NCBI GenBank assembly: GCA_041662625.1
Contig: JBAZSB010000001.1
Span: 681,385-745,384, forward strand
Reading direction: 5' to 3'
Source of the DNA: Patescibacteria group bacterium
GTDB lineage: Bacteria > Patescibacteriota > Patescibacteriia > Buchananbacterales > UBA6539
Length of the DNA: 64,000 bases
Numbering within the stretch: the stretch's first letter is position 1; every line of letters begins with the position of its first letter. The notes under the pieces were generated by a model, which worked only from the letters and a program-made list of their open reading frames with translations, was not told the DNA's origin and made no database searches. Both the position numbers and the translations under genes were made by a program. Below are positions 1 through 64,000 of this stretch, piece after piece.

Positions 1-875
1 GATTATTCCTAAACTAACTAAGATTGGCGCCCGGATACCAAAAATTTCTGGCGTCGGGTCAATTCTCAAAAATTCCATGAAAATTCTAATCAAAGAATAG
101 TTAACTAGATAAACTAAAAAAACTAAACCGTGATTCTTGATTCTTAATTCTTGATTCTTCTTATTAACCCAAACAAACAAAAATAATAAGACACCAAAAT
201 TAACCAAATCCAATCCCGACTCATACAAAAACGTCGGCTGAAAATACTGAAAATTGATATACTCAACTGGCCGGTTGGCTAAACTAATTGGAATGCCCCA
301 GGCTAAATCTGTTGGCCGGCCAAAAATTTCCTGGTTAAAATAATTGCCCCACCTTCCCAACGCCTGACCCAAAGGAATCGCTACAGCAATCAAATCAGCC
401 CAAAGCCAGAATGACTGGTTTTTTTTATAACAATAAATTAATAAGGTTAATACCCCACCAATAATGGCACCATGGATTGCCAAACCGCCGTGCCAAACCG
501 CAATTATCTCAAAAGGATTTTTTAAATAGAAATTTAAATCCAAAAGTACGGCGTAAATTCGTGCGCCCAAAGTACTGAAAATAATTAGGTAAAAACCCAG
601 GTCATAAACCCCCCCACTTTTATCTAAAAATTCCGGCTGTAACCTTAAAAATTTTTTATTATTCTCGGTTACTATTTTATCTCGTCGATTTCGAAAAAAA
701 AGGGGGGGGTAAACTTCATCTTTTTTAATCCCCTGCTTTTTGGTTAATTGCAAAACCACCAAAAGCCCGAGAATAATTCCAAATACAACCAAAGCTCCGT
801 ACCAATAGACACGAATAAAGCCCAACTGAAATAAAATGGGTTGAGGCAAATAATTGTGTAAAAAGTTAATCATGG
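1..875 (-). CDS. lgt: prolipoprotein diacylglyceryl transferase (partial; 3' end runs off window)
   Basis: Not in ORF track (no stop inside window). My minus-strand translation from ATG at 875 gives MINFLHNYLPQPILFQLGFIRVYWYGALVVFGIILG... and the Lgt signature ...AIPLGQALGRWGNYFNQEIFGRPTDLAWG. Contains an A8G8 homopolymer at 697-712 read in frame. Confidence 0.75.
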
Positions 876-896
876 TGATAATACCCCTCTCCCTGT

Positions 897-919
897 CCCT
901 CCCCCGCAAGGGGGGAGGG
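897..919. repeat. GC-rich palindromic hairpin element copy 1 (CCCTCCCCC-GCAA-GGGGGAGGG)
   Basis: Perfect 9-bp inverted repeat 22 bp upstream of lgt start; same element family at 981-1004 and 7267-7291. Confidence 0.7.
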
Positions 920-980
920 AACGAGATTAATAGGTTCGATTATACTTAATAAAATTAGTTAAAAATTATTAGTATAGTTT

Positions 981-1004
981 CCCTCTCCCCTTTGTGGGAG
1001 AGGG
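981..1004. repeat. GC-rich palindromic hairpin element copy 2 (CCCTCTCCC-N6-GGGAGAGGG)
   Basis: 9-bp inverted repeat, same CT/GA-rich arms as copies 1 and 3. Confidence 0.7.
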
Positions 1005-1649
1005 AACAAGGGTGAGGGGGGGGTAATGTTCACTAACTAAATGGTAAATTTCTTCTAGCAATTCTTGTTAATTTTTTCCTCATAATCTAATTCTACCATA
1101 AATGTTTGAGGATAAAAAAAGGGGTCAGCTAACCTCTCATCAGAAGCTGCTGAACCCATCAGGGAACAATACCTTACCGCGGAATACCGCGGTGACTAAC
1201 TACCGCGACAACTTGCCGCCAACCGTCCTGCTGGGATGAACCCGGCGCTGCGTGCACGGCGACCGGTTATCATCACGGACAACAGGTGACTTAGACGCCA
1301 CCGATGTTAGCACTAGCCTTCCTTTCTGGTGCCCATTCGCGCCATTTGTTCCGCCTCCTACCGAAGACATCGCCGCAAAATACTCCGCACTGAATAACCT
1401 CATTGGTACTCCTCCTATTTCGACAGTTGACTCATACTAACTATTCAACCGTCAATATTTAGGAGGACTGTGTTCATGGTGCTTTTGATACACCAAGGGA
1501 CCACCTCCTTTCGCCTGGTAGTCAACTTCACCAATTTCAGAAAGCTTTAATTTACTATATTATCCAATTTTTGTCAAACAAAAAACGCCAGTTGCCAAAT
1601 CAATTTTGGATGATACCAGCGCTTTTTGATTTCTTGATTTTTTGTTTCC

Positions 1650-4043
1650 TTACTTCCGTTTGAGTTTTTTTTCTGTCTCTAAAATATCTAAAGTGGTTTT
1701 GATGACTGTATCGGGGTTAAGCGAGATGCTGTCAATGCCGATTTTAACCAAAAACTGGGCAAAGTCAGGAAAGTCTGAGGGGGCCTGACCACAGATGCCG
1801 ATTTTTCTTTTTTTGGCTTTGGCCACTTTGACGACTTGAGTAATCAGCTTTTTGACGGCTTCATTTCTTTCATCATAGACATGGGCAACTAAAGCGGAAT
1901 CGCGGTCAACACCCAAAGTCAACTGAGTTAAATCATTGGAACCAATAGAAAAGCCGTCAAAAATTTCGCAGAACTCTTCGGCCAAAATCACGTTCGAAGG
2001 AATTTCGCACATCACATAAAATTCTAGTCCACCTTTTCCTTGCTTTAATCCCTGTTTATTCATGACCTCAATTACTTTTTTACCTTCTTCAATCGTTCGG
2101 CAAAAAGGCACCATTACTTTGACATTATCTAAACCCATCACTTCCCGCGCTTTGCGCAAAGCCCGGCATTCCAGTTCAAAAGCGGCTTGGTAATTTGGTG
2201 AATAATAGCGAGAAGCCCCACGCCAGCCAATCATCGGATTGGATTCAACTGGCTCAAATTCCTTACCACCAATCAAATTGGCGTATTCATTTGATTTAAA
2301 ATCGGAAAGCCGAAAAATTACTTCCTTGGGATAAAAGGCAGCGGCAATCTGCGCCACGCCTTCAGCCAGCTTATCAATAAAATACTGGCTTTTATCTTTA
2401 TAACCTTCAGTTAATTCTTGGATGACTTTTTTAGCCCTTTTATCTTTTAACTTATTGAAGTGCAACAAGGCCAAAGGATGAATTTTAATATGATTATTAA
2501 TGATAAATTCTTCCCGGGCTAGTCCCACGCCGTCATTAGGAATAAAAGAAGAAGCAAAAGCGACATCGGGTTGACCGACATTCATCATGATTTTGGTCTT
2601 AGGCCGTTTGATCTTTTTCAAATTAGTCTTTTTAACTTCAAAAGGTAAAATCCCTTCATAAACACAACCAACTTCACCTTCAGCGCCAGACAACGTGACA
2701 CTCTGGCCGGATTTGATTTTTTTGGTGGCTTCATCAGTGCCGACAACACAAGGAATACCCAGCTCGCGCGAGACAATGGCGGCATGGCAAGTCCGGCCAC
2801 CGCGGTTGGTGACGATCCCCCCAGCAATCTTCATAATCGGCTCCCAGTCTGGATCGGTCATATCCGTGATTAAAATTTCTCCGGCTTTAAACTTCTGAAT
2901 CTCTTTAACACTTTTAATAACATTGGCTTTGCCGGCGGCAATTTTGGCACCCACCGCCGCACCTTTAACGATTACTTTACCAGTTTTCTTTAACTTATAT
3001 TCTTCCAAAATAGAAGATGATTTAGCGGCTTGAACAGTTTCCGGCCGAGCCTGGAGGATAAAAAGTTTTTTACTCTGGCCATCTTTGGCCCATTCAATAT
3101 CCATTGGCCGCTTATAATGCTTTTCAATCAACATCCCCCATTCGGCCAGCTTCAAAACTTCCTTTTCGGATAAAACATATTTTTTCTGATCGGCTTTGGG
3201 GGTCGGCACATCTTTGACTACTACCCCACCCTGCTGGGTATAAATCATTTTAATTTTTTTACTGCCCAGTTTTTTGGCAATTATCGGCTTAAAACCTTTT
3301 TCCAAGGTTGGCTTAAAAACCGAAAATTCATCAGGGTTAACTTTACCCTGAACAATATTTTCGCCCAAGCCCCAGGAACCGTTAATTAAAACTGTTCCGC
3401 GAAAACCCGACTCCGTATCAATAGTAAACATCACCCCCGAACATGCTAAGTCCGAACGCACCATTTTCTGGACGCCGATGGAAAGGCCGACTTTGAAATG
3501 GTCAAACTTTTTATCCGCGCGGTACGAAATCGCCCGGTTGGTAAAAAGAGAAGCAAAACAGCGCCGACAGGCATCAAGCAGCGCTTCCTGACCGCGGATA
3601 TTCAAAAAGGTTTCCTGCTGGCCGGCAAAAGAAGCATCGGGTAAATCTTCGGCTGTGGCCGAAGACCGCACCGCCACATCAACATTTTTCCGATATTGCT
3701 TTTCCAATTTTTGGTAAGCAGTAATAATTTGTTTCTGCAAATCTTTGGGTAACTCCGCTTTTAAAATCAATTCCCTGACCTGCTGGCCTTTAGTCATTAA
3801 ATTTTTAAGATCGTGAGTATTCAAATCAGCTAGAATTTTTTTGATTTGCCGGCGCAGACCGGTTTTTTTTAATAAATAAAAATAGGCACTCGCTGTGACG
3901 GCAAAACCATTAGGTACTTCCATGCCGTGAGGCGATAATTTTTGGTACATTTCGCCCAAAGAGGCATTTTTGCCGCCAACTTTCGGCACATCTTTAATGG
4001 TAATCTCGTTGAACCAACAAATAAATTTTTTGCGTAGAATCAT
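1650..4043 (-). CDS. ppsA: phosphoenolpyruvate synthase (pyruvate, water dikinase)
   Basis: 797 aa; N-terminal ...VPKVGGKNASLGEM..., central phosphohistidine swivel ...GGRTCHAAIVSRELGIPCVVG..., C-terminal PEP-utilising TIM barrel; typical PpsA length. Confidence 0.9.
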   Translation of the reverse strand: MILRKKFICWFNEITIKDVPKVGGKNASLGEMYQKLSPHGMEVPNGFAVTASAYFYLLKKTGLRRQIKKILADLNTHDLKNLMTKGQQVRELILKAELPKDLQKQIITAYQKLEKQYRKNVDVAVRSSATAEDLPDASFAGQQETFLNIRGQEALLDACRRCFASLFTNRAISYRADKKFDHFKVGLSIGVQKMVRSDLACSGVMFTIDTESGFRGTVLINGSWGLGENIVQGKVNPDEFSVFKPTLEKGFKPIIAKKLGSKKIKMIYTQQGGVVVKDVPTPKADQKKYVLSEKEVLKLAEWGMLIEKHYKRPMDIEWAKDGQSKKLFILQARPETVQAAKSSSILEEYKLKKTGKVIVKGAAVGAKIAAGKANVIKSVKEIQKFKAGEILITDMTDPDWEPIMKIAGGIVTNRGGRTCHAAIVSRELGIPCVVGTDEATKKIKSGQSVTLSGAEGEVGCVYEGILPFEVKKTNLKKIKRPKTKIMMNVGQPDVAFASSFIPNDGVGLAREEFIINNHIKIHPLALLHFNKLKDKRAKKVIQELTEGYKDKSQYFIDKLAEGVAQIAAAFYPKEVIFRLSDFKSNEYANLIGGKEFEPVESNPMIGWRGASRYYSPNYQAAFELECRALRKAREVMGLDNVKVMVPFCRTIEEGKKVIEVMNKQGLKQGKGGLEFYVMCEIPSNVILAEEFCEIFDGFSIGSNDLTQLTLGVDRDSALVAHVYDERNEAVKKLITQVVKVAKAKKRKIGICGQAPSDFPDFAQFLVKIGIDSISLNPDTVIKTTLDILETEKKLKRK

Positions 4044-4117
4044 ATAAAACTCAATTATTAATCTTTAGGATTTTAATATTAAAAATTGATTCGAAATTCA
4101 AAATTCGGGATTAAAAA

Positions 4118-5626
4118 TTAGATTGTTTCTACCTTAATTAAGTTTGTCTGGCCCAAGTAACCAAAAGGATGGCCAGCGGCAATAACAACAATATCGCCTT
4201 TTTTAACCAATTTTTTATTGAGAAGTAATTTTTCAATCGCAACCAATAAATGATTGAATGACTTGGAAAAAGATAAATAATAAGCATTAACCCCCCAGCT
4301 CAGACAAAGCTGATTTCTGGTTTTTTCTGTGGCCGCTAAAGCTACTACCTGAATTCGGGGCCGATATTTAATGATCGAACGAGCCGTAAAGCCGCCAGTG
4401 GTAGCACAAACAATCAATTTTGCCCCAACATCATGGGCGATTTTTTGAACACCAAAGCTGACATTTTCAGTAATCCCCCCGGCTTTCCTTAAACTTTCCT
4501 CAATTTGCTGATGCTGCTGGATTTCCATCCCTTCCACTTCATGGGCGATTTTTGCCATCACCCGGACTGCTTTAAGCGGATATTTTCCGGTCGCCGTTTC
4601 ACCGGAAAGCATAATCGCATCCGTGCCGTCTAAAATGGCATTAGCCACGTCTGAAACTTCGGCGCGGGTGGGAACCGGGTAACGAATCATTGAATCCAGC
4701 ATCTGCGTTGCTACAATCACTGGTTTTGATTCCTGGACGCAGCGCCGGACAATCTTTTTCTGGATTAAAGGTAAATCTTCAAGTGGAATCTCTAGCCCCA
4801 AATCGCCGCGGGCAACCATAATACCGTCAGCGGCCTCTAAAATTTCTTCAAAATGAGTCACGGCTTCAGGCCGTTCAATCTTAGCAATAATTTTAGTGTG
4901 AGTACCGGGCCAGTCACCACTGCGCTTAGGCTTTTTGAAATCTTTGGTCTTTTGACCCAGTCGTATTTCCTCTTTATAAATTACTTTACGCAGATTAATA
5001 ATATCAGCGGCTTCTTTAACAAAAGATAAAGCGATAAAATCAACATCTTGGCGCAAGCCAAATTTCAAATCCTCAATATCTTTGGCTGTTACCGCTGGAG
5101 CGCTAATCGAAGATTTGGGAAAATTCATCCCTTTATGGGTATTAATTACATCACCCACTTTGACTTTGCAACGAATAGCTTTATTTTTGATGGCCAGCAC
5201 CTCTAATTCAATTTTGGCATCATCAATCAATATTGGGTCACCCGGCTTTAAATCTTTATATAAATTAGGATATTGGATGGGAATGAAAGTTGCCACATCC
5301 TTTAAAGAAATTCTAAAATTTTCCGGCACCAACGAAATAGTTTGACCGGCTTCTACTTTAATTCCTTCTTCGGCAATCTCCCCGATTCTGATCCGCGGCC
5401 CTTGTAAATCCTGTAAAACCGCAATGGGTTGGCCCAATTTATCCGCCACCCGGCGAAGATTATTGATCAACAGCGCATGATGTTTATGACTGCCATGAGA
5501 AAAGTTAAGCCGGGCAATATTAAGCCCGGATTGAATCATTGTTTCAATTTTGGTTTTGGCTTCCGAAGCCGGACCGATAGTGCAGACAATTTTAGTTCTC
5601 TTCATAATATTAAGAAATAAGTCCAA
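4118..5626 (-). CDS. pyk: pyruvate kinase
   Basis: 502 aa; MKRTKIVCTIGPAS start, ...IIAKIE..., ...MVARGDLGLEIP... catalytic motifs, C-terminal alpha/beta domain. Confidence 0.9.
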   Translation of the reverse strand: MDLFLNIMKRTKIVCTIGPASEAKTKIETMIQSGLNIARLNFSHGSHKHHALLINNLRRVADKLGQPIAVLQDLQGPRIRIGEIAEEGIKVEAGQTISLVPENFRISLKDVATFIPIQYPNLYKDLKPGDPILIDDAKIELEVLAIKNKAIRCKVKVGDVINTHKGMNFPKSSISAPAVTAKDIEDLKFGLRQDVDFIALSFVKEAADIINLRKVIYKEEIRLGQKTKDFKKPKRSGDWPGTHTKIIAKIERPEAVTHFEEILEAADGIMVARGDLGLEIPLEDLPLIQKKIVRRCVQESKPVIVATQMLDSMIRYPVPTRAEVSDVANAILDGTDAIMLSGETATGKYPLKAVRVMAKIAHEVEGMEIQQHQQIEESLRKAGGITENVSFGVQKIAHDVGAKLIVCATTGGFTARSIIKYRPRIQVVALAATEKTRNQLCLSWGVNAYYLSFSKSFNHLLVAIEKLLLNKKLVKKGDIVVIAAGHPFGYLGQTNLIKVETI

Positions 5627-5687
5627 ATAAAGAAATAAGTCTAGATAAGTGCTTTATCTTGGCTTATTTCTTAATTCTTATCTTGAC

Positions 5688-6017
5688 TTAAAGTTTAAGA
5701 GTCTTGACTACCCAGTCACCCAGACCCTTTGCCCAGCCACCCACTATTGGCAATTCCCACTTTTCGCCCTGCAAGGCTTTGATGATGCCGACAATAGCCG
5801 CGATGCCAACTACGATGTTTAGCAGCCAGCCCAAACCCGGGATAAACCAGAAAACCACTGAAATGACGAAAAGCAAAGCCCCTTGACTGGCGTGGAAGCG
5901 GACAAAGTCATTGTCTTTACGGGCAGCTAAAGCGACCAAGGATAAAATCCAAAGGTAGCCGACAGCAGCCCAGATCTTTTTTTCCTGGGGATTAAGTTGT
6001 GATTTTGTTTCAGCCAT
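5688..6017 (-). CDS. small membrane protein, DUF4870-like
   Basis: 109 aa, two TM segments, ...WAAVGYLWILSLVALAARKDNDFVRFHASQGALLFV... resembles DUF4870 family. Confidence 0.5.
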   Translation of the reverse strand: MAETKSQLNPQEKKIWAAVGYLWILSLVALAARKDNDFVRFHASQGALLFVISVVFWFIPGLGWLLNIVVGIAAIVGIIKALQGEKWELPIVGGWAKGLGDWVVKTLKL

Positions 6018-6147
6018 AGATTTAATTTTTTAATTTATTATCCAATATTTACACTAGCCTAATTATACCATAAATCTCCGTTGACAGCCAAGAAAATTAA
6101 TGCTACCTTATTAAGCTACTGGAATCATAACTAAGGAGAGGGCGACA

Positions 6148-6402
6148 ATGAACCTTAATGTGATTGGCTGGTCTGTGGTTGGCTTTATCGTTCTTTCAAT
6201 AGGGATAGGTCTGGGCTTTCTCATATACAGGTACTACCAATTCAGAAAGCATCATACTTGTCCAAATTGTGGAACGTTTCAACCATCCAGATGCCTTGAC
6301 TGCAAAGATTGTCTAGTCTGCGATCAAGGACAATTTGGTCACCGCGGCGCGACTTTATGCCGCGCCTGTCAAAAGTTTCTGATCCCATCCTGCCATGATT
6401 AA
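6148..6402 (+). CDS. membrane-anchored Cys-rich zinc-ribbon-like protein
   Basis: 84 aa; N-terminal TM helix then CPNC..C..C..C..C..C..C pattern; RBS-like GGAGAGGG upstream. Confidence 0.45.
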   Translation: MNLNVIGWSVVGFIVLSIGIGLGFLIYRYYQFRKHHTCPNCGTFQPSRCLDCKDCLVCDQGQFGHRGATLCRACQKFLIPSCHD

Positions 6403-6451
6403 AGCCGACCGAGGAAACAAGGCCGGCTTCTTTTTTATTTAATATGATAAA

Positions 6452-7234
6452 TTATTTTAAATCCCTGGCTGATAATTCTTTGGCTTGCTGCCACATCACC
6501 ATAAATTGGCTTTTCATCATCTCGGCCAGTTCCGAGCTTTCCACTAAAAAACCAAAGTTCTCTTGGCTTGAAGAAATAAATCGGACGGTATTACCGTAAA
6601 TTGAATAGCCTAAAGAAAAATCAATATTGGCTGGTGCAATCCGCATTTCCCTTTTTAAATTTTGATTAGCTAACAAAAAGGGGTATTTTTTTAAATCCGG
6701 AATTTGGGCTTTGGGCCAAATCACTTTTAAGCTAATATTTTGTTCCGAGCGTTTCTGATGAAATTCTTTGATAAAGTCTGGGCCTAAAAGCTCTAGCATT
6801 TTTTTAATTGGCCAATATGCCAAGACGGTAACATCACGGTAAAGCAGTATATCTTTCATCATTTGCTGCAATTCTTTTTGGCCTTCAAAAATTTGCAGTT
6901 TCGGCTGAGAAAACTTATCACGGTTTTGTAAAGATTGTTTCAAATTTTCTAACTCCTCGGCGGCGGCCAAGACTTCTTTTCGTTTCTCCTCAAGTAAAAG
7001 TTTAATCTTTTCTGAGGTAACCGTAATAAAGACTTTAGCCCCGCCTTTCAAAGTTTCACTGATTAAACCAACTTCAATCAGCCGCTTAAGCAAATCATAA
7101 ACCGATGTCCGGCTGATACCAGCTTGTCTGGCTAATTGGCTGGCACTCATTGGACCATTAGCAAAAAGCTGACTGAACAGCTCGGCCTCAATCGGCCTTA
7201 AATTAAACAAGTTTAATAATTTATTGGGTTTCAT
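6452..7234 (-). CDS. TrmB-family transcriptional regulator
   Basis: 260 aa; N-terminal wHTH ...ASQLARQAGISRTSVYDLLKRLIEVGLISE... typical TrmB; C-terminal sensor-like domain. Confidence 0.7.
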   Translation of the reverse strand: MKPNKLLNLFNLRPIEAELFSQLFANGPMSASQLARQAGISRTSVYDLLKRLIEVGLISETLKGGAKVFITVTSEKIKLLLEEKRKEVLAAAEELENLKQSLQNRDKFSQPKLQIFEGQKELQQMMKDILLYRDVTVLAYWPIKKMLELLGPDFIKEFHQKRSEQNISLKVIWPKAQIPDLKKYPFLLANQNLKREMRIAPANIDFSLGYSIYGNTVRFISSSQENFGFLVESSELAEMMKSQFMVMWQQAKELSARDLK

Positions 7235-7266
7235 ACCTTCTTTTCCCTTCTCCCCTTACTTAACTT

Positions 7267-7291
7267 CCCCTCTCCCCTTTGGGGGAGAGGG
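7267..7291. repeat. GC-rich palindromic hairpin element copy 3 (CCCCTCTCCCC-TTT-GGGGAGAGGG)
   Basis: 33 bp upstream of TrmB-like start, in divergent region with the GC-rich sulfotransferase-like gene. Confidence 0.7.
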
Positions 7292-7429
7292 CTAGGGTGA
7301 TGGGGTATTAGTCTTGCTTTAGTCGTCGGATTTTCACGACATAGTTTACATTACTCCCCTTTTTTGGCAAGGTCAAGGGAGGAAAAGAAACGAGGAGAGT
7401 AAACTGCCCTTTATATCGAGGAGAGATGA

Positions 7430-8308
7430 ATGAATAGAAGAATAATCACGCAGCCAGTCTTTATCTTCGGCTGCAGCAACAGCGGCCAGTCAATACTAGC
7501 CAGAACGCTAACTGACCATCCAGCTTTCTGCGGCTTGCCTTTGATGCGCAGACCTGATAATCATGGACAGCTGCATCACTTGGAAACTCAAGATCTGAGA
7601 CGTTACCGTAAAGGCAAAGGCTGGCCAAAGGAGCTGACTCACCGGTTTGGCAAAGAGACTGCTCGACTTTGGGCCATTAGCAAATTCCGAGGTCTGCTGA
7701 TGGTAACCGAAGCCGACTACACTCCTAGCCTGGCTCGACGAACCAAAACGGTGCTGCGCCGGTTCGTCAAGAAAGGCAAGCGGTTAGTCCTGACCGGACC
7801 AGCCAACTTACTTCGGGCAAGATTGTTCGCCACAATTTTCTCGGATGCCAAGTTCGTTGCCGTGGTCAGATATGCCTGTGCTGTTGCCGAAGGAATTATC
7901 AGAAAACGCCTGCACGATCCACAGCGGCCCTGGATATCAGGTATGCAGACAACGATTCAGCAAGCAGCTGAACAATGGGAGAATGCTAATGTCCTGCTGC
8001 TCTTACTGCAGCAATTCCTGGGCGATCGCCTTCTTATTGTGCACTACGAGGACTTGGTAACCAAACCAAAGGCTACCTTGAGTCAAGTCCTAGCTTTCCT
8101 GGGTGAAAGCAGTAAAGGCTTTAGGGCACCAAGGTTCAAGCGCAAGCTGAATCAAAGGCAAGCCGGGCGTCTGACTGCCGACGAACGCGAAGTTGTGGAA
8201 AGGACCTGCTGGCCGATGATGGACCACTTCGACTATGCCCGGCCAAAGCCGCACGTCTGGCAGCCAAAACGGAGGAAACAGAGGAGATATTCGAAGCCAA
8301 GACAATAG
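7430..8308 (+). CDS. sulfotransferase-family protein (GC-rich, likely horizontally acquired)
   Basis: 292 aa; N-terminal PVFIFGCSNSGQSILARTL resembles the PAPS-binding 5'-PSB loop of the Sulfotransfer_3 family; GC about 50% versus about 37% flanks; RBS GAGGAGAG. Confidence 0.5.
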   Translation: MNRRIITQPVFIFGCSNSGQSILARTLTDHPAFCGLPLMRRPDNHGQLHHLETQDLRRYRKGKGWPKELTHRFGKETARLWAISKFRGLLMVTEADYTPSLARRTKTVLRRFVKKGKRLVLTGPANLLRARLFATIFSDAKFVAVVRYACAVAEGIIRKRLHDPQRPWISGMQTTIQQAAEQWENANVLLLLLQQFLGDRLLIVHYEDLVTKPKATLSQVLAFLGESSKGFRAPRFKRKLNQRQAGRLTADEREVVERTCWPMMDHFDYARPKPHVWQPKRRKQRRYSKPRQ

Positions 8309-8321
8309 TTCTTGGCTTCTT

Positions 8322-8352
8322 TTTTTTACCTATACCAAAAGCCGAGGCGTCT
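8322..8352. terminator. hairpin terminator between convergent sulfotransferase-like gene and groEL (AAAGCCGAGG...CCCCGGCTTT)
   Basis: Stem about 9 bp, followed by a T-run on the minus strand (groEL side). Confidence 0.55.
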
Positions 8353-8412
8353 TGCCCCGGCTTTGTATTGGAATTTGGAATTTTGAATTTGGGATTTCCC
8401 GTGCAGCGGGCT

Positions 8413-10068
8413 TTACATCATGCCCATGCCACCCATTCCCGGCATTCCCGCACCATGGTCATGGCCTTCTTTTTCCGGTAAATCTGTCACAACGGCTTCC
8501 ATGGTAATCAAAGTTGAAGCAATGGAGGCAGCATTTTCTAAAGCCGTCCGGGTGACTTTCATCGGGTCAACAATGCCGGCTTTGAGCATGTCAACTTTTT
8601 TCATAGTGTTAAAATCATAACCGGAATTAGCATCTTGAATCTCTTTAATCTCATTCAGGATTAGGGAAATGTCTTTAAGGCCGGCGTTGGCCGCAATCTG
8701 ACGCAAGGGGGCCGATAATGCTTGTTGGATAATTTTAGCGCCAACTTTCTCATCATCAGTCAGCTCAACTTTATGTTCTTTCAATAAATCATTTAGGGCA
8801 TTGGCCACTTTGACTAAAGCGGCACCGCCACCGGGGACAATGCCTTCAGCCACAGCGGCTTTAGTCGCATTGAGGGCATCTTCGATTTTGAATTTCTTTT
8901 CTTTCATTTCGGTTTCGGTCGCGGCTCCAACTCTAATGACCCCGACGCCACCAGATAACTTAGCTAAGCGCTCCATTAATTTTTCTTTATCAAATTCGGA
9001 ATCTGACAAATCATATTCTTTTCGGATTTGCGCTATGCGATTCGCGATTTGCTTCTTATCGCCTTTGCCATCAACAATCGTGGTATATTCTTTAGTGGCA
9101 ATCACTTTGCGCGCCTGGCCTAAATGCTCAATATCAGCTTTTTCTAATTTCAAACCCACGTCTTCGGAAATCACCGTCCCACCGGTCAAAACGGCAATAT
9201 CAGCCAACATTTCTTTGCGCCGATCACCAAAACCCGGGGCTTTGACGCCCAAAACATTAAAGGTACCGCGAAGTTTATTGACCACAAAAGTTGCCAAAGC
9301 TTCACCTTCGATTTCATCAGCAATAATCACTAATTCTTTTTTGCCGCTTTGAGCAATTTTTTCTAAAAGCGGTAAAATATCATGAATCGCGGAAATTTTT
9401 TGATCGGTAATCAAAATGTAAGGGTCTTCAAAATCCGCTTCCATCCGCTCGGCATTAGTCACCATATAAGCGGAAACATAACCTTTATCAAAACGCATCC
9501 CTTGAACCACTTCTTTTTGCAAACCAAAAGTTGGACTTTCTTCAACTGTGACCACGCCATCTTTGCCCACTTCTTCCATAATGTCAGCAATCATTTGGCC
9601 GACTTGCGGGTCTAGCGAAGAAATCGTGGCCACTTGCTCCACTTCTTTTTTATCTTTGATTGGTTTAGTAATTCTCTTTAAGCCTTCGATTACTACCAAA
9701 ACAGTTTTTTGAATGCCGCTTTTTAAAGCAATCGGGTCAGTACCAGCGGCGACATTTTTTAGACCTTCTTCAATAATTGCCTGGGCCAAAACCGTAGCTG
9801 TAGTTGTACCATCACCGGCGACATCATTGGTTTTTTCCGCCACTTCTTTAATTAGCGAAGCACCGACATTCTCGAATTTATCTTCCAAATCAATTTCTTT
9901 GGCAATGGTCACGCCATCATTAGTAATGGTTGGTGAGCCAAAGCCTTTATCCAAAATCACGTTTCGGCCTTTGGGACCCAAACTGACTTTGACCGCGTCA
10001 GCGACTTGATCAATGCCTTTTTTAATCGCTGCCCGTGCCTTTTCGTTAAATAATAATTGTTTAGCCAT
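8413..10068 (-). CDS. groL: chaperonin GroEL (60 kDa)
   Basis: 551 aa; [12 protein letters not shown]..., ...[12 protein letters not shown]..., C-terminal GGM repeats (GMGGMGMM). Confidence 0.95.
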
Positions 10069-10175
10069 AGATTTATTAAATTATTAATTTTGAATTTTTA
10101 ATTTCGAATGAATTTAGAATTTTAAATATTGAATTATTAAAAATTGATTCAAAATTTAAAATTAGAAATTAGAAA

Positions 10176-10451
10176 TTATTCTATCACTGCCAAAACATCC
10201 TCATCCGACAAAATCTTGTATTCAACTTCTTCGACCTTAACTTCTTCACCAGCGTATTTGCCAAAAATTACTTTGTCGCCGACCTTCAAACCTAACTTAG
10301 TGATTTTTTCACCGCTGCCGATAGCCAAAATTTTGCCTTCAGCTTTTTTTTCTTTATCAACAGTATCGGGTAAAATAATACCCGATTTGGTAGTTTCTTC
10401 CTCGGTCAGAGGTTGAACGACGACGCGATTGCCTAATGGTTTAAGTTTCAT
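10176..10451 (-). CDS. groS: co-chaperonin GroES (10 kDa)
   Basis: 91 aa; MKLKPLGNRVVVQPLTEEETTKSGIILPDT...; immediately upstream of groL. Confidence 0.9.
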   Translation of the reverse strand: MKLKPLGNRVVVQPLTEEETTKSGIILPDTVDKEKKAEGKILAIGSGEKITKLGLKVGDKVIFGKYAGEEVKVEEVEYKILSDEDVLAVIE

Positions 10452-10548
10452 ATTTTTTGCTAAATTATTAATTATTTAGGACCTAATTAGCACTCTTAAT
10501 ATTAGAGTGCTAACTGTATATATAGGTTAAATTATTTTATAAAAGCTG

Positions 10549-11925
10549 TCAAGAGGTATTAAGGTCTTTATTTCTGAAATTCAACTGCCGTAAATTAAGG
10601 CCTAAAATTAGCCAAAAAATCATCACCCCAAAATAAAACGTCCAGAAATAATGGTCAAACAAACTGATGATTAAAACCGAAATTAGGCAAAGAAAAACAA
10701 TTACTTTTTCTAAATGCTGGGGTGATTGGTCAATTACAATTTTTGTTTTGATTAAATTCCAAAATAATAAACCTAAAATCAAAATAAAAAGTAAGGCGCC
10801 AAGAATTCCTAGTTCGGCTAAAACCAATAAATAAATATTATGAACGGGTTGATAATAATAACCCGGCCAAGAACTATTAACTATTTGGTAGACGCCCAAA
10901 GTGTAATCACCAATTCCTGTCCCCTGCCAAGGATTGGTTTTAATTATTTCCCAAGCCTGCTTGGTAAAAGCAACCCGTAAATAAATTGAAGCAACTTCCA
11001 AATCTTGTTCACCACTAATTCTGGTCAGCAACGGCTGCCAAAGACTTGAACCTAAAACACTATAAATTATCAGGGTGAGGAGCAAAATTTTAAAAAAAGT
11101 GTTTCGCCAAAGATAATAACGGTGATAAACCAACCAAAAAGTTAAAATAGTTAAACTAAAAATTAAAGCCACCCACCCCGAGCGGGAAAAACTGAAAAAT
11201 AAAGCCGGCATAATAGCGATGAGACTAACTAAAACAAAGATTCGTTGGCCTTGTTTTTTGGCAATCAAAGCTAAATAAAGTAAAAGCAATATGCCAACCA
11301 CCAAAAACCCCGCTAAAATATTAGGATGGGGTAAGCTCCCATAAGCCCTAAGCCACCGTTCACTGTTAGTCTGTAGAATAATTGCTCCGCCCAAAGTGGA
11401 GAAATGTTCGGCCAGACCTAACCATTTATTTGCAAAAACATACTGGGTAAAAAACTGCCAAATGGCAAAAATACCCTGTATGGCAGCTGAACTGACCCAG
11501 ACCACAGCAATTTTTTCCAGTTTAAAACCAAAAACTAAGACTAGTGAAAGCAAAGCCATGGCTTCAAGTAGCGTAAACCACCGGATGTAGGCCAGCTGAG
11601 CATCAAGTGACCAAATTATTGAAACTCCGGCCAGTCCCAAAAATAAAACTAAAAGCCAATAGATTGAAACTGCGGGCTTCGTTAAACGAATTAAGATTTT
11701 ATCAAATTCGAATTTTGGTAAATGACGATTTTTGATCAACCAAAAACCATAAAGTAATAAAATCAGCCATAATAAAATTTCTGTCCCATAAAGACTAAAG
11801 CGTCCATATTCCCAAACAAAACCATTCAAATAAGTCTCATGCCAGATTAATCTAGTCTGCCAGGGTAGTAAAAATAAAAAGAGGTAAAAACCAAATTCAA
11901 TTATCTTTTTTAGTTTGTCCATCAA
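10549..11925 (-). CDS. O-antigen ligase / Wzy_C-family polytopic membrane protein
   Basis: 458 aa, at least 10 TM; periplasmic loop ...YGSLPHPNILAGFL... matches the O-antigen ligase HPN-x-L motif. Confidence 0.55.
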   Translation of the reverse strand: MMDKLKKIIEFGFYLFLFLLPWQTRLIWHETYLNGFVWEYGRFSLYGTEILLWLILLLYGFWLIKNRHLPKFEFDKILIRLTKPAVSIYWLLVLFLGLAGVSIIWSLDAQLAYIRWFTLLEAMALLSLVLVFGFKLEKIAVVWVSSAAIQGIFAIWQFFTQYVFANKWLGLAEHFSTLGGAIILQTNSERWLRAYGSLPHPNILAGFLVVGILLLLYLALIAKKQGQRIFVLVSLIAIMPALFFSFSRSGWVALIFSLTILTFWLVYHRYYLWRNTFFKILLLTLIIYSVLGSSLWQPLLTRISGEQDLEVASIYLRVAFTKQAWEIIKTNPWQGTGIGDYTLGVYQIVNSSWPGYYYQPVHNIYLLVLAELGILGALLFILILGLLFWNLIKTKIVIDQSPQHLEKVIVFLCLISVLIISLFDHYFWTFYFGVMIFWLILGLNLRQLNFRNKDLNTS

Positions 11926-12532
11926 TTCTTTGGATAAATTTAGGTCGTTCCAGATAAAAATGAATAACCACCGTGGCTAAAATTGCCCCGATTGTATTAA
12001 AAAGTAGGTCTAAGGCATTATTAAAATAACCACCAACTTTTTCCGCCACCCCAAAAGCAACAACCGCAAATAGCTCAACTAATTCATTTATTGCCCCTAA
12101 ACCAATAGCCATTAAAACCAAAATTAAAGCAAAAATCGGATAGTTCTGACGGATTCGCTCATCAACAAAATCAAACAATAAACTATAAAGAGTCAAAGTG
12201 GCAATAAAGGTGGCATAGGTATGAATAAAATTATCATAACGGATTATTCCCGAAATCAGATAAAAATCATACAATCTAACAGAGCCCAAATAAAAATTTC
12301 CGCCTAAAAGATGCAAAAAACCTAAAATTGATAAATTAAACAAAATAAAAAATCCTAAATGCAATTTTTTAGTCAAAGTGATCACTAAATAAATTATTAC
12401 TACCATTAAAACGGTGTAATACAAAAATTCAAAATTAGCCCAAATGATGGCATTAACTGTGAAAGCAATCAAATAAGCAACGGTGAAAATTAAAATTAAA
12501 TAATTTTTCCTTTGAAATAAAAAATCAATCAT
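11897..12532 (-). CDS. hypothetical polytopic membrane protein
   Basis: 211 aa, about 6 TM helices; overlaps neighbours by a few codons (operon-like). Confidence 0.4.
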   Translation of the reverse strand: MIDFLFQRKNYLILIFTVAYLIAFTVNAIIWANFEFLYYTVLMVVIIYLVITLTKKLHLGFFILFNLSILGFLHLLGGNFYLGSVRLYDFYLISGIIRYDNFIHTYATFIATLTLYSLLFDFVDERIRQNYPIFALILVLMAIGLGAINELVELFAVVAFGVAEKVGGYFNNALDLLFNTIGAILATVVIHFYLERPKFIQRIDGQTKKDN

Positions 12533-13494
12533 AAAATTCCTAAACTATTTAATCTGGCCTGCCATAAATCGTGATAATATTGCCGCCGATCAGTTTTATG
12601 AAATTTTAACATCGAAGAACTAATAACAACATTGGTATTGGGCTCATTGGCAACTTCGCCAAAATAGTGCTTGATTTTTTTGACTTGAACCACTTGCGCT
12701 AATTTCTCTAACCAATTGCCAAAAGAACCGGCTAAAACAGCTCCATCAAAATTTTTCGAAAATTTAATATAGCGATTGTCTTTAATTCGCCGCCGATTAT
12801 TCAAATTTATTAAATAGAAATTAGGCAAATAATCTGTCAGCCAACTGTTGGCCGCAATTAACTCTGAATAAACCGCTGAATCGTCATAGATCGGAGTCAG
12901 GGTCGCAAACCAATAAATTAAATAGGAATCAAGTGGTTTAATCGCAATATCGGATAAATTAAGGTGATCACTAGCAACATAAAAACTGAGACAGATTCCA
13001 TCAATTATTCTTTTATCATGGCGCCTGACCCGTAAAAGCGTGGCGGTTAACGTAATCACTAATCTTGACCACCAAAGCCGGCCTTTTTGAACCACGATAA
13101 AAAAATCAATGTCGCTTTCTTTAGTCCCATTATTATAACCAACGTTATTGCAAATGGCGATCATTTTAACAAAAACTAAATGGCGCAGCCACCAAACAGT
13201 TTTTAGAGCAATTTTGAACTTTTTTTCGGCAATTTGATAACGCTCAAGGCGGGTTTGAATAGTTGATTCCCGACCGACCAAAAAATAAAAACCGAATTTT
13301 ACCTCAACTTTTGCTTTTAACTCATCCCCAGATAAAGCCTGACTGATTTCGAAAAGTGAATAAGGCCGGCTTGGCTGATAAAGCCACTTATAAATTTCCA
13401 CCAAAGTTAAGGGATAATCAAAAATATCAAAATAAGCCACCGTCCTGATAATGGCTTTTTCTAAATCGCTATACTCATCATTTCTCAAGTCCAT
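12529..13494 (-). CDS. hypothetical protein, possible nucleotidyltransferase-fold
   Basis: 321 aa; ...GTKESDIDFFIVV... resembles the GS-x(n)-DxD pol-beta nucleotidyltransferase motif; no firm family assignment. Confidence 0.3.
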   Translation of the reverse strand: MDLRNDEYSDLEKAIIRTVAYFDIFDYPLTLVEIYKWLYQPSRPYSLFEISQALSGDELKAKVEVKFGFYFLVGRESTIQTRLERYQIAEKKFKIALKTVWWLRHLVFVKMIAICNNVGYNNGTKESDIDFFIVVQKGRLWWSRLVITLTATLLRVRRHDKRIIDGICLSFYVASDHLNLSDIAIKPLDSYLIYWFATLTPIYDDSAVYSELIAANSWLTDYLPNFYLINLNNRRRIKDNRYIKFSKNFDGAVLAGSFGNWLEKLAQVVQVKKIKHYFGEVANEPNTNVVISSSMLKFHKTDRRQYYHDLWQARLNSLGIL

Positions 13495-13533
13495 AGAGAG
13501 AGTTGCTAATTTTTTATAGCAAAAACCAAGGCT

Positions 13534-14583
13534 TTACTCATCATCCTTCGGTTTTTCAATTTGGAGAGGGTCAATCTTACTTTCACCACCAGCAATCCGG
13601 ACAATATCTTTATCAATTTTCTTAAACTCCTTAGAGGCTAAATTATACATCCCAACAGTGGTGCCAAGGTGATTACCAAGTTTCTGATGATAATCTTCAT
13701 AAGCCTTAAGATGATTCTGCAACTTACCGATATTTTTGAGAATTTCCTTCGTTTGCTCTTGAATCTGAAAAGCTTTCAAACCCTGCCAAAGCGACTGCAA
13801 AGTAACATAGAAAGTAGTTGGAGAAACAATATGGACTTTTTTTTGATTAATGGCATAATCAATCAAATCCCGAGTATTAACCTTTATCGCTCCGACCTTA
13901 TTAACCAACAAATCATAAAATATTCCCTCAGCCGGGATAAACATAAAAGCAAAATCCATTGTCCCCTCTTCGGGACGGATATATTTAGCGGTTTCATCAA
14001 TTCTTTTCTTTAAATCATTTTTAAAAGTATTTTCTAATTGTTCATGACGAACAGGATCAGACTCTTCCACAATCCGATTATAATTTTCCAAAGAAAATTT
14101 GGAGTCAATCGGCAAAATTTTCTCGGCCAAGAAAATCACCGCATCAACTATTTCCCCGTCTTTAAATTTATATTGCATTTGATATTGTTGCGGCTGAAAA
14201 GCATTACGAAGTAACATTTCTAATTGATACTCACCAAAAACTCCCCGCTGCTTTGGATTTTTTAAAATATCCTGAAGCCGCTGCAATTGATCGGCAAAGT
14301 TGACTACTTGACGGTTGGTCTCATCTAGTTTAGTTAACCTTTCGGTTACCTCCCGAATAATTTGGGCGCTCTGGCCAAACTGCTGCTGCATAATCTGAGT
14401 TGATTGGCCCAATTTGTTATCTAAAGTTTTATTAACTTCATTAATCTGATTTTGTAACATTAACATTGATTGATCATCTTTTGGCTTAACTGCCAACGCT
14501 TTCATTCTTTTGTCCAAAAAAAAGATAACCGCACCAAAACCAGCAATGATTATGACAACAATAATGATTAATAAAAATTCCAT
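13534..14583 (-). CDS. rmuC: DNA recombination protein RmuC-family
   Basis: 349 aa; N-terminal TM, coiled coil, then ...DAVIFLAEKILPIDSKFSLENY... and ...FAFMFIPAEGIFYDLL... typical of the RmuC domain. Confidence 0.65.
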   Translation of the reverse strand: MEFLLIIIVVIIIAGFGAVIFFLDKRMKALAVKPKDDQSMLMLQNQINEVNKTLDNKLGQSTQIMQQQFGQSAQIIREVTERLTKLDETNRQVVNFADQLQRLQDILKNPKQRGVFGEYQLEMLLRNAFQPQQYQMQYKFKDGEIVDAVIFLAEKILPIDSKFSLENYNRIVEESDPVRHEQLENTFKNDLKKRIDETAKYIRPEEGTMDFAFMFIPAEGIFYDLLVNKVGAIKVNTRDLIDYAINQKKVHIVSPTTFYVTLQSLWQGLKAFQIQEQTKEILKNIGKLQNHLKAYEDYHQKLGNHLGTTVGMYNLASKEFKKIDKDIVRIAGGESKIDPLQIEKPKDDE

Positions 14584-14798
14584 TTTTTCCGTGTTAAATT
14601 TTGAGTTTTAAGTTCTAAATTTGATTTTCAACCTAATAACCTGAAACTTAATTACTTTTTTAATTTACCATATTTGCCGGCTTAAATCAATTGACACTAG
14701 TGGGCTTTCGTGGTATTTTTTAAACTGTTACAAATTAAGCTATCAACTATATTAAAGCCAATTTTAAAAACATTTTAGTTAAGCTTTTAGTTGTCGGT

Positions 14799-16076
14799 TT
14801 GAATAGCTTAGCCTATCTCAAAAAACACTCGCCCAAACTAACGAAATGGTTAGCGAAACCATTAGGAAGAATTGGGCGGTTTTTGCTATGGATTTTAGTT
14901 TTACCAATTTATAAAGTTTATTTGATTATTAAAAAACTAGTCAATAAATTTTATGCTCCCCAAAAAAGCCGCCATAAATTTATCCATCCTTTTTCCCGGC
15001 GTTATTTGACGCACTTAATTATTATCGTGATTTCAATCCTAACGGTAAGCGCTAATCTTAATGCTTATGAAGCGCACCGCGAAGAATTCGGCCAAACTAG
15101 CATTATTTCTGCTCTAGTCACCAATGAAGACTTGGGAACCCTGGAAGAGGAAGGACCAATTAGCAATAATAAAAAAGTCACTCACTATCTGGGCCAAACT
15201 GGTGTAGCGGCTCAGCTTCAGGTTACAGCTGGACAGGAAAATGAAGAGATTGGCCATTCCACCGTGGCAGGCGACAGCGCCATTGTCCGGCCGATTCTTT
15301 CACCAGTTGAAGAAGAATTAAGGCAGCGGGATGAAATTACTTATTATACCGTCCAAAATGGTGATACGATCTCGGAGATTGCGGAAAAATTTGGTGTTAC
15401 CAGTAACACTATTTTATGGGAAAATAATTTAAGTGCTTATAGTGTTATTCGGCCAGGCGACAAATTGACAATTTTACCGACGGCCGGTATCAGACATAAG
15501 GTTGTCAAAGGTGAAACTTTAGCTCAGATTGCCAAAAAATATAAAGTTGAAGCCGACCAAATTCTTGAATTTAATAAAATTGCTTCCGCTGATGATATTT
15601 TAATTGGTGAACAGATAATGATTCCGGGCGGCCAAAAGCCTTATGTCGCTCCAACTTATACTTTCCGCAATTTATATCAGCCGGCACCGAGCGGACCTAA
15701 AGTAGTGGCAACTGGTAAAATGTTTTGGCCAACCAATTGCCACCGAATTACCCAGTACTTCCGTTGGGGTCATTCCGCCCTTGATATCGCTTGCAGCTCA
15801 GGCCAACCAATTTATGCCGCTGATTCAGGCCAAATTATTGAAGCCCAGAGTGGTTGGAATGGCGGTTATGGTAATGTAATAATGATTGACCATGGCAGTA
15901 GTATCCAAACCGTCTATGGCCATCTAAGCAAATTCTACGTTAAAGTCGGGGAAAGCGTTGAAAAAGGTCAAATGATTGGGGCGATGGGTTCAACTGGCCG
16001 CTCAACTGGCCCTCATATTCATTTTGAGGTTAGAGTCAGTGGTGCAAGGAAAAACCCGCTGTATTACGTGAAATAA
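14799..16076 (+). CDS. LysM-domain M23 family peptidoglycan endopeptidase
   Basis: 425 aa; two LysM repeats (YTVQNGDTISEIAEKFGV; VVKGETLAQIAKKYKV) and a C-terminal M23 motif HxxxD...HxH (...GYGNVIMIDHG...GPHIHFEV...). Confidence 0.85.
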   Translation: MNSLAYLKKHSPKLTKWLAKPLGRIGRFLLWILVLPIYKVYLIIKKLVNKFYAPQKSRHKFIHPFSRRYLTHLIIIVISILTVSANLNAYEAHREEFGQTSIISALVTNEDLGTLEEEGPISNNKKVTHYLGQTGVAAQLQVTAGQENEEIGHSTVAGDSAIVRPILSPVEEELRQRDEITYYTVQNGDTISEIAEKFGVTSNTILWENNLSAYSVIRPGDKLTILPTAGIRHKVVKGETLAQIAKKYKVEADQILEFNKIASADDILIGEQIMIPGGQKPYVAPTYTFRNLYQPAPSGPKVVATGKMFWPTNCHRITQYFRWGHSALDIACSSGQPIYAADSGQIIEAQSGWNGGYGNVIMIDHGSSIQTVYGHLSKFYVKVGESVEKGQMIGAMGSTGRSTGPHIHFEVRVSGARKNPLYYVK

Positions 16077-16134
16077 AAAAAATTTCAGTTTGGTCTCCAA
16101 AATTTGATTTGGGATCTCTGAAATTTTTTTTATT

Positions 16135-16509
16135 TTATGCTTTGATTCCTAAAATCTGATTAATTTTTTCAACAACAGCACTAATTGGAATGTTTGATTT
16201 AACCAAATAACCCACCGCACCAAGTTTTTTTCCACGGGTGATATCTTCTTCCTGACCTAAGTTGGAAAGGACAACAACGGGAATTTTTTTTAACTTTTCA
16301 TCTTTCTTTAATTCAGCTAAGACCTCGAAACCATCTTTTTTAGGCATAATTAAATCCAATAAAATTATATCGGGTTTTTCTGTCTTAACTTTTTGCATCA
16401 CCTCTTCGCCATCATTGGCTAACATTACCTCAAACCCTGATTTTTTTAATTTTGCCGAATAAGCTTTGCTTAAAAATTGATCATCTTCGGCAACTAAAAC
16501 TTTTGCCAT
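16135..16509 (-). CDS. single-domain response regulator (CheY-like receiver)
   Basis: 124 aa; DD...D...K receiver pattern (AEDD, LLDLIMP, ...VVLSNL...K). Confidence 0.8.
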   Translation of the reverse strand: MAKVLVAEDDQFLSKAYSAKLKKSGFEVMLANDGEEVMQKVKTEKPDIILLDLIMPKKDGFEVLAELKKDEKLKKIPVVVLSNLGQEEDITRGKKLGAVGYLVKSNIPISAVVEKINQILGIKA

Positions 16510-16511
16510 AG

Positions 16512-16883
16512 TTATTCTCCTTTCAAAACTTGATTGATTTTATTAATTATTTCTTCCAAAGAATAGCTAGCCTTAATTAGATAATCATGACTCCCTGATT
16601 TCAGCGCTTCGCTTAATTTTTCTTCATTACTAAGGTTAGTTAAAACTATTACTGGCGTGTCACTAGTTTTTCTCAACTCTTTAAGCATCGTTATCCCATC
16701 CATTATTGGCATTATAAGATCAAGCAAAATCAAATCTGGTTTGGTAGTTTTAACTTTTTCTAAACCTTCCTGGCCGTTATAGGCTAAAACTGGGTCAAAC
16801 CCAACTGCACTTAGTTTTTGGCTCAAAACTTCAACCAAAGACCGATCATCATCAATAATCAAAATTTTTTTCTTTTTTGTCAT
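16512..16883 (-). CDS. single-domain response regulator (CheY-like receiver)
   Basis: 123 aa; ILIIDDD...LILLDLIMP...VIVLTNL receiver motifs; no output domain. Confidence 0.8.
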   Translation of the reverse strand: MTKKKKILIIDDDRSLVEVLSQKLSAVGFDPVLAYNGQEGLEKVKTTKPDLILLDLIMPIMDGITMLKELRKTSDTPVIVLTNLSNEEKLSEALKSGSHDYLIKASYSLEEIINKINQVLKGE

Positions 16884-16898
16884 ATAATTTAAATTAAT

Positions 16899-19370
16899 TT
16901 ACGCGACGGCTTCTAAACTTTTTTCACCTTTAACTCTTTTACTGCCAATTAAAGGCAAAGTAAACCAAAAGGTTGAACCTTTATTTTCCACTGAAGAAAA
17001 ACCAATTTTGCCACCCGAAGCTTCAACCACCGCCTTGGCAACATAAAGCCCAAGTCCGGTGCCTTCAACATCAGTTGACGCTACATTATCCGCCCGGAAA
17101 AACTTTTGGAATATCTGACTTTGCTGTTTTTTAGGAATCCCCAAACCAGTATCTTTCACTGAAAAAACAACTTCTTTGCCTTTGACTTCTATCTTAAAAT
17201 CAATTTGGCCTTTGCTTTTGGTGTATTTGATAGCATTAGAAATTAAATTAGCAATCACCTGATTAATCAGCTTGGGATCGATTTTGATTTTAGGTAAACC
17301 CTTTGGTTTAGAAAACTTAAAATTCAAATTATGAGCTTTAATCGTCGACTTTTGTTCATTAATCACTATTTCACTTAATTTAACCAGATCAGTCGGTTCA
17401 GGCTCAAGCGCCATCCGACCACTTTCGATCCGCGAGACATTAAGTAAACCATTAACTAATTTAATCATCCGCTCATTACTATCAAAAGCCTGCTGCAAAA
17501 AATCTTTTTGTTCTTCGGTAATTTTACCGGTATCCCCGCCTAAAACCATTTCCAAAAACCATTTGATCGCTGAAAGCGGCGTCCGTAATTGGTGTGAGGC
17601 AAGTGAAACAAATTCTGTTTTCATTTTATCAATTTCTCGTTCTTTAGTCACATCTCTGAACACCACCACACAACCAATAGCCTTGCCATTTTTATCCTTC
17701 AAAGGCGCAGCGGAATCAGCTACAGCTAATTTGGTCTTATCTTTTCTGATTAAAACTGTATGATTGGCCATATCTTTGATTCTGCCGGTTCTTATCGCAT
17801 CTTTAATAAACTGATCATTAACTTGTCCGTCTTTTTCAAAAACAAATTTTAAAATTTGATCATACTTTTTACCAATAGCTTCTTTAGTGCTATAACCAGA
17901 AAATTTGGCAGCGATTTCATTATACATAATAATTTCCAAATTTGTATTAACGACGAATACACCATCACCGATACTATGCAAGATGGCATCAATCTTTTCT
18001 TTTTCTAAAGAAACTTTTCCTTTTTCTTCTTCTACATCTTCCAAAATATTCAGGGTTGCCTTTTGCTGATTTTCTAAATCTTTTTGTTTTGTGATAATTT
18101 CCTTAGTTTGTTCTTCAACTTTTTGGTCAACTTCCGCCCGTGACTTCTTTATAGCTAAAACCATTCGATCAAAAGCCCGAGAAAAATCACCAATTTCATC
18201 TTTACCTTTAGTGCCAACTCGATAATCCAAATTACCTTTCTCAATAATTTCTACTCCTCGACGTAGTTTCTTAATTGGCCTAACTAAAGAATTAGCCACA
18301 AATAAACCAATAAAAATAACTATAAACACTGCAATCACAACTGAAAAAGCACTAGCCTGGGTTAATTCATTTAAAGGAGCTAAAACTTCCTTGGTTTCCT
18401 TACTAATAACTAGATACCACCCTAAACCATTAAAATCCCGGTAACCGCCAGCTTGAGCATAATTGAATAATTTTTCCGCTTCCCCCTCTTGGTCAATAAA
18501 AAATGCCATGCGATTTTTTGCCGCCGACTGTAAGCTGCTTAATAGATAGCTCTTATCACTTAAGCTGCCAAAACCGTCCTTGAGGGAATAAATTAAGTTT
18601 CCCTCTTTAGTTAATAAATAAACCTCTAGAGTTTCGCGAGGGATATTGAGATTATAAATTCTTTTTATCCCCTCTGGTTCTTTAATTTCCTTGATAACAT
18701 CAAAAATGTCTTCTACATTATAAATCACCTTTGTTACCCCTAAAAAATTACCATTTTGATCATCAACCCTGATACAGAGTTCCAAAGCATAAATGCCGCT
18801 ACTATCATCATAAATAATATCACTAGTCCATAACCTTTCCGCTTTGGTTTTCTGCCACCATTCTTCGTCAGCTTGATAATAATCAGTTGTCTTTCTGGTT
18901 TGGGCAACATTAACGCCATACTTATTGGTCACGATAATTTCTGGAAAAATATCATAACCATATTTATTTTGATAAAATTCTGTCCTGAGGCGCAAACTTT
19001 CTGACAATGAATTATCAATAATTGACCGCATAAAGGGAGTAATTTCATCTTTTTCCGTCTTTTGCCAAAGATCACCTTGATTTTTAATATAAGCTTCCCG
19101 ATTTTCTAAAACATCAAATTCCTGATTTGAAACGTTCAAAGAATCAATAAGATCTTTATTGCTTTTAGTATAAGACTCCCAGCGCTCCAGGCGACGATAT
19201 ATGCTCCTATCTATCGAACCAATATTGGCTTCTGCTAAAAGCGCATTGTAATTACCAATAGTAGTAATTAAAATATTCTTTGCCAGAAAATAAGTGACAA
19301 AAAATCCAATCGCTCCGCCAATAAACGATAGGGTGATAAAAATTAAAATTATTTTTGGCCTGATTCTCAT
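16899..19370 (-). CDS. sensor histidine kinase (Cache-like periplasmic domain, HAMP, PAS, HisKA, HATPase)
   Basis: 823 aa; two TM segments flanking about 300 aa extracytoplasmic domain; HAMP (...RPIKKLRRGVEIIEKGNLDYRV...); PAS (...DAILHSIGDGVFVV...); H-box FVSLASHQLRTPLSAI; G-boxes DTGLGIP...GTGLGL. Confidence 0.85.
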   Translation of the reverse strand: MRIRPKIILIFITLSFIGGAIGFFVTYFLAKNILITTIGNYNALLAEANIGSIDRSIYRRLERWESYTKSNKDLIDSLNVSNQEFDVLENREAYIKNQGDLWQKTEKDEITPFMRSIIDNSLSESLRLRTEFYQNKYGYDIFPEIIVTNKYGVNVAQTRKTTDYYQADEEWWQKTKAERLWTSDIIYDDSSGIYALELCIRVDDQNGNFLGVTKVIYNVEDIFDVIKEIKEPEGIKRIYNLNIPRETLEVYLLTKEGNLIYSLKDGFGSLSDKSYLLSSLQSAAKNRMAFFIDQEGEAEKLFNYAQAGGYRDFNGLGWYLVISKETKEVLAPLNELTQASAFSVVIAVFIVIFIGLFVANSLVRPIKKLRRGVEIIEKGNLDYRVGTKGKDEIGDFSRAFDRMVLAIKKSRAEVDQKVEEQTKEIITKQKDLENQQKATLNILEDVEEEKGKVSLEKEKIDAILHSIGDGVFVVNTNLEIIMYNEIAAKFSGYSTKEAIGKKYDQILKFVFEKDGQVNDQFIKDAIRTGRIKDMANHTVLIRKDKTKLAVADSAAPLKDKNGKAIGCVVVFRDVTKEREIDKMKTEFVSLASHQLRTPLSAIKWFLEMVLGGDTGKITEEQKDFLQQAFDSNERMIKLVNGLLNVSRIESGRMALEPEPTDLVKLSEIVINEQKSTIKAHNLNFKFSKPKGLPKIKIDPKLINQVIANLISNAIKYTKSKGQIDFKIEVKGKEVVFSVKDTGLGIPKKQQSQIFQKFFRADNVASTDVEGTGLGLYVAKAVVEASGGKIGFSSVENKGSTFWFTLPLIGSKRVKGEKSLEAVA

Positions 19371-19426
19371 TCTTTTCTTTTAATTTCTTAGTAATTCTTT
19401 GGTAATGTAAACTTAAAATTTATTAA

Positions 19427-19621
19427 CTATTCTACCAATCTTTGAAGTTCTTTGGTAATTTCCATATGACGAATTTCATCATCTCTTATACTGCTGATTA
19501 TTTCAATTTCTTTCTTATCTTTAAGAATTCTTAAATACTCATCATAAATTTCCTTGGCTTGTTTCTCCAAGCAGTACAGATCTTTAAACATTTTAATTAA
19601 AACTTTATCGTCTTTTGCCAT
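19427..19621 (-). CDS. small hypothetical helical protein (ExxH motif)
   Basis: 64 aa; ...DDEIRHMEITKE...; sits between the PAS protein gene and the kinase in the same orientation. Confidence 0.3.
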   Translation of the reverse strand: MAKDDKVLIKMFKDLYCLEKQAKEIYDEYLRILKDKKEIEIISSIRDDEIRHMEITKELQRLVE

Positions 19622-20384
19622 TTTCGTAGCTAATTAATTCTTTTAATTTATCTTCATGTTTAGTACTATCATTAATGAGCAACCGAAGTAATTTTTTTAT
19701 TTTCCTTTTCCGTAGAATTCCTAAATTAAAATCTTCAATTTGCCCTAAATAATTACTCCCCAAACTTTTGATTACACTTTCTTCCAAATCCACTGCTTCT
19801 TGAAATTTTTGCGCCCAGCTGGATTTTGATGCCACAACTGATTTCCCCGCTTCTAATTGCTTAATTCTTTCTTTTAACTCAACCATCTTCAATTCCCGAC
19901 CAACCATTAATTTGTTCAATCTTTCCAGATCATTAATTTTTTCTTTCAAGGCTTGCTCCGCCTTTTTTTGCTCGGTAATATCTCTAACTGTTGCCTGCAA
20001 AATATCTCTGCCATCTAGAATCATTTTGGTTAAAGAAACTACGGCTGGAAATTCATTGCCTTTATATTTTTTATGAACCCACTCAAAATAATTACTGCCT
20101 TCCTCGAACGCTTTCTCAATCATTTTTTTGGCTTTTTCGGTTGATAACTGACCATCAGGCTGATATTTGGGTGACAAATCTCCTGGTCCCAAAGAGATAA
20201 ATTGTTTTTCATCTTTGACACCAAACATTCTAATCGTCGCCGGATTGCCCGAGGCAAAAGACCAATTAGGCGGCTCTAAAACCATAACGGCATCCAATGA
20301 ACCTTCAAGTAGAATTCGAGATCTTTTTTCGCTGGCCTTAATTTCTGCTGCGGTTATTTGATGATTTTGTTTTCTAATTAGCAT
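19605..20384 (-). CDS. PAS-domain protein with C-terminal coiled coil
   Basis: 259 aa; ...ILLEGSLDAVMVLEPPNWSFASGNPATIRMFG... PAS-like; followed by heptad-rich region. Confidence 0.6.
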   Translation of the reverse strand: MLIRKQNHQITAAEIKASEKRSRILLEGSLDAVMVLEPPNWSFASGNPATIRMFGVKDEKQFISLGPGDLSPKYQPDGQLSTEKAKKMIEKAFEEGSNYFEWVHKKYKGNEFPAVVSLTKMILDGRDILQATVRDITEQKKAEQALKEKINDLERLNKLMVGRELKMVELKERIKQLEAGKSVVASKSSWAQKFQEAVDLEESVIKSLGSNYLGQIEDFNLGILRKRKIKKLLRLLINDSTKHEDKLKELISYENGKRR

Positions 20385-20517
20385 AATCTAACCTTAATAA
20401 AAAAATCCCCCCTAAATTAATTTAAGCGAGTAAAATTTGATGAATGATAAAGGCATAATTCTGTTTTATATCTTTATATTATAACATATTTCGCCTAATT
20501 GTCACAAATTACAAAAG

Positions 20518-20550
20518 CCGAGGCACCAATACCTCAGCTTTGCTAAGTGA
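20518..20550 (-). terminator. hairpin terminator after trx-ccdA fusion gene
   Basis: Minus-strand AAAGCTGAGG-N9-CCTCGGCTTT followed by a T-run. Confidence 0.5.
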
Positions 20551-20571
20551 TATATTTACATACTACAAAAA

Positions 20572-21798
20572 TCAGCCAAACATAATCCAACCGGGTTTAA
20601 AAATCAATAAAATTCCTAAAATTAAAATAATAATTCCGCCAAACAAATTCGCCCAGTGGGTATATTTATTGCTGATGCCAAAAGCCTGCAAAGTTGTCAT
20701 CGCCACAATAAAAACAATTAAATCATCAAGCATGTAAAATAGAATGTAAAGTAGAATATAAGCATAGTACTGAATAGTGGGCAGTTTGGCCAAAGACAAA
20801 ATTTGTGTATAAATTGCCGGCAGGCCGGCGGAGCAGACCAGCTCCACCAAATTGACTGTAAAAGCCAAAACTATAATACCTAAAAGCGCCAGCCAAAATG
20901 TTTTTTGCTCGGTGATTTTCCTCAAACGGTCCATCACTTTTTTTCTTTTTTCATCATTAATCGCCCGGCAGGTGGCATTACGGTTAGACCACCACTCTTT
21001 TAAATGATACCCACCGCTTGAAATTGCTACTAGTCCAATGATAATTCTGATGGCGGCGATAAATCCCAAAAATAAAAACAGGTTAAGCCAAGCGGCTAAA
21101 AACAAAAAGTAGATTAGGGCCGAAACAAAAATAAAAACCGAGCCCAAAATCCACATTTTCCTTTTATCCTGCATACCCAAAAGTAAACTAATCAAAAAAA
21201 GCAAAATCCACATGGCACAGGGATTAAAACCATCGATTGCCCCAATTATGATTGTTAAAAACGGCAAAGACCAATTTTGAATATTAACTTCGCCCAAAAA
21301 TGGCAAAGTAAGAGTTTGCGGTGAACCTTTTGGTAAACATTGAGTATTACCTCCACTGACCTGCTGGTTGATAATATCACCGACTAAATCAGCACAACCG
21401 ACAGCCGAATGACTTTCTATAATATTTCTGATTTTTTGGCCAGTTGTTTCATCGTTGAGATAACCAGAAATTGTTTCCTGACCGATGACTGTGAAAGGTA
21501 CACCTGTAATTCTGACATTTAATTCCTTGCTAACTTCCTGCATCAGCTTAACGTTGTCTTGATTATTCCAAACTTCCAGGCGTCTGATATTAAGATTAGA
21601 AAATTCTCTTTCTAGTTTACCCAAAAAGACTTCTTCTTTGGCGCAATGGGGGCAGCCATCACCATAGAATAAAGTCAGATAAACTGGCTGAGGTTCTTGA
21701 GCAGAAACAAAGTTGGGCAGCAAAAAAAGACCGAACAAAAATACAAACGATAATTTTAATAAAAATTTATTCATGCAATTTATAGAATCAAGAAGCAA
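20572..21798 (-). CDS. thioredoxin-fold domain fused to CcdA/DsbD-like transmembrane electron-transfer domain
   Basis: 408 aa; signal peptide, CPHC thioredoxin motif (YGDGCPHCAKEE), then polytopic domain with ...GFNPCAMWIL... and a second Cys (CcdA/ScsB-like). Confidence 0.65.
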   Translation of the reverse strand: MLLDSINCMNKFLLKLSFVFLFGLFLLPNFVSAQEPQPVYLTLFYGDGCPHCAKEEVFLGKLEREFSNLNIRRLEVWNNQDNVKLMQEVSKELNVRITGVPFTVIGQETISGYLNDETTGQKIRNIIESHSAVGCADLVGDIINQQVSGGNTQCLPKGSPQTLTLPFLGEVNIQNWSLPFLTIIIGAIDGFNPCAMWILLFLISLLLGMQDKRKMWILGSVFIFVSALIYFLFLAAWLNLFLFLGFIAAIRIIIGLVAISSGGYHLKEWWSNRNATCRAINDEKRKKVMDRLRKITEQKTFWLALLGIIVLAFTVNLVELVCSAGLPAIYTQILSLAKLPTIQYYAYILLYILFYMLDDLIVFIVAMTTLQAFGISNKYTHWANLFGGIIILILGILLIFKPGWIMFG

Positions 21799-21860
21799 GA
21801 ATTAAGAATCACGGGGGTCTAGTTTAGCTTCCTTAATTCATGATTCTTGATTCATGATTC

Positions 21861-22130
21861 TTATTTATCTTTATTTTCCTCCAAGAATTTAATCAAATCC
21901 TTCCGATCAATCTCTCCTTGCTTACGGGCAAATTCATTGCCATCTTGGTCTAAAAAAATAAAAACTGGAATATCGCGGCCAATATTATATTTTTCTACCA
22001 TCTCTTTATCCTGATCATAATCATAATACTGGGTCTTTAGCCAAGGCAATTCTGCTTCAATTTTTTGCCAGCGCGGCCTCATGATAATACAGCCAGGACA
22101 CCAAACCGCGCCAAATTTCAAAACTTTCAT
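21861..22130 (-). CDS. thioredoxin-like protein (WCPGC)
   Basis: 89 aa; KFGAVWCPGCIIMRP active-site-like motif. Confidence 0.6.
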   Translation of the reverse strand: MKVLKFGAVWCPGCIIMRPRWQKIEAELPWLKTQYYDYDQDKEMVEKYNIGRDIPVFIFLDQDGNEFARKQGEIDRKDLIKFLEENKDK

Positions 22131-22131
22131 G

Positions 22132-23157
22132 CTAAATATTGAAATTAGTTATTAAACCCCTGGTTAAAAAACTCCACCAAGGCTTCTTAAATGATAAAAT
22201 TTTACCATCATCACCGCTGATTTCTACTTCAGTTTTAACTTGAATCGGAATAAAACCTAAAAATTTAGCTTGTTGGTTTAATTCTAAACTATAAACTGGT
22301 TTTTCTTTATCCAGGTTTAAAGAAACTTTTTCAACCACAACTTTACTTGAAACCGAAACAATTGAAACAGCTTGCTCCGGTTTTACACCGACTTCAACGG
22401 CTAAATCAGTAGCAATATCTTTTATTATTAACTTATCCTCTTCAACAATAAGAGGTGATTTGGTTTCAATTTCCAATTCCGATATCGCCTCTTTTTGACT
22501 TTCAACTAAAGCGGTGGGGACGGAAGGGATATATTTATAAAATTTAACTTCGCCTTCTTCAATATTAACATTGATTGGTGAAAGCTCCATTTTTATTGTC
22601 GGTGCTTCTGCCATTATTGAAGTGGTGGCTATTTCCACCCCAGCTGGTAAAATCAGCTTTGGCTCTATTTGAGGCCCTGTCGGCTGCGCGATTGAAGATG
22701 GAGTAATTTTTACTGGTGTTTCTTCTTCCCCTGCCGGAGCAGCTGAATCTTCTAATTCAACAATTGGATTAATACAGCCATTATCCAAACAATTTTTAAT
22801 CTTTGCTTCAATTTCTTTGCCGCTGATTTCATCTGTACTATAACCAGTAACTACTGATTCGCCAATAAAAGTAATTGGCACACCATTGGCACTTATACCA
22901 TAAGCTTGGGCTAATTGATTGAATAATGCAACATTTTCCTGGTCAGTCCAAACCTCATAACTTTTGACGGTTAATTCAGGATATTTGGTAACTAAAGTAG
23001 CCAAAAATGGTTTTTCCGCGGCGCAATGAGAACAGCCGGAGTTATAAAAGAAATAGATTGTCGTTGGGTGGGCAGCCAAAACAATAGCGGGTAATAAAAA
23101 AATACTAAAAAAGGCGAAAAAAAATAATCTCAAAAACGAATTTTTCATAACTGCCAA
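22132..23157 (-). CDS. secreted thioredoxin-fold protein with long C-terminal extension
   Basis: 341 aa; signal peptide; CSHC motif (NSGCSHCAAEKPFL) with paralogous layout to 20572..21798 N-domain; low-complexity E/V/I-rich tail. Confidence 0.55.
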   Translation of the reverse strand: MAVMKNSFLRLFFFAFFSIFLLPAIVLAAHPTTIYFFYNSGCSHCAAEKPFLATLVTKYPELTVKSYEVWTDQENVALFNQLAQAYGISANGVPITFIGESVVTGYSTDEISGKEIEAKIKNCLDNGCINPIVELEDSAAPAGEEETPVKITPSSIAQPTGPQIEPKLILPAGVEIATTSIMAEAPTIKMELSPINVNIEEGEVKFYKYIPSVPTALVESQKEAISELEIETKSPLIVEEDKLIIKDIATDLAVEVGVKPEQAVSIVSVSSKVVVEKVSLNLDKEKPVYSLELNQQAKFLGFIPIQVKTEVEISGDDGKILSFKKPWWSFLTRGLITNFNI

Positions 23158-23225
23158 AAATTATAATTAACCTAAGTAAAAACTGAACTTAATAATAACG
23201 CAAAAACTAATTTTTGTCCAGTCAA

Positions 23226-25376
23226 TTAAAGTTTTTTCCTTTTAAGCAAAAGTGAATTACCAACCACAAAAACATCACTTAGCCCCATAGCTGCCGCCGC
23301 TATCATCGGATTTAAAAAACCCATAGCGGCCAATGGGATGGCACAAATATTGTAAAAAAATGCCCAGAATAAATTCTGTTTAATCGTGATAAACGTTTTT
23401 TTAGCCAACATAATAGCCTCAACTGCTTTTAACGGATTGCCAGACATCAACACAATATTGCCAGCCTCAATCGCCACTTCAGTTCCGGTACCAATGGCAA
23501 TTCCTAAATCCGCTTGAGCTAAAGCTGGCGCATCATTAATGCCATCACCAACAAATGCAACAGTTTTGCCTAAGGCTTGCAAACTTTTTACTTCCCTAGC
23601 TTTATCATTAGGCAAAACTTCGGCAATTACTTTTTTAATGCCCAGTTGACTGGCAATATAGTCAGCCGTTTTTTGGTTGTCGCCCGAAATCATAACTGAT
23701 TCAATTCCGGTTTGGCTCAAAATTTCAATTGCTTTTTTTGCTTCGGGCCGCAACGTATCAGCGACAGCGATTAAACCGGCTAACTTGCCATCAACTAAAA
23801 CTAAAACTACGGTTTTACCCTGACTTTCTAATTCTTTAGCCGGCAAACCATTAGTTTGATTAATAAATTTTGAACTGCCAATTACCACTTTTTTACCATT
23901 AACTTCTGTTTCTAATCCCAAACCGGAAATCGCTTTAAAATTTTTAGCCGCATCTAGTTCCAAATTTTCTTCTTTGGCTTTTTTGACAATAGCCTTAGCG
24001 ATCGGATGCTCGGAACTGGATTCTGCCGACGCTGCAATTTGTAGTAATTCTGATTTCTGAGTTCTGAGCTCTGATTTCTGATTAACTATTATGTCCGTCA
24101 CCGCCGGCTCCCCTTTCGTCAATGTACCCGTTTTATCAAAAACGACAGTATCAATCTGCTTGGCTTTTTCCAAAAATTCCCCGCCTTTAATTAAAATCCC
24201 TCGCTGGGCTCCCCGGCCGGTTCCAACCATAATCGCAGTTGGCGTGGCAATGCCTAAGGCACAAGGACAGGAAATAATTAAAACTGCCACCATATTAATT
24301 AGTGACTGAGCCACTGGTGCACCCAGTACAAAATGCCAAATTATAAAAGTCAAAGCGGCCAGTAATAAAACGACCGGCACAAAAATACCGGAGATTTGAT
24401 CGGCTAAGCGCTGAACCGGTGCTTTGGTATTTTGGGCATTCTCAACCATTCTAATTATCTGGGATAAAATTGTATATTGGCCAATCTTAGTCACTTTAAC
24501 CTTGATCGCGCCTTGCTGATTTAGCGTCGCGCCATAAACATTGTTGCCCACTATTTTATCAACTGGCAGGCTCTCACCGGTTAGCATCGATTCATCAACC
24601 GTGGTTTGGCCTTCAATAATTTCTCCATCCAATGGAATTTTCTCACCGGGTTTGACTAGTAGAATATCGCCAAATTTTACTGAATCAATACTTACCTCCC
24701 TTTGGCCATTTTCATCAATAATTCTGGCTTGCCGGACGCCCAAATGCATTAATTTTTCAATTGCCTGCGAAGTCCGGCCCGTACTCAAAGCTTCTAAGTA
24801 ATGGCCCAATAAAATAATGGCGATAATCGTTGAGGCGCTTTCAAAATAAGTTTGGCCGCCGTTGAAAACTGCCCAGAGGCTATAAAAGTAAGCGGCCAAA
24901 GTTCCCAAAGAAATCAAAGAATCCATATCCGCCTTGAATCTTAAACTTTGCCGAATCATGCCTTGATGAAATTCCAAACCCGGGCCAAATAAAGAAATGG
25001 TAGTTAAAATCATTAAAATCCATTGCCAACTGCCAATCCCTAAAAAGCTGCCGGGCAATTCGACCATAACAAACATGGAGATTAAACCGGGGATGGCTAA
25101 AATCGCGGCAATGACAAAAATATTTAAACCATGCTTTAAATGATTTTTTTGCTGATGGCTTTGATACTCATCAACTATTTGGTAACCATTATTAATAATC
25201 GCCTTTTTCAGCTGATCAATAGTGGTTTGGTTTCCGTCATAGTCAATAATCGCCTGCGATTTGATATAATTAACCACTGCCTTGCTAACCCCGGGAATTT
25301 TTTGCAAAACTTTTTCATTGCTGACTGCACAAGAGGCACAATGCATGCCGGCAATATTTAATTTGATTTGTTTCAT
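23226..25376 (-). CDS. copA: copper-translocating P1B-type ATPase
   Basis: 716 aa; N-terminal [20 protein letters not shown] motif ([11 protein letters not shown]), DKTGTLT phosphorylation site, [10 protein letters not shown] hinge. Confidence 0.9.
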
Positions 25377-25446
25377 ATGTTTAAATATTCGTAGATTTGT
25401 AGATTCGCATCGTCATTCGCAGATTAGTATTAAACACACAACCTCT

Positions 25447-26808
25447 CTACTGAACCACAAACTTCCCCCACACCATTTGCATGCCGCAGGAAAATGGAAT
25501 CTCTCCGGTTTGCGTCGGCGTAAATTCAATGATATTTTCTCCCATCTGTAACTGCCGGGAAATATTATACCCGCCATGTAGAACGATACTACTGGTACAG
25601 CCAGAGAGTTGTTTAACATTAATAACCCAGCGAACCGGTATCCCTTTTTTAACCGGCAAAACATTTGGGTCATAACCACCATAAGTTAAATACATATTGA
25701 CGACCTGATAATTACCGGGATTATTACTTTGCTTCTGATTAATCATTGTTCCATGACCAAAACTAACACCCCAGCCAAAGTTGGTTAAGCCACGGTTAAT
25801 CATCACCAAGGCCAAAAGGCCAACCACCACTGCGGAAATTTTTATTATTTTTTTCATATAACTTTTGGATAAATAAGAAATAAAAGCGCCAAAGCCAAAC
25901 ATTAAAGGAATCGTACCTAAAGCGTAAACGGCTAAACTCAAGGCGCCGCGGGTGACACTGCCAGTGCCTAAAGCATAAAGCTGCATAGCTTGTAACGGCC
26001 CACAGGGCATCAGACCAGTTAATAAACCAATAACTAACGGCCCTTTGGGATTTTTACTGTACTTTTGCCCATATAAAAACTTAGCAATAAATGCCGGCGT
26101 TCTTAAACTTAATTTTTCTAGCATTTTAAAATTAGTAAAAAGTGAGACAGCCATTAAAATCATAAAAACCCCAGCTAAAAGCATCAGGCCGCCGGAAAAA
26201 TAAGGGTTGATCGCAAAAAATGAACCAATCCCGCCTAATATTCCACCAACAATAGTATAGGAAATTAACCGGCCGAAATTATATTGTAAATGCGGAATTG
26301 ATAAGCGTAATTTTTTTTCCCCACTGGCCGCTAATCCGGCTGAATAGGTTACCACTAGTCCCCCACACATACCAATACAGTGAAAGCTGGCTAAAATGCC
26401 GATAACAAATAACAAGCCATAACTTAAGTTTGACTCATTCAATCTGGCTAAAATTGCTAAAGCGCCTGTTTTAGTAACAAAAAAATAACCGACGGTCAAA
26501 CCAATTATAATTAATGGGATTAGCATACCCATTAAGAAATTCTTTAGGCCTGCCTGCTGTCCAGCTGAATTTACTGAACTCGCTGAACTCGCTGCATTTA
26601 CTGAATAATCAAAACTTTCGATTTTATCTTTGATGGCCTGAAATGAAATCTGATTCTGGTCGAACTCAACAAAACAATTGCCAGTTTGATAATTGACTTC
26701 AATTTTATTTACCCCTTTTAAAACATCAACTTCCGTTTCCAGCAAAGTCTTGCAGCTTTTACAATGCAACCCTTTGACCTGAAATTTTATTTTTTTTAGA
26801 TCAAGCAT
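25447..26808 (-). CDS. HMA domain / polytopic DsbD_2(UreH)-like membrane domain / C-terminal cupredoxin-like domain fusion protein
   Basis: ORF track gives 25447..26850, but the likely start is M15 (MLDLKKIKFQVKGLHCKSC), which removes the overlap with csoR. HMA motif GLHCKSC; membrane core with HCIGMCGG and PCGP motifs; C-terminal ...FSCGMQMVWGKFVV beta-rich domain. Confidence 0.5.
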   Translation of the reverse strand: MLDLKKIKFQVKGLHCKSCKTLLETEVDVLKGVNKIEVNYQTGNCFVEFDQNQISFQAIKDKIESFDYSVNAASSASSVNSAGQQAGLKNFLMGMLIPLIIIGLTVGYFFVTKTGALAILARLNESNLSYGLLFVIGILASFHCIGMCGGLVVTYSAGLAASGEKKLRLSIPHLQYNFGRLISYTIVGGILGGIGSFFAINPYFSGGLMLLAGVFMILMAVSLFTNFKMLEKLSLRTPAFIAKFLYGQKYSKNPKGPLVIGLLTGLMPCGPLQAMQLYALGTGSVTRGALSLAVYALGTIPLMFGFGAFISYLSKSYMKKIIKISAVVVGLLALVMINRGLTNFGWGVSFGHGTMINQKQSNNPGNYQVVNMYLTYGGYDPNVLPVKKGIPVRWVINVKQLSGCTSSIVLHGGYNISRQLQMGENIIEFTPTQTGEIPFSCGMQMVWGKFVVQ

Positions 26809-26809
26809 A

Positions 26810-27076
26810 TTATTTGTTATGCATCTTCTCCAAATGTAGGATTTCTTCAATCATCTCTTTTTTTCGGCCTTCATTACTCCCCTTCATCGCATTAGTAAAA
26901 CAAGTCTTCAGATGCCCTTCCAAAAGCATATTGTTCACCGATTTTAAAAGCCCAATCACCGCTAAATTCTGCTGCATGATATCAACACAATATTCTTTAG
27001 TCTCCACCATTTTAATGACCTTGGCTAAGTGACTTTGAGCTTTTTTTAAGTTAATTAAGGTTTTTTCTTGTTCCAT
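26810..27076 (-). CDS. csoR: copper-sensing transcriptional repressor CsoR/RcnR family
   Basis: 88 aa; ...KKAQSHLAKVIKMVETKEYCVDIMQQNLAVIGLLKSVNNMLLEGHLKTCF... aligns with the CsoR C-H-C ligand set (YCVD ... HLxTCF). Confidence 0.8.
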   Translation of the reverse strand: MEQEKTLINLKKAQSHLAKVIKMVETKEYCVDIMQQNLAVIGLLKSVNNMLLEGHLKTCFTNAMKGSNEGRKKEMIEEILHLEKMHNK

Positions 27077-27103
27077 AGAATTTTAGAATTAATGATTTAT
27101 TAA

Positions 27104-27126
27104 TACCTATACCCCAGGTATAGGTA
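27104..27126. promoter_or_regulatory. candidate CsoR operator: perfect 10-bp inverted repeat TACCTATACC-CCA-GGTATAGGTA
   Basis: Located 28-50 bp upstream of the csoR start; resembles known CsoR pseudo-palindromic operators (TACC...GGTA with a central G/C tract). Confidence 0.5.
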
Positions 27127-27178
27127 TGTTAGCAGTTAAAAAAATAAGTGTCAAGTATCCCCTAGCTAAACTGACAGA

Positions 27179-27994
27179 CTAGGAATTTAGACACCATTTA
27201 ATAGTCTTAGGGATTTCCTCAGCTAAATCAGAAGCATTATAATAAAAAGAAACTTTTTTATACAATTGATCGCCAGCTAAACCATTAATAAAGGTACCAG
27301 CGGAAGCGGCTAAAAATAATTCGTTTTTTGCTGCCAGACCCGTAATCAAACCAGCTAAAACATCCCCTGTCCCCCCTTTAGTCATACCGGCATTACCGGT
27401 TTTATTAATTTTAAATTTGTTGCCCCAAGCAATGAGATCAAGTTGCCCTTTCAAAACAATCACGCAGTGGTATTTTTTAGCCATTTGACTGACAGCAGCT
27501 TTAGTCGCTTTTAGGCCAAAGAGTTGTTTAAACTCTTGGTGGTGAGGCGTGATGATACAATTTTGGTTTAATAATTTCTTATCAACGACTTTCAAAGCGT
27601 CGGCATCTAAAACAAACTTTTTATTTTTAAACCTTTTTAATAAACTATTGGTTAATCTTTTGGTTTCTTGGCTAATTCCTAAACCAGGACCAATTAAAAT
27701 TGCGTCAACTTTCCCGGCCACTTTACCGATTTCCGACCGGGGAACAACAATAAAATCAGATAGTTGGCTTTTTAGCTTTTTGATTATCTCGTTATTTTCC
27801 AAAACGGAAGAAAAATAAACTAAATCAACAATTCGGCTAGCGGTTTTGGCAGCAAGAATCGGCGCTCCATGAAATTTTTCTGAGCCGCCAATAATTATAA
27901 TGGCGCCATTATCACCCTTATGCGACTTTTTGTTAGGCCGAAACAAGGCCTTAACTTCTCTGACACCGGTTTTTTGTTGGTTTAGTTCTGACAT
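27179..27994 (-). CDS. nnrD: ADP-dependent NAD(P)H-hydrate dehydratase (YjeF C-terminal domain)
   Basis: 271 aa; ...GDNGAIIIIGGSEKFHGAPILAA..., ...VLDADAL..., ...GGTGDVLAGLITGLAA... carbohydrate-kinase-like fold. Confidence 0.75.
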   Translation of the reverse strand: MSELNQQKTGVREVKALFRPNKKSHKGDNGAIIIIGGSEKFHGAPILAAKTASRIVDLVYFSSVLENNEIIKKLKSQLSDFIVVPRSEIGKVAGKVDAILIGPGLGISQETKRLTNSLLKRFKNKKFVLDADALKVVDKKLLNQNCIITPHHQEFKQLFGLKATKAAVSQMAKKYHCVIVLKGQLDLIAWGNKFKINKTGNAGMTKGGTGDVLAGLITGLAAKNELFLAASAGTFINGLAGDQLYKKVSFYYNASDLAEEIPKTIKWCLNS

Positions 27995-28194
27995 AACAAT
28001 TAAATTCTAAGCTTTTACTATCTGATAGTCAAACAAAAAACAAGTTAGACCAAAGAAATTACCAAAATATTATTGACATTCATTTCGGTTAATGGTAAGG
28101 TAAGCTGTGATTTTGCAATGACACAACTTCTGAGGCTATAAGCCTCTCTAACCGACGAGTAGATCGTCAATGTTCTTTAAGGAGGTGAATCCAA

Positions 28195-28458
28195 GTGGAC
28201 AGTAATAGTCAAAAGTGGCAACTGACAGTGAAGAGTTGGGGGGAAGGTCATAAAGGTGACGACTGCGACATAACCGCGGAAGTGACTTCTGGTAGTTTGT
28301 CAGTCGACGGCCAGCCAGCGACTTTGAGTCGGAGTGCTAATGGTAAAGGCGTAGTTTTGAACCTTACCCGAAACCGATTCTTCGTCTTCGATCCTTCCGA
28401 TCAAGGCGACGTCAGCATTAAACAGGCACTTGCCCAGGCCTGTAGGCTTACCCTCTGA
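28195..28458 (+). CDS. small GC-rich hypothetical protein (87 aa) with perfect SD
   Basis: AAGGAGGTG 7 nt upstream of a GTG start (my count puts the codon at 28194-28196). About 50% GC versus about 37% genome; opposite strand to all neighbours; no recognisable family. Confidence 0.4.
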   Translation: MDSNSQKWQLTVKSWGEGHKGDDCDITAEVTSGSLSVDGQPATLSRSANGKGVVLNLTRNRFFVFDPSDQGDVSIKQALAQACRLTL

Positions 28459-28521
28459 CAATCTGAAACTCCGCCCAAAATCCACTCATGGCAGTTGGAC
28501 CAGTTCTACTGGTCTCTTTTT

Positions 28522-30048
28522 TTACTCAACCTTTGGCCGATACTGCAATGCTTCGGCAACGTGATCAAGCTTAATATCTTCTATCCCATTCAAATCAGCG
28601 ATGGTCCGGGCCAGTTTCAGGATTCGAAAATAGGACCGGGCGGAAAGCCCCAACTGATTTACGGCTTGTCTTAATAATTCCAAAGTTTTATCATCCACCG
28701 GACAAAACGTTTTAGTTTGCCGCGAAGACATTTCCGAGTTGGTAATAATACTTAAATCCTGAAAACGCTTCAGCTGAATTTGCCGCGCCCCCTCCACTCT
28801 TTGCCGAATTACAATTGAAGTTTCTGCTGAATCTTGCTCAGTCAACTTTTCAAATTTTACTTTTGGCACCTCAACGTGCAAATCAATCCGATCCAAAAGT
28901 GGACCGGAAATCTTTTTTTGATAATGAATGATTTGATTGGGTAAACAGGTACAGTTGCGGTCCGGATCATTTAAATAACCGCAGGGGCAAGGATTCATTG
29001 CCGCTACCAAAATAAACTTGGCCGGAAACTGAAGTGTTCCCGAAGCCCGCGAGACCGAGATGACTCCGTCTTCTAAAGGCTGGCGTAAATTTTCTAAAAC
29101 CCCACGCGGAAATTCTGCAAACTCATCCAAAAATAAAATACCACGGTGAGCCAAAGAAATTTCCCCTGGCTTAGGCCAGGTGCCGCCGCCAACTAAGGCC
29201 ACACCCGAAGCCGTGTGGTGGGGTGAACGAAAAGGCCGCCAGGTAATTAAAGGTTGGTCAGAGGGTAATGAACCAGCGACGCTATAAATCCGAGTTACTT
29301 CCAAAGATTCCACTAAAGCCATTGGCGGCAAAATAGTGACCATGGTTTTGGCCAGTAATGTTTTACCTGCTCCCGGCACACCACAAAGAAGAACATTATG
29401 ACCACCAGCCGCCGCAATTTCCAAAGCCCGTTTGACCTGCTGCTGGCCTTTGATATAACTCATATCGTAATCATTATTCAAAAGATCATGGCTGGCTAAA
29501 ATCGTAGGATCAGGCTGAAAATGATTAATTAACCCTTTACCGGATAAATGATTAACTAATTCTAACAAATTTTGGCAGGCAAAAATTTCAATTCCCGAGA
29601 CTAAACCGGCTTCAGCGGCGTTAGCTAAGGGCAAATAGATAGTTTTGATTCCTTTATTTTTTGCCTCAAGACAAATTGATAAAACGCCGTTAACCGGCCG
29701 CAGCTCACCATCCAAAGCCAGCTCACCAATAAATAATTGGTTGTCCCAGGCAGTTTTCATTAACAATTGCTTGGTCGTTAAAAGAATGCTGATGGCAATC
29801 GGCAAATCATAGGCTGGGCCTTCTTTTTTTAAATCAGCCGGCGCCAGATTAACCGTGATTCGCCCCCGCGGCATTTCAAAGCCGGAATTTTTGATTGCCG
29901 ACCTAACTCTTTCTTTGGATTCATCAACGGATTTATCTGGTAAGCCAACAATAAAAAATTTCGCATTTGACCAAGAGGTATCGGCTTCAACCTCGACTAA
30001 TTCACAATCAAGGCCGAGCACAGCGGCAGATAGGACTTTTTTGGACAT
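28522..30048 (-). CDS. YifB/ComM-family Mg-chelatase-like AAA+ ATPase
   Basis: 508 aa; N-terminal ...AAVLGLDCELVEVEADTS...FFIVGLPDKSVDESKERVRSAI..., Walker A GVPGAGKT, C-terminal Mg-chelatase ChlI-like region. Confidence 0.85.
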   Translation of the reverse strand: MSKKVLSAAVLGLDCELVEVEADTSWSNAKFFIVGLPDKSVDESKERVRSAIKNSGFEMPRGRITVNLAPADLKKEGPAYDLPIAISILLTTKQLLMKTAWDNQLFIGELALDGELRPVNGVLSICLEAKNKGIKTIYLPLANAAEAGLVSGIEIFACQNLLELVNHLSGKGLINHFQPDPTILASHDLLNNDYDMSYIKGQQQVKRALEIAAAGGHNVLLCGVPGAGKTLLAKTMVTILPPMALVESLEVTRIYSVAGSLPSDQPLITWRPFRSPHHTASGVALVGGGTWPKPGEISLAHRGILFLDEFAEFPRGVLENLRQPLEDGVISVSRASGTLQFPAKFILVAAMNPCPCGYLNDPDRNCTCLPNQIIHYQKKISGPLLDRIDLHVEVPKVKFEKLTEQDSAETSIVIRQRVEGARQIQLKRFQDLSIITNSEMSSRQTKTFCPVDDKTLELLRQAVNQLGLSARSYFRILKLARTIADLNGIEDIKLDHVAEALQYRPKVE

Positions 30049-30087
30049 AGAATAGATAAGAAATTAAAAAAATAAAAAATTAAGAAA

Positions 30088-30456
30088 TTAAATTTGCTTA
30101 GATATACTTTTCTCTAAGTTTGAAATTTCGGTCCAAAGCATTGCCCCAATTTGCTTTGCTAATTCTAATCCTTGATTATACCTTTCCTGACTTAAAAATC
30201 CTTCTTCCTTAAAAAAGTCCAAAAGATAATCTGATTCCATTAATGAGCCATAAGAAATTTCAAGAAAGTTTAATCTAATTAATGGTTTTTTACGAGCGTA
30301 ACCTTCAATATAGTTTAAAATTATTGATAAGGTACAGCGCCGCCATTGTGAAGTACCACCATACATTTCTTGCTTGGGAAAATCTTTAGTCTGTTTGTAG
30401 ACGAAGTGAATGTATTCATCCATCTTTTTCTTTAATTGATTTTGATAATTATTCAT
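30088..30456 (-). CDS. four-helix-bundle protein (23S rRNA IVS-type, TIGR02436-like)
   Basis: 122 aa; ...FPKQEMYGGTSQWRRCTLSIILNYIEGYARKKP...FLEISYGSLMESDYLLDF... matches the family consensus (SQLRRA..SI..NIAEG...FL.IA.GSL.EL). Confidence 0.6.
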   Translation of the reverse strand: MNNYQNQLKKKMDEYIHFVYKQTKDFPKQEMYGGTSQWRRCTLSIILNYIEGYARKKPLIRLNFLEISYGSLMESDYLLDFFKEEGFLSQERYNQGLELAKQIGAMLWTEISNLEKSISKQI

Positions 30457-30648
30457 ATTTTAATTTCTTATTTTCTTAATTTCTTAATTTTTTATACATA
30501 AAAATAGCCCATTTCTGCGCTATATTGACTGATCTAATTGTCCTTTCTATCTTATTATATTTCCCAAAATTTGTCTAGCTGACCATTGACTCACCATAGT
30601 TAGTATAATAAGATGTAATTACTGAGCAAAACTGGTTTTGTTCATGAC

Positions 30649-30909
30649 ATGAGGAGATCCAGCATGGATGCACAAGTAGCAACCGGCTCACCAGAAGTTT
30701 TGGTGATCACACCGCAACGGGAATGCCCCCATTGCCAAAAACCGACGATCGAAAGCAGCTTCCTCAACTTCCAATGCCCTATCTGCACCGGGGAATTCTG
30801 CTCGCGTTGTTTTGTGGCAATCCCAAGTGCGGAAACAAACCCAAATGGCAAACTCATCCAGTGTCCACATTGCGAAGCCACGCTGCTGTTGCCACCCCGG
30901 ACACGCTAG
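30649..30909 (+). CDS. small zinc-ribbon protein with three CxxC pairs (GC-rich)
   Basis: CPHC, CPIC, C..C, CPHC motifs; likely start is the internal ATG at 30664 (MDAQ...), preceded by GAGGAG; about 55% GC. Confidence 0.45.
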   Translation: MRRSSMDAQVATGSPEVLVITPQRECPHCQKPTIESSFLNFQCPICTGEFCSRCFVAIPSAETNPNGKLIQCPHCEATLLLPPRTR

Positions 30910-30949
30910 GAGGGGAAAGGATTGTTTACAGTCGTTCCTTGGAAAACGC

Positions 30950-31480
30950 TTACAGCGTTTGGCTAGCTCCATCGCTAGTCTTTTTCTTTTTTAAAAAACC
31001 TAAAACTAAAATTCCAACGCCAAAAGTAATCAGGCAATCCGCTAAATTAAAAACCGTGAACCAGGGCGCATCAATATAATCAATTACAAAACCAAAGCGT
31101 AAGCGGTCAATTAAATTAGAAATGGCACCAACAATAATCAGAGTTAAAGTAAAAACCTCCAAGAACTTCTGCTGACGATAAGCTTTAAGTAAAAAACTGA
31201 CTAAAATAAAAATAACAAGAATAGTTAAGATTAAAAGCAACCAATAGTTGAACGGAACACCAAAAGCAATACCAGAATTTCTTGCCAACTGAAAAGAAAA
31301 TAAACCAGAAAAAAAATCACCACCAAGTATTTTGGCGGGATTTTTTAAAAAGTAAAGTTTTAATATCCGGTCAACAATAAATAGAATTAACCCTAATAAA
31401 TTGACGGCAATATATTTTTTTAAATTTAATATTTGTGCCATTCGTATATCCCGATTCCTAAATTTATTTATAAATATCAT
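30950..31480 (-). CDS. lspA: lipoprotein signal peptidase II
   Basis: 176 aa; ...ARNSGIAFGV..., ...FGFVIDYIDAPWFTVFNLADCLITFGV... conserved LspA blocks; likely start at the internal MAQ. Confidence 0.8.
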   Translation of the reverse strand: MIFINKFRNRDIRMAQILNLKKYIAVNLLGLILFIVDRILKLYFLKNPAKILGGDFFSGLFSFQLARNSGIAFGVPFNYWLLLILTILVIFILVSFLLKAYRQQKFLEVFTLTLIIVGAISNLIDRLRFGFVIDYIDAPWFTVFNLADCLITFGVGILVLGFLKKKKTSDGASQTL

Positions 31481-31522
31481 CGGGATCCCGACTGAACGAA
31501 GCTAAACATCGGGACATTCGCA

Positions 31523-31945
31523 TTATTCTTCGCCTTTTAATTTCTTTTTACAAGCAACACAAGAACTGGAAGTCGGCCTGATTAGCAATCGCTTTTCTTC
31601 AATCGGTTGACCGCAATGCTTGCAGATTCCATATTTACCTTTAGCAACATTGTCTAAAGATTTATTAACATCACGAAGCTGCTTTTCTAAAGCGTGCTCC
31701 AAAGATAAACGATCGCTGTATTCCGCTACCTCGGCCGCATTCTCATCTTCTTTATTACCATACTCAGGAAATTCTGATTGGTAATTATCTTTGATCTTCA
31801 AATCTTTTTTGGTAAAATTAACCAATTCTTTTTCTAGATGCTTCTTTTCTTCTTCAAGACTCTTTTTAATTGTCTCTAAAGTTTGTTTATCCATACTCTT
31901 GTTAGTTAACCTTATTTTATCTATATCCTTTTTTCTTTTCGCCAA
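31523..31945 (-). CDS. DksA/TraR-family C4 zinc-finger protein
   Basis: 140 aa; coiled-coil N-terminus, C-terminal CKHCGQPIEEKRLLIRPTSSSCVACKKK four-Cys finger. Confidence 0.6.
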   Translation of the reverse strand: MAKRKKDIDKIRLTNKSMDKQTLETIKKSLEEEKKHLEKELVNFTKKDLKIKDNYQSEFPEYGNKEDENAAEVAEYSDRLSLEHALEKQLRDVNKSLDNVAKGKYGICKHCGQPIEEKRLLIRPTSSSCVACKKKLKGEE

Positions 31946-31995
31946 CCAATATAATTAGTATATCATTATTGGAGTATATCAACAAGGACTTAAGG

Positions 31996-32023
31996 TAAAA
32001 GAAAAAGGGCGGTTGTACCGCCC
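31996..32023 (-). terminator. intrinsic terminator hairpin (GGGCGG-TACAA-CCGCCC + T-run on minus strand)
   Basis: Perfect 6-bp GC stem followed by CTTTTTCTTTT on the minus strand; ends a structured non-coding segment (see findings). Confidence 0.55.
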
Positions 32024-32240
32024 AAACTCTGTAAGTATGTGGCGTCCGCCCTTTAATAACCTCTGTCGGACGCCTGGGTGTTCAGTAGAGAGAAAACCAA
32101 ACTTGGTTTTCTGCCTGCTGAACACTCAGACATTGACCGCCAGAAGCGGCTAATGCTTCTACTGACTGAAGCGCTCCTCTACCTTTCTTTGGTTAGGACG
32201 CTCTTTTTAGGGTCCTGCAACCGCTATTTTTGTTTTTGTT
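32000..32240 (-). ncRNA. candidate structured ncRNA (unclassified), minus strand, terminating at the 31996-32023 hairpin
   Basis: About 240 nt ORF-free, locally GC-enriched, multiple nested stems (GGCGTCCG/CGGACGCC; GTGTTCAG/CTGAACAC; GAAAACCAA/TTGGTTTTC); no match I can see to tmRNA, RNase P or SRP core motifs. Confidence 0.3.
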
Positions 32241-32507
32241 TTTGTAGGATATAGTCAGCTGTATATCCCAATAAAGTTTAAGAATAGTAGAGAAGAAAAA
32301 AATTCCTCCAAATAAGACTTGGGGAAATCTTTCTAAGTTTTCAAAATAGCGGTTATATTATTAATATATCATAGATACATACCTATGTCAATATTAATGG
32401 TGGATAAATAAAAAAATTGCTTTATTTTAGCAATTTTATTGTCTTTACAAAACAAAACAAATCTTGTTTATTAATTAATACATTATCAACATTTTATCCA
32501 CATGCAG

Positions 32508-33968
32508 TTATAAGCCAAAAAGGCAGCCAAGGTTGGCTCCCAATGTGTATTCTTTAACCATAATCAGGCCAGCTGGCAGATAAACCTCATAGTCCTTTGG
32601 ACTATTGTTATTAAAAACCGAAAAACGATTGCTGACGCCACATTGTACCGTCAGATCATTCAAGTTGATATCAGTATTACTCAAAAATTCTTTTAGTAAG
32701 CCGGCTTTACTAGCAATAAAGAATTTATCACCCCGAGCTAAATAACTAATCTCAAAATTGAGTTTTGGTTCCGTCAAATAGTTAATTTCCGAATCGGTCT
32801 TTTGCCATTGCCAAATTTCGGGTTTAGCTAAGAGCTCAGTGACCGAACTGCCATCGGGTAACAAGTAAGCAACAGGCTTAGGTAATTTTTGAGCCAAAGT
32901 AATTTTTATTAACTCCTTAAAATTATTAATCTGTTCTTCTTCTAATTGAGGTAAAACCAAAATATAATCAAAGCCTAAAAAAGTATCTGTACCATCTTTA
33001 AAAACTATCAAATCAGCTGGCTGGTCTAAAAACTTAGTTGCCGCAGCTAAATCAAAATTATAGATTGACTTTAAGCTTTCGTCTGTCTGCTGAAAAAATT
33101 CCGGCCGGGCTGAATCAATATTACTCCAAGCTCCTAAAACCTCGGGTAAATTTACTCCCGAGATATAAAAACTAAAATTTTTAGGCAAAAATGTAACCAA
33201 GGGTTGATGTGAAGTGGTATTAAAAAAATTAATGCCACTTAACTTGAATCGCCATTGCCCTTGTCTTTTAAAAAAGGAAAGGTAAATGTCTTCTTTCATC
33301 AATTGCCCAAAAATTTTACTTGGCAAATCCGAACGTTTATTTAAATACGATTTTAAATTATCTGAATCAAGATATAAGCTTAATGGTGCTTTGCCAAATC
33401 TTTTCAAATTAACTTGCGTGGCTAAAGAAAAAATTGAACCCCCAGATACCGCTTCGATTCTGGCCAACGTCTTGGGATTACCAGCAACAACTAAAATGTT
33501 GCCTGGTAAAACTAACTTATTGGCAAATCGGGCAGAAATCGATCCCAACTCATCAGACGTTTTAAATTTAAAAATGAAAACTTGATCCAGACTACCATCT
33601 TCATTAGCCAAAATTACTAGGCCGGCTTGAAAAGACTTGGCTAATAAATCTTTCTGCAGATTAACCTGGGAGAAGATTTCATTTTTCTCAGTTACCTGAA
33701 AAAAATTGGGAAATGGTAAATCACTGATTGGTTGGTCTTGCCAAGGCCAAATTGCATCACGGGTGTGAACATACAAAATGGCATCAAGGGGAACTAACTT
33801 AATTAGGTAATCATTAGTCTGATAGTGCCACCAAAAATAAACCACTCCCGAAAAAATGAGGGAAAGAAAAATCCCTCCCAAAATTACTCCTGGCATCAAC
33901 TTTTTCCCAGGTAAAGATTTAACTTCTCCTGGTTTTTGAGGAGTCTGATTTTGAGAGGGACTTTCCAT
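32508..33968 (-). CDS. hypothetical membrane-anchored extracytoplasmic protein
   Basis: 486 aa; single N-terminal TM (...GVILGGIFLSLIFSGVVYFWW...), large soluble domain, no recognised motif. Confidence 0.4.
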   Translation of the reverse strand: MESPSQNQTPQKPGEVKSLPGKKLMPGVILGGIFLSLIFSGVVYFWWHYQTNDYLIKLVPLDAILYVHTRDAIWPWQDQPISDLPFPNFFQVTEKNEIFSQVNLQKDLLAKSFQAGLVILANEDGSLDQVFIFKFKTSDELGSISARFANKLVLPGNILVVAGNPKTLARIEAVSGGSIFSLATQVNLKRFGKAPLSLYLDSDNLKSYLNKRSDLPSKIFGQLMKEDIYLSFFKRQGQWRFKLSGINFFNTTSHQPLVTFLPKNFSFYISGVNLPEVLGAWSNIDSARPEFFQQTDESLKSIYNFDLAAATKFLDQPADLIVFKDGTDTFLGFDYILVLPQLEEEQINNFKELIKITLAQKLPKPVAYLLPDGSSVTELLAKPEIWQWQKTDSEINYLTEPKLNFEISYLARGDKFFIASKAGLLKEFLSNTDINLNDLTVQCGVSNRFSVFNNNSPKDYEVYLPAGLIMVKEYTLGANLGCLFGL

Positions 33969-33991
33969 GTTTTTCTCCAGCGAGAATTATT

Positions 33992-36196
33992 TTAGAATCT
34001 TTTTTGACTGCGCTTGAAGAATCCTTTGTCTTTCCTTGGGGCAGAATCGGAATTAGAATCCCGATCGGATTTTGGCAATAAAGCTTTTATCGATAAATTA
34101 ATCCGACCCTTTTCATCAATTTTAATTACCTTAACTTTAACGACATCACCAATTTTGACAATATCAGAAACATTATTGACTCGATAGTTGGCAAGTTCGG
34201 AGATATGAACCATACCTTCCTGGCCGGGCAAAACTTCAACCATCGCCCCGAAGTCAAATAGCCGAGTGACTTTACCTTCAAAAACTTCACCAATTTCAAC
34301 TACTCGGACAATATTTTTAATCCATTCTTCAGCCTTTTTCCCGTTTTCACTATCAAGGGCGGTGATCATGACTAAGCCGTCGGGTTCAATATCAATTTGA
34401 ACGCCAGTCTGGGCGATAATTTCATTAATGACTTTGCCGCCCGGACCAATAACTTCCCGGATCTTGTCCGGATTAATGCTAAACGAAATAATCCGCGGCG
34501 CATAAGGCGAAAGGTCGGCTCGGGGGCTGCTGATAACTTTATCCATGGTTTTTAGAATCTCCGCCCTGGCCAAAGCGCCCTGTTCCAAAGTTTCCTTGAC
34601 TACAGCCAAAGGCAAACCTTTGGTTTTAGTATCCATTTGCATCGCGGTAATTCCGTCCTTGGTACCGGCGATTTTAAAGTCCATACCGCCGGCCCCGTCT
34701 TCCAAATCCTGCAAATCGGTCAAAACTTTGTATTTGCCTTTTTCTTCATCTGAGGCTAAACCCATGGCAATGCCGGCAACGGCTTTTTTAATCGGCACAC
34801 CGGCATCCATTAAAGCTAAACTTGAACCGCAGACTGAAGCCTGCGAAGAAGAACCATTTGAACCCAAGACTTCTGAAACAACCCGGATGGTGTAAGGAAA
34901 ATCTTCTTTAGCCGGAATTAAAGTCCGTAACGCTTTTTCGGCCAAAGCGCCATGGCCGATTTCCCGCCGGCCCGGTGAACCTAAACGGCCGGTTTCGCCG
35001 ACTGAATAAGGCGGAAAATTATAATGATGCATAAATCTCTTTCTGCCGCTTTCTTCCAAACCTTCCAAAAACTGTTCGTCGCCCGGCGCGCCTAAAGTCA
35101 CAATTGACAAAACTTGAGTTTCACCGCGGTTAAACAAAGCAGAGCCGTGAGTCCGCGGCAAAAGCGCAACCTGAACATCCAGCGGCCGGACTTCATTTAA
35201 TTTGCGGCCATCAACTCTTTTGCCATCCTCTAAAATAGCGCGGGTAACTTCTTTCTCCACAAATTCATCAAATAACGGTACGGCTTTTTTTCGCCGATCC
35301 TTGCCAATCCCCTCTTTTTCCAAATAAGCCAGCATCTCTTCTTCAGCCTTGACTAAAGCTTCCTTTCTTGAAGCCTTAGTATCTAATTTCTGATCAAATA
35401 AAATTTTGGGGATATTACTGCCAAGCCATTCTCCGACTTTCTTGACCAACTCTTTGTGGGATTCCGGCGTTTCTTCTTCTTCAGCGTTAAGCGGCAATGC
35501 TGGGGCAACTTTTGGTTTGCCAATGGCTTTGACTACCTCGTCAATTAAATCAATGATTTTTCTAATGTGTTTCAAAGAAAATTCAACGGCGTCATAAACC
35601 ACTTCTTCGCTGACTTCCAAAGCGTCCGCTTCTATCATTAAAACTTTATCTTTAATGGCGGCAATTACCAAATCCAATTCACTCTTTTCTCTTGCCTCAA
35701 AAGTCGGATTCAAAACCCATTCGCCGTCAATCCGACCGATGCGCAAACCGCCCAGCGGTCCGGCCCAGGGAATATTGGACATGGCTAAAGCCGCAGAAGC
35801 GGCGATTAAGCCGACAATATCCGAATCATTTTCCGCATCAAAAGACAAAACCGTTAAAATGACCTGAACTTCATTTTTAATATCCTTAGGGAAAAGCGGC
35901 CGAATACAACGATCAACCAAGCGCGAAGTTAAAATGGCTTCATCAGAAGGCCGACCCTCCCGTTTAATCCAGCGGCTGCCTTTGATTTTCCCGGCAGCAT
36001 ATAATCTTTCTTCGTAATCGACAGAAAGCGGAAAATAATTCACCCCTTCTCGAATCCCACCCATAACCGCCGTAGCTAAAACAACCGTATCGCCATAGCG
36101 TACGGTACAAGAACCATGAGCCTGCTGAGCCAGCTCATTGGTTTCAATAATTAATTTTTTTCCGGCAAAATCAGCCTCAAAAGTTTTTGGCTTCAT
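33992..36196 (-). CDS. pnp: polyribonucleotide nucleotidyltransferase (PNPase)
   Basis: 734 aa; two RNase PH domains, ...GGGMDFKIAGTKDGITAMQMD..., C-terminal KH and S1 domains. Confidence 0.9.
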   Translation of the reverse strand: MKPKTFEADFAGKKLIIETNELAQQAHGSCTVRYGDTVVLATAVMGGIREGVNYFPLSVDYEERLYAAGKIKGSRWIKREGRPSDEAILTSRLVDRCIRPLFPKDIKNEVQVILTVLSFDAENDSDIVGLIAASAALAMSNIPWAGPLGGLRIGRIDGEWVLNPTFEAREKSELDLVIAAIKDKVLMIEADALEVSEEVVYDAVEFSLKHIRKIIDLIDEVVKAIGKPKVAPALPLNAEEEETPESHKELVKKVGEWLGSNIPKILFDQKLDTKASRKEALVKAEEEMLAYLEKEGIGKDRRKKAVPLFDEFVEKEVTRAILEDGKRVDGRKLNEVRPLDVQVALLPRTHGSALFNRGETQVLSIVTLGAPGDEQFLEGLEESGRKRFMHHYNFPPYSVGETGRLGSPGRREIGHGALAEKALRTLIPAKEDFPYTIRVVSEVLGSNGSSSQASVCGSSLALMDAGVPIKKAVAGIAMGLASDEEKGKYKVLTDLQDLEDGAGGMDFKIAGTKDGITAMQMDTKTKGLPLAVVKETLEQGALARAEILKTMDKVISSPRADLSPYAPRIISFSINPDKIREVIGPGGKVINEIIAQTGVQIDIEPDGLVMITALDSENGKKAEEWIKNIVRVVEIGEVFEGKVTRLFDFGAMVEVLPGQEGMVHISELANYRVNNVSDIVKIGDVVKVKVIKIDEKGRINLSIKALLPKSDRDSNSDSAPRKDKGFFKRSQKRF

Positions 36197-36324
36197 ACTA
36201 CAATCCTTTCTGGCTGATCTACCTAAATGACGTTACTAGTATTTACCTAGACCCCGATTCGCATCGGCGTCAAATAACTACTAACAACGTTTGTTGTATA
36301 AATCAGCCTAAATTTAATTTTTAA

Positions 36325-36918
36325 TTATCTTCTGGTTAATCTTTTAATGTCAGGGATAAACCGCATTTTTTTCTGACTGGTAATCAAATAATTTTTTAGA
36401 TCTTGGCCCAGGTCAATAAAATCATCCGCTGCATCAATTAATTTCGAAGAAGTCGTCTTACCAAAGGCAATCACCTCAACCTGACAACCTTTATTTTCTT
36501 TTAAATAAGTAACTAAAGGAATATAATCACCATCACCGGAAACTAAAACGACACTATCTAACTTATCGGCCATTTTAATCGCATCAATAGCGACACCAAC
36601 GTCCCAATCCGCTTTTTTTGCCCCACCGGCAAAAATTTGTAAATCTTTAGCCTTAACTTCAAAGCCTTGACTGCTTAAAGCGCCAAAAAAACCTCGCTCT
36701 TCTTCTGATTCAGAACGAATCACATAAGCGATAGCGCGAATTAGTTTTCGGCCGGCCGTAGCGGTTTTTAAAACTTCTTTAAAATTAACTTTGGCGCTAT
36801 ATAAATTTTTGGCCGAGTGATACATGTTGGCAACGTCAATAAAAACGCCAACTCTTTGTTCTCGATGTTTTATCATAGAATTATTTCTTAACACCCCGAG
36901 CGAACCTAAATTTATCAA
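36325..36918 (-). CDS. NYN-domain (LabA/DUF88-like) protein
   Basis: 197 aa; ...VGVFIDVANMYHS..., ...VVLVSGDGDYIPLV... NYN/PIN-like acidic motifs. Confidence 0.65.
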   Translation of the reverse strand: MINLGSLGVLRNNSMIKHREQRVGVFIDVANMYHSAKNLYSAKVNFKEVLKTATAGRKLIRAIAYVIRSESEEERGFFGALSSQGFEVKAKDLQIFAGGAKKADWDVGVAIDAIKMADKLDSVVLVSGDGDYIPLVTYLKENKGCQVEVIAFGKTTSSKLIDAADDFIDLGQDLKNYLITSQKKMRFIPDIKRLTRR

Positions 36919-36969
36919 AGTAGAGCCGAGGGGTGCTTGATCATAAATATAATTTTATAAAATTAAAAA

Positions 36970-37380
36970 TTATTCTGTCACTTCTTCAACCTCAGGTTCT
37001 TCGACTTCTAAATTTTCTTCCTGGTCGAGCAGTTTTTTCTCTTCCACTTCAGCCTGGGTCAAAACGACTTTTAACTTCAAATCTTTAATGAGTTTACTAT
37101 AAGCTTTCTCGTCTTCCCGTCTTAAATAATTTAAAAGCCGCCGGCGTTCAGCTACTTTCTTCAATAAGCCACGGCGGGAAGAAAAATCCTTTTTATGAGT
37201 TTTTAAGTGTTTGGTTAATTCCTTGATTTCTTCGGTCAAAATCGCGATTTGGACCTGGGAAGAACCGGTATCGCTGTTATGAGTCTTGTACTTAGCGATA
37301 ATCTTTTCCTTTTTCTTTTTGTTCAACATGTTAGCTTGGCCTTTCGGAGACGTTTTTCCAAGCTTTGTCGAAGACCTCAA
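36970..37380 (-). CDS. rpsO: 30S ribosomal protein S15 with acidic C-terminal extension
   Basis: ...IIAKYKTHNSDTGSSQVQIAILTEEIKELTKHLKTHKKDFSSRRGLLKKVAERRRLLNYL...; true start probably the internal MLNKKKK; about 35-aa E-rich tail; rpsO-pnp order conserved. Confidence 0.8.
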   Translation of the reverse strand: MRSSTKLGKTSPKGQANMLNKKKKEKIIAKYKTHNSDTGSSQVQIAILTEEIKELTKHLKTHKKDFSSRRGLLKKVAERRRLLNYLRREDEKAYSKLIKDLKLKVVLTQAEVEEKKLLDQEENLEVEEPEVEEVTE

Positions 37381-37479
37381 GTGACCCCGAGCTTTTCAAA
37401 GGGAATCGAGAGGTCAAAATGGCAAAGCCGAGAAACCGTCTTTATTGATTAAATCATACTAGATAATAACATAACCCAA

Positions 37480-37498
37480 TTTTATTGTCAATATAAAG
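37480..37498. repeat. TTTTATTGTCAATA(A/T)AAAG boundary motif copy 1
   Basis: Motif recurs at 38083-38103 and 38488-38508, bracketing two GC-rich blocks. Confidence 0.6.
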
Positions 37499-37553
37499 AA
37501 AAACTTCGCCGAAACGAAGCTTCTGATATTAGTCCTCCAAAAAAAGAGCGGGG

Positions 37554-38033
37554 TTAGATCCCTTGACTGGCAACCAGGAGAACGCCCTGATTTGCTTCCT
37601 CGGGTTTGGGCTGGGGTTTCAGCCGGCTGGGATCGATGACGAGGTAGATGGAGACAAAGGTGACGTGAATCGTCTCCTCGGCTTCCTTATTCCCTTCCGA
37701 TTCCCCTTCCGGTTCTTCATTAATCATTGTTGCCCACCGGTCTATGAGCGGGTCTCGGCTGGCTGGCGGGTTTGCCACGAGTAAGGGATAAGCTGGCATC
37801 GGCCGGCTCAAGCGATCTGATCGGTGGTGACCGTAGCTCAGATGGCCCCGGATTATACCATTAACTTCAGAGGTAAATCCATAGTTTGTAGTCGCTCTTT
37901 CCTTCAAACTGCCAATCTGTATTTGCTGGCAGTAAATCACCCCGCCTAAACCGGCGATTACTGCCACCAAAGCCAATACTCCTAAAGTCAGGCTCCGGTT
38001 GCTCCATCCACTGCTTGCTGGTTTCTCATACAT
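37554..38033 (-). CDS. hypothetical signal-anchored protein in GC-rich block A (possibly foreign or decaying)
   Basis: 159 aa; N-terminal TM, His-rich and acidic stretches; about 55% GC; no family recognised. Confidence 0.25.
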   Translation of the reverse strand: MYEKPASSGWSNRSLTLGVLALVAVIAGLGGVIYCQQIQIGSLKERATTNYGFTSEVNGIIRGHLSYGHHRSDRLSRPMPAYPLLVANPPASRDPLIDRWATMINEEPEGESEGNKEAEETIHVTFVSIYLVIDPSRLKPQPKPEEANQGVLLVASQGI

Positions 38034-38082
38034 AACCGAGTCCTCCCTGGTTGTACAGCTTTTTAATTTAACACTTTTTAAA

Positions 38083-38103
38083 TTTTATTGTCAATAAAAA
38101 AAG
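38083..38103. repeat. TTTTATTGTCAATAAAAAAAG boundary motif copy 2
   Basis: Between GC-rich blocks A and B. Confidence 0.6.
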
Positions 38104-38487
38104 ACTCCCACAAGAGGAGCCAAGGGCCAGGGTACAATTTCGAAACGAGAAGCCAGAAGCGGCTTCTAGTAAACACCCACGATGTTCGAACCGCCAACCA
38201 TCGCGCGAGTAGGACATTGGCCAAAACTGATTTCCTCGCCACTGGCCAGTCCGATCGAACGAAGGGTTGACGGGTAGCCAGGGACAATGTCCCGATGCCT
38301 TACTACAACGGGGCGGGCCGAAGGAAAGCCAATCTCTTTGCGACAGCAAAGCGTGATCGGGGCGCCAACAGCGACCCGTTTCAGAAATTCAATCACATCC
38401 TCAGTCATCATTTCACAAAACATGGGCTAAGCCCTCCATAGTCCACCTCAGCCTAGTTGCTGAAGTTTGCTTATTATATCTTATTGT

Positions 38488-38508
38488 CTAACCACGAACT
38501 TGTCAATA
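38488..38508. repeat. TTGTCAATAAAAAAA boundary motif copy 3 (with partial TTATTGTC 13 nt upstream)
   Basis: Right end of GC-rich block B. Confidence 0.6.
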
Positions 38509-38636
38509 AAAAAATTCCTCTTGGCAAAACCGGCCAAGTGTCGTAAAATGAAGTTAGAAAGTAGACCGGTAGATTGGTAGAACGGTAGGCAGCTCAATTA
38601 AATTCCTACCGATCTACTCCCCTACCAACCTAACCT

Positions 38637-39551
38637 ATGGAAAAACTCATCCGCCAATTTCTCGAATACCTTGAGGTCGAACGCGGCCGCAGTCTTAATA
38701 CTATTCAAAACTACGATTTTTATCTTAAGCGTTTTTTAAACTGGTCAAAAATAAATTCCCCAAGCCAAATTAATCAGGACCTGATCCGGACCTACCGGCT
38801 TTGGCTGAACCGACAAACCGACCGTTTGGGTAAACCATTAAAAAAATCCACCCAAAACTACCATTTAATTGCCCTCCGGTCATTTTTAAAATATCTGTCT
38901 AAGCAAGATGTTAAATCTTTTGCTCCCGAAAAAATTGAGCTGGCCAAGATGCCGGAAAGGCAAGTGGAATTTTTGGAAGGTGATGATTTGGAAAGATTAC
39001 TTGAAGCGCCTTTAAAAACTAGCGAGTCAAAAATTATCCAGTTGCGCGATAAAGCGATTTTGGAATTACTCTTTTCTACCGGCCTGCGGGTATCAGAGCT
39101 GGCTAACTTAAAAAAAGATCAAATCAATTTGAAAAAAGATGAATTTACCATTCGGGGCAAAGGCGAAAAACTGCGGGTGGTCTTTTTGTCCAACCAGACT
39201 AAATATTGGCTTAAACTTTACTCCGAAGCCCGGCGCGACCTTTCACCAAGTTTATTTGTCCGAGCTGATCGGGCTAAAGGCAAAAAAGACCCGGAAAATC
39301 TGACGCCCCGAAGCATCCAAAGGCTGATCAAAAAATATTCCAAAGCCGCTGGCATCACCAAAAAAGTTACACCTCATACCATGAGACATTCTTTTGCCAC
39401 TGACTTATTGATTAACGGCGCTGACATCCGTTCGGTCCAAGCGATGCTGGGCCATGCTTCAATCACCACCACCCAAATTTACACCCATATTACCAATCAG
39501 CAACTAAGGGAAGTTTATAAAACATTTCATCAGCGTCGTAAAAAGGGTTGA
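38637..39551 (+). CDS. xerC: tyrosine recombinase XerC/XerD-like
   Basis: 304 aa; core-binding N domain, ...IRGKGEKLRVVF..., HTMRHSFATDLL..., LGHASITTTQIYTHI (R..H-R-H/Y catalytic residues). Confidence 0.8.
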   Translation: MEKLIRQFLEYLEVERGRSLNTIQNYDFYLKRFLNWSKINSPSQINQDLIRTYRLWLNRQTDRLGKPLKKSTQNYHLIALRSFLKYLSKQDVKSFAPEKIELAKMPERQVEFLEGDDLERLLEAPLKTSESKIIQLRDKAILELLFSTGLRVSELANLKKDQINLKKDEFTIRGKGEKLRVVFLSNQTKYWLKLYSEARRDLSPSLFVRADRAKGKKDPENLTPRSIQRLIKKYSKAAGITKKVTPHTMRHSFATDLLINGADIRSVQAMLGHASITTTQIYTHITNQQLREVYKTFHQRRKKG

Positions 39552-39689
39552 CTTTAATTGTTTTTTTTGCTATAATTAATCGGTGTAAATTTTTAATTTC
39601 GAATTTCGAATTTTGATTCAATATTATAATATTTTAATATTCAAAATTGATTCAAAATTAAAAATTAAAAATTCTAAATTAATCGCCTT

Positions 39690-39766
39690 GTCCCAGTAGC
39701 TCAACTGGATAGAGCAACAGCCTTCTAAGCTGTAGGTTGAAGGTCCGAGTCCTTCCTGGGACGCCA
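39690..39766 (+). tRNA. tRNA-Arg (anticodon TCT), CCA encoded
   Basis: Hand-folded cloverleaf: acceptor GTCCCAG/CTGGGAC, D arm GCTC-AACTGGATA-GAGC, anticodon loop CTTCTAA, T arm GAAGG-TCCGAGT-CCTTC, discriminator G then CCA. Confidence 0.85.
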
Positions 39767-39767
39767 A

Positions 39768-39841
39768 GCGCCCATAGCTCAACTGGATAGAGCATCAGCT
39801 TCCGGAGCTGGGGGTTGTAGGTTCAAATCCTACTGGGCGCA
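39768..39841 (+). tRNA. tRNA-Arg (anticodon CCG)
   Basis: Acceptor GCGCCCA/TGGGCGC, anticodon loop TTCCGGA, T arm GTAGG-TTCAAAT-CCTAC, discriminator A; starts 1 nt after the previous tRNA. Confidence 0.85.
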
Positions 39842-39877
39842 CTATTCCAGATTTGACTTTACACATTTATATAGGAA

Positions 39878-40055
39878 GGTGCGCACCCGCCTCTGGCGGG
39901 CAATGGATAGAATGTGGGCTTCCGGAGTCCCGACTGCGTCGGGATTCGATTCCTACTGGGAGCGATGGCGATGGCAAGTAGGAAAGCAGGTTCTCCGCCA
40001 CATTATCAAATTACAAAAAGGCGGATCCGCCTCTGGCGGAAAGTCCTGCTGGGCG
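39878..40055 (+). pseudogene. degenerate tRNA-Arg(CCG)-like fragments carrying GC hairpin inserts
   Basis: 39883-39970 mirrors tRNA-Arg(CCG) (CAATGGATAGAATGT, GGGCTTCCGGAGTCCC, ...CCTACTGGGAGCGA) with a CCGCC-TCT-GGCGG hairpin in the D region. 39971-40055 has a T-arm-like GCAGGTTC / TCCTGC split by the 47-nt element 39994-40040, then TGGGCGCG. Confidence 0.6.
39994..40040. repeat. 46-47 nt GC-rich hairpin element copy 1 (TCCGCC-N20-GGCGGATCCGCC-N3-GGCGGA) inserted in a T-loop
   Basis: About 90% identical to copy at 49211-49256; both inserted between ..GGTTC and the 3' half of a tRNA T-loop. Confidence 0.7.
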
Positions 40056-40142
40056 CGAATAATAACTTTTAACATTTGACAATTAACTATTAGCAGTAAA
40101 GCTTAAAGTTAAAAGTCAAATGTTAACTGCTAATTGTTATAT

Positions 40143-40178
40143 GGTGGCCATGGTGAAATGGTTATCACTAGAGTTTGC
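40143..40178 (+). repeat. partial duplicate of tRNA-His 5' half
   Basis: GTGGCCATGGTGAAATGGTTATCACTAGAGTTTG identical to 40252-40286, then diverges. Confidence 0.7.
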
Positions 40179-40250
40179 CTGCCCGACGGCCAAACTAAAA
40201 ATTCGTAAAAATAATTTAATACAAAAATTCCTAATTCTAGGGCGCAAAAG

Positions 40251-40323
40251 GGTGGCCATGGTGAAATGGTTATCACTAGAGTTTGTGGCACTCTCGTTAC
40301 GGGTTCGATTCCCGTTGGCCACC
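40251..40323 (+). tRNA. tRNA-His (anticodon GTG) with G-1
   Basis: G-1 + GTGGCCA acceptor, D arm GTGA-AATGGTTA-TCAC, anticodon loop TTGTGGC, T arm ACGGG-TTCGATT-CCCGT, 3' TGGCCAC + discriminator C. Confidence 0.8.
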
Positions 40324-41925
40324 CCTTTGCGCCTTATTTGGGGCTAAAACCCCGATTGACGCACCACCTAAGGGGTAATTTACAGGTTCTAACCACCTAC
40401 TGTATCGAAGTATTTGAGATAAGCCGTTTTCAACTATTGAGAACGGTTTATTTAGTTCTATAGTGAGTTTTTTGTCTTTCAGGGTAAGGTTCGAGCCTAT
40501 AGTGGTTAGGATGGCCTTTTTAGTCTCTAAGTCGCCATGCTCAAAGGCATAGGTGGCATTACAGGCAAAATCAAAGGTCTTTTTAACCAGCTCGCGCCAG
40601 TTGTCGGCCCGGTGTTCGGTCCCACGCATTGCTTCCCTGATTTTATTCAGCTGACCGGTTAATTCGGTCTTCTTTTGTTTATATTGTTCGTCATCGATCT
40701 GATCTTTTATCTTCATGTTTAACAAGTTATCTAACTGCCTTTCAAGGCTTTCACAGGTCCGCTGTTGATTATCATAAATCTTCTGCCGGTCTTCAGTTTC
40801 TTGGTCATTCATTTTATCAAGATATTCAAGCGCTATATCTTTAAAAGTTTCTGGTATTTTAATTTTTATCAGCTGGTTAACTATCTGCAATTCTAAATCT
40901 CTGACTTCCACGGTTTTTTGGGAACAGGTGGGTAACTTTCTTTTAATGCAACGATAATAAGTATAATGATGAACATGGCCATTGCCTTTGTTGGTTTTAA
41001 ATTTTTCTTCTGCGGTAATCATTGATCCGCACTCACCGCACCTGATCATACCAGTAAAAGCAAACACATGCTTCTGGGGCCGGGCTTTTCCTTTACGGCC
41101 CAAAAGTTCCTGAACCCTCCAGTATTCCTCTTCGATTATCATTTTCTCATGTTTGCCATCATACCAGTTGCCGCTACCCACTGGATATTCAAACTTACCA
41201 TAATAAAAAGGGTCATTAAAAATTCTGTATATTGAGCTTTCACTCATTGGCTTACCGCCCATTCTTCTTTTTACAGGCGTCCTATAACCCCACTCATTAT
41301 TGAGCTTGTTTAATATCTCGGATACAGGATGTAAACCAGTCAACATTAACTCAAACGCTTTTCTAATTAAAGGAAACCTTTCTGGATCCGTTAAAACTTT
41401 TTTTTCTCCTTTTAACCCAAGTTTATCTCCCATATAGCCCGGCTTAACAACACAAGGATTCCAACCCTGATTAACCTTTGCCATCAGGCCTCTTCTGGTA
41501 TTTGTTTTTAAGTCTAAAATAAACTGGTTAGCCATACCAAATTCAACATTCATAAGCATAACATTGTCTTCGGGATAATAATCACGTTCTGGCGTCCTTA
41601 TATGCTTAATAATGCCATTCTGTAAGAGATGTGATGTTTTACCACTATCCTCGGCATTTCTAGACAAACGATCCAGCTTCCAGCAAAGTATTCCCTGCGC
41701 CTCGCCACTTTTTATCCGATCCAACATCTCATTAAATACCTCTCGGCCCGTATCTTTAGCTGATTTTGACTCAGTAAATATTTTTACTATTTTAAGACTA
41801 AATTTGTTTGCTACTTCTTTCAGAGAATCAATTTGTGAGGGAATAGATAAAACCTGCCGGTCTTCTGATTCGGTTGACTTCCGGGCATAGATAAAATATT
41901 TAATTTTGTCCGAGTTGTCCTTCAT
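40297..41925 (-). CDS. large serine recombinase (resolvase/invertase N-domain + recombinase domain + zinc ribbon)
   Basis: 542 aa; N-terminal ...FIYARKSTESEDRQVLSIPSQIDSL... catalytic-Ser region, central recombinase domain, ...CGECGSMITAEEKFKTNKGNGHVHHYTYYRC... zinc ribbon; last 9 codons (GQRESNP) are encoded by the complement of the tRNA-His T-arm/acceptor. Confidence 0.8.
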   Translation of the reverse strand: MKDNSDKIKYFIYARKSTESEDRQVLSIPSQIDSLKEVANKFSLKIVKIFTESKSAKDTGREVFNEMLDRIKSGEAQGILCWKLDRLSRNAEDSGKTSHLLQNGIIKHIRTPERDYYPEDNVMLMNVEFGMANQFILDLKTNTRRGLMAKVNQGWNPCVVKPGYMGDKLGLKGEKKVLTDPERFPLIRKAFELMLTGLHPVSEILNKLNNEWGYRTPVKRRMGGKPMSESSIYRIFNDPFYYGKFEYPVGSGNWYDGKHEKMIIEEEYWRVQELLGRKGKARPQKHVFAFTGMIRCGECGSMITAEEKFKTNKGNGHVHHYTYYRCIKRKLPTCSQKTVEVRDLELQIVNQLIKIKIPETFKDIALEYLDKMNDQETEDRQKIYDNQQRTCESLERQLDNLLNMKIKDQIDDEQYKQKKTELTGQLNKIREAMRGTEHRADNWRELVKKTFDFACNATYAFEHGDLETKKAILTTIGSNLTLKDKKLTIELNKPFSIVENGLSQILRYSRWLEPVNYPLGGASIGVLAPNKAQRGGQRESNP

Positions 41926-42334
41926 ATTTTTTGTTTACTTTAATCGCACCAAACATTAAAAGGATAAGGGTTAAATAAACCAGAAACGGCACAAGCATTG
42001 TTAAAAAATTTATTACTCCAAATTCCTTTAGAACTGTTAGATTAAAAGAATCTAAAGTGGTTAAATAAAAGTCCAAGCCGGCAGTGGCTAAAAATACGAG
42101 AATAAAAAGCCAGCTGAAAGCTCTAAAAATTCTACCTAAAATAATTTTGTTGGTCTTGCTAGTGAAATAAAACAAGGTTAATGGCATGAACACCAGAAAT
42201 ATAAAATAAGAATAATACCAAAGCAAAAAATAAAGATGGCCGAAATTGTAATCGTCTTTAGTAAAACCAAAAATCCAACAAACTGCTATGACTAATAAGA
42301 TTGATAGACCTTGTAAGTGTAATTTTTCAGACAT
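41900..42334 (-). CDS. hypothetical small polytopic membrane protein (island cargo)
   Basis: 144 aa; 4 predicted TM; AT-rich codon usage. Confidence 0.4.
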   Translation of the reverse strand: MSEKLHLQGLSILLVIAVCWIFGFTKDDYNFGHLYFLLWYYSYFIFLVFMPLTLFYFTSKTNKIILGRIFRAFSWLFILVFLATAGLDFYLTTLDSFNLTVLKEFGVINFLTMLVPFLVYLTLILLMFGAIKVNKKYEGQLGQN

Positions 42335-42351
42335 ACTTTTAGGATTATTAA

Positions 42352-42882
42352 TTATAGATCACCGGTTAAAAAATGTAGTATAAAGTATGACAAAATTATT
42401 CCGGCGGGTATTATAAAATAAATAGCTGATTCAATGATTCTTTTGATTGACCGCCTTCTACCATCACTCATCTTTGTTGATTTTTCATCTACTTTCATAT
42501 CTGCATAAATAAGCCCACCAAACAAAAAACTAAAAATAGCAGTGCCAATACCAATTCTAATAAAAAGACCCTTGGTTTCTGTCCCTACCGGACTGTAAAT
42601 AGGATCACCCCATTCTATACATTCCCTATCAGGACCATTACCCCCGGACATAATACATGGTATTTCTTTAAGATACTTTCCGTCTGGTGTTATATTGCCA
42701 AGTATATTGAGTGCAAAAAAGACGAAGAATAAAGTAGCCCAAATAATTAACCAATACCCTATGGTATATTTCGGCACTTCTTTTGATGATGAGGCGCGAG
42801 GTAATTTCATATTTTTATTTTGGTGAGCCACTATAAAGCCCCCACCAGTTTTAAGGACCGAAGTCCTTCCATGCGCAAACAC
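42352..42882 (-). CDS. hypothetical membrane protein (island cargo)
   Basis: 176 aa; true start probably the internal MKLPRASSS; 12-bp perfect inverted repeat CATGCGCAAACA/TGTTTGCGCATG overlaps the annotated start. Confidence 0.4.
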   Translation of the reverse strand: MFAHGRTSVLKTGGGFIVAHQNKNMKLPRASSSKEVPKYTIGYWLIIWATLFFVFFALNILGNITPDGKYLKEIPCIMSGGNGPDRECIEWGDPIYSPVGTETKGLFIRIGIGTAIFSFLFGGLIYADMKVDEKSTKMSDGRRRSIKRIIESAIYFIIPAGIILSYFILHFLTGDL

Positions 42883-43062
42883 GGCCTGATGAGGGCATCA
42901 TAAATGTTTGCGCATGGTATTGAGTTATGCTTTAATTTTAGCTCTGCTTAGGGGGTTTGTAAAGATCAAAAGTTAATTTTTATATACAGAATTGGGGTAG
43001 TGCCAGTATCTAAAATCATTTTTTGAAAAATCTAGGAGTCACTCTTACATATAAAAATTTAT

Positions 43063-43674
43063 TTAACATCCTCCCTCCCTAGCTATTGTCTTAAAATTGC
43101 CATCAATTATATCGTCCTTTCTGAGATTACCGGAACGAGCGGCTAAAGCCAGCAGACTTAAAGCGGTTCTGTTTGAATTGCCATCCAGCTCTTTTATTTT
43201 TAAAGTTATTAGCTCATGTCTGTCTTTTGCTTCCATGCTTTTGAAAAGCCACGTCATTGCCTGATTAGTTGAAATCTCATCCGGCTTGGCCAATGCTTCG
43301 GCTAATTTTAATTCGCCTAGCTCTAAAGATTTTTTATAGATCGCTTGCCTTACTACTTCTTCATCTATGGCTTTATCGTCAGCCAACTGTAAAATCTTTC
43401 TTACCTTAAGTCGCTGATCTGCGTCGTATTTGCGAAAAAATCGGTAGCACGTCATATAACCCGCCTTACCCTTGAGTCGCGGTTCAATCTGAGCAAAATA
43501 TTGCTGGTGCATTTGCTGAAGCGAAAGCTTGCCTTTTTGTTCCTCGTAAACCTCAACTAGCTTCTCCATAAAAGGAGATGAGGCAATAATTGATTGAGAG
43601 TTTATAAGCTTCATGGTTGTAAATTCAGTGTTAAATAGGTGTAATTGATCTTGGGCCGCGTAATTCTTAAACAA
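43063..43674 (-). CDS. hypothetical protein (moderately GC-rich, island cargo)
   Basis: 203 aa helical protein; no motif recognised. Confidence 0.35.
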   Translation of the reverse strand: MFKNYAAQDQLHLFNTEFTTMKLINSQSIIASSPFMEKLVEVYEEQKGKLSLQQMHQQYFAQIEPRLKGKAGYMTCYRFFRKYDADQRLKVRKILQLADDKAIDEEVVRQAIYKKSLELGELKLAEALAKPDEISTNQAMTWLFKSMEAKDRHELITLKIKELDGNSNRTALSLLALAARSGNLRKDDIIDGNFKTIAREGGC

Positions 43675-43801
43675 GCTTGTTTCTGACTTACTTTAGGGCT
43701 TACCAAGATGATTCAGGCGAAACTAATGGAGTAAAATGAGTTGACTAATGCCGGTCCGGGATGACTCCTGCTCTTATTTCTGATTATATGGATCAAAACT
43801 T

Positions 43802-43972
43802 CTTAGGATGATAAAAATCCAAATATTTATTAAGTATGTCATCGGCAATGTGAGACTCCGGTTTTTTAAATTTAAAAGCCACTCTTCTTAGCTTCTCTTT
43901 GGTTGCAAGCGTAATTCTAACGTGCTGGGTATGTAAATTTGCGGAGTTAATTTTCTTAGTCATATTAAGTAA
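43802..43972 (-). CDS. possible ribbon-helix-helix (CopG/Arc-like) small DNA-binding protein
   Basis: Not in ORF track (56 aa): MTKKINSANLHTQHVRITLATKEKLRRVAFKFKKPESHIADDILNKYLDFYHPK; the HVRITLATKEKLRRVA beta-strand/helix pattern is typical of RHH regulators. Confidence 0.3.
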
Positions 43973-44208
43973 CTTGTTACCTTGTAGCCATCAGCGACTT
44001 CTATGGGCCAATAACACTCAAATGCTTTTTAAGGAATATTATCATCGTTTAAAGAATAGATTGTAAAATTTTGGCGATGGCCGATCCCAAATTTTACAGG
44101 GTTGATACTGGGCAAATTGGCCACCCGGTCGAGAAGTCGCTACTCGTTGCCGGGATTTAATCTGCCCACTATCTTGCGTCGAGTTTTGTCTGAGCATCAC
44201 GCAAAAGC

Positions 44209-44397
44209 TCAGCTATTCTCATTGTTAAAATTTTGTTTTGGTATTGGTCTATAAATAACCCTAAACAGGTTAACTAAATTATTTGCCATTTCTAAAGCCT
44301 CCTGCTCAGTAATTTCCTGATCAAATTCCTGCTTATAAGCAGTTTGGAATTTTCGGATCATTGTTTGTTTATCCTGCGGAGACATAAAAACGGCCAT
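44209..44397 (-). CDS. small hypothetical protein
   Basis: 62 aa, helical, no family. Confidence 0.25.
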   Translation of the reverse strand: MAVFMSPQDKQTMIRKFQTAYKQEFDQEITEQEALEMANNLVNLFRVIYRPIPKQNFNNENS

Positions 44398-44714
44398 TTA
44401 CTGTTTTGGCCGTTTGCTATTTGTTTAATTTAAATCCCCGGCGGAAGACAAAGAAAATAGCACAAACGCTGCCAATTGACAGTTAATGCACTTCTCTTTG
44501 ACTTCAGACCGGGGTGTGTCTAACTCATTAGTCCATCCCGTATTGCCTCCCTATACCTTTTCAGCTAGGGCCAGAATATGGGGGTGGTGGATTCTTGCTA
44601 GGGGTGTCCCGCGTAAACCCGAAAAGTAATATTTATTTTTGAATTAACTAAAATTATTGTAGCACCACATAATTGGCTGTCAATAGATTTTTTCGCAATT
44701 TTAGAGTGGCAAAG

Positions 44715-44808
44715 GATTGACAAATACAGACTGTGGAATGTTCACTTCGTTGCTAATTAAAGGGGAAATTCAGGGGTGCAATGGGTTGACAAATAACCTG
44801 TGGATAAG
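44715..44808 (+). promoter_or_regulatory. tandem direct repeats G(G/A)TTGACAAATA-N-CTGTGGA(A/T) upstream of the 519-aa island gene (promoter/operator candidates)
   Basis: Two copies about 68 bp apart (44715-44740; 44783-44808), each with a TTGACA hexamer; additional ATTGACAGTTAA at 44476 and 46398. Confidence 0.4.
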
Positions 44809-44849
44809 CTTGATTTAAACCTAGATTAAAACTATGCTTAAAAAGGAAT

Positions 44850-46409
44850 ATGCAAAATCAAGATGTATTCGAATTATACAAACCATTAAGAAATCATCTA
44901 AGACAAATTGATCTTTATGGATCTTTTTATACTATTTGGAATTATAGCCAACATCTATTATCCAACAAAAAATTCCCCAACGATGTCTTAGTTGCACCAG
45001 AATTTCTATCTTTAGATCAAATAGGAAAAATGAGGATGGTCTCTCTTTGGGAATTAGAAACATTATGTAAGGAAATAATAATAAACTCTCAAGAAGTGGA
45101 GGGGAAAAAAACATTAAAAAATTGGGAGTATTTCGCTAATGCAATAAATAAATTAAAAAAATTAGAAAATGATATTAGCGGAAAATTTGTAGATAAAAAT
45201 AATATATTATTGGAGATGCACAGAATTGCCCATAGACAATTTCCATGGCAGGCTGAAAAACCAGCGGCTATATCAATGACAAGATATTATAAAATTTTTA
45301 ATTATGAACCAATAAGTGAAATTATTAAAAAGGTGACTAATCTGTCTACCCAAGAATTATATATAATCGCAACGGCCTTATTTGGTCTCTACGAAAATAA
45401 ATTCACATTATTTTATCCCACCAAAATAGAAATAAAAGGAATATCAATAAAAAATTTTGACTACTTTTTAAACCATTTTTGCTGCGATATAAAAACACTT
45501 AAGGAAAAATTACTAAAAGAGCAAGAAATCAATGAAAAATTTGCTTACGCTTTCGGATCCTTAAGAGCCTATCCGATAATAAAAATGGCCATTCCTTCTG
45601 GTAAAGATGGCTTAGTGTGTCCACTACCAACATTACTGTTTTGGCGATTAACTAATGGCATCTATTATGAAATTTTTCGACAAAAGGATTTCGATAACTA
45701 TTTTGGTTTTTCTTTCCAGACATATGTTGGAGAGGTTATTAAAAAAGCTACCTATAATAAAAAGATAAAATACTATGCTGAAGAACAATATAGGATCGGA
45801 AAGGAACTAAAAGATACGATCGATTGGATAGTTGCAGATGAAGAAGGAACTTTGTTTATTGAGTGTAAAACAAAACGAATGACTTTCGGCGCCAAAACTG
45901 AGATAAATTCCATGGATGAACTGGAAAAAGAGCTAGATAAAGCGGCTGAATTTATATTACAAGTTTACAAAGCAATTAAAGATTGTTTGGACAATAAGTA
46001 TCCATCGTATAAACACAGATCTAATAAGAATATATTTCCCTTAATCGTTACATTGGAAGATTGGTATCTATTTGGTGATCTCACCTTAGAAAAATTAAAT
46101 GAAAAAATCAAAATTATGCTAAGTAATCACAAGATACCGACATCATGGTTAGATGATTACCCATATTCGATATGCTCCGTGTCAGAATTTGAAAAAATCA
46201 CACAAGTAATCCAACTTATAGATATTAAGGAATTTATGAGTAAAAAAGTTTTTGATCAAGACTGTAAAAAATGGAACTTTAGTCCATTTATCGGCAGTAA
46301 ATTCTCAGAAATAAACAACAAAATAAAATTCTTATTTCCCGAAGATTTTGATAGAATTTTCCCTCGACATTTGAGAGGAGATCAAAAAATTACACAAATT
46401 GACAGTTAA
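44850..46409 (+). CDS. hypothetical protein with PD-(D/E)xK nuclease-like motif (island cargo)
   Basis: 519 aa, AT-rich; ...DTIDWIVADEEGTLFIECKTKRMTF... fits hhhD-x(9)-ExK of restriction-endonuclease-fold nucleases; rest unassigned. Confidence 0.35.
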   Translation: MQNQDVFELYKPLRNHLRQIDLYGSFYTIWNYSQHLLSNKKFPNDVLVAPEFLSLDQIGKMRMVSLWELETLCKEIIINSQEVEGKKTLKNWEYFANAINKLKKLENDISGKFVDKNNILLEMHRIAHRQFPWQAEKPAAISMTRYYKIFNYEPISEIIKKVTNLSTQELYIIATALFGLYENKFTLFYPTKIEIKGISIKNFDYFLNHFCCDIKTLKEKLLKEQEINEKFAYAFGSLRAYPIIKMAIPSGKDGLVCPLPTLLFWRLTNGIYYEIFRQKDFDNYFGFSFQTYVGEVIKKATYNKKIKYYAEEQYRIGKELKDTIDWIVADEEGTLFIECKTKRMTFGAKTEINSMDELEKELDKAAEFILQVYKAIKDCLDNKYPSYKHRSNKNIFPLIVTLEDWYLFGDLTLEKLNEKIKIMLSNHKIPTSWLDDYPYSICSVSEFEKITQVIQLIDIKEFMSKKVFDQDCKKWNFSPFIGSKFSEINNKIKFLFPEDFDRIFPRHLRGDQKITQIDS

Positions 46410-46435
46410 CTGTAAAAGGTAGAATATAAAATTGT

Positions 46436-46891
46436 ATGAAAAAACTAATCAACATAGCGCTTTTTCTTTTATTATTTTGGCCGTTAGCCAGCTTGGCTCA
46501 TCCCGGCCGAACTGATGCTTATGGCTGTCATACCTGCCGGACAAATTGTCCATCATGGGGTTTAGATTATGATGAATACCACTGTCATAATACAAAGGCT
46601 TTACCACAACCAGAAGAACCAATCAAAAGCACTTACGGAGCTGGCGGCACAGGTTATACAGATCCAGCACCAGAATACAAAAAACCAGCACCTATTGAAA
46701 ACAATATCAATCCTAATGTAAATATCAATTCAGAAACTAATAGTAATAAAAACAATTTCCTCAATCAAAAAGTATTAGGAACAGAATATAATGAACCATC
46801 CTCCAAAGAAGATGATAATAATTGGCTTGGCTGGATTATTGGCCTAGGTGCTGCTGGCGCTGGAGGGTATTGGCTGACGAAAAAAAAATAA
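46436..46891 (+). CDS. YHYH-domain protein with signal peptide and C-terminal Gly-rich membrane anchor
   Basis: 151 aa; ...HPGRTDAYGCHTCRTNCPSWGLDYDEYHCH... matches the YHYH motif family; C-terminal GLGAAGAGGYWLTKKK. Confidence 0.55.
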   Translation: MKKLINIALFLLLFWPLASLAHPGRTDAYGCHTCRTNCPSWGLDYDEYHCHNTKALPQPEEPIKSTYGAGGTGYTDPAPEYKKPAPIENNINPNVNINSETNSNKNNFLNQKVLGTEYNEPSSKEDDNNWLGWIIGLGAAGAGGYWLTKKK

Positions 46892-46892
46892 T

Positions 46893-47873
46893 ATGTCTAA
46901 GATAAAAAAAGAAATTTACAATCTAGAATTTCCTCCTTACGTTAGCCAGCTAGAGATTGGGGGGTATATTTTTAAACGAATTGATAATTATAATCAGTTA
47001 ATAACCGAGTTACAACACTTTGTTAATATTTCCGGCTCTGAAAACCCGATTCAACCTAACACTGGGAAACATATGATTACTGCGACCGTATCTATACCTG
47101 AGAACGAAATAAAATGTTGTCTTCCTTGGACAGATCCAAATAGCACTCAAATTCTAGATGTATTATTTCTTTTAACAATATTTACTGGAAGAAGTGTTTT
47201 TGTTAAAGAATGGGAAGGCGATGCCCCAATTATCGCTGATCATCGCATACATCAATGGGGAGGCCAACTGCAGTGTTCCATTAAATATGAAGGTATGTGG
47301 AGGCACAAAGATACCGGAGAGATAAAGACGGAGCAAGAAATGGAAAAAAGTAAAATACCAATTTTTGATTATGATCATATAGATATTGGATTTGAAAAAA
47401 GTTTAAACAAAATACTAACGCTCATCTCAAATCCAGAATGGCAAGAAAAATATTCCGGTGGCTACTTCCTTTTTTTATTTAGAGACGCCACATTTAGACA
47501 AATACTAGAAAAATCGTTCCTAACTTGTTGGACAATATGGGAACAGATATTTTCCATTGAAAATTCCAAATGGCTGCCAGATGAAGAAATTTTTAGATTG
47601 GGGGGCGATAGAAAAATTGCCTATATTTTGAATAAATATTTTAATAAAAAAATAGATAAACGAGCATTGGCAAATATCAAACAACTTGCTAAATCAAGAA
47701 ATCGACTAGTGCATTTCGGCAAAAAGACTAATGACGTAACAAACGAGGAAAAAGAAATGTTTATTAGACTAACTGAACAGCTTATTGCATTGATATTAGG
47801 ATTAGAACCATCCAATATATTTAATTCTCTGGAAAAATTAAATAGTTTTCTAAATAAACAGCCGCATTGCTAA
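46893..47873 (+). CDS. hypothetical protein with C-terminal HEPN-like domain (canonical R-N-x-x-x-H motif)
   Basis: 326 aa; start 2 nt after the YHYH gene stop (coupled); ...ANIKQLAKSRNRLVHFGKK... gives RNxxxH in a helical C-terminal about 100 aa. Confidence 0.4.
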   Translation: MSKIKKEIYNLEFPPYVSQLEIGGYIFKRIDNYNQLITELQHFVNISGSENPIQPNTGKHMITATVSIPENEIKCCLPWTDPNSTQILDVLFLLTIFTGRSVFVKEWEGDAPIIADHRIHQWGGQLQCSIKYEGMWRHKDTGEIKTEQEMEKSKIPIFDYDHIDIGFEKSLNKILTLISNPEWQEKYSGGYFLFLFRDATFRQILEKSFLTCWTIWEQIFSIENSKWLPDEEIFRLGGDRKIAYILNKYFNKKIDKRALANIKQLAKSRNRLVHFGKKTNDVTNEEKEMFIRLTEQLIALILGLEPSNIFNSLEKLNSFLNKQPHC

Positions 47874-47973
47874 TATTAGTAGTTAATCTAAATAATATCT
47901 GGTTTTAGTATCAAATTTATTTAGCTAAAAAAATAAATATAAAATTAAAATATTAAAATAGACATGCAAAATT

Positions 47974-48627
47974 ATGTCCATGGGTATTGTTCTAATATTT
48001 CCTGGCGGTGTATTCTTGGCAGCCGATGGTCGCCAAAGTAATCCTATTAGGGGCAACAAACTAATTAGTGATAGCGTATCTAAAATAGAAAAAATTGATT
48101 CTAAACTTTTTATAATCCATTTAGGTATCTCTCAAGCCTCTAGTGTATCAGCTAAAGATTTCGCCAAAAGATATAAACTAAACGATGACCCGGAAAAACT
48201 AAAAACAAAACTTGAGACAAGCGTATCGATTGGTCTTCATAGTATAATACCTAGACTAAGCCCAGATATAGATATCCATAATCCAGCTATTAAAAGTATT
48301 CTTCTTCTGGGTGGGATCGCCCAACAAACCTCGTTTATTGCCGGAGCGCTTTACGGTATTGATAACAAATCGACAATCTGCGAAACTAGCTGCTACAAAA
48401 ATATTGTTCTAGGCGGAGAAGAATTGAACGCGAATACTTTTTTCAACAAAAAGTGTGAAGAATTGATTCATGGCCAAATATCAACTGATGAATTAGTGCA
48501 AAAACTAATAAATGCATCACGGGACACCATAAGAATGGCGGAAAAAAAAGATAAAAGGATTGGTGGAAAAATTAGCTATGCTGTAGCACAAATAAATGGT
48601 CCCACGATATTTAATACAATAAAATAA
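47974..48627 (+). CDS. hypothetical protein with proteasome-beta/HslV-like (Ntn-hydrolase) N-terminal pattern
   Basis: 217 aa; MSMGIVLIFPGGVFLAADGRQSNPIRGNKLISDSVSKIEKIDSKLFIIHLG parallels TTIVG..GVV.AAD.R.T.G..V.D...KI..I....CC.AG of proteasome beta subunits, but lacks the N-terminal Thr. Confidence 0.3.
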   Translation: MSMGIVLIFPGGVFLAADGRQSNPIRGNKLISDSVSKIEKIDSKLFIIHLGISQASSVSAKDFAKRYKLNDDPEKLKTKLETSVSIGLHSIIPRLSPDIDIHNPAIKSILLLGGIAQQTSFIAGALYGIDNKSTICETSCYKNIVLGGEELNANTFFNKKCEELIHGQISTDELVQKLINASRDTIRMAEKKDKRIGGKISYAVAQINGPTIFNTIK

Positions 48628-48642
48628 TAACGTGACTCTGCT

Positions 48643-49083
48643 ATGTCTTTTACTAGCCATATATATCAGATAAAATTTTCAGGATCAAGAATGCCTGAAA
48701 AAATTTTATTGTTTGAAAGCAATAAAATAATTATTGATTTTAACAAATTAAAACCTGACGATTACAGTTTTAAATTTGGTAGCTATTTCGGCACCAGTTT
48801 TGCACAAAAAATAATTACCATTAAAGACCCTAAATATATAACCAATGATAAATCCCCCAACAAAAAATTTTACCCCATATCAATTCTACATGAAATAGGT
48901 CATTCCAAACTACACAAAAGTCCTCCAAACAAAAAACCAGTGGGGCTTATAAAATACGAGATGGAAGCATGGGAATATGCGCTTGAAGAGATAAAAGACA
49001 AAAAACTAAAATATAATGCCGAGGAACTCCAAAAATTCATTTCAAAATGTCTTAAATCTTATATAAAAAATAATCACGCTTAG
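48643..49083 (+). CDS. ImmA/IrrE-family zinc metallopeptidase (HEIGH...E.EAW.YA)
   Basis: 146 aa; ...PISILHEIGHSKLH... then about 25 aa later ...YEMEAWEYALEEI..., matching the ImmA/IrrE HExxH...ExEANxFA signature. Confidence 0.6.
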   Translation: MSFTSHIYQIKFSGSRMPEKILLFESNKIIIDFNKLKPDDYSFKFGSYFGTSFAQKIITIKDPKYITNDKSPNKKFYPISILHEIGHSKLHKSPPNKKPVGLIKYEMEAWEYALEEIKDKKLKYNAEELQKFISKCLKSYIKNNHA

Positions 49084-49124
49084 TAAAACAAATCTTTAAC
49101 TCCTTAATTATCTCTGCTAAATAA

Positions 49125-49151
49125 GTTCTAACGTCGTCCCTTTCCCGACCC
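49125..49151. repeat. 27-nt direct repeat GTTCTAACGTCGTCCCT(T/C)TCCCGACCC, copy a
   Basis: 26/27 identical to 50342-50368; the pair brackets the GC-rich hydrolase gene. Confidence 0.75.
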
Positions 49152-49189
49152 TTTTGCGCCTTACCCTATTAACCCACTTTGGCGGCGGG

Positions 49190-49273
49190 TGGCACTCTCG
49201 TTACGGGTTCTCCGCCACATTATTAAATCAGAAAAGGCGGATCCGCCTTCGGCGGAGATTCCCGTAGGCCACC
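49190..49273 (+). pseudogene. tRNA-His 3'-portion copy interrupted in the T-loop by the 46-nt GC hairpin element (right att-like junction of island)
   Basis: GTGGCACTCTCGTTACGGGTTC + [49211-49256 insert] + GATTCCCGTAGGCCACC; matches tRNA-His 40285-40322 apart from the insert and one substitution. Confidence 0.7.
49211..49256. repeat. 46-47 nt GC-rich hairpin element copy 2
   Basis: TCCGCCACATTATTAAATCAGAAAAGGCGGATCCGCCTTCGGCGGA; see copy 1 at 39994-40040. Confidence 0.7.
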
Positions 49274-49411
49274 TGAACCTACGATGCAAATCGTAGTTTC
49301 AGGAAAAGACATCTCCCCTGTTTTGGGGAGGTATTTTTTATAAAAAAACAGAGCCCGCGCGAGTTTCACCTCGAGCAAGGCTCTAGATTAAAGTGTTATG
49401 TACCCATGAGC

Positions 49412-50221
49412 TTAGTCAGCCTCCGCCCATTGCCTGACAGATTCGGTAATTAACCGTTTCATCTCCGCCTGTTGGTCGGGCTCAGCGTAACTATGCTCAG
49501 CCCCGATCACAACTTGGACTTCGGTCCCAAGAACCGCGGCCAATCTACGGCTCTGGTCAATCGGCACGCAAGTGTCCTTCTCACCGTGGATGATCAGGGT
49601 GGAGCAACGGATGCCGGCTGACATACGCATCGTGTCATATGACTGAAGATCGACCCAGTAGTCGTAACTCAGGTCATACTCCACGATGTCATGATTATCA
49701 TGCAGGGTTCCCTGCTCTTGCCATTCCCTAATCTGTGTATTACCCAGCCGTTCTTGCCAGAAGCGTATTGGTTCAGTCACAGGGGACTTCAGGATCAGCC
49801 GTTCAACGGTCGGATCTTGGGCAGCCACAACCAGTGAGACTAGCCCGCCAAAGCTGGCACCGAGCAAGGCAATATGGTATTGCCCAATTCCTCGTAAATA
49901 AGCAATCACGGCGTTCAGACTGGCAACAGCCTTAGTCAGGGTAACATCGGCTGATACAGCGTATCCACTTGTGTGGCCGTAGAGCGGACCATGGCCGTAG
50001 TAGTCATACCGAACGGTTCCGATGCTCAAACGGTTAAACTCCCCCTGAAACTCTTTGTAGAGTCCGCTGTCTCCGCTTGAGGTAAATCCATGCGACATAA
50101 CAACAACTGCCCGGGCATCAGTCGGAATTGAGACGATCGTGCGCACAGGATTACCCGCCGAGTCATAAAGCACCATTGTTTCCTCTATACACATTAGACG
50201 ATTCCTCCCTTCGCTAGACAA
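49412..50221 (-). CDS. alpha/beta-hydrolase fold protein (GxSxG; dienelactone hydrolase/S9-like), GC-rich cassette
   Basis: 269 aa; nucleophile elbow LLGASFGGLV, ...HGEKDTCVP..., ...GAEHSY...; about 53% GC; RBS AAGGGAGG. Confidence 0.7.
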   Translation of the reverse strand: MSSEGRNRLMCIEETMVLYDSAGNPVRTIVSIPTDARAVVVMSHGFTSSGDSGLYKEFQGEFNRLSIGTVRYDYYGHGPLYGHTSGYAVSADVTLTKAVASLNAVIAYLRGIGQYHIALLGASFGGLVSLVVAAQDPTVERLILKSPVTEPIRFWQERLGNTQIREWQEQGTLHDNHDIVEYDLSYDYWVDLQSYDTMRMSAGIRCSTLIIHGEKDTCVPIDQSRRLAAVLGTEVQVVIGAEHSYAEPDQQAEMKRLITESVRQWAEAD

Positions 50222-50341
50222 AGGTTCAAAACGTTAATCTAATATTACATAATCATTAAGGTTTGTCAATAATTTTGGTATTTCGTATCGACTGCATCAC
50301 AAAAATAAATTCTTAATTCTCTAATAATAATGGATAACCTC

Positions 50342-50368
50342 GTTCTAACGTCGTCCCTCTCCCGACCC
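50342..50368. repeat. 27-nt direct repeat copy b
   Basis: See 49125-49151. Confidence 0.75.
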
Positions 50369-50378
50369 CACCCAAAAC

Positions 50379-50403
50379 AATCGCCCTAGAGGCGATTTTT
50401 TGG
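50379..50403 (+). terminator. ATCGCC-CTAGA-GGCGAT + T6 hairpin terminator (family copy 1)
   Basis: Same stem as 57324-57347 and 58592-58616. Confidence 0.6.
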
Positions 50404-50466
50404 TAAAATTAGAATATGATTAAAAACTAACCAGATCACATCCAATTTTAATCAACAAAGATTAAT

Positions 50467-51657
50467 ATGAAAGCCAAATCAATCTTTTCCGGAATTAGCC
50501 GCAATGTCGTAATTTTGGGCGTCGTCAGTTTGCTAACCGACTTAAGCGGGCAGATGGTTTTTCCTTTGCTGCCTCTATATATTACTACAGTCTTAGGCGG
50601 CGGCGCCGTGGCCGTCGGCTTAGTGGAAGGCGCAGCCGAAGCAGCCGCTTCACTACTGAAGGTTGTTTCCGGCTACTGGTCGGACAAAATCAAAAAAAGA
50701 AAACCATTTGTCTTTTTCGGTTATTTTCTTTCCGCCATAATGAAGCCGGTATTGGCTTTTGCTAGCAATTGGTTTTTAGTGCTTACCATCCGCGTGGCTG
50801 ACCGGTTTGGCAAAGGTTTACGGGATGCGCCACGCGATGCTATTATTGCCGAATCAAACGAACAAGCGACTTTAGGCAAAGCCTATGGTTTTAACCGGGC
50901 CATGGACGGCCTGGGGTCAGTCGGCGGAGCGATGCTGGCTTTTTTTCTTTTGCCGATTTTTGGTTTTGTAAATTTATTCAAGTTGGCGATTATTCCAGGG
51001 CTAATTTCAGTCGGCTTTGTCGCTTTGGTGAAAGAACCAAAGTACCCTGAAACGATTAATAAAAAAATTTCTTTAAAAGTTGGATTTTCCGAATTAACCC
51101 GCGAGTTAAAATTATTTATCATCATTGCCGCCATCTTTACTTTAGGCAATTACAACTATGCCTTTTTGATGCTGCGGGCAAAAGCCGATGGGTTTGATAA
51201 TGGCCAAACCATTCTGCTGTATGCGGTTTTCTTTTTGATCTATACGCTTTTATCAATGAGGGTTGGGGCTTTATCCGACAAAATTGGCCGCAAACTGATT
51301 ATCATGGCGGGTTACAGCCTATTCACTATTCTTTCCTTGGGCTTGTATTGTTTTGCCGGCAAAGAATATACTGTTGCTTCATTTATAATTCTTGGCATAT
51401 TTTTTGCCCTTATCGATGGCTCCCAGCGCGCGCTGGTCGCTGATTTAGCACCAGCCGATCTTAAGGGAACGGCACTGGGCACTTTTCATACTTTTATTGG
51501 ATTGGCCGCTTTGCCAGCCGGATACATTGCCGGCACTCTTTGGGCTAGTATCAACCCGGGCGCGACATTTCTATTCGGCGCCGCGGTCGGGCTAATTTCA
51601 GTAATCGCGTTTTATCTGGCTTTAGGCAAAACGGAAATTAAACGGCACAAAAACTAA
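50467..51657 (+). CDS. MFS transporter
   Basis: 396 aa, 12 TM; ...GYWSDKIKKRKPF... and ...DRFGKGLR... MFS loop motifs. Confidence 0.8.
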   Translation: MKAKSIFSGISRNVVILGVVSLLTDLSGQMVFPLLPLYITTVLGGGAVAVGLVEGAAEAAASLLKVVSGYWSDKIKKRKPFVFFGYFLSAIMKPVLAFASNWFLVLTIRVADRFGKGLRDAPRDAIIAESNEQATLGKAYGFNRAMDGLGSVGGAMLAFFLLPIFGFVNLFKLAIIPGLISVGFVALVKEPKYPETINKKISLKVGFSELTRELKLFIIIAAIFTLGNYNYAFLMLRAKADGFDNGQTILLYAVFFLIYTLLSMRVGALSDKIGRKLIIMAGYSLFTILSLGLYCFAGKEYTVASFIILGIFFALIDGSQRALVADLAPADLKGTALGTFHTFIGLAALPAGYIAGTLWASINPGATFLFGAAVGLISVIAFYLALGKTEIKRHKN

Positions 51658-51708
51658 TTTGAGTCAAAATAATATTCTGCTCACAAAAATATAATCTTAA
51701 TCGAGTAA

Positions 51709-52860
51709 TTAAGTCAATCTCAAAAAAATTCTCAGCCACAAAAATAAAGCATAAAAATAAATCAGATTATTGATTTTCCTTTTGGTTGGTAAAATAATCA
51801 ACAGACTAAATAAATATAAGTCGGCAACTACCCGCAAAAAAGTCCAATCCTCCACCCAAATATTCTTAGAAAAAGAGAGAAATAGAATAAAATAAAAAAA
51901 CCACGAAATCTTTATAACTAAATCAACTTTTGAAAATTTTAAGCTATAGACAGATATTAAAATTAAAGTGGCCAAAAAACCAATTTCCAGCCAATAAAAA
52001 GAGTTTATTGTTTTAATAATTAACAAACTGCTTATCAAGCCATAAAGAGGAATTAGGTAGGTATTAAAGTGCGAATCAATAAAAAGCGGCCACGTGCCCC
52101 ATACTGAATGGAGATAAAAATGCCAAAATAAAAATACTAGCACGGGAGCGATACTGCTATACAAGACTAATTTATAATTCCTTTCCTTTTTTGACCAATA
52201 CAGATAAAGTGAAGCGACAAATAAAGCAATGAGAAATATAAAATTTGTTTCTCTGGTCAAAACTGTAAAAATTAAAGCTAGGGAAAGAAAAAAATATTTA
52301 TTTGTTTTATAAAAAAACAATGAGGCGAGCAGAAAAAAAACAGCTAATATTTCAGTCAAGTCGCGCGAAAGAGTAAAAAGAAAGCCTGGGTAAAAGGAAA
52401 GAAAAATCCCCCATAAGGCATTCACATTAAATAATTGCAACACTTTACCGGCCAGCCAGCCGATTGTACACAAGGCTAAATAATTAACAATTAATAAAAA
52501 AATAGGCACCAAGGCTGGCTGACTAAAAGATAATAGCCAAACTACCAAAGGGTAAGCAATTCGCTGCTGCCTCAAAGCCGGTAAATCTAATCTAACTCCA
52601 TATTCGGTTTGATTTTTAGTAAAAGGATTTAAAGCTAACCGATAATAAAACTGGCCGTCATAGCCCCATGAATTTTTTTCCACTGTTAAATTAGGAAAGA
52701 CTTCTTTTACATCAGAGAACTTGTCACCAGCAACAACAAAACGAGAAAAGTCATAATTATTGTTTATTAGCTGTAAAGAAATAAAAAATCCATAAAAAAT
52801 GGCAGTTAAAATAAAAACTGCCCAGGGCGAATTAATTTTTTTAAAAAAATTTTTTAGCAT
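51709..52860 (-). CDS. hypothetical polytopic membrane protein (possible glycosyltransferase-39/87-like)
   Basis: 383 aa, about 11 TM, no clear catalytic motif. Confidence 0.35.
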   Translation of the reverse strand: MLKNFFKKINSPWAVFILTAIFYGFFISLQLINNNYDFSRFVVAGDKFSDVKEVFPNLTVEKNSWGYDGQFYYRLALNPFTKNQTEYGVRLDLPALRQQRIAYPLVVWLLSFSQPALVPIFLLIVNYLALCTIGWLAGKVLQLFNVNALWGIFLSFYPGFLFTLSRDLTEILAVFFLLASLFFYKTNKYFFLSLALIFTVLTRETNFIFLIALFVASLYLYWSKKERNYKLVLYSSIAPVLVFLFWHFYLHSVWGTWPLFIDSHFNTYLIPLYGLISSLLIIKTINSFYWLEIGFLATLILISVYSLKFSKVDLVIKISWFFYFILFLSFSKNIWVEDWTFLRVVADLYLFSLLIILPTKRKINNLIYFYALFLWLRIFLRLT

Positions 52861-53021
52861 CTATTTATTGATTCATAACTATCACCTTAATTATACCACA
52901 ACTAGCTTTTAAGAATAAAAGTTCAATTTTTTTAACTTTAGTTTAGCAACTTTCCAACCAACAACAGCATCAAAAAAGTCCTCCTTTAAAGGGAGGCTTT
53001 TTTGAAATTAACGGTTATAAA

Positions 53022-54290
53022 CTATTTGCTGTTTCCCGCCAAGTAACCAGTGGCAAAAGCGATTTGCAAATTGTAGCCGCCGGTTGGGCCATTTAGATCA
53101 ATTATTTCACCGGCAAAAAACAAATTTTTTATAATTTTTGAACCCATGGTTTTGGGATTAATTTCTTTCAAGTTTATACCGCCAACGGTAATGATTGCCT
53201 TTTCAAAACCATCAAGGCGATCAACAGTTAAAGTAAATTCAAAAAATAATTTAAGTAGCCGGCTTTTTTCTTCCCGGGTTAGCTGGCCGGCCTTTTTATT
53301 TTCGTCTATCTTTGAAAGTTTAATAAAAATTGGAATTAATTTTTTTGGCAAAAGCTGGCCCAAACTGTTTTTAAATGCTTTATTGGGATTTTGGCCGAAA
53401 TCTTTTTGCAGCCGCAAATCTAAAGCCGGCCAATCTAAAGCGGGCTTAAAATTAATTTTTAATTCAACTGCTCCTTTAGCCAAGCATTGGCCGATGGTTT
53501 GGCTTAAATCCAGAATAATCGGGCCAGATAAACCGCTAGCGGTAAATAATGCTTCACCGAATTCCGAAGCCACTTTTTTATTGTTTTGATAAACGGCAAT
53601 TGAAACATTTTTCAAACTTAAACCTTCAAGATCTTTAACCCATCTTTCCTTAAGCAAGACTGGCACTAGCGCCGGTGTGGGCTTAACTATTGTATGGCCC
53701 AAATTTTTCGCCCAGTTATAGCCGTCGCCGGTGCAGCCCGTGCCCGGGTAAGCCAATCCCCCGGTCGCTAAAATTATTTTTTGGGCTGTAATCTCATCAT
53801 CAACTAATTTGATTTTTGTTATTAAATCTTTTTGTAAAACCAATTCTTTAATTTTAACTTGCTTAATAACTGTCACCCGGCCCTCGCTTAAAAATCGAGC
53901 TAAAGCATTCAAAACATCTGCCGATAAATCAGAAACCGGAAAAACCCGGCCACCTCGCTCCACTTTGGTCTTCACGCCGAGGTGTTTAAAAAAATCAACC
54001 ACGTCTTTTGGCCCAAAAGCCGCCAACGCGGAAAAAAGAAATGGGCCGTTTACGCCGAGTTCTTTTATAAATCCGCGGTTGTCATCCCGGATATTAGTAA
54101 TATTACACCGACCTTTGCCGGTAATTAACAGTTTTTTACCTAAGGTCTTATTTTTTTCCAACAATACCACTTTAGCTCCGTTTTTGGCGGCTGTACCTGC
54201 TGCCATCATCCCTGCCGGCCCGCCGCCGATCACGGCAACATCAAATTTTTGAGAAGTTTTATTCATAATTTGATTATACCATAGGAGCAA
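53022..54290 (-). CDS. HI0933/BaiN-family FAD-dependent oxidoreductase
   Basis: 422 aa; DVAVIGGGPAGMMAAGTAAKNGAKVVLLEKN Rossmann GxGxxG; ...GKGRCNITN... family hallmark. Confidence 0.75.
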   Translation of the reverse strand: MLLWYNQIMNKTSQKFDVAVIGGGPAGMMAAGTAAKNGAKVVLLEKNKTLGKKLLITGKGRCNITNIRDDNRGFIKELGVNGPFLFSALAAFGPKDVVDFFKHLGVKTKVERGGRVFPVSDLSADVLNALARFLSEGRVTVIKQVKIKELVLQKDLITKIKLVDDEITAQKIILATGGLAYPGTGCTGDGYNWAKNLGHTIVKPTPALVPVLLKERWVKDLEGLSLKNVSIAVYQNNKKVASEFGEALFTASGLSGPIILDLSQTIGQCLAKGAVELKINFKPALDWPALDLRLQKDFGQNPNKAFKNSLGQLLPKKLIPIFIKLSKIDENKKAGQLTREEKSRLLKLFFEFTLTVDRLDGFEKAIITVGGINLKEINPKTMGSKIIKNLFFAGEIIDLNGPTGGYNLQIAFATGYLAGNSK

Positions 54291-54369
54291 TTATTATTTT
54301 AAAAAATCGCTATAAAGGCAATTTAATGGTATAATCAGCTTACTTAGTACTAATTTTACAACAACTTGC

Positions 54370-55695
54370 ATGACTACCCCACTTAACCCTAATAAAACTT
54401 TTAACGAGCTTGGCATTGCTCCTAAGCTTTTAGAAATTTTAGCCCGGCATAAATTTTTTCATCCCACCCCAATTCAGGAGCAATCAATCCCGCCAGCCAT
54501 TGCCGGCAAAGACTTAATGGGCATTGCCCAGACCGGCACTGGCAAAACCTTGGCCTTTGGCATTCCGATGATTCAAAGGATAGCCCAGAATCAGAGCGGA
54601 ATGATGGGTTTAGTTATTTTGCCGACCCGCGAGCTGGCATTGCAGGTTGATCAAACTCTCAAAAAAATCGGCGAATCAATTGGCTTAAGAACCGCCATTT
54701 TAATCGGCGGCGAAAATCCGGCCAAGCAACACAAGGCCCTAAGGCTGAGACCACAGATCATTATTGCTACCCCGGGTCGGATTAATGATCATATTCAAAA
54801 CTCCCATTTAAATTTATCCAAAGTCGGCATTTTGGTACTAGATGAAGCTGACCGAATGCTGGATATGGGCTTTGCCCCGCAGATCAAAAAAATTCTCCAA
54901 TCCGTTCCCAAGCAACGCCAAACAATGCTGTTTTCGGCCACCATGCCCCAGGCAATCGTGGCTTTGGCTAGATCATATATGTCACTTCCTTTGCGCGTCG
55001 AAGTGGCCCCTTCAGGAACAACGGTAAAACAAGTCACGCAAGAATTATTTTTTGTCGACGCCAGAGACAAGATTTCACTTTTGGCAAATGTTTTAAAGCA
55101 ATACCCAGGCAGTGTTTTAATATTTTCCCGGACTAAATACGGCGCCAAAAAAATCACCCACCGAATCAGAGCCATGGGTTATACGGCCAATGAAATTCAC
55201 TCTAACCGAACACTTAACCAAAGGCTGGAAGCTTTAGAGGGTTTTAAAATCGGGCGCTACCGGATATTAGTGGCCACCGATATTGCGGCGCGAGGAATTG
55301 ATGTTTCAAATATTCAGCTTGTTCTTAACTACGACTTGCCGGAAAACCCTGAGGATTATATCCATCGAATCGGCCGGACGGCCCGAGCGGGCAGAACCGG
55401 CCATGCGATTTCTTTTGCCACTCCGGATCAACGCGGCGATATTAAAGGCATTGAACGCTTAATTAGAACTAACCTGCCAGTTTCAGTGACACCGGCTCTA
55501 CCAAGGATAGAACAACCAGTGCTACAATCCAATTCTAAACCAGCTTTTGGCCAAAAACCTCGCCAAAACCTAAACCGTTACAAGCTGGGCCGCTTTCAAC
55601 CACAAAATACCCAAAACAGAAACAACTCCTATAGAAGAAGGAGGAATGGACAAAAATCAAATCGGTCACATGGCCAAAGACAATGGTCTAAATAG
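54370..55695 (+). CDS. DEAD-box ATP-dependent RNA helicase
   Basis: 441 aa; Q-motif, AQTGTGKT, DEAD (VLDEADRML), SAT, HRIGRTARAG; Arg/Asn-rich C-tail. Confidence 0.9.
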   Translation: MTTPLNPNKTFNELGIAPKLLEILARHKFFHPTPIQEQSIPPAIAGKDLMGIAQTGTGKTLAFGIPMIQRIAQNQSGMMGLVILPTRELALQVDQTLKKIGESIGLRTAILIGGENPAKQHKALRLRPQIIIATPGRINDHIQNSHLNLSKVGILVLDEADRMLDMGFAPQIKKILQSVPKQRQTMLFSATMPQAIVALARSYMSLPLRVEVAPSGTTVKQVTQELFFVDARDKISLLANVLKQYPGSVLIFSRTKYGAKKITHRIRAMGYTANEIHSNRTLNQRLEALEGFKIGRYRILVATDIAARGIDVSNIQLVLNYDLPENPEDYIHRIGRTARAGRTGHAISFATPDQRGDIKGIERLIRTNLPVSVTPALPRIEQPVLQSNSKPAFGQKPRQNLNRYKLGRFQPQNTQNRNNSYRRRRNGQKSNRSHGQRQWSK

Positions 55696-55720
55696 ATAAA
55701 TAAAAAGTTGGCGATAAAAT

Positions 55721-56206
55721 ATGGTAAAAAAATTTCAGTTCTGGAAAAATAAATTCTTTTTTGGCAGTACCTCTGCCATTATTACCAATTTAGCGCTGAT
55801 TGCCGGTTTAGACAGCAGCCTTAACGCCAAGATAAATATCATCGCCAGTATTTTAATGATTGCTATTGCGGACAATATTTCCGATTCATTAGGCATTCAT
55901 ATTTATCAGGAAGCTGAAGGATTGAATAAAAAAGAAGTTTGGACATCTTCATTATCCAATTTTTTGGCAAGATTCTTTCTTTCCATTATATTTATCATTA
56001 TAGTAATATTGCTGCCGCTAAATATAGCAGTGATTGGCTCAATAATATTTGGTTTATCAATTATTGCCATTATTAGCTATGAAATTTCCATTCATAAAGG
56101 AGAAAATCCTTATAAAGCAACGGCTAATCACCTGATAATAGCGGCAGTTGTTATATTTATCAGTAGCTATTTAGGCGACTGGATTAGCCAAAGATTCAAT
56201 TATTAA
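55721..56206 (+). CDS. hypothetical membrane protein (VIT/CCC1-like?)
   Basis: 161 aa, 4-5 TM; weak resemblance to VIT-family C-terminal TM region. Confidence 0.3.
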   Translation: MVKKFQFWKNKFFFGSTSAIITNLALIAGLDSSLNAKINIIASILMIAIADNISDSLGIHIYQEAEGLNKKEVWTSSLSNFLARFFLSIIFIIIVILLPLNIAVIGSIIFGLSIIAIISYEISIHKGENPYKATANHLIIAAVVIFISSYLGDWISQRFNY

Positions 56207-56237
56207 ATCATTTTTGACTGTTTATAAAACATAAGCT

Positions 56238-56350
56238 ATAATCAAATTGCCTTGGACATTGCGGAGCGATGAAGTGACAGGTCTCAAAAGAGCACTTCAA
56301 AGCTAAGAAACAGTGTCAATTACAACCGGCTTTTGTCGGTTTTTATTTTT
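56238..56350 (+). promoter_or_regulatory. terminator-bearing 5' leader of terC (candidate yybP-ykoY-type Mn riboswitch or attenuator)
   Basis: TATAAT at 56226, about 105-nt leader with internal stems, ending CCGGCTTTTGTCGG + TTTTTATTTTTT 10 nt before the terC start; TerC genes are commonly riboswitch-controlled. Confidence 0.4.
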
Positions 56351-56358
56351 TAATAACT

Positions 56359-57279
56359 ATGCAAGCTCAAACTTACCTATTCATCTTATTTAGTACTGTT
56401 GTCATCGGCTTCCTCGCCGTTGATCTTGGCTATTTCAACCGAAAAAGCCACAAAATCGAATTTAAGCCGGCTTTGTGGCAATCAATGTTTTGGATTGGGA
56501 TTTCTATTGCTTTTGCTTTTTTGGTTTTTCTGTTTATGAGTCGGGAGCTGGCCGCGGAATTTCTGAGCGCTTATGTAACGGAAAAAATGCTTTCAGTAGA
56601 CAATTTATTTGTGATAATGCTGATTTTCAGTTATTTCAAACTGGAAGAAAAATATCACCACCGGGCGCTGTTTTGGGGGATTTTGGGTGCGATTGTTTTC
56701 CGTGGTGTTTTTATCAGCGCCGGCGCTTATTTGGTTCACCAATTTTATTGGATACTATATATCTTCGGAATAATTTTGATTTATACCGGGGCCAAACTTC
56801 TAACCGGTAAAAAAGAAGAACATATTGATTTTGAAAAAAATAAAGTCATTAGACTTGCCAAAAAAATACTGCCGCTGACAACCACTTATCACAACGGAAA
56901 ATTCTTTTTGAAAGAAAAAGGTAAATTATATTTTACCTCATTGTTTCTAACTGTACTACTGGTAGAAACTTCCGACATAATCTTTGCCGTTGACTCTATC
57001 CCGGCTGTATTTTCGATTTCCCAAAATTTATTTATTGTTTTTACTTCCAATATTTTTGCCGTGATGGGACTTCGGGCGCTATTTTTCTTAATTCAGAATG
57101 TATTGCATCTGTTCCATCATCTGCAAAAAGGTTTGGCAATTATTTTATTTTTTATCGGCCTAAAAATGCTTTCCGGAATTATTGGAATCCATATTTCCTC
57201 ACTTATATCTTTTAGTGTTATTATGCTGATTTTAAGTTCATCAATAATACTTTCGGTATATTTTCCGAAAAAAATATAA
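56359..57279 (+). CDS. terC: TerC-family integral membrane protein (putative Mn/metal efflux)
   Basis: 306 aa; ...LAVDLGYFNRKSHKIEFK..., ...EKMLSVDNLFVIMLIF... conserved TerC blocks. Confidence 0.8.
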   Translation: MQAQTYLFILFSTVVIGFLAVDLGYFNRKSHKIEFKPALWQSMFWIGISIAFAFLVFLFMSRELAAEFLSAYVTEKMLSVDNLFVIMLIFSYFKLEEKYHHRALFWGILGAIVFRGVFISAGAYLVHQFYWILYIFGIILIYTGAKLLTGKKEEHIDFEKNKVIRLAKKILPLTTTYHNGKFFLKEKGKLYFTSLFLTVLLVETSDIIFAVDSIPAVFSISQNLFIVFTSNIFAVMGLRALFFLIQNVLHLFHHLQKGLAIILFFIGLKMLSGIIGIHISSLISFSVIMLILSSSIILSVYFPKKI

Positions 57280-57323
57280 ATACTTACCGTGCCGAAGCTC
57301 AAAGTAGAATTAGACTATGCCAT

Positions 57324-57347
57324 AAATCGCCCAAAAGGCGATTTTTT
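57324..57347 (+). terminator. ATCGCC-CAAAA-GGCGAT + T6 hairpin terminator (family copy 2)
   Basis: After terC; followed by TTGCTATAAT promoter-like sequence. Confidence 0.6.
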
Positions 57348-57404
57348 GCTATAATTGCTAGTAGGGTGACTATATAATAGCAAATTAATTAATAACTTAA
57401 ACCT

Positions 57405-57884
57405 ATGAAAATTTATGCTGTTGTAATTACTATCATCGCTGTCTTAGCACTAATTTTAGCCGGCTACTTATTTTGGCAGATGACGGCTATCCAGACTAAC
57501 TTAAACCAAGCCCAAGAGCAACAAAGGCAAGCTAATGATGAACTAACCCAGGTTAAAACTGAGTTAAGCCAAACTAAGGATGAATTGAATAAGGTCCGGG
57601 AACTTATTGATACCGGTCTAACCACGGCCAAAGAGAACTCCGACATTTTAAAAAATTCCCTGGAAACTTTCTTAGTGGCTGGCGATTTGAAAATCTTTAC
57701 CATCAGCGAAACCGAAGCCCAAGCAATAACCGATAAAATCCAAAGCCTTTCAGACAAAATGGACAAAGTCGGCTTGGAAAAAGCCTGGTCTGATTTTTTG
57801 AAAAGCCAAAAAATCACTGATTATTTTGCCTTTGCCCGAGCGGCAGCTTCAAATATCAACGGCAAATTACAAAACATCCATTAG
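57405..57884 (+). CDS. membrane-anchored coiled-coil protein
   Basis: 159 aa; N-terminal TM, Q/E/L-rich heptads. Confidence 0.45.
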   Translation: MKIYAVVITIIAVLALILAGYLFWQMTAIQTNLNQAQEQQRQANDELTQVKTELSQTKDELNKVRELIDTGLTTAKENSDILKNSLETFLVAGDLKIFTISETEAQAITDKIQSLSDKMDKVGLEKAWSDFLKSQKITDYFAFARAAASNINGKLQNIH

Positions 57885-57888
57885 AAAA

Positions 57889-58572
57889 ATGAAAGGATTT
57901 AATCTCAAATATCTCGCTTTGATTATTATAATTCTCTTGCTAGTTTTAATTATATTTTTAGTGACAGCAACAAAAAATAGTAGCCCATCAACAGAAGGAC
58001 AAAATAACTCAATTGCAACCAATAATAATAGTTTACCAGTACCAGCAGAAAATTTGTCGGCAAAAAACCAAAAGACTATTGCCGAACCAATCAGCAATGC
58101 TTTGGCGCGAGTAACCAAAAAACCTTTTGGTATTTATGTTTCACCTACTGACTCGCCGGTTAGCCCAGAGAAGTTTACCGGCTATCATGCCGGTGTTGAT
58201 TTTGAAACTTTCAGCGATGAACAGAATTCGGAAGTGGCAATTTATGTCATTTGTTCTGGCCCTTTAGTTTTAAAAAAATCTGCCACTGGCTATGGTGGCG
58301 TGGCAGTCCAGCAATGTCAGATTAACGGCAAGGACGTAACCGTAATTTATGGCCACCTGCGTTTAAATAGCATTACTGCCATACAGGACCAGCTGTTGAA
58401 TGTGGGTGAACAACTTGGCATCTTAGGTAAAGGTTATAGCCCAGAAACTAGTGATGAAAGAAAACATCTGCATTTAGGCATTCATCAAGGCAAAAATATC
58501 AATTTGCTGGGTTATGTCCAAAATCAAGAAGAACTAAGCCAATGGCTTGACGTAACTAATCTCTTAAAATAA
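57889..58572 (+). CDS. M23-family metallopeptidase (membrane anchored)
   Basis: ORF track starts at 57826, but the likely start is MKGFNLKYL at 57889 (TM anchor). ...GYHAGVDFE... and ...HLHLGIH... M23 HxxxD / HxH motifs. Confidence 0.6.
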   Translation: MKGFNLKYLALIIIILLLVLIIFLVTATKNSSPSTEGQNNSIATNNNSLPVPAENLSAKNQKTIAEPISNALARVTKKPFGIYVSPTDSPVSPEKFTGYHAGVDFETFSDEQNSEVAIYVICSGPLVLKKSATGYGGVAVQQCQINGKDVTVIYGHLRLNSITAIQDQLLNVGEQLGILGKGYSPETSDERKHLHLGIHQGKNINLLGYVQNQEELSQWLDVTNLLK

Positions 58573-58591
58573 CAGGATTGATAAGCTACAA

Positions 58592-58616
58592 AAATCGCCG
58601 AAAAGGCGATTTTTTG
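58592..58616 (+). terminator. ATCGCC-GAAAA-GGCGAT + T6 hairpin terminator (family copy 3)
   Basis: After the M23 peptidase gene. Confidence 0.6.
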
Positions 58617-58796
58617 CTTTGGTGAAATTAGATATTCAAATCTCATTGAAATCAACAGCCCGACCAATATTGGTAATAACAGAGGTATTGACATCTTTAA
58701 TGTAAAGTGATAACCTGCACGCATCTTTTCGTACGAAAGGATCCCTACTAGTGGGAGGGTAGACCCTTAGGAAAGTAGACAAGGAGGTTACGCGTA

Positions 58797-59609
58797 ATGA
58801 AGACGAAAATGTTGGTGGTGTTGGCGGTAGCGGTAGTGGTTATGGCTCATGTCGTCCCAGCGGGGGCGGATAACATTACCATGTGGGACGGCTACGGACC
58901 CCTGGGTCTGGGTCCAGGTGGCGAGTGGGCCGAGGTCGAACCGGACTGTTTCCCCGGCTGGGGTTGGGATTTGATAGGAGTCGCGGCGACTGCTCCTGCT
59001 GAGCCAGGTGACCCCTGGCAGATAACGTTTGCGGGCGGATATAACTTCGCCGCCGGCAACGGTGATATCGAATCCGGAGATATATTCCTTGCATTCAGCG
59101 AGGATGGCCCCCTGGACAACCCCGGTGATAGTGGGAGTTGGGGGTACGATATGGTCCTAGATATGGACTGGTCAGGGGATATGCCGTCAGGATCGCCTAT
59201 TCCGTTCAATATCATCGACATCAGCAGCGATCTTGTTGATCTGTTGCTGGTCGGTGAATCGATCAACCATCCTTGGGCCGACCCCTATAGATGGTCGAGT
59301 GGCGGCACTGTTGTCGGATCCGGCAGCGCATCATTCCAGGTCTATGACAACGCTGCTGAATTGGAGGCTGCTTTTCCCGGCGACTTCGAAGGCGCCAATA
59401 GTCTGATTGGCGACGTAACGCTATACACCTTGTCCTTTGAATTCTCGCCCCAAGAGGACAGCGTTCTTTGGACGCACTTCACGATGGAGTGCGGAAACGA
59501 TATTCTCCTCGGCCGGACCGAGTTTCCGGCCGTGCCAGAACCGAGCACGATTTCGTTGCTCTTCATGGGCTGCCTGGGATTGGTACTGAGGAAGCGCCCA
59601 CGGGTGTGA
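58797..59609 (+). CDS. PEP-CTERM sorting-signal protein, strongly GC-rich (about 58% GC)
   Basis: 270 aa; signal peptide; G/D/P-rich body; C-terminal ...FPAVPEPSTISLLFMGCLGLVLRKRPRV = VPEP + TM + basic tail; TTGACA-N17-TAACCT and AAGGAGG upstream. Confidence 0.7.
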   Translation: MKTKMLVVLAVAVVVMAHVVPAGADNITMWDGYGPLGLGPGGEWAEVEPDCFPGWGWDLIGVAATAPAEPGDPWQITFAGGYNFAAGNGDIESGDIFLAFSEDGPLDNPGDSGSWGYDMVLDMDWSGDMPSGSPIPFNIIDISSDLVDLLLVGESINHPWADPYRWSSGGTVVGSGSASFQVYDNAAELEAAFPGDFEGANSLIGDVTLYTLSFEFSPQEDSVLWTHFTMECGNDILLGRTEFPAVPEPSTISLLFMGCLGLVLRKRPRV

Positions 59610-59751
59610 CCGAAAAAGAAACAAGGAGGGAAAACTAACAGAAAACAATGGGCCGGGGTCTTGGACTTCGGCTCTTTTTTTATTCTCCTTAATTAAAAGG
59701 ATGATTTGACATGACTCAATTTATCAGTCAATAAAACAATATAAATCTAAA

Positions 59752-59786
59752 CAAAAAAGTGCAGAGAAATATCTGCACCTTTTTGT
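59752..59786. terminator. bidirectional hairpin terminator (GTGCAGA-GAAATAT-TCTGCAC flanked by A6 / T5)
   Basis: Between convergent PEP-CTERM gene and the 59800..60264 gene. Confidence 0.55.
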
Positions 59787-59799
59787 TATTCAAAACTTT

Positions 59800-60264
59800 C
59801 TATTGAGCTGGGGGCGGAGTTTGGGCCGGAGCTTGAGTCGGCGAGTTTGGCCGGACTTGAATAGACTGGGCTGTGATACTGCCATCACTGTTGGCCGTGC
59901 CAGTAGCCATCACCGATTCGCCAAGTGTCAAATCAGCTGCGGTGCTAGTAGCCATTTTACCAATTATAGTTGAGCTGGAATAAAAGATAATTTTTGAACC
60001 GCCATCTGGCAATTTCACGGTAATACTTTTATCATCCTGACTGATAATTTCACCCGTTGCCAAACCATTATTACCTGAGCCGCCATTTAGCTGCATCCGC
60101 GCCTGCCGCTGTTCAGAAGTTAAATCTTGAAATCGCCCGCCCGAAGGACCAGCTGACTTACTTTTGCCATAAAGCAGGCCGCCATAAAATGATCCGCCCG
60201 CAACTACTAATAAAGCAACAGCGATACCAATAATTGTATTTGTGTTTTTCATAGTTTTTATCAT
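59800..60264 (-). CDS. secreted hypothetical protein (signal peptide, PT/Q-rich tail)
   Basis: 154 aa; N-terminal TM/signal, ...ITVKLPDGGSKIIFYSSSTIIGK... beta-rich core. Confidence 0.4.
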   Translation of the reverse strand: MIKTMKNTNTIIGIAVALLVVAGGSFYGGLLYGKSKSAGPSGGRFQDLTSEQRQARMQLNGGSGNNGLATGEIISQDDKSITVKLPDGGSKIIFYSSSTIIGKMATSTAADLTLGESVMATGTANSDGSITAQSIQVRPNSPTQAPAQTPPPAQ

Positions 60265-60343
60265 GAATTAAAAATTAGGGAACTAGGAAGTTAGGAGGTT
60301 AGAAGATAAAACCTAATTCCTAATTTCCTAACCTCCTAACTTT

Positions 60344-61570
60344 CTATTCGTATCTTAAAGCTTCAATCGGATTAAGTTTAGCCGCCCGCCGGGCTGGATA
60401 ATAACCAAAGACAATACCAATTGCCGCTGATACGCCAACCGCCAAAAAAACTGACCAGCTGGTAACGGTCGTGGTTGTCCCACCAAATTTAGTTATTAAA
60501 ATAGCGGAAATCCAGCCAAGTAATATACCAACAATGCCGCCAATAAAAGTTAAGGCCACTGATTCAGCTAAAAATTGAATGCTAATATCACGATTTTTCG
60601 CACCCAATGATTTTCTTAAACCGATTTCCCGGGTTCTTTCCGTAACAGTGGTTAACATCATATTCATAATGCCAATACCACCGACTAACAAAGAAATTCC
60701 CGCAATCGCGCCCAAAAGTAAAGTTAGCGTGTCGCTGACCGACGACATCGCGTTTAAAACATCGGCCTGATTAACAATGCTGAAATCGGCGCTCGTGGAA
60801 TCAGAAATACTATGTCTGATTAAAAGCAAGCTGGTTATCTGCTCCTGGGCCGCTGTCATTAAATCTTCTTGAGTTATCTGAACATTAATGTTACTGACGG
60901 ATTTACTGCCGGTTAAATATTGCTGGGCCGTGGAAATCGGAATATAAATTAAATCATCAGCGCTGCCAAAGCCGGTGCCGCCCTTGCTTTTGGTAACACC
61001 AATAATAGTGAACTCTAAAGTGTCAATACGAATTTTTTGCCCAACCGGATTGGTGCCTTCGCCAAACAAATCATCGCGGGTAGTCGGGCCTAAAACAGCA
61101 ACTTTTGATGTTGCCTTAATGTGCTCGCTGGTAATAAAATTCCCCGTTTCAACCTCAATGCTTTTAATTACTTGATAAGAAGTATCAATGCCATAAATAC
61201 TGGTATTGGTATTTGTCCCCTTGGTCGTTTTAACCTGCTTGCGGCTGGAAACTGTCGGCGCAATGACATCAATATTGGCAATTTGCTCTTTAATCGCCTC
61301 GGCATCTTCTAAAGTCAACGTAGTCGCTGATCCCATTCCGCCCTGCACCATTGTCCCCACTCCCTGTTGTGATCCCGGTGAAATAACCAATAAATTAGTG
61401 CCTAAAGACTGAATATTTTTTTGAATACTGACCGCTGTGCCTTGGCCGATAGAAATCATGGCAATTACTGAACCAATGCCAATTACTATTCCTAGGATAG
61501 TTAAAAACGATCGGGATTTATTAGCCGATAAAGCAAAATAGGTTTCTTTAAATAAATCAGATAAAAGCAT
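60344..61570 (-). CDS. ABC transporter permease, FtsX/MacB-like
   Basis: 408 aa; N-terminal TM, large periplasmic domain, C-terminal 3 TM FtsX domain. Confidence 0.8.
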   Translation of the reverse strand: MLLSDLFKETYFALSANKSRSFLTILGIVIGIGSVIAMISIGQGTAVSIQKNIQSLGTNLLVISPGSQQGVGTMVQGGMGSATTLTLEDAEAIKEQIANIDVIAPTVSSRKQVKTTKGTNTNTSIYGIDTSYQVIKSIEVETGNFITSEHIKATSKVAVLGPTTRDDLFGEGTNPVGQKIRIDTLEFTIIGVTKSKGGTGFGSADDLIYIPISTAQQYLTGSKSVSNINVQITQEDLMTAAQEQITSLLLIRHSISDSTSADFSIVNQADVLNAMSSVSDTLTLLLGAIAGISLLVGGIGIMNMMLTTVTERTREIGLRKSLGAKNRDISIQFLAESVALTFIGGIVGILLGWISAILITKFGGTTTTVTSWSVFLAVGVSAAIGIVFGYYPARRAAKLNPIEALRYE

Positions 61571-61571
61571 A

Positions 61572-62276
61572 TTATTTATCCTTTAATAAACCAGCACTTG
61601 GCCGGTCGGCAAAAATCATTCCGTCTTTTATTTCAATCACCCGATCCGCGTGCTCAGCCACATATTTTTCATGGGTAATTAAAATAATCGTATGGCCCTT
61701 TTCGCGGTTTAATTTCTGAAAGGTCTCTAAAACGATATCACCGGTTTTTGAATCTAAATTGCCAGTCGGCTCATCGGCCAAAATTAAATCCGGATCATTA
61801 ACCAATGCCCGGGCAATGGCCACGCGCTGCATTTGTCCGCCGGACAATTGATTTGAGAGGTGATGCCAACGATTTTTTTCCAGTCCAGCGGCAATCAAAG
61901 CCGCTTCAGCTTTTTTTTGCCGTTCAGCCTTGGGAATTTTTTTATCATAAATTAAGGGAACAATTACATTTCTTAAAACCGTGGTTCGGGAAAGCAGATT
62001 AAATGACTGAAAAACAAAACCAATCTTTTGAGAACGAATTTCCGCCAATTCGTCATCTGATAGTTTAAGCATGTCTTTACCGTTAAGAAAATAACTCCCG
62101 CTGGTCGGACGATCCAAGGCGCCTAAAATATGCATTAAAGTTGACTTACCCGAACCCGATGGCCCGACAATCGCCATAAATTCACCTTTTTTGATCTGAA
62201 AAGAAACCTCTTTTAGCACCTTAGTCTCAATATCGCCAGTCTGATAAATTTTTGTTATTTTTTCACACTTAATCAT
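61572..62276 (-). CDS. ABC transporter ATP-binding protein (MacB/LolD-like)
   Basis: 234 aa; Walker [10 protein letters not shown], signature [15 protein letters not shown], Walker [12 protein letters not shown]. Confidence 0.9.
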
Positions 62277-62278
62277 AT

Positions 62279-64000
62279 TTAACTGGGAGGTTTGCCGCCA
62301 CCGCCGCCATTTAGTTGCATCATACCTCTCATCGCATCATTATTTGACTTATTAGTATTAGCACTGCTACTGCTACTGCCACTTATTGTCTGGGTAATAA
62401 CTTGATCACCTTCAACCAGACCATCAGTAATTTCAATCATCGTATCATTACTTATACCAGTAGTTACTGTTTTTTGCTGCTTTTGGCCATCAACTAAAAC
62501 TTCGACATAGCTGCTCTCCCCTGCTGTTTTAACCGCACTGGCAGAAACAACTAAAACATCTTGTTTAGAATCGGTTATAATATTGGCACTTAGACTCATG
62601 CCTGATTTAATTCTTTCATCTTGGACATCAAAAGCAATTTTAATACCATAGCTGACAACACCGGAAGAAACGGCGCCTAAGGTATCAATTTCAATCACCT
62701 CACCGCTAATTGACAAGTCTTCAACGGCATCAAAAGTTAAGGTAGCTTTTTGTCCGACTTTAACTTTGGCAGCATCAATTTCATTAAGAGTAATTTCCGC
62801 TATTTTTTTGGTGGTAATCAAAGTTGCCACCGCTGTTCCAGAAGAAACCGCCGCGCCTTTTTCCAAACTAAGCTCCGCGATAACGCCATCAAATGGCGCC
62901 CGGATAGAATAATCAGCTAATTTTTGCCGGGCGTCCAAAAGAGAATTTTCTTTTTGTTGAATACTAATCTCCTGCGATTTAATATCTAAAGGATCAGTCC
63001 CAGCTAAAAGATCCTCCAAAGTCTGCTCTTGTTCTTGGATAGTGCGTTCGGCATTAATAATATCTTCCTTGGCGTTATCAATAGCAGTTTTGCTGCTAAA
63101 AAGATCGGAAAGAAGGCTGTTGGTTGTACCGGTATAAGTTTCAAGGTTACTTTGATGAGTTGCTGTTTTTGTCGGAATGGTTACACTTTCCTTAGATAAA
63201 GTATCTTCAAAAATATCAATCAAATTTTTAGTGTCTTTAATAGTTTCAGCGACGTCTTTAGTAGTCTCATAGGTCTGATTAATAAGTTCTTCAATAACTT
63301 CATTACTTGAATAACGACTGGCACTTTTATAATTTCCAAGGTTCTGTTCATAACTATCCCGGGCCACTATATAGCTGGCTTTGGCTTTATCGGCATACAC
63401 GGTACCTTGACTATTGTCATCATACTGATTAGTCCGGGTTTTATAATAATCAATATTCCACTGGCTATCGGAAAAATCATTGCCATAAACAACATCTTCA
63501 AGACCCGCCATTAAATTTGGCAGGTCTAAAAAAGCATTGGCAATATTATTAAATCCATCTTCATAAGCTTTATTTAAATCATCTTCGGCATTAGGTTTAG
63601 CTTCCTTCGCTTGGTCCAAGGCATTTTGGGCTTTAGTAATTTCCAGTTCGTCAGCTGGCTGATTTAATTTTTCCAAGGAAAGTTTGGCACTTTCCAGGTT
63701 GGATTGAGCATCGCGAACGGATTTTAAAGCTTCAGTCGCATCTAACTGAGCAATCAGCTGACCGGTTTTAACTTCTTGGCCTTTCTCTACACTAATTGAT
63801 ATTACCTTACCCGAGGCCTCAGGATTTATGTCGACCTGATTAAGAGCGGAAACTTGGCCGGTGCCGGAAATCGAGACGATAATGTTCCCTTTTTCCACTG
63901 CAGCAGTAACGTAGCTTGTCTCTTGCTGACTGCTGCCCCGAAGTTTTGTAAACCCAAAATAGCCGCCGGCTGCTAGTGCTAGGATAACTATTGTCAGAAT
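62279..64000 (-). CDS. HlyD/MacA-family periplasmic adaptor (membrane fusion protein), 5' end beyond window
   Basis: Track start MEKGN is internal; the reading frame continues upstream to the window edge, encoding a TM helix (ILTIVILALAAGGYFGF...); coiled-coil and beta-barrel regions; ends in G-rich tail. Confidence 0.75.
   Translation of the reverse strand: MLTIVILALAAGGYFGFTKLRGSSQQETSYVTAAVEKGNIIVSISGTGQVSALNQVDINPEASGKVISISVEKGQEVKTGQLIAQLDATEALKSVRDAQSNLESAKLSLEKLNQPADELEITKAQNALDQAKEAKPNAEDDLNKAYEDGFNNIANAFLDLPNLMAGLEDVVYGNDFSDSQWNIDYYKTRTNQYDDNSQGTVYADKAKASYIVARDSYEQNLGNYKSASRYSSNEVIEELINQTYETTKDVAETIKDTKNLIDIFEDTLSKESVTIPTKTATHQSNLETYTGTTNSLLSDLFSSKTAIDNAKEDIINAERTIQEQEQTLEDLLAGTDPLDIKSQEISIQQKENSLLDARQKLADYSIRAPFDGVIAELSLEKGAAVSSGTAVATLITTKKIAEITLNEIDAAKVKVGQKATLTFDAVEDLSISGEVIEIDTLGAVSSGVVSYGIKIAFDVQDERIKSGMSLSANIITDSKQDVLVVSASAVKTAGESSYVEVLVDGQKQQKTVTTGISNDTMIEITDGLVEGDQVITQTISGSSSSSANTNKSNNDAMRGMMQLNGGGGGKPPS

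Follow-up and report, generated by a model that had tools for sequence, protein, structure and literature searches.

Why should a copper-type repressor and a copper-exporting ATPase stand in the same gene row as three thiol-redox genes, and do the six genes work as one unit? The question is posed by a locus in the window (the whole 64,000-nucleotide stretch of Patescibacteria DNA analysed here), and we think it likely that the answer is two adjacent modules, csoR-P2-copA for copper detoxification and P4-P5-P6 for thiol redox in the envelope, a judgement that takes in the full model with the copper relay and the electron flow set out below. ORF calling bears out the row of six co-directional minus-strand genes (20572-27076) given in a preliminary description of this DNA, and corrects the uniform 60-70 bp spacers reported there: with gene starts taken from identical database proteins (453, 338 and 400 aa for P2, P4 and P6), the spacers from csoR to P6 are 1, 70, 77, 1 and 86 nt. 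The row is closed by a hairpin after P6, the sole terminator-like hairpin (Table 1). We found the six-gene order again in one related locus, L161, and partial versions of it in L001, L011, L084 and L163, so that the full order is limited to a small clade only. Otherwise the locus is largely ordinary, because all of its main parts are common in databases.

Table 1. Features of the locus; coordinates are counted from the first letter of the window.
Feature	Coordinates	Strand	Remarks
Sigma-70-like operon promoter TTGACA-17-TAACAT, TG-extended	27126..27154	-	10/12 consensus matches
Candidate CsoR operator, perfect 11-3-11 palindrome	27103..27127	.	two nested TAC/GTA dyads round a CCTGGGG core
csoR, 88 aa, Cu(I)-type CsoR/RcnR-family repressor	26810..27076	-	PF02583
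P2, 453 aa: HMA, 7-TM (TM0 + DsbD_2), CupA-like cupredoxin	25447..26808	-	
P2 N-terminal HMA, residues 4-72, CxxC = C16/C19	26593..26799	-	predicted cytoplasmic
P2 membrane domain, residues 86-343, TM0 + six-helix DsbD_2	25780..26553	-	PF13386
P2 C-terminal CupA-like cupredoxin, residues 362-453; C404, C441, M443, M445	25450..25725	-	predicted extracytoplasmic
copA, 716 aa, P1B-1 Cu(I)-exporting ATPase, one HMA domain	23226..25376	-	TIGR01511
Promoter-like TGGACA-17-TATTAT, candidate internal promoter, copA-P4 spacer	23192..23220	-	consensus match only
P4, 338 aa: signal/anchor, thioredoxin-like domain (CSHC), linker, C-terminal PepSY-like domain	22132..23148	-	
P5, 89 aa, cytoplasmic thioredoxin, WCPGC	21861..22130	-	PF14595 1.4e-11, PF00085 8.7e-10
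Stable RNA hairpin in 86-nt P5-P6 spacer	21785..21853	-	22-nt arms, 91% complementary
P6, 400 aa: signal/anchor, exported thioredoxin-like domain (CPHC), Cys pair C127/C147, six-helix membrane domain	20572..21774	-	
Terminator-like hairpin	20514..20541	-	12-bp stem, 5 G-C pairs, 31 nt past P6 stop

The copper module and its control

The regulator and the pump are what the preliminary description took them to be. The first gene product matches PF02583 (E 1.7e-17; 64 bits for a cut-off of 22.8) and carries the C-H-C ligand set as C30, H55 and C59, which are invariant in 22 homologues together with Y29 and E78; this is the x-C-H-C fingerprint, with second-shell Tyr and Glu, of M. tuberculosis CsoR, which we take to be C36/H61/C65 with Y35 and E81. 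The third product is CopA, scoring 607 bits against TIGR01511 (cut-off 397), with the P1B-1 Cu(I) ATPase motifs CPC370, DKTGT414, YN675 and M697xxS700 and a metal-binding domain of HMA type; the second Ser of its MxxSS is Asp701, as is likewise the case in 8 of 46 relatives. Between them lies P2, and here too the three domains suggested earlier (an HMA domain, a polytopic domain with HCIGMCGG and PCGP motifs, and a cupredoxin-like tail) are all confirmed by the domain search of 25447..26808 that had been proposed as a check, with DsbD_2 and cupredoxin above Pfam thresholds: HMA (PF00403) at E 1.4e-9, DsbD_2 (PF13386) at E 3.7e-46, and Cupredoxin_1 at E 7.7e-7 (29.5 bits for a cut-off of 27). 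The DsbD_2 match takes in the full-length six-helix profile, residues 133-334 covering positions 2-198 of 199. Both HMA cysteines are retained in 79 of 79 P2 homologues; TM1 holds H143-C144-x-x-M147-C148-G-G and TM4 holds M267-P-C269-G-P, all in invariant columns, and the modelled helices are broken at C148 and before C269. No signal peptide is present at the N-terminus, a K/R-rich stretch lies ahead of TM0, and mean K+R alternates from loop to loop (4.7, 1.7, 4.1, 0, 8.3, 0.8, 3.3 and 1.9 in 51 sequences). On this alternation, and on the full-length DsbD_2 match, the HMA domain is predicted to lie on the inner side of the membrane and the cupredoxin on the outer side. An outward CupA-like domain hinges on TM4 (residues 258-280) crossing the membrane, and TM4 falls under a simple hydropathy threshold.

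The tail itself is of the CupA type, a cupredoxin fold with S1 and S2 ligands. Using phmmer it aligns with CupA (2MRY/4F2E) at E 2.6e-15 with the ligands in register, Foldseek places it on 4F2E with a TM-score of 0.85 (rmsd 1.6 A, 36% identity), and 78-79 of 79 homologues, the most distant at 34% identity, retain its four Cu(I) ligands. In CupA of S. pneumoniae (copY-cupA-copA) the sites are S1 (C74/C111) and S2 (C74/M113/M115) (PMC5646241, PMC7558416), and this C...CxMxM binuclear Cu(I) set is kept in P2, which like CupA is attached to the membrane and encoded beside copA. The two part company in their setting, since CupA has a single N-terminal anchor, acts in the cytoplasm, and partners a CopA with a cupredoxin-type metal-binding domain under the regulator CopY, whereas in P2 the domain ends a seven-helix protein and is predicted to face outward, the accompanying CopA is of the HMA type and the regulator is CsoR. 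According to a 2020 review, CupA is restricted to a few streptococci (PMC7558416); judged by sequence, the fused form is far more widespread than stand-alone CupA as reviewed. Indeed, the view that the P2 fusion is unusual has to be given up: it has more than 4,000 relatives at E<=1e-5, the best 120 of these are all near full length, most have the same three Pfam domains, and HMA+DsbD_2 proteins were already placed in a predicted CsoR meta-regulon (PMC4938975). Full-length matches come from Patescibacteria, cultured Clostridia, Treponema and DPANN archaea; among the 17 closest loci, 14 have csoR immediately ahead of P2, and about 51 of 80 loci (Patescibacteria, Clostridia, Treponema, DPANN) have a CopA-type gene no more than 10 kb from P2. 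csoR-P2-copA is a conserved core behind the TTGACA-17-TAACAT promoter.

How might this core be controlled? The perfect palindrome reported ahead of csoR is real, each arm being one base longer than earlier stated (ATACCTATACC-CCA-GGTATAGGTAT, arms 100% complementary), and it overlaps the -10 element of the promoter; TTGACA-17-TAnnAT stands directly before the operator in most related loci. The degenerate pattern TACCN3ACCN3GGTN3GGTA has a single match in the 64 kb window (0.05 expected by chance), its exact form has nine among 160 loci, all upstream of csoR, and all 15 related csoR upstream regions examined have a similar, mostly imperfect inverted repeat at this position. In known CsoR operators, TAC/GTA inverted repeats flank G-tracts (PMC3902906), and the palindrome has the repeat, the G-tracts and the promoter overlap, although its dyads, TAC-X5-GTA and TAC-X17-GTA, differ from the X9 of studied sites (PMC3902906). 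With a copper-type CsoR heading the locus, and a plausible operator kept in sequence and position in all 15 related loci, autoregulation, as first suggested, may well operate here. The locus thereby resembles the CsoR cop operons of Firmicutes, Actinobacteria and Thermus (B. subtilis csoR/copZA, L. monocytogenes csoR-copA-copZ, those of S. lividans and M. tuberculosis cso), which have the same small PF02583 repressor with its x-C-H-C site, a P1B-1 CopA, self-regulation of the kind proposed here, and the same TAC/GTA inverted repeat round a G/C core overlapping the promoter. It differs from them in that the soluble CopZ gives way to a 453-aa membrane protein, its HMA domain fused to DsbD_2 and a CupA-like domain, and in that the X9 operator spacing is replaced by nested X5 and X17 in an AT-richer site.

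The thiol-redox genes

After copA, two secreted CxxC thioredoxin-fold proteins had been proposed, and this holds for P4, with its one hydrophobic segment at the N-terminus, but not for P5, which is cytoplasmic, a hydropathy scan of its 89 aa having found no hydrophobic segment. P4 is rare, with about six full-length homologues, and its C-terminal domain is common to 586 representative proteins; among ten scanned relatives of that domain are secreted-type proteins, some with weak PepSY matches. The thioredoxin-like domain of P4 is paralogous to the N-terminal domain of P6 (30% identity, E 2e-24). Of 80 unrelated P6 loci, 26 have P5 immediately before P6, and the pair normally sits beside DUF134/DUF5320 and metal-carrier genes, the P6 neighbours including DUF134 in 24 of 80 loci and DUF5320 in 15 of 80, plus ZIP and YibE_F. 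The RNA hairpin in the spacer between P5 and P6 folds at -25 kcal/mol (z = -4.4; none of 200 shuffles folds as well) and is followed by no T-run; it is absent in L161, where the two genes are 1 nt apart.

In P6 the membrane cysteines are C186 (NPC, TM1), C269 (cytoplasmic loop) and C314 (VCSAGLP, TM4), all invariant in the family together with C41/C44; breaks in the modelled helices fall at C186 and C314 (183/184 and 316), and going by the K+R pattern the thioredoxin domain lies outside. This is the design of CcdA/DsbD, with six helices, one cysteine each in TM1 and TM4, both broken, and an exported redox domain, and P5-P6 follow the logic of DsbD/CcdA/ScsB (donor TrxA; acceptors ScsC, DsbC and CcmG) in joining a cytoplasmic thioredoxin to a six-helix core and an exported thioredoxin fold. 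Yet the membrane part of P6 has no match in Pfam or NCBIfam, neither DsbD_TM (PF02683) nor DsbD_2 matches any of 46 family members even at E<=10, hhalign gives a probability of 1% against the real DsbD_2 domain of P2, and no PDB match was found by sequence profile or Foldseek. The comparison shows likeness of design, not homology, and the earlier labels of 'Trx-CcdA fusion' and 'Scs-like' can be kept as functional analogies only, P6 having no detectable DsbD/CcdA sequence similarity. ScsB is a DsbD-family membrane reductase, ScsC a DsbA/DsbG-like CPYC protein and ScsD TlpA-like, whereas P6 stands outside the DsbD family by sequence, the thioredoxin profile reaches ScsC structures only at E 0.09-0.17, and the exported motifs are CPHC in P6 (DsbA/PDI-like) and CSHC in P4. 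The copper-gene neighbourhood of P4-P6 does recall Scs, but this copper link is limited to one small clade.

Rival readings of the locus

Could the row nevertheless be a single six-gene operon autoregulated by CsoR, in which P4-P5-P6 serve specifically, in the manner of Scs, to counter disulfide stress caused by copper? Copper creates a need for periplasmic disulfide reduction and isomerisation via DsbC/DsbD and ScsABCD, and this link favours such an operon, as do the shared strand, the lone terminator-like hairpin after P6, and the adjacency of cop genes and P5/P6 in the window and in L001, L011, L084, L161 and L163. We consider it unlikely all the same: csoR, P2 and copA are absent from 79 of 80 P6 loci (cop genes occur in 1 of 80), P5 and P6 are absent from 78 of 80 P2 loci, the usual partners of P6 are DUF5320 and DUF134, three genes are inserted between copA and the redox genes in L163, sequence membership in the ScsB or ScsC families is lacking, and the copA-P4 spacer has a conserved promoter-like element. 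That element reads TGGACA-17-TAATAT in the equivalent spacer of L161, identity being about 81% in the spacer and about 75% in the flanking coding block, and P4-P5-P6 probably has its own promoter. P4-P5-P6 is a separable module, widespread on its own, and only the small clade has it downstream of a cop operon. The two modules may be truly coupled in function, because no terminator was found between copA and P4 and because the adjacency of cop genes with P5/P6 survives across relatives at 58-74% P2 identity.

The role of P2 is contested by three further readings. One makes it an electron conduit, whose membrane cysteines keep the S1 cysteines of an outward CupA-like domain reduced, so that the tail recharges itself as a Cu(II) reductase and Cu(I) trap. 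CupA does reduce Cu(II) via C74/C111 and needs a re-reducing source, which is not known (PMC5646241), and P2 does belong to the DsbD superfamily (PF13386; the NF001419 DsbD model gives a weak match at 8.4e-5), its cysteines lying, as those of DsbD do, where the TM1 and TM4 helices are broken. The DsbD_2 superfamily moves electrons as well as ions, which counts against a pure ion-relay reading of P2. But TM1 has H-C-x-x-M-C and not the single cysteine of a PC motif, M267 before C269 completes a soft-metal ligand set, and the HMA domain is a metal site and, to our knowledge, not a redox donor. The UreH group is presumably the same as PF13386/DsbD_2. Its members are reported as Ni/Co transporters (PMC2667541), and on balance we doubt the conduit. 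If P2 instead had six true spans, both HMA and CupA-like domains would be cytoplasmic and the protein a membrane-tethered double chaperone that gathers Cu(I) at the membrane to feed CopA, much like pneumococcal CupA; the CupA that has been characterised partners the cytoplasmic metal-binding domain of CopA, TM4 is weakly hydrophobic, and P2 and copA are neighbours in those 51 or so loci. This too we find unlikely, since K+R in the 51 sequences fits seven spans (3.3 for the TM5-TM6 loop, 0.8 for TM4-TM5), the Pfam match extends over all six helices of the DsbD_2 profile, the metal-binding domain of this CopA is HMA-type and not cupredoxin-type, and the invariant membrane-buried ligands would be left unexplained. 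To the idea that the locus deals with reactive sulfur and not copper, with a CstR-like persulfide sensor as regulator and P2 as a TauE/SafE sulfite exporter, we give next to no credence. The source annotation of P2 is indeed 'sulfite exporter TauE/SafE family protein', staphylococci do have cstR-tauE operons and thiol-redox genes are nearby, but the copper-type His55 is invariant, with Y29 and E78, P2 matches DsbD_2, with TauE missing from the Pfam matches listed at E<=0.01, and has two domains dedicated to Cu(I), a Cu-ATPase lies within the operon, and the operator is of the CsoR TAC/GTA type.

A proposed mechanism

In the two-module model that we prefer, and going by what is known of the family, apo-CsoR on the palindrome would cover the -10 element and transcription start and block transcription, until Cu(I) at C30/H55/C59 frees it from DNA. 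CopA would then export Cu(I), and P2 most likely relays Cu(I) across the membrane or at it, by a mechanism and in a direction of transport that we infer: the metal would pass from the cytoplasmic HMA site along a membrane path lined by the invariant soft ligands H143, C144, M147, C148, M267 and C269 to the outward CupA-type binuclear site. P2 might thus export Cu(I) itself, or it might retain Cu(I) outside after export by CopA and stop its re-entry. Small polytopic carriers with intramembrane metal ligands, sometimes fused to HMA as P2 is, are familiar from UreH-like Ni/Co permeases, LysE-superfamily carriers, and MerT/MerP with their MerTP fusions, and P2 is set apart from these by its H-C-x-x-M-C and M-P-C-G-P ligands, its copper context and its extra CupA-like domain. 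On the redox side, P5 would pass reducing equivalents via the TM1 and TM4 cysteines of P6 to the exported thioredoxin domain, working like TrxA-DsbD/CcdA on a membrane domain without detectable DsbD homology, and that domain may hand them on to the paralogous surface protein P4. In the small clade, read-through may co-induce P4-P5-P6 for the repair of copper-damaged thiols.

A bolder proposition, which we advance only tentatively and rate as somewhat unlikely, is that the P2 family represents an ATP-independent transmembrane Cu(I) relay or exporter not studied before and common in anaerobes (Patescibacteria, Clostridia, Treponema and DPANN archaea), and that P5-P6 is a Patescibacteria counterpart of TrxA-DsbD built on a domain unrecognised by family libraries. 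If the relay reading of P2 is true, CupA-type copper sites would be widespread in nature, and not a streptococcal curiosity.

The gene row and its control signals

Six open reading frames were found in one row on the minus strand, just as the preliminary description had it. The spacers of 60–70 bp reported there hold at three of the five junctions, the other two being a single nucleotide each; taking the starts of the identical database proteins, the intergenic gaps are, in gene order, 1, 70, 77, 1 and 86 nt. Scans for promoters and terminators return sites in similar numbers when the sequence is shuffled, so that we have used only the two comparatively supported ones. At the gathering threshold of Rfam no family matched anywhere in the operon region, and the window's only matches at this threshold are three tRNA genes (Arg-TCT, Arg-CCG and His-GTG) at 39690-40325.

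The reading of the first gene as a CsoR repressor with C-H-C ligands is borne out. Indeed, its product matches PF02583 (E 1.7e-17), and Y29, C30, H55, C59 and E78, which we take to correspond to Y35, C36, H61, C65 and E81 of M. tuberculosis CsoR, show no variation among 22 homologues; judged from sequence, this is the Cu(I) fingerprint and not that of RcnR, FrmR or CstR. The palindrome claimed upstream of csoR was likewise recovered as a perfect 11-3-11 repeat, ATACCTATACC-CCA-GGTATAGGTAT. Characterised CsoR operators are TAC/GTA inverted repeats on either side of G-tracts (PMC3902906), and the palindrome contains two nested TAC/GTA dyads, with CCTGGGG as the core between them, but these are spaced at X5 and X17 as opposed to the X9 of the studied operators (PMC3902906). 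The window contains a single match to the degenerate pattern TACCN3ACCN3GGTN3GGTA, against 0.05 expected by chance, and exact matches were found in 9 of the 160 loci fetched, each of them upstream of csoR. In addition, all 15 related loci carry a similar site at the same position upstream of csoR, with a mostly imperfect inverted repeat and, in most cases, a recognisable TTGACA-17-TAnnAT promoter before it. Given this recurrence, the putative autoregulation of csoR through the candidate operator is well supported by comparison.

Features of the gene row, in window coordinates unless a related locus is named
Feature	Coordinates	Strand	Remarks
Six ORFs	20572-27076	minus	csoR, P2, copA, P4, P5, P6
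P2	25447..26808	minus	start set at 26808 from identical database protein, 453 aa
copA	23226..25376	minus	
P4	22132..23148	minus	start set at 23148 from identical database protein, 338 aa
P5	21861..22130	minus	
P6	20572..21774	minus	start set at 21774 from identical database protein, 400 aa
Promoter TTGACA-17-TAACAT	27154..27126	minus	upstream of gene row
Candidate CsoR operator	27103-27127		overlaps the -10
Promoter-like TGGACA-17-TATTAT	23192-23220	minus	copA-P4 spacer; counterpart in locus L161 at 7929-7957
Hairpin, 22-nt arms	21785-21853	minus	P5-P6 spacer
Terminator-like hairpin, 12-bp stem	20541..20514	minus	3' of last gene

P2 and its probable partner CopA

All three domains assigned to the second gene product, P2, were confirmed by Pfam, namely HMA (1.4e-9), DsbD_2 (3.7e-46, over the whole profile) and Cupredoxin_1, whose 7.7e-7 passes the cut-off. 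The idea that this architecture is unusual did not survive: P2 has >4,000 relatives at E<=1e-5, of which the 120 top-scoring ones all match over nearly their whole length and mostly contain the same three domains. When a single genome was scanned for each species, 80 matches resulted, mostly full-length, from Patescibacteria, cultured Clostridia (including C. beijerinckii, C. magnum, Lacrimispora and Acetobacterium), Treponema and DPANN archaea. Many relatives, of ~495–510 aa, have an extra C-terminal tail with CxxxCxC beyond the cupredoxin domain, which is absent from the window's P2 according to the consensus of the relatives' alignment, and relatives of ~610 aa also occur. In 14 of the 17 closest loci csoR immediately precedes P2, and about 51 of the 80 have a CopA-type gene no more than 10 kb away. 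In many anaerobes, and in ultra-small bacteria and archaea, the P2 family is probably what usually serves CopA as chaperone or relay partner. HMA+DsbD_2 proteins had already been listed in a CsoR meta-regulon predicted for gut Firmicutes (PMC4938975); this was the sole relevant item that our literature searches turned up, and none of the papers found dealt with the function of the P2 family.

The tail of P2 resembles pneumococcal CupA both by sequence (E 2.6e-15) and by fold (TM-score 0.85, rmsd 1.6 Å and 36% identity to 4F2E), with C404, C441, M443 and M445 aligning to C74, C111, M113 and M115 of the S1 and S2 Cu(I) sites. These four residues and C16/C19 of the HMA domain are retained in 78–79 of 79 homologues, at identities down to 34%, and the locus scan made no selection on any of these positions. 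Structurally the tail belongs to the CupA type, but it departs from CupA in the anchor, location and partner features that define the latter. In the membrane domain, the columns of H143-C144-x-x-M147-C148-G-G and M267-P-C269-G-P are invariant too, in a set biased by the use of both motifs as scan patterns. In the model TM0 is followed by six helices, interrupted at C148 and just ahead of C269, and the mean K+R count per loop alternates over 51 sequences (4.7, 1.7, 4.1, 0, 8.3, 0.8, 3.3, 1.9). Together, alternation and modelled helices would place the HMA domain inside and the CupA-like domain outside, and we think an outward-facing CupA-like domain quite likely, TM4, which lies below the plain hydropathy threshold, being the weak point of this topology.

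P2 appears to be a copper protein whose three metal sites are conserved, and its database name, 'sulfite exporter TauE/SafE', is apparently wrong. The soft ligands on both faces and within the membrane fit a Cu(I) relay, which would either export Cu(I) or retain outside the cell Cu(I) that has already been exported; in the strongest alternative, P2 would relay electrons and so keep the outer cysteines reduced. Two further readings were rejected. A CstR/TauE pairing, taken from database names, is contradicted by the presence of His55 and by a P2 match to DsbD_2 and not, at E<=0.01, to TauE, with the two Cu(I) domains and the Cu-ATPase of the operon further against it. As for mercury, the NCBIfam MerTP/MerP matches are confined to the HMA domain, and CsoR, CopA and the CupA-like domain all speak against it.

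The third gene is CopA as described, scoring 607 bits against TIGR01511 (cut-off 397) and containing the CPC, DKTGT, YN and MxxS motifs. Its TM8 motif reads MGLSD (residues 697-701, window 23274-23288) where MxxSS is usual; among 46 relatives of CopA in the loci fetched, 8 likewise have Asp for the second Ser.

The thiol-redox genes

The operon had been credited with two secreted thioredoxin-fold proteins. This stands for P4, which combines a signal/anchor with a thioredoxin domain, but P5, an 89-aa thioredoxin (PF14595, 1.4e-11), should be cytoplasmic since it has no hydrophobic segment. P6 consists of an N-terminal anchor, an exported thioredoxin-fold domain (CPHC), placed outside by the K+R pattern, and a six-helix membrane domain. 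Its invariant cysteines are C41/C44, C186 (NPC, TM1), C269 (cytoplasmic loop) and C314 (VCSAGLP, TM4), and the modelled TM1 and TM4 break at C186 and C314. The family has >7,700 matches, named 'hypothetical' or 'thioredoxin family' in databases. Pfam gave no match on the membrane part in any of 46 members and, for P6 itself, nothing there at E<=10; one of the 46 relatives matched SfLAP at 0.014, too weak for use. By hhalign, the membrane domain matched the DsbD_2 domain of P2 with a probability of 1% and its own halves showed no internal repeat, both weak negatives at the low diversity (Neff ~2) of the alignments, and Foldseek against the PDB matched the thioredoxin domain only, with no match for the membrane domain. 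The proposed Trx-CcdA fusion holds as a functional analogy and not as CcdA/DsbD membership by sequence: P6 has the same design as DsbD/CcdA, but sequence comparison showed no homology. By analogy, P5 and P6 would work like TrxA with DsbD/CcdA or ScsB, and the pair is a good candidate for the route by which Patescibacteria supply their cell envelope with reducing power.

The RNA hairpin that fills the 86-nt P5-P6 spacer is stable (-25 kcal/mol, z = -4.4; 200 shuffled sequences gave no fold to equal it) and ends ~10 nt 5' of the P6 ATG without a T-run. As the corresponding gap is 1 nt in L161, it is presumably a local insertion in the window, and it could be a processing/stability or translational control element.

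The thioredoxin domains of P4 (CSHC) and P6 are paralogues (30% identity, E 2e-24), and only ~6 full-length relatives of P4 were found. Its C-terminal domain of ~100 aa (residues ~227-338, window 22132-22470), ending KKPWWSFL, is common to 586 representative proteins, and the ten scanned include Kazal inhibitor, DUF333, Kre9/KNH, thioredoxin and peptidase C25 proteins. Weak PepSY matches came from several of the ten; the P4 domain itself has no Pfam match at E<=10, PepSY included.

One system or two modules

We read the row as two modules that came together in a single small clade, inside a metal/redox region of variable content. csoR, P2 and copA accompany a P6 relative in just one of 80 metagenome loci (L084), and P5 or P6 occurs in only 2 of 80 P2 loci. 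P5 lies immediately upstream of P6 in 26 of the 80 P6 loci, whose other neighbours include DUF134 (24/80), DUF5320 (15/80), ZIP (9/80) and recurrent YibE_F carriers. In Patescibacteria (L081-L160, L002, L163-L165), the small genes DUF5320 and DUF134, directly upstream, are the usual neighbours of the P5-P6 pair, with ZIP and YibE_F membrane carriers frequent beside them, which points to a wider link of the pair with metal-carrier genes and makes DUF134 a possible regulator. The six-gene order recurs in L161, with P4 70% identical and the same flanking ComM and PAS-kinase genes, and partial versions occur in L001, L011, L084 and L163. In L163, DUF5320-DUF5320-DUF134 sits between copA and a P4-like gene, and L164 has in the same chromosomal slot DUF5320-DUF134-cupin-YibE_F-ZIP-P5-P6, with the cop genes absent. 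An IS200-like Y1 transposase gene borders the metal/redox region in both (L163 1390-1959, L164 488-994). This position would fit an exchange of cop and other metal genes within a variable region.

A real Scs-like coupling of both halves, as the preliminary description had suggested, seems to us unlikely. The copA-P4 spacer, with its promoter-like site, is ~81% identical between the window and L161, the surrounding coding block ~75%, and L084 has TTGAAA-17-TAGAAT upstream of P5. A promoter belonging to the redox module is probable, and read-through from that of the cop genes may add to it.

Cop operons under CsoR control are textbook matter, and the core of this one would work like csoR-copZ-copA operons, except that the membrane fusion P2 replaces CopZ. 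Apart from P4, each gene counts its database relatives in the hundreds to thousands, and the locus itself adds little. Its value is in two large families, that of P2, which appears misnamed and through which the CupA-type site would be far commoner than the literature states, and that of P6, largely unnamed, whose unannotated membrane domain is the second point of value at the protein-family level.

Follow-up and report, generated by a model that had tools for sequence, protein, structure and literature searches.

A GC-rich double hairpin in the T-loops of tRNA gene fragments of a Patescibacteria genome belongs to a recurrent family of small palindromic units

Insertions at the loop tips of structural RNAs are represented by the non-canonical T-loop introns of archaeal tRNA genes and by the intervening sequences of rRNA, and T-loop position 56/57 is a known site of such archaeal introns. 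Cyanobacteria reportedly carry 'very small mobile repeated elements', small dispersed repeats that Elhai et al. are said to have described in 2008. Organellar genomes harbour double-hairpin elements, GC clusters and repetitive hairpin-forming elements, which are GC-rich modules in AT-rich genomes (PMC4478555, PMC2800124). Partial tRNA genes lying beside complete ones, sometimes stacked, are a well-known footprint of integrative elements (PMC9897764), and the T-loop and the anticodon loop are integrase sublocations within tRNA genes (PMC9897764, citing Williams 2002).

The 64-kb stretch of DNA analysed here, referred to as the window, has a GC content of 39% and carries two copies of a double hairpin inside tRNA-derived fragments (Table 1). 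In each copy a hairpin TCCGCC-loop-GGCGGA is directly followed by a second one, TCCGCC-N3-GGCGGA, and since the two units stand side by side the 12-bp palindrome GGCGGATCCGCC is formed at their junction. This palindrome occurs twice in the window, both times within the elements, where 0.06 occurrences are expected, and the window motif counts far exceed those of shuffled sequence. Both copies lie where the original prediction had placed them; the close likeness that it reported between them was borne out, the identity being 87% in the alignment instead of about 90%. Hairpins are found at three sites in the window.

Table 1. Features of the window discussed in the text
Feature	Position	Strand	Remarks
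Strong sigma-70-like promoter (predicted)	39548-39576		Ahead of bacterial tRNA operon
tRNA-Arg(TCT), intact	39690-39766	+	ARAGORN, Rfam; functional counterpart of Arg fragments
tRNA-Arg(CCG), intact	39768-39842	+	ARAGORN, Rfam; functional counterpart of Arg fragments
Pseudo-tRNA-Arg(CCG)	39878..39967	+	Not called by ARAGORN
Solitary hairpin unit CCCGCC-TCT-GGCGGG	39886-39900		D region of pseudo-tRNA-Arg(CCG)
Hairpin TCCCGAC-TGC-GTCGGGA	39928-39944		Variable/T-stem region of pseudo-tRNA-Arg(CCG)
Arg-like T-arm and acceptor 3' fragment	39985-40057	+	Host of copy 1
Copy 1 host, left: T-stem 5' strand and TTC, tRNA-Arg(CCG)-like	39985..39993	+	GCAGGTTC
Double-hairpin element, copy 1 (47 nt)	39994..40040	.	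TCCGCC-N20-GGCGGA + TCCGCC-TCT-GGCGGA
Copy 1 host, right: T-loop 3' part, T-stem 3' and acceptor 3' strands	40041..40057	+	AAGTCCTGCTGGGCGCG
Orphan tRNA-His 5' half (G-1 to G34)	40143..40177	+	100% identical to 40251-40285
Candidate recombinase half-site CCTGCCCGACGGCCAAAC	40178-40195		Directly after orphan His 5' half
tRNA-His(GTG), intact, T-loop uninterrupted	40252..40325	+	ARAGORN, Rfam
Large serine recombinase, 542 aa	40297..41925	-	Resolvase + Recombinase + Zn_ribbon_recom; opens ~9-kb low-GC island
Island right end: degenerate tRNA-His T-loop-to-3'-end mimic and trailer GTTCTAACGTCGTCCCTTTCCCGACCCTTTTGCGCCTTA, then CACTTTGGCGGCGG	49125..49188	+	
Copy 2 host, left: tRNA-His anticodon G34 to T-loop C56	49189..49210	+	GTGGCACTCTCGTTACGGGTTC
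Double-hairpin element, copy 2 (46 nt)	49211..49256	.	TCCGCC-N19-GGCGGA + TCCGCC-TTC-GGCGGA
Copy 2 host, right: tRNA-His T-loop 3' part to discriminator	49257..49273	+	GATTCCCGTAGGCCACC
Second degenerate tRNA-His tail mimic	50342..50368	+	Beyond hydrolase gene

Inspection of the junctions revealed that both elements are inserted between T-loop positions 56 and 57, after GGTTC and before R57-A58. With H standing for the element and slashes for its ends, the context of copy 1 is GCAGG-TTC/H/AAGT-CCTGC-TGGGCGCG, in a tRNA-Arg-like fragment, and that of copy 2 is ACGGG-TTC/H/GATT-CCCGT-AGGCCAC-C, in a tRNA-His fragment. When the element is taken out of the sequence a 5-bp T-stem and a 7-nt loop are regained at both copies, in agreement with the exact insertion claimed in the original prediction. 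The host T-stem was present in all minimum-energy folds of both copies. The folding that the prediction proposed as a check gave -16.3 and -19.1 kcal/mol for the single strands of the two copies (z = -3.9 and -5.6), the complementary strands fold equally well, and two conformers are possible, namely two side-by-side hairpins or an outer helix around a hairpin of the central palindrome.

The two hosts derive from different tRNA genes. The right part of the copy 1 host resembles the 3' end of the intact tRNA-Arg(CCG) upstream of it. The left part of the copy 2 host is identical to positions 40285-40306 of the intact tRNA-His, and its right part differs from that gene by T66A; a native-looking trailer and terminator (49311-49332) follow this tRNA-His 3' half. 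The 3' half (49189-49273) and the intact tRNA-His gene bracket the low-GC recombinase island. Copy 1 lies about 210 nt upstream of tRNA-His and outside the island, so that of the copies predicted at both island borders the His copy alone occupies one. The shorter hairpin predicted in the D region of the pseudo-tRNA-Arg is present, in the form CCCGCC-TCT-GGCGGG, and the relative L225 has kept it in the corresponding position. Arg fragments equivalent to those of the window were found in an island-free syntenic relative (L009/L216) and in the metagenome contig L204.

An unbiased scan with the pattern CCGCC-N15-25-GGCGGATCCGCC-N3-5-GGCGG, which contains no tRNA sequence, in one genome per species retrieved at least 118 loci. 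Among the matches listed about 57 copies belonged to genomes below 56% GC, and the matches in GC-rich actinomycetes were coding or chance in appearance. The low-GC copies come from Parcubacteria and other Patescibacteria, Omnitrophota, Elusimicrobia, Kiritimatiellia, Planctomycetota, Firestonebacteria and Ignavibacteria; they sit in AT-rich non-coding DNA and nearly always carry the extra T and A that close 6-bp stems. Eight of the roughly 57 low-GC copies among the matches listed stand exactly after GGTTC at T-loop position 56/57, a placement with a chance of about 1 in 1000 per copy. The D-arm or the 5' head of tRNA fragments is occupied as well (L005, L007, L026 and L093), and about three quarters of the listed copies lie outside recognisable tRNA sequence. 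Up to four contigs per MAG carried copies among the matches listed. A second scan in which the GGTTC junction was required yielded 100 metagenome contigs; the junction GGTTC/TCCGCC...GGCGGA/RAnTCC is also present in several genomes of Patescibacteria, Omnitrophota and others, and more than 100 tRNA loci of uncultivated bacteria carry it. These contigs and the T-loop bias dispose of the possibility, raised with the original prediction, that the two copies have neither further relatives nor a preferred target. Searches of the IMG/VR viral contigs with two element patterns gave zero matches.

Analysis of the T-loop loci revealed a common architecture, in which a tRNA gene is followed by a short spacer, xxGGTTC, the element and a tRNA tail. 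An intact tRNA of the matching type was found on the same strand, 11-220 nt upstream, in about 70 of the 86 parsed T-loop cases, and the tRNA-associated copies cover at least 18 amino-acid types. The sequence behind the insert, from position 57 to the discriminator and often including CCA, is identical or similar to the 3' end of the upstream tRNA, the tail adjoining the hairpin being often 100% identical to it, and the bases ahead of GGTTC often duplicate the 5' strand of its T-stem. Some hosts are longer or full-length pseudo-tRNAs with extra hairpins in the D, anticodon or variable region (L204, L193 and L100). Whole units are tandemly repeated at L163, L167, L187, L100, L026 and L005, and mirror-image units consisting of a tRNA 5' head and the element lie upstream of tRNAs at L026, L005, L224 and L093; at L005 and L093, where the element occupies the D-arm, its orientation is opposite to that of the tRNA. 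An origin of the fragments as retro-copies of mature tRNA was rejected, the CCA test being mixed in both directions: CCA is carried by the fragment and not by the gene at 10 loci, and by the gene and not by the fragment at 13 loci. The His 3' half has the form of an attR-type partial tRNA, which describes the host and not the hairpin. At the T-loop junction no target-site duplication was seen; direct repeats of 9-20 nt do occur, with a spacer between them and the element. The flanks of the copies outside tRNA sequence share a weak consensus, YTK/H/RAW, and the D-arm site GTT/C is out of register with the T-loop site GTTC/R.

Comparison of the copies indicated that the basic unit of the family is one hairpin, TCCGCC-loop-GGCGGA, which occurs solo, in tandem or nested. 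The 6-bp stem is invariant and the loop ranges from 3 to about 45 nt, with tips that vary from 3 nt to long secondary hairpins. Every unit starts with TCCGCC and finishes with GGCGGA, and thus has terminal inverted repeats like those of MITEs. Single units matching [TC]CCGCC-N3-5-GGCGG[AG] numbered 196 in the low-GC loci, 123 of them adjoining another unit and 73 solitary. Nesting takes place in the first loop of another unit, as in TCCGCCAGCTTG(TCCGCC-GCA-GGCGGA)CGGCGGA, where parentheses enclose the inner unit, and the kindred hairpins TCCCGAC-N3-GTCGGGA and CCCGCC-N3-GGCGGG are found in the same contexts.

The consensus fold of a 12-member subfamily comprises the T-stem and two 7-bp helices. 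All pairs of both helices are unchanged and a double change was seen in three pairs only, a pattern of sequence conservation more than of structural covariation. When the two strands of 140 half-elements were folded, 47 favoured the forward and 54 the reverse strand; as the strands fold equally well there is no sign that one of them, as RNA, is the selected form. Rfam gave no family match for the element at either threshold, and some subfamilies have conserved internal loops. That the same 24 stem bases are kept without exception in different phyla suggests sequence-specific recognition by some factor. Clustering of 1496 ORFs from 104 loci gave no neighbour protein conserved in more than five loci. 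An intrinsic terminator was considered, the central palindrome with a minus-strand T-run being flagged at both window copies; GC-rich members of the family lack the T-run, so this role is not general. A promoter in the AT-rich first loop was likewise set aside, with no consensus match there.

The recombinase ORF of the window extends into the 3' part of the intact tRNA-His, and homologues of its product number in the thousands in Patescibacteria. Islands at the same tRNA-His, in the same Xer-S15-PNPase neighbourhood, are found in the relatives L223, which is a MAG of Candidatus Buchananbacteria, L224, whose recombinase is 67% identical and which comes from the sample that gave the window, and L225. 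All islands terminate in the 27-mer GTTCTAACGTCGTCCCTTTCCCGACCC, which resembles a degenerate tRNA-His from T-loop to 3' end, and its recurrence in the second tail mimic of the window suggests serial integration at a hot spot. The upstream Xer-like tyrosine recombinase (38637-39551) was rejected as a partner of the element: it is a syntenic housekeeping neighbour in the relatives and no general companion of the element.

The island junctions in the window read 5' half/CCTGCCCGACGGCCAAAC and CACTTTGGCGGCGG/3' half, CACTTTGGCGGCGG being the inverted partner of the half-site behind the orphan 5' half. The layout with an orphan tRNA 5' half recurs in L224 and, at tRNA-Trp, in L093. In L224 the orphan half is again from tRNA-His, ends in the anticodon loop and is followed by GCCGCCGCCGCGGGCCAAAG, the full tRNA-His is overlapped by the recombinase gene, and the far end reads ...CTTTGGCGGCCCAAG/GTGGCA..., continuing as the 3' part of tRNA-His. 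The DNA behind the 5' half and that ahead of the 3' half form imperfect inverted repeats with TTTGGC/GCCAAA in both the window and L224. We infer that these repeats are candidate attP halves of a serine integrase, left after integration into the symmetric anticodon arm, and on this reading the island would bring its own tRNA-His. A clean common central dinucleotide was not visible at the island junctions. None of the junction motifs is the double hairpin, and the island recombinase most likely uses the tRNA-His anticodon loop rather than the double hairpin, as judged from these motifs. L223 is devoid of the His 5' and 3' fragments, the 3' fragment being absent in L225 too, and recombination between the duplicated 5' halves is a possible cause of the loss in L223.

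To place the His copy in time the relatives were compared. Since tRNA-His is uninterrupted in the island-free L009/L216 and in L223, the gene was originally without the insert. Among the species compared, the window and L224 have a filled T-loop; in L224 the homologous His 3' fragment carries an insert of about 115 nt at the same position, GTTC/GATTCC. Alignment of this insert with the window element gave CCGCC...TTATTAARTCAG...GGCG..TCC...GGCGGR, in which the central palindrome is lost. The homologous insert implies that the insertion predates the split of the window and L224 lineages and has been decaying in one of them, and its decay in L224 is the behaviour of unselected DNA and not of an essential site. 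Filled and empty strain variants were not seen: look-ups with exact proteins returned the same arrangement, or contigs ending before the repeats, so mobility is deduced and not observed.

The reading that we favour, and to which we give about an even chance, is that the element is a miniature non-autonomous palindromic DNA repeat of the REP/MITE kind which has persisted, at a hot spot of integration, inside the loops of tRNA copies that are redundant. The units would resemble REP- or MITE-type selfish or neutral DNA, being small, non-coding, GC-rich, present in either orientation and located in AT-rich intergenic DNA, and would be strongly biased to the loops of tRNA-gene stem-loops, chiefly to T-loop position 56/57 (GGTTC/RA). 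Because a T-loop insertion would destroy a working tRNA, surviving copies would be those in redundant tRNA copies and fragments, and such fragments may accumulate beside tRNA genes used as hot spots of integration. The hosts in the window would then be a leftover tRNA-Arg 3' fragment and a tRNA-His 3' half displaced by integration of the recombinase island, which carries a tRNA-His itself, at the anticodon loop. On this account the element would move, would insert after the tRNA copies had become redundant, and would act as DNA by means of a trans-acting enzyme.

The palindromic-repeat reading is favoured by three sets of observations: the hairpins, and not the spacers, are common to units at different tRNAs; the units occur solo, in tandem and nested, most of the listed unbiased copies having no recognisable tRNA flank; and no integrase accompanies them. 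Against it, no transposase or nuclease is linked to the copies, and the weak consensus at non-tRNA copies together with the out-of-register D-arm site makes a single target rule uncertain. The short spacers and the constant position beside a duplicated tail would fit equally well an element that is part of a duplicating unit. A RAYT as mobiliser was rejected: Y1/RAYT genes were found in L001 and L224 only, the L001 gene being flanked by other hairpin repeats, and tblastn detected no RAYT in the window. The tRNA-targeting miniature mobile element listed among the options of the original prediction remains the best-supported of them, with the amendments that its unit is a single hairpin, that most listed copies are not at recognisable tRNA sequence and that no movement has been observed.

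A bolder form of the proposal, which we hold tentatively and consider rather unlikely, is that the unit represents a new class of miniature elements that home to structure, or else serves a new integrative unit as its recognition module. It would be directed to the stem-loops conserved in all tRNA genes (T-loop 56/57, D-arm) by an enzyme that reads the TCCGCC/GGCGGA hairpin of folded DNA. If so, the tRNA flanks in several uncultivated phyla would be arrays of captured tRNA ends. In a radical variant, the second hairpin and the adjoining 20-nt tRNA tail could be transcribed as a guide-like RNA against tRNA genes.

Among the other explanations, the double hairpin might be the working part of small integrative units, as a binding or folding site (ssDNA or cruciform) for a trans-acting integrase, which we regard as possible and on balance doubtful. 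A tiny circular or mobilisable DNA would carry the hairpin-interrupted T-arm mimic and a tRNA 3' end, and a crossover to the right of the hairpins would restore the tRNA and leave the spacer, xxGGTTC, the hairpins and the old tail downstream. This would account for the duplicated tRNA end that always adjoins the element, for the tandem repetition of whole blocks (L163, L167, L187, L026 and L005), for fragment tails that are often unlike that of the neighbouring gene, CCA included (the 10 versus 13 loci above), as expected if one of the two tails is foreign, and for the position of the His copy at an island junction. However, the loci contain no integrase, the viral contigs contain no copies, and 65-120 bp is very small for site-specific excision. 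Moreover, units at different tRNAs have the hairpins alone in common and not the spacers, a T-loop crossover would put the insert inside the overlap region, and about 75% of the listed unbiased copies are not beside recognisable tRNA sequence.

We consider it improbable that the element acts as RNA, be it as an intron-like or intervening insert removed from tRNA-like transcripts, as a structured spacer for the processing or stability of polycistronic tRNA transcripts, or, in a variant, as the guide-like RNA. The sense orientation inside tRNA operons in all T-loop cases, which follows from the construction of the junction, would agree with such a role, as would a few full-length tRNA-like hosts with good acceptor and D arms, one compensatory-looking T-stem change between L100 and L136, the conserved internal loops of some subfamilies and the tails, often identical to tRNA 3' ends. 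However, most hosts lack the 5' half, so that no tRNA can form, and in the full-length hosts the anticodon arm is replaced by a perfect hairpin. The reversed orientation in the D-arm cases, the symmetric folding of the strands, the near absence of covariation and the decayed homologue in L224 also argue against it. The splice points would face each other across one helix and there is therefore no bulge-helix-bulge geometry; what lies between the boundaries is a single 6-bp helix or the T-loop internal loop, and no 3-nt bulges 4 bp apart were seen. ARAGORN called no tRNA in the spliced window copies. A group I or group II intron was rejected, 46-80 nt being too small and Rfam giving no match, and so was an archaeal-type intron, the hosts being incomplete, an intact tRNA lying next door, geometry and size being wrong and an Rfam match lacking. 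The intron-like insertion put forward in the original prediction thus finds no support, given hosts that mostly lack a 5' half, the adjacent intact tRNA, the presence of both orientations and the symmetric folding.

The original prediction had also named GGCGGATCCGCC as a possible crossover site or att core for the large serine recombinase of the island, and this we regard as very improbable. One copy does lie at the right island junction, and a perfect 12-bp palindrome resembles a dimer binding site; the left copy is outside the island, and island-free relatives have the element at tRNA-Arg. When the recombinase was compared by tblastn with 218 element-bearing loci one match only was obtained, at 31% identity, in L093, which has the same plan as the window at tRNA-Trp and is the sole other element locus where a recombinase homologue occurs. 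The element is independent of the recombinase, being present without a homologue nearby at more than 100 tRNA loci; a better attP candidate, with dyad symmetry, is offered by the different junction motifs, which recur in L224. Chance similarity, or plain segmental duplication of one tRNA-containing segment, has practically no claim left: some likeness is expected from two tRNA-derived hosts, but the likeness of the copies extends leftwards no further than GGTTC and rightwards no further than the generic RAnTCC, with flanks from different tRNAs that are otherwise unrelated, so the copies are not one longer duplication; the motif counts are far above those of shuffled sequence, and there are hundreds of independent copies elsewhere.

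If the palindromic-repeat reading is true, there would be a cross-phylum family of palindromic repeats of 15-80 nt with a precise affinity for tRNA-gene loops. For annotation, tRNA finders miss or miscall the insert-bearing fragments, and these fragments break metagenome assemblies, contigs of ERZ27249449 ending in or near the region. The family bears on the role of tRNA genes as integration hot spots in streamlined genomes. It may also lead to an enzyme that reads a short DNA hairpin and a conserved loop, a matter of relevance to HUH transposases, to integron-like single-strand recombination and to programmable insertion. Were it merely inert debris, the element would still be a useful marker for displaced tRNA fragments.

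Compared with REP and REPIN sequences, which RAYTs mobilise, the element is likewise a short GC-rich extragenic palindrome, multicopy, non-coding, often paired and, as a DNA hairpin, without strand preference. Unlike them it has no linked RAYT, and its units stand in direct tandem and not as inverted doublets; REP sequences are not known to insert precisely in the T-loops and D-arms of tRNA genes. With MITEs and the small repeats of cyanobacteria it shares a size of 15-50 nt, terminal inverted repeats that form hairpins, nesting and a non-coding nature. It differs from these in the lack of a consistent target-site duplication, in its presence in several phyla, in its 24 invariant bases and in its strong bias for tRNA loops, and no autonomous relative with a transposase was found, there being no recurrent protein near the copies. 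The organellar hairpin elements are similar in that they insert in intergenic DNA and in structural RNAs and that their mobility is inferred by comparison only. They are, in contrast, mitochondrial, and we know of no sequence relationship with the present element and of no report of a T-loop 56/57 junction among them.

The archaeal T-loop introns differ in several respects, the present element being bacterial and hosted by fragments, with no bulge-helix-bulge and no evidence of removal. Its hosts are partial tRNA copies of the kind known as attR-type remnants. Known attR remnants are plain direct repeats, whereas here a conserved foreign double hairpin splits the T-loop and the gap between gene and fragment is mostly 6-220 nt. 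The element is set apart from all of these systems by the exact T-loop 56/57 junction, by the 24 invariant bases common to several phyla and by its link with very short duplications of tRNA tails. A paper library searched for the element sequence and for tRNA genes with T-loop or hairpin insertions gave nothing relevant beyond background on partial tRNA genes and organellar hairpin elements. The hairpin family with its affinity for tRNA loops is real, recurrent and apparently undescribed; partial tRNA genes are already known, and the new part appears to be the conserved foreign hairpin that splits the loops of tRNA fragments.

Inspection of the island junctions revealed that an orphan tRNA-His 5' half, in the window and on the reverse strand of the island-bearing relative L224, is broken in the anticodon loop. 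The DNA lying 3' of this half and the DNA lying 5' of the 3' half form imperfect inverted repeats with GCCAAA/TTTGGC in common. Judged from sequence, the large serine recombinase has a candidate attP in these repeats and would have integrated into the anticodon arm, and the island would bring its own tRNA-His as part of the same candidate arrangement. The motif CCTGCCCGNC marks the start of foreign DNA at junctions that lie variously in anticodon, D and T loops of tRNAs, in the window, the two relatives L224 and L225 and the metagenome contig L204. This is a hint that loop-directed insertions include a second family, or that the motif belongs to half-sites of a recombinase.

The island is closed in four genomes (the window, L223, L224 and L225) by the 27-mer GTTCTAACGTCGTCCCTTTCCCGACCC, a degenerate tRNA-His segment running from the T-loop to the 3' end. 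A second window copy was found past a hydrolase gene, and this repetition suggests stacked or remnant islands. The cargo is almost wholly unannotatable and may be of defence type, the sole matches, both weak, being to HEPN_Apea and DUF234.

Positions of the features in the window and in related loci
Feature	Window	Other loci
Split tRNA-His junction with inverted repeats	40143-40195, 49174-49189	L224 9833-9900, 18810-18835 (reverse)
Motif CCTGCCCGNC	40178	L204 ~590; L225 ~9255 (reverse); L224 ~18850 (reverse)
27-mer GTTCTAACGTCGTCCCTTTCCCGACCC	49125-49151, 50342-50368	L223, L224, L225
Hydrolase gene	49412-50221	
Island cargo	41900-49083	
HEPN_Apea match	46893-47873	
DUF234 match	44850-46409	
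tRNA-His flanks	40238-40252, 40324-40336	L009 6350-6360, 6266-6276
tRNA-Arg(TCT) T-loop	39740-39756	
AT-rich inverted repeat	40069-40126	
Terminator-like sites (minus)	40017-40034, 49233-49250	
LAGLIDADG-type ORF		L225 11662-12108 (locus coordinates)
tRNA-Val-like genes		L100 4590-4900
REP-associated tyrosine transposase gene		L001 3700-4560

The intact tRNA-His is flanked by an extended acceptor helix, in which GGGCGCAAAAGGG on the 5' side pairs with CCCTTTGCGCC on the 3' side. The equivalent positions in the island-free relative L009 carry ACAACAAAGGG and CCCTTTGTTGT, thus the pairing is preserved despite the sequence change; the helix may be a processing signal tied to the encoded G-1. The T-loop of tRNA-Arg(TCT) reads TCCGAGT, in which a C takes the place of the almost universal U55 (L223 has TTCGAGT), so that the GGTTC junction motif is absent from this gene, and neither fragment nor hairpin was found 3' of it in the window. 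A LAGLIDADG-type ORF of L225 is bordered on one side by a tRNA-His 5' part that stops after G37 and on the other by a complete, divergent tRNA-His, and LAGLIDADG and GIY-YIG ORFs were found again close to clusters of tRNA genes at 4-5 other loci.

The stretch from the Arg fragment to the His 5' half contains an AT-rich inverted repeat (26-nt arms, 85% complementary, 6-nt gap), and a similar stretch rich in TTAACAATTAAC occupies the equivalent place in L225. Read on the minus strand, both double-hairpin copies score as intrinsic-terminator-like through their central palindrome, after which comes the T-rich first loop, a feature of the window copies that is not general across the family; transcription running antisense into the tRNA operon could be stopped by such a site.

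Three further loci, L100 (Omnitrophota), L136 and L147, contain full-length tRNA-Val-like genes in tandem. Their acceptor and D arms are good, the T-loop holds the double hairpin, and a perfect hairpin, CCCGACG-TTA-CGTCGGG, stands in place of the anticodon arm. With the insert spliced out, the tRNA-Val-like gene is called a UAA suppressor by ARAGORN. In the Parcubacteria MAG L001, one double-hairpin copy lies 3 kb from a REP-associated tyrosine transposase gene (NCBIfam NF047646, 89 bits), which has its own flanking repeats, GTAACGCACTAAAGTGCGTC... and GGAACGACAGACTTTAGTCTGTTAC.

Follow-up and report, generated by a model that had tools for sequence, protein, structure and literature searches.

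How does the gene for a large serine recombinase come to end inside a tRNA gene, and where does the DNA that it may have brought with it begin and end? The question is raised by a locus in a Patescibacteria group bacterium, which we analyzed within a stretch of 64,000 nucleotides (the window; positions are counted from its first letter). A sequence-only reading had placed here an integrated island running from an intact tRNA-His gene and its recombinase neighbor to a second copy of the tRNA 3' portion, with a 5'-half duplicate of tRNA-His and fragments of tRNA-Arg just outside. For the left side this description holds well. The calls of ARAGORN and Rfam agree on the intact tRNA gene, and an open reading frame and three domains were found for the recombinase.

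40251..40325, plus strand: intact tRNA-His(GTG), the present gene (ARAGORN 40252-40325; Rfam 40252-40323)
40297..41925, minus strand: large serine recombinase (LSR), 542 aa, by ORF and domain matches
40385..40394, no strand assigned: T-loop-like motif GGTTCTAACC within the LSR ORF, its DNA sequence conserved throughout the family

The tRNA scores 59.4 bits in Rfam, with G-1 at 40251. The recombinase has Resolvase (PF00239, E = 3.3e-18), Recombinase (PF07508, 7.3e-8), and zinc beta-ribbon (Zn_ribbon_recom, PF13408, 3.2e-10) domains, which together with its length of 542 aa fit a large serine recombinase (~450-700 aa). Residues Y10, Y13, R15, K16, and S17 are invariant in an alignment of 25 homologues; the catalytic motif YARKS sits in these invariant columns, and S17, by its place in the resolvase YxRxS motif, is read as the probable catalytic serine. 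The protein ends ..KAQRGGQRESNP*, and its last seven codons, G-Q-R-E-S-N-P, together with the stop (40320-40297), are antisense to the T arm and acceptor of tRNA-His, so that the C terminus is indeed encoded from the tRNA side, as had been proposed. The T-loop-like motif further inside the gene is read in two different frames across the family (WLEP/RLEP or ARTS/VRTS).

That an LSR-bearing insertion lies at tRNA-His is supported by relatives in which the site is empty. In the closest of them, L084/L085, the flanking host proteins are 87-95% identical on both sides, the LSR is absent, and the order Arg-Arg-His leads straight into the homologue of window 49274-49339, the empty site that the sequence-only reading had asked for. 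The site is likewise empty in L086 and L087/88, and it is occupied, each time with different genes, in L001/L120, L002, L003/L119, and L089. Presence and absence between close relatives at one site, a deviant base composition (GC 30-34% at 45-49 kb versus 44-49% in the flanks), and cargo that is unlike between relatives are the marks of a genomic island. The relationships of recombinase and host are, moreover, incongruent, because the nearer LSR (L119, 80% identical) sits in the more distant host (78% identity of the host Xer-like recombinase), whereas the LSR of L001 is 67% identical and its host 83%.

Less straightforward are the limits of the insertion, which depend on how the pieces on its two sides are understood.

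40143..40177, plus strand: older tRNA-His, 5' half from G-1 to G34, matching 40251-40285 at all 35 nt
40178..40250, plus strand: left part of a 185-nt cassette, with outer stem arm 40178-40195, AT-rich spacer, and 10-nt leader 40241-40250
40321..40336, no strand assigned: overlap region O at attL, ACCCCTTTGCGCCTTA, 15/16 identical to 49148-49163
49126..49151, plus strand: G motif TTCTAACGTCGTCCCTTTCCCGACCC, a T-arm/acceptor mimic of 26 nt, 26/26 identical in L119
49148..49163, no strand assigned: overlap region O at attR, ACCCTTTTGCGCCTTA, matching 40321-40336
49152..49188, plus strand: right part of the 185-nt cassette, comprising the original trailer of the present tRNA-His and the outer stem arm ..CACTTTGGCGGCGG
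49189..49210, plus strand: older tRNA-His positions 34-55, 22 nt identical to 40285-40306
49211..49256, plus strand: double-hairpin insert (J), 46 nt, in the older tRNA-His T loop directly after GGTTC
49257..49273, plus strand: older tRNA-His positions 56-72, 16/17 matching 40307-40323
49274..49339, plus strand: native 3' flank of tRNA-His, a hairpin then a terminator, aligning with the tRNA-His flank of empty-site L085

The 5'-half duplicate and the second 3' copy (22/22, then 16/17, interrupted by J) are both real, and exact repeats of 35 nt and 22 nt are far beyond chance. It is these pieces, and not the intact tRNA-His, that occupy the native position. The upstream flank is still joined to 40143-40177, where a TTAATTGTTA-repeat flank aligns with the empty site of L086 and with L089, and the downstream flank follows 49257-49273; position 66 in the latter is A, as in relatives, versus T in the present tRNA-His. 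Thus, the two pieces are the halves of one older tRNA-His, split at the anticodon by the 185-nt cassette. The left part of this cassette has no counterpart in the empty sites of relatives. Its leader pairs with the trailer, and because 49151-49160 is the exact complement of 40241-40250, the 10 nt after the G motif are the former trailer of the present tRNA-His.

Although genuine, the long repeat at 49189-49273 belongs to an older event and does not appear to be the right-hand att site of the LSR. The right boundary moves inward, with the recombinase island probably ending, judging from its relatives, at the G motif, 38 nt inward of that copy. The motif stands at the distal island end in the window, L001, L002, L089, and L119, and analogous motifs whose acceptor-like part matches the target tRNA are seen in L032 (Asn, 9.9 kb), L068 (His, 9.7 kb), and L005. 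A strict regular expression for the motif gave 12 hits in the tRNA-sense orientation and a single one in the opposite orientation. With the two copies of O as ends, the island spans 8,827 bp. There is no direct tRNA 3' repeat at the distal end of the recombinase's own element, only the 16-nt overlap and the degenerate mimic. Behind its G motif, L089 continues at once with the flank that trails tRNA-His in empty L085, and L119 has a terminator laid out like the one behind tRNA-His in empty-site L086. These flanks suggest that the crossover took place in or next to O and would confine it to the final few bases of the tRNA.

Taking these observations together, we think it likely that a cargo island of ~8.8 kb (about 40337-49151) was put at the 3' extremity of tRNA-His by its own LSR. 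On this account, attL would consist of the tRNA, with T arm and acceptor as the B arm, then the short O, then P', made up of a substitute trailer that contains a small hairpin and, behind it, the LSR C-terminal coding region; attR would consist of the G motif as the P arm, O, and the former tRNA trailer. The tRNA would be kept intact except for two bases behind the discriminator, with just its 3' flank swapped; the native CCA of L086/L087 is CCT at attL (compare L119). The target tRNA-His would have come earlier, on the 185-nt cassette that interrupts the original tRNA-His at its anticodon loop; the halves of that gene (40143-40177 and 49189-49273) would then enclose the whole locus. Because the LSR ORF runs across O, with its last seven codons and stop on the tRNA side, its tail would differ between the integrated and the excised form. 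Once integrated, the ORF would take its final seven residues and stop from the antisense strand of the tRNA; in the excised circle it would extend across the G motif and encode 566 aa, with the end ..RERDDVRTY... Of all this, the anatomy, the empty site, the pattern across the family, and the conserved end motif are observations; the exact crossover, the direction and activity of recombination, and the sequence of events are inferred.

The pattern extends well beyond the window, and the overlap of LSR and tRNA, no peculiarity of this locus, is the rule in the LSR family. The ORF end is complete in 73 related loci, and in 55 of them the LSR borders on a tRNA gene; the stop codon lies inside the antisense tRNA in 42 (12 isoacceptor types), the tRNA is adjacent or read through in 7 more, and in 6 further loci the LSR abuts a T arm without an ARAGORN tRNA call, two of these having an Rfam group I intron match. 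Homologues number in the thousands, mostly from Patescibacteria. This is apparently a large, undescribed, tRNA-gene-targeting family, and the positions of its genes suggest that it targets the 3' ends of at least 12 isoacceptor types. The tails of the 120 closest homologues are antisense-tRNA (DSN.. and similar) in 52 cases and ..DVRT.., the antisense of GGTTCTAACGTC, in 31. About a quarter of homologues adjoin the G motif instead of a tRNA and have a '..DDVRT..' tail. Thus, the LSR C terminus depends on the sequence across the att site. It is tempting to go further and propose that the ORF deliberately spans its own att, so that the tail reports the state and biases direction, as a built-in switch for a serine integrase family that specializes in tRNA 3' ends. 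We consider this doubtful; if true, the excised circle would encode the longer, conserved '..DDVRT(Y/F)..' tail, and the integrated copy would be truncated by the antisense tRNA. A second novelty of the locus would be the 185-nt cassette, by which a replacement tRNA gene comes to lie within the resident one, at its anticodon loop.

Several observations count against insertion by the LSR as outlined above. First, canonical serine-integrase sites are ~40-50 bp long, with imperfect inverted repeats flanking a 2-bp crossover; no clear repeat of this kind about a central dinucleotide was found in the attP or attB reconstructed for the window, and L032 alone shows a dyad, around AGGTTCTAAC, centered on the other T-loop-like motif. 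Second, in L037, L058, and L059, G motifs directly adjoin recombinase genes inside chromosomes. These chromosomal junctions need tandem arrays formed by attP x attL, which canonical serine integrases do not make; the latter catalyze attP x attB integration, and their excision requires a directionality factor. No such factor was identified here. Nor was an excised circle or an attP junction seen; none of the related contigs is circular, and viral collections contain almost no relatives. Finally, the window and L001 have the whole nested layout in common although their LSRs are only 67% identical, which means that the element may be old and no longer mobile at this locus.

Other explanations of the locus have been considered. 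One is that a composite element of 9,011 bp (40178-49188), containing its own replacement tRNA-His, the LSR, and the cargo and ending in the GC-rich arms 40178-40195 and 49170-49188, entered the resident tRNA-His as a whole, at the anticodon loop. Such an insertion would account for the 5' half ending and the 3' half starting at the same base, G34, and for the partial complementarity of the two ends; L001 has the same layout as the window, and in L089 the full tRNA-His beside the LSR is a foreign allele, with a 5' fragment of the resident allele upstream. Nevertheless, we regard a composite insertion as rather unlikely, for close LSRs lie at tRNA-His without a split gene (L002, L119), a single insertion leaves the G motif with its overlap and the leader/trailer complementarity unexplained, and homing-endonuclease genes occupy the slot upstream of the full tRNA in related loci, which points to a separate agent.

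Quite improbable, in our judgment, is that the LSR is a resident, immobile gene (a relic or one with another role, such as local rearrangement) in a graveyard of old events. The many relic fragments around the site fit such a history. So do the nested layout that the window has in common with L001, despite the 67% identity of the LSRs, and the failure to see an excised form. Against immobility, the full-length ORF has the invariant catalytic residues, the G motif is identical at 26/26 positions to that of another genome, the cargo varies among relatives, and the closest relative lacks the island. Least probable of all is an island reaching from tRNA-His to the interrupted 3' copy as a displaced host attR, with the 3' part of the intact tRNA derived from the element: 49257-49273 with its flank is the original host tRNA-His end and the 22+17-nt repeat is real, but the native 5' position is held by the half at 40143, the conserved element end (G motif and 16-nt overlap) lies 38 nt inward of the copy, the islands of L002, L089, L119, L032, and L068 end in G motifs without a long tRNA repeat, and serine recombinases need no long repeat.

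The surroundings of the island record further events, among them the tRNA-Arg fragments that the sequence-only reading had correctly recognized.

39881..39964 (about), plus strand: relic pseudo-tRNA-Arg(CCG), orthologue of the functional Arg(CCG) of L001/L002
39987..40057, plus strand: relic 3' fragment of the original tRNA-Arg(CCG), T stem GCAGG/CCTGC as in empty-site L085
50343..50368, plus strand: second, solitary G motif with terminator hairpin, just upstream of an MFS gene

The pseudo-tRNA-Arg(CCG), uncalled by ARAGORN and Rfam, has hairpins in place of the D stem and of the variable/T-stem region. The 3' fragment contains a second copy of the J-type insert, a 47-nt hairpin at 39994-40040 after GGTTC of the tRNA-Arg T loop; a 24-nt pattern occurs in 2 copies versus 0.00 expected from shuffles, far beyond chance. 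Relic fragments of L001, L119 (two), and L122 have similar inserts at this point of the T loop. The solitary G motif probably marks the end of an older insertion, now decayed, that spans 49340-50368. A weak counterpart lies in L085 between ORF126 and the MFS gene; its match to the G motif of L089 is limited to TTCTAAG and the left flank.

Between the LSR and the G motif lie nine further genes.

41900..42334, minus strand: membrane protein, 144 aa, cargo, 82% identical to its L003 counterpart
42352..42882, minus strand: 176-aa protein, cargo, without family match
43063..43674, minus strand: 203-aa protein, cargo, without family match
44209..44397, minus strand: 62-aa ORF, without significant Pfam match
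44850..46409, plus strand: 519-aa protein, cargo, weak DUF234 match
46436..46891, plus strand: 151-aa protein, cargo, 75% identical to its L003 counterpart
46893..47873, plus strand: 326-aa protein, cargo, weak Apea-like HEPN match
47974..48627, plus strand: 217-aa protein, cargo, without family match
48643..49083, plus strand: 146-aa protein, cargo, HEIGH motif, weak metalloprotease match

A PHROG search of the island revealed no prophage structural, packaging, or lysis genes, its sole match being the weak metalloprotease; viral collections held almost no relatives, and IMG/VR only one close relative. All matches to defense genes (HEPN_Apea, DUF3644, CapP-like) were sub-threshold. In the 151-aa protein, the hydrophobic N and C termini read as a putative signal peptide and membrane anchor. 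In the islands of the window and L001-L003, the 62-aa ORF is the only conserved accessory gene and, with the LSR, the only gene in common; it could be a candidate regulator or directionality factor.

How does this element compare with known systems? Like the serine integrases phiC31, Bxb1, A118, SprA, and CcrAB, the window LSR has three domains (resolvase, recombinase, and zinc ribbon), its gene stands at the element edge beside att, and a long direct repeat is absent. To our knowledge, almost all known serine integrases insert into protein-coding genes or intergenic sites. The window family, in contrast, sits at tRNA 3' ends, its ORF crosses att, its P arm mimics the T arm and acceptor, and the canonical inverted-repeat att site is not recognized in the window. 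With P4-like tyrosine-integrase islands, whose sublocations in tRNA genes were reportedly described by Williams in 2002, the locus shares the tRNA site, a gene left functional, relics and tandem remnants, and presence/absence polymorphism. The enzyme class differs, however, and whereas the identity block of tyrosine-integrase islands runs from the anticodon or T loop to the tRNA 3' end, in the window it spans between a few bases and 16 nt at the 3' extremity, and the distal end is a degenerate mimic instead of a true tRNA repeat. In SSV1-type archaeal viruses, attP lies within the gene of the tyrosine-recombinase integrase, which integration splits in two. There, as in the window, att inside the integrase ORF means that integration alters the ORF, but the window LSR exchanges just its last few codons and remains complete. 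Finally, by their description, the tycheposons of Prochlorococcus are likewise cargo islands at tRNA genes, in a different host phylum; the accessible text reports a large serine recombinase, not a tyrosine recombinase, in 27/937 elements and newer elements displacing older ones outwards, and it contains no description of the att anatomy of the serine-recombinase elements (bioRxiv 10.1101/2020.12.28.424599).

Recognition of tRNA genes by their T arm and acceptor end, with the tRNA itself left undamaged, would widen the target range known for this enzyme class, and the islands of such an LSR family would explain how small, recombination-poor genomes acquire cargo. The att logic would be simple, a tRNA end paired with a tRNA-end mimic, and an ORF running across att offers a testable idea of direction control. 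Serine integrases are the main tools for large-DNA insertion. For the bacteria themselves, the locus indicates that tRNA genes undergo replacement and splitting time and again and collect many hairpin inserts, which is relevant to tRNA annotation in such genomes.

The minus-strand gene that abuts the tRNA-His of the window is a genuine large serine recombinase (LSR), identified by its three domains, and the residues at its C terminus, ..KAQRGGQRESNP and the stop codon, are an antisense reading of the acceptor and T arm of the tRNA. A database protein 100% identical to it comes from a Patescibacteria genome. Every feature listed in the sequence-only reading (the tRNA-His, its overlap with the LSR gene, two partial tRNA-His copies and tRNA-Arg fragments) is present, and its view of an island with a serine recombinase and a tRNA-encoded tail holds; its right boundary and its account of where the tRNA-His pieces came from do not. 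The elements on which the argument turns are as follows.

40252-40325 (ARAGORN) or 40252-40323 (Rfam), plus strand: intact tRNA-His(GTG), called by both tools, with G-1 at 40251
40297-41925, minus strand: LSR open reading frame, 542 aa, with Resolvase, Recombinase and Zn_ribbon_recom domains
40143-40177, plus strand: copy of the 5' half of tRNA-His, 35 nt, exact
49189-49273, plus strand: interrupted 3' copy of tRNA-His, with 22 nt exact (tRNA positions 34-55), a 46-nt T-loop insert and then 17 nt of which 16 match
49126-49151, plus strand: G motif, TTCTAACGTCGTCCCTTTCCCGACCC, 26 nt, found at the distal end of tRNA-His islands

The known natural targets of large serine recombinases lie in protein-coding genes or at intergenic sites. 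tRNA goes unmentioned in the large survey by Durrant et al. In the tycheposon study (bioRxiv 10.1101/2020.12.28.424599), 27 of 937 tRNA-associated elements are given as having a large serine recombinase, with no att anatomy for them in the text consulted, and a literature search for serine recombinases at tRNA genes in Patescibacteria yielded nothing besides that paper.

Related loci from other genomes (L-numbers) were gathered in two ways, through the LSR (L001-L003, L089, L091 and L118-L122) and through the neighboring host Xer-like tyrosine recombinase (L084-L088). All share the gene order PNPase, NYN-domain gene, rpsO, Xer-like recombinase gene, tRNA-Arg(TCT), tRNA-Arg(CCG) and tRNA-His. 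The empty site expected under the sequence-only reading exists in the closest relative, L084/L085, where the proteins encoded to either side of the site are 87-95% identical. No LSR is present there: directly after tRNA-His come a hairpin and a terminator, aligning with window 49274-49339, and next the genes for MFS, DEAD-box helicase and TerC. The site is empty in L086 and L087/88 as well, and occupied, with differing cargo, in L001/L120, L002, L003/L119 and L089. Kinship of the LSR departs from that of the host, with 80% identity to L119, from a more distant host, versus 67% to L001, from a closer one, and GC content is 30-34% within the segment versus 44-49% outside. Together, the empty sites, the variable cargo, the mismatch between LSR and host and the low GC content indicate that the segment is inserted DNA that has the traits of a mobile island. 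The Xer-like gene (window 38637-39551, directly upstream of the tRNA cluster) is kept in all relatives, even at empty sites, and is thus a host gene outside the island. An independent assembly, L118 (JGI Ga0172379_10046243), has an LSR 100% identical to that of the window and breaks at the equivalent of window 40357, 21 nt from the inferred overlap of the island ends; an assembly fork at the att site may account for the break.

The island's distal end had been placed at the tRNA-His copy at 49190-49273. This is wrong: a long tRNA repeat at the distal side is absent from almost every related locus scanned, and what the distal ends of tRNA-His islands carry is the G motif, identical at 26 of 26 positions in L119 and also present in L001, L002 and L089. 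A strict G-motif pattern had 12 matches on the tRNA-sense strand and 1 on the opposite strand. Analogous motifs elsewhere consist of AGG-TTCTAAY, a short run of further bases and then an acceptor-like strand; one lies 9.9 kb from tRNA-Asn in L032 and terminates in that tRNA's own CCGCGGAGCCA, another lies 9.7 kb from tRNA-His in L068 and is followed by a terminator, and L005 likewise has one. In L089, the G motif directly abuts the same flank as tRNA-His does in the empty L085, and in L119, the terminator after it has the same layout as the one after tRNA-His in the empty-site L086. Going by these two flanks, the crossover would fall at the final bases of the tRNA. Sixteen nucleotides are common to both ends in the window, 40321-40336 (ACCCCTTTGCGCCTTA) and 49148-49163 (ACCCTTTTGCGCCTTA), which bound an island of 8,827 bp. 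We infer that the G motif is the P arm of the site and that it mimics the B arm, made up of the tRNA T arm and acceptor. A clear dyad symmetry of the canonical kind was looked for in the att sites and not found, no circular contigs were found among the related loci, and neither the G motif nor the hairpin inserts described below had Rfam matches.

Other crossover positions were considered. A T-loop-like motif within the LSR open reading frame (window 40385-40394, GGTTCTAACC / GCTCGAACCTC) occurs at the equivalent position in nearly all homologues and is translated as WLEP or RLEP in some and ARTS or VRTS in others, the DNA being conserved rather than the protein. A crossover there has some support from L002, L091 and L032. 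Two facts make it less likely: the motif is missing downstream of tRNA-His at naive empty sites, and in L089 it is the native tRNA flank that the G motif abuts. The motif could still be part of the att site. The pair L043/L050 was dropped as a crossover marker, as L043 has a tRNA-Asn 9.5 kb further on, where a second element has probably inserted. A crossover in the anticodon loop or T loop was rejected in view of the distal G motifs at islands without a split tRNA (L002, L119, L032 and L068). Besides the motifs at island ends, G motifs also stand alone, each with a terminator after it, some kilobases downstream of tRNA-His at window 50343-50368 and, in the "empty" genome of L086, at 14263-14288. 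The genes between tRNA-His and these motifs, one for an alpha/beta hydrolase in the window and the znu-type FUR-ZnuA-ABC transporter genes in L086, may be left over from earlier insertions.

Of the two partial tRNA-His copies, the old 5' half at 40143 has its native upstream flank attached, aligning with L086 and L089, and the piece at 49257-49273 has its native downstream flank, so it is the intact tRNA-His that sits within inserted DNA. Its 10-nt leader is the exact complement of the 10 nt directly after the G motif, and these are the trailer that it once had. Once the island is taken out in silico, 304 nt remain (window 40143-40336 plus 49164-49273), comprising the old 5' half, a 185-nt cassette and the old 3' half with its 46-nt T-loop hairpin. 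The cassette occupies the anticodon loop of the old tRNA-His and consists, in order, of a GC-rich outer stem arm, an AT-rich spacer, the leader, the present tRNA-His, the trailer (pairing with the leader in a 10-bp stem) and a second GC-rich outer arm. The RNA folds as a cloverleaf nested in a cloverleaf (-131 kcal/mol, z = -8.2; palindromic inserts alone would score strongly). The nested layout recurs in L001, where the middle part has decayed and the T-loop insert is 110 nt long. Pairing of leader and trailer as in trans-splicing of a split tRNA was set aside, given the intact tRNA-His.

We conclude that two steps probably produced this arrangement. First, a separate, earlier event replaced the resident tRNA-His. 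Second, the LSR island inserted itself at the 3' end of the new gene. A rival and less likely explanation is that 40178-49188, which spans everything between the old halves, moved as one unit. In L089, the full tRNA-His and the 5' fragment are different alleles, and an open reading frame with a weak Pfam match to LAGLIDADG (11662-12108) lies between them, next to the LSR; in L017, L038 and L079, frames in the same position beside the LSR were read by eye as putative GIY-YIG nucleases.

In all relic tRNA fragments seen (His, Arg-CCG and Arg-TCT), the T loop holds an inserted hairpin, GC-stemmed and 29-110 nt long; functional tRNAs have none. The insert follows GGTTC, or GGTTT in the Arg-CCG relic of L119, and could be a small palindromic mobile element that targets the T loop.

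49211-49256 of the window: T-loop hairpin insert
39994-40040 of the window, plus strand: second copy of this insert, in the T loop of a tRNA-Arg 3' fragment
about 2672-2790 of L001, minus strand: T-loop hairpin insert
11480-12300 of L119, minus strand: T-loop hairpin inserts
1230-1780 of L122, minus strand: T-loop hairpin insert

The conserved neighborhood includes a Y1 transposase gene (L001 and L086). The functional tRNA-Arg(CCG) of the window (39768-39842) is a newer copy, 76% identical to the neighboring tRNA-Arg(TCT); the orthologue of the L001/L002 Arg(CCG) gene is a pseudo-tRNA at 39881-39964 with hairpins in place of two arms.

The island is not a prophage. Its cargo is nine open reading frames besides the LSR gene, with no convincing match to phage, conjugation or defense families and nothing solid from PADLOC or PHROGs; weak hints point to an Apea-like HEPN domain, an HExxH protease and DUF234. 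Apart from the LSR, a 62-aa open reading frame is the sole gene that recurs in all four of the islands set side by side (window, L001, L002 and L003). Viral contigs yielded a single relative. A LOOT RNA (Rfam RF03000, 72 bits) lies in the island-side region of L005 (7592-7706, minus strand).

Association with tRNA genes extends across the family. A scan with one genome per species gave 80 loci with LSRs 39-51% identical, mostly in Patescibacteria, and the end of the reading frame lies within the contig in 73. The stop codon falls within an antisense tRNA gene in 42 of the 73, covering 12 isoacceptor types, Asn most commonly. The LSR adjoins or reads through a tRNA in 7 more, a T arm without an ARAGORN tRNA call in 6 and a conserved motif in place of a tRNA in 7; 11 belong to no class. 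At two of the T-arm loci, Rfam places a group I intron right there (L030, 11642-11990; L077, 11602-11807), and the tRNA calls are missing because these introns interrupt the genes.

Since the LSR frame crosses the overlap, the residues after ..KAQRG are supplied by whatever sequence adjoins. In the integrated state, the tRNA supplies GQRESNP and the stop codon; when the island ends are joined in silico, the frame has 566 aa and ends in ..RERDDVRTYLAEIIKELKICFTKRDYFLYKI, where DVRT is the antisense reading of GGTTCTAACGTC. Both kinds of tail occur among the 120 closest homologues, DVRT-type in 31 and antisense-tRNA in 52. At DVRT-tailed loci, the G motif adjoins the LSR frame, marking either free attP sites or tandem-array junctions; beyond it, tRNA-His follows at 640 nt in L037 and a second motif at 2-4 kb in L058 and L059. 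The overlap between LSR and tRNA ranges from 10 to 75 nt across the family, and the tail of the LSR in the integrated state thus looks unselected.
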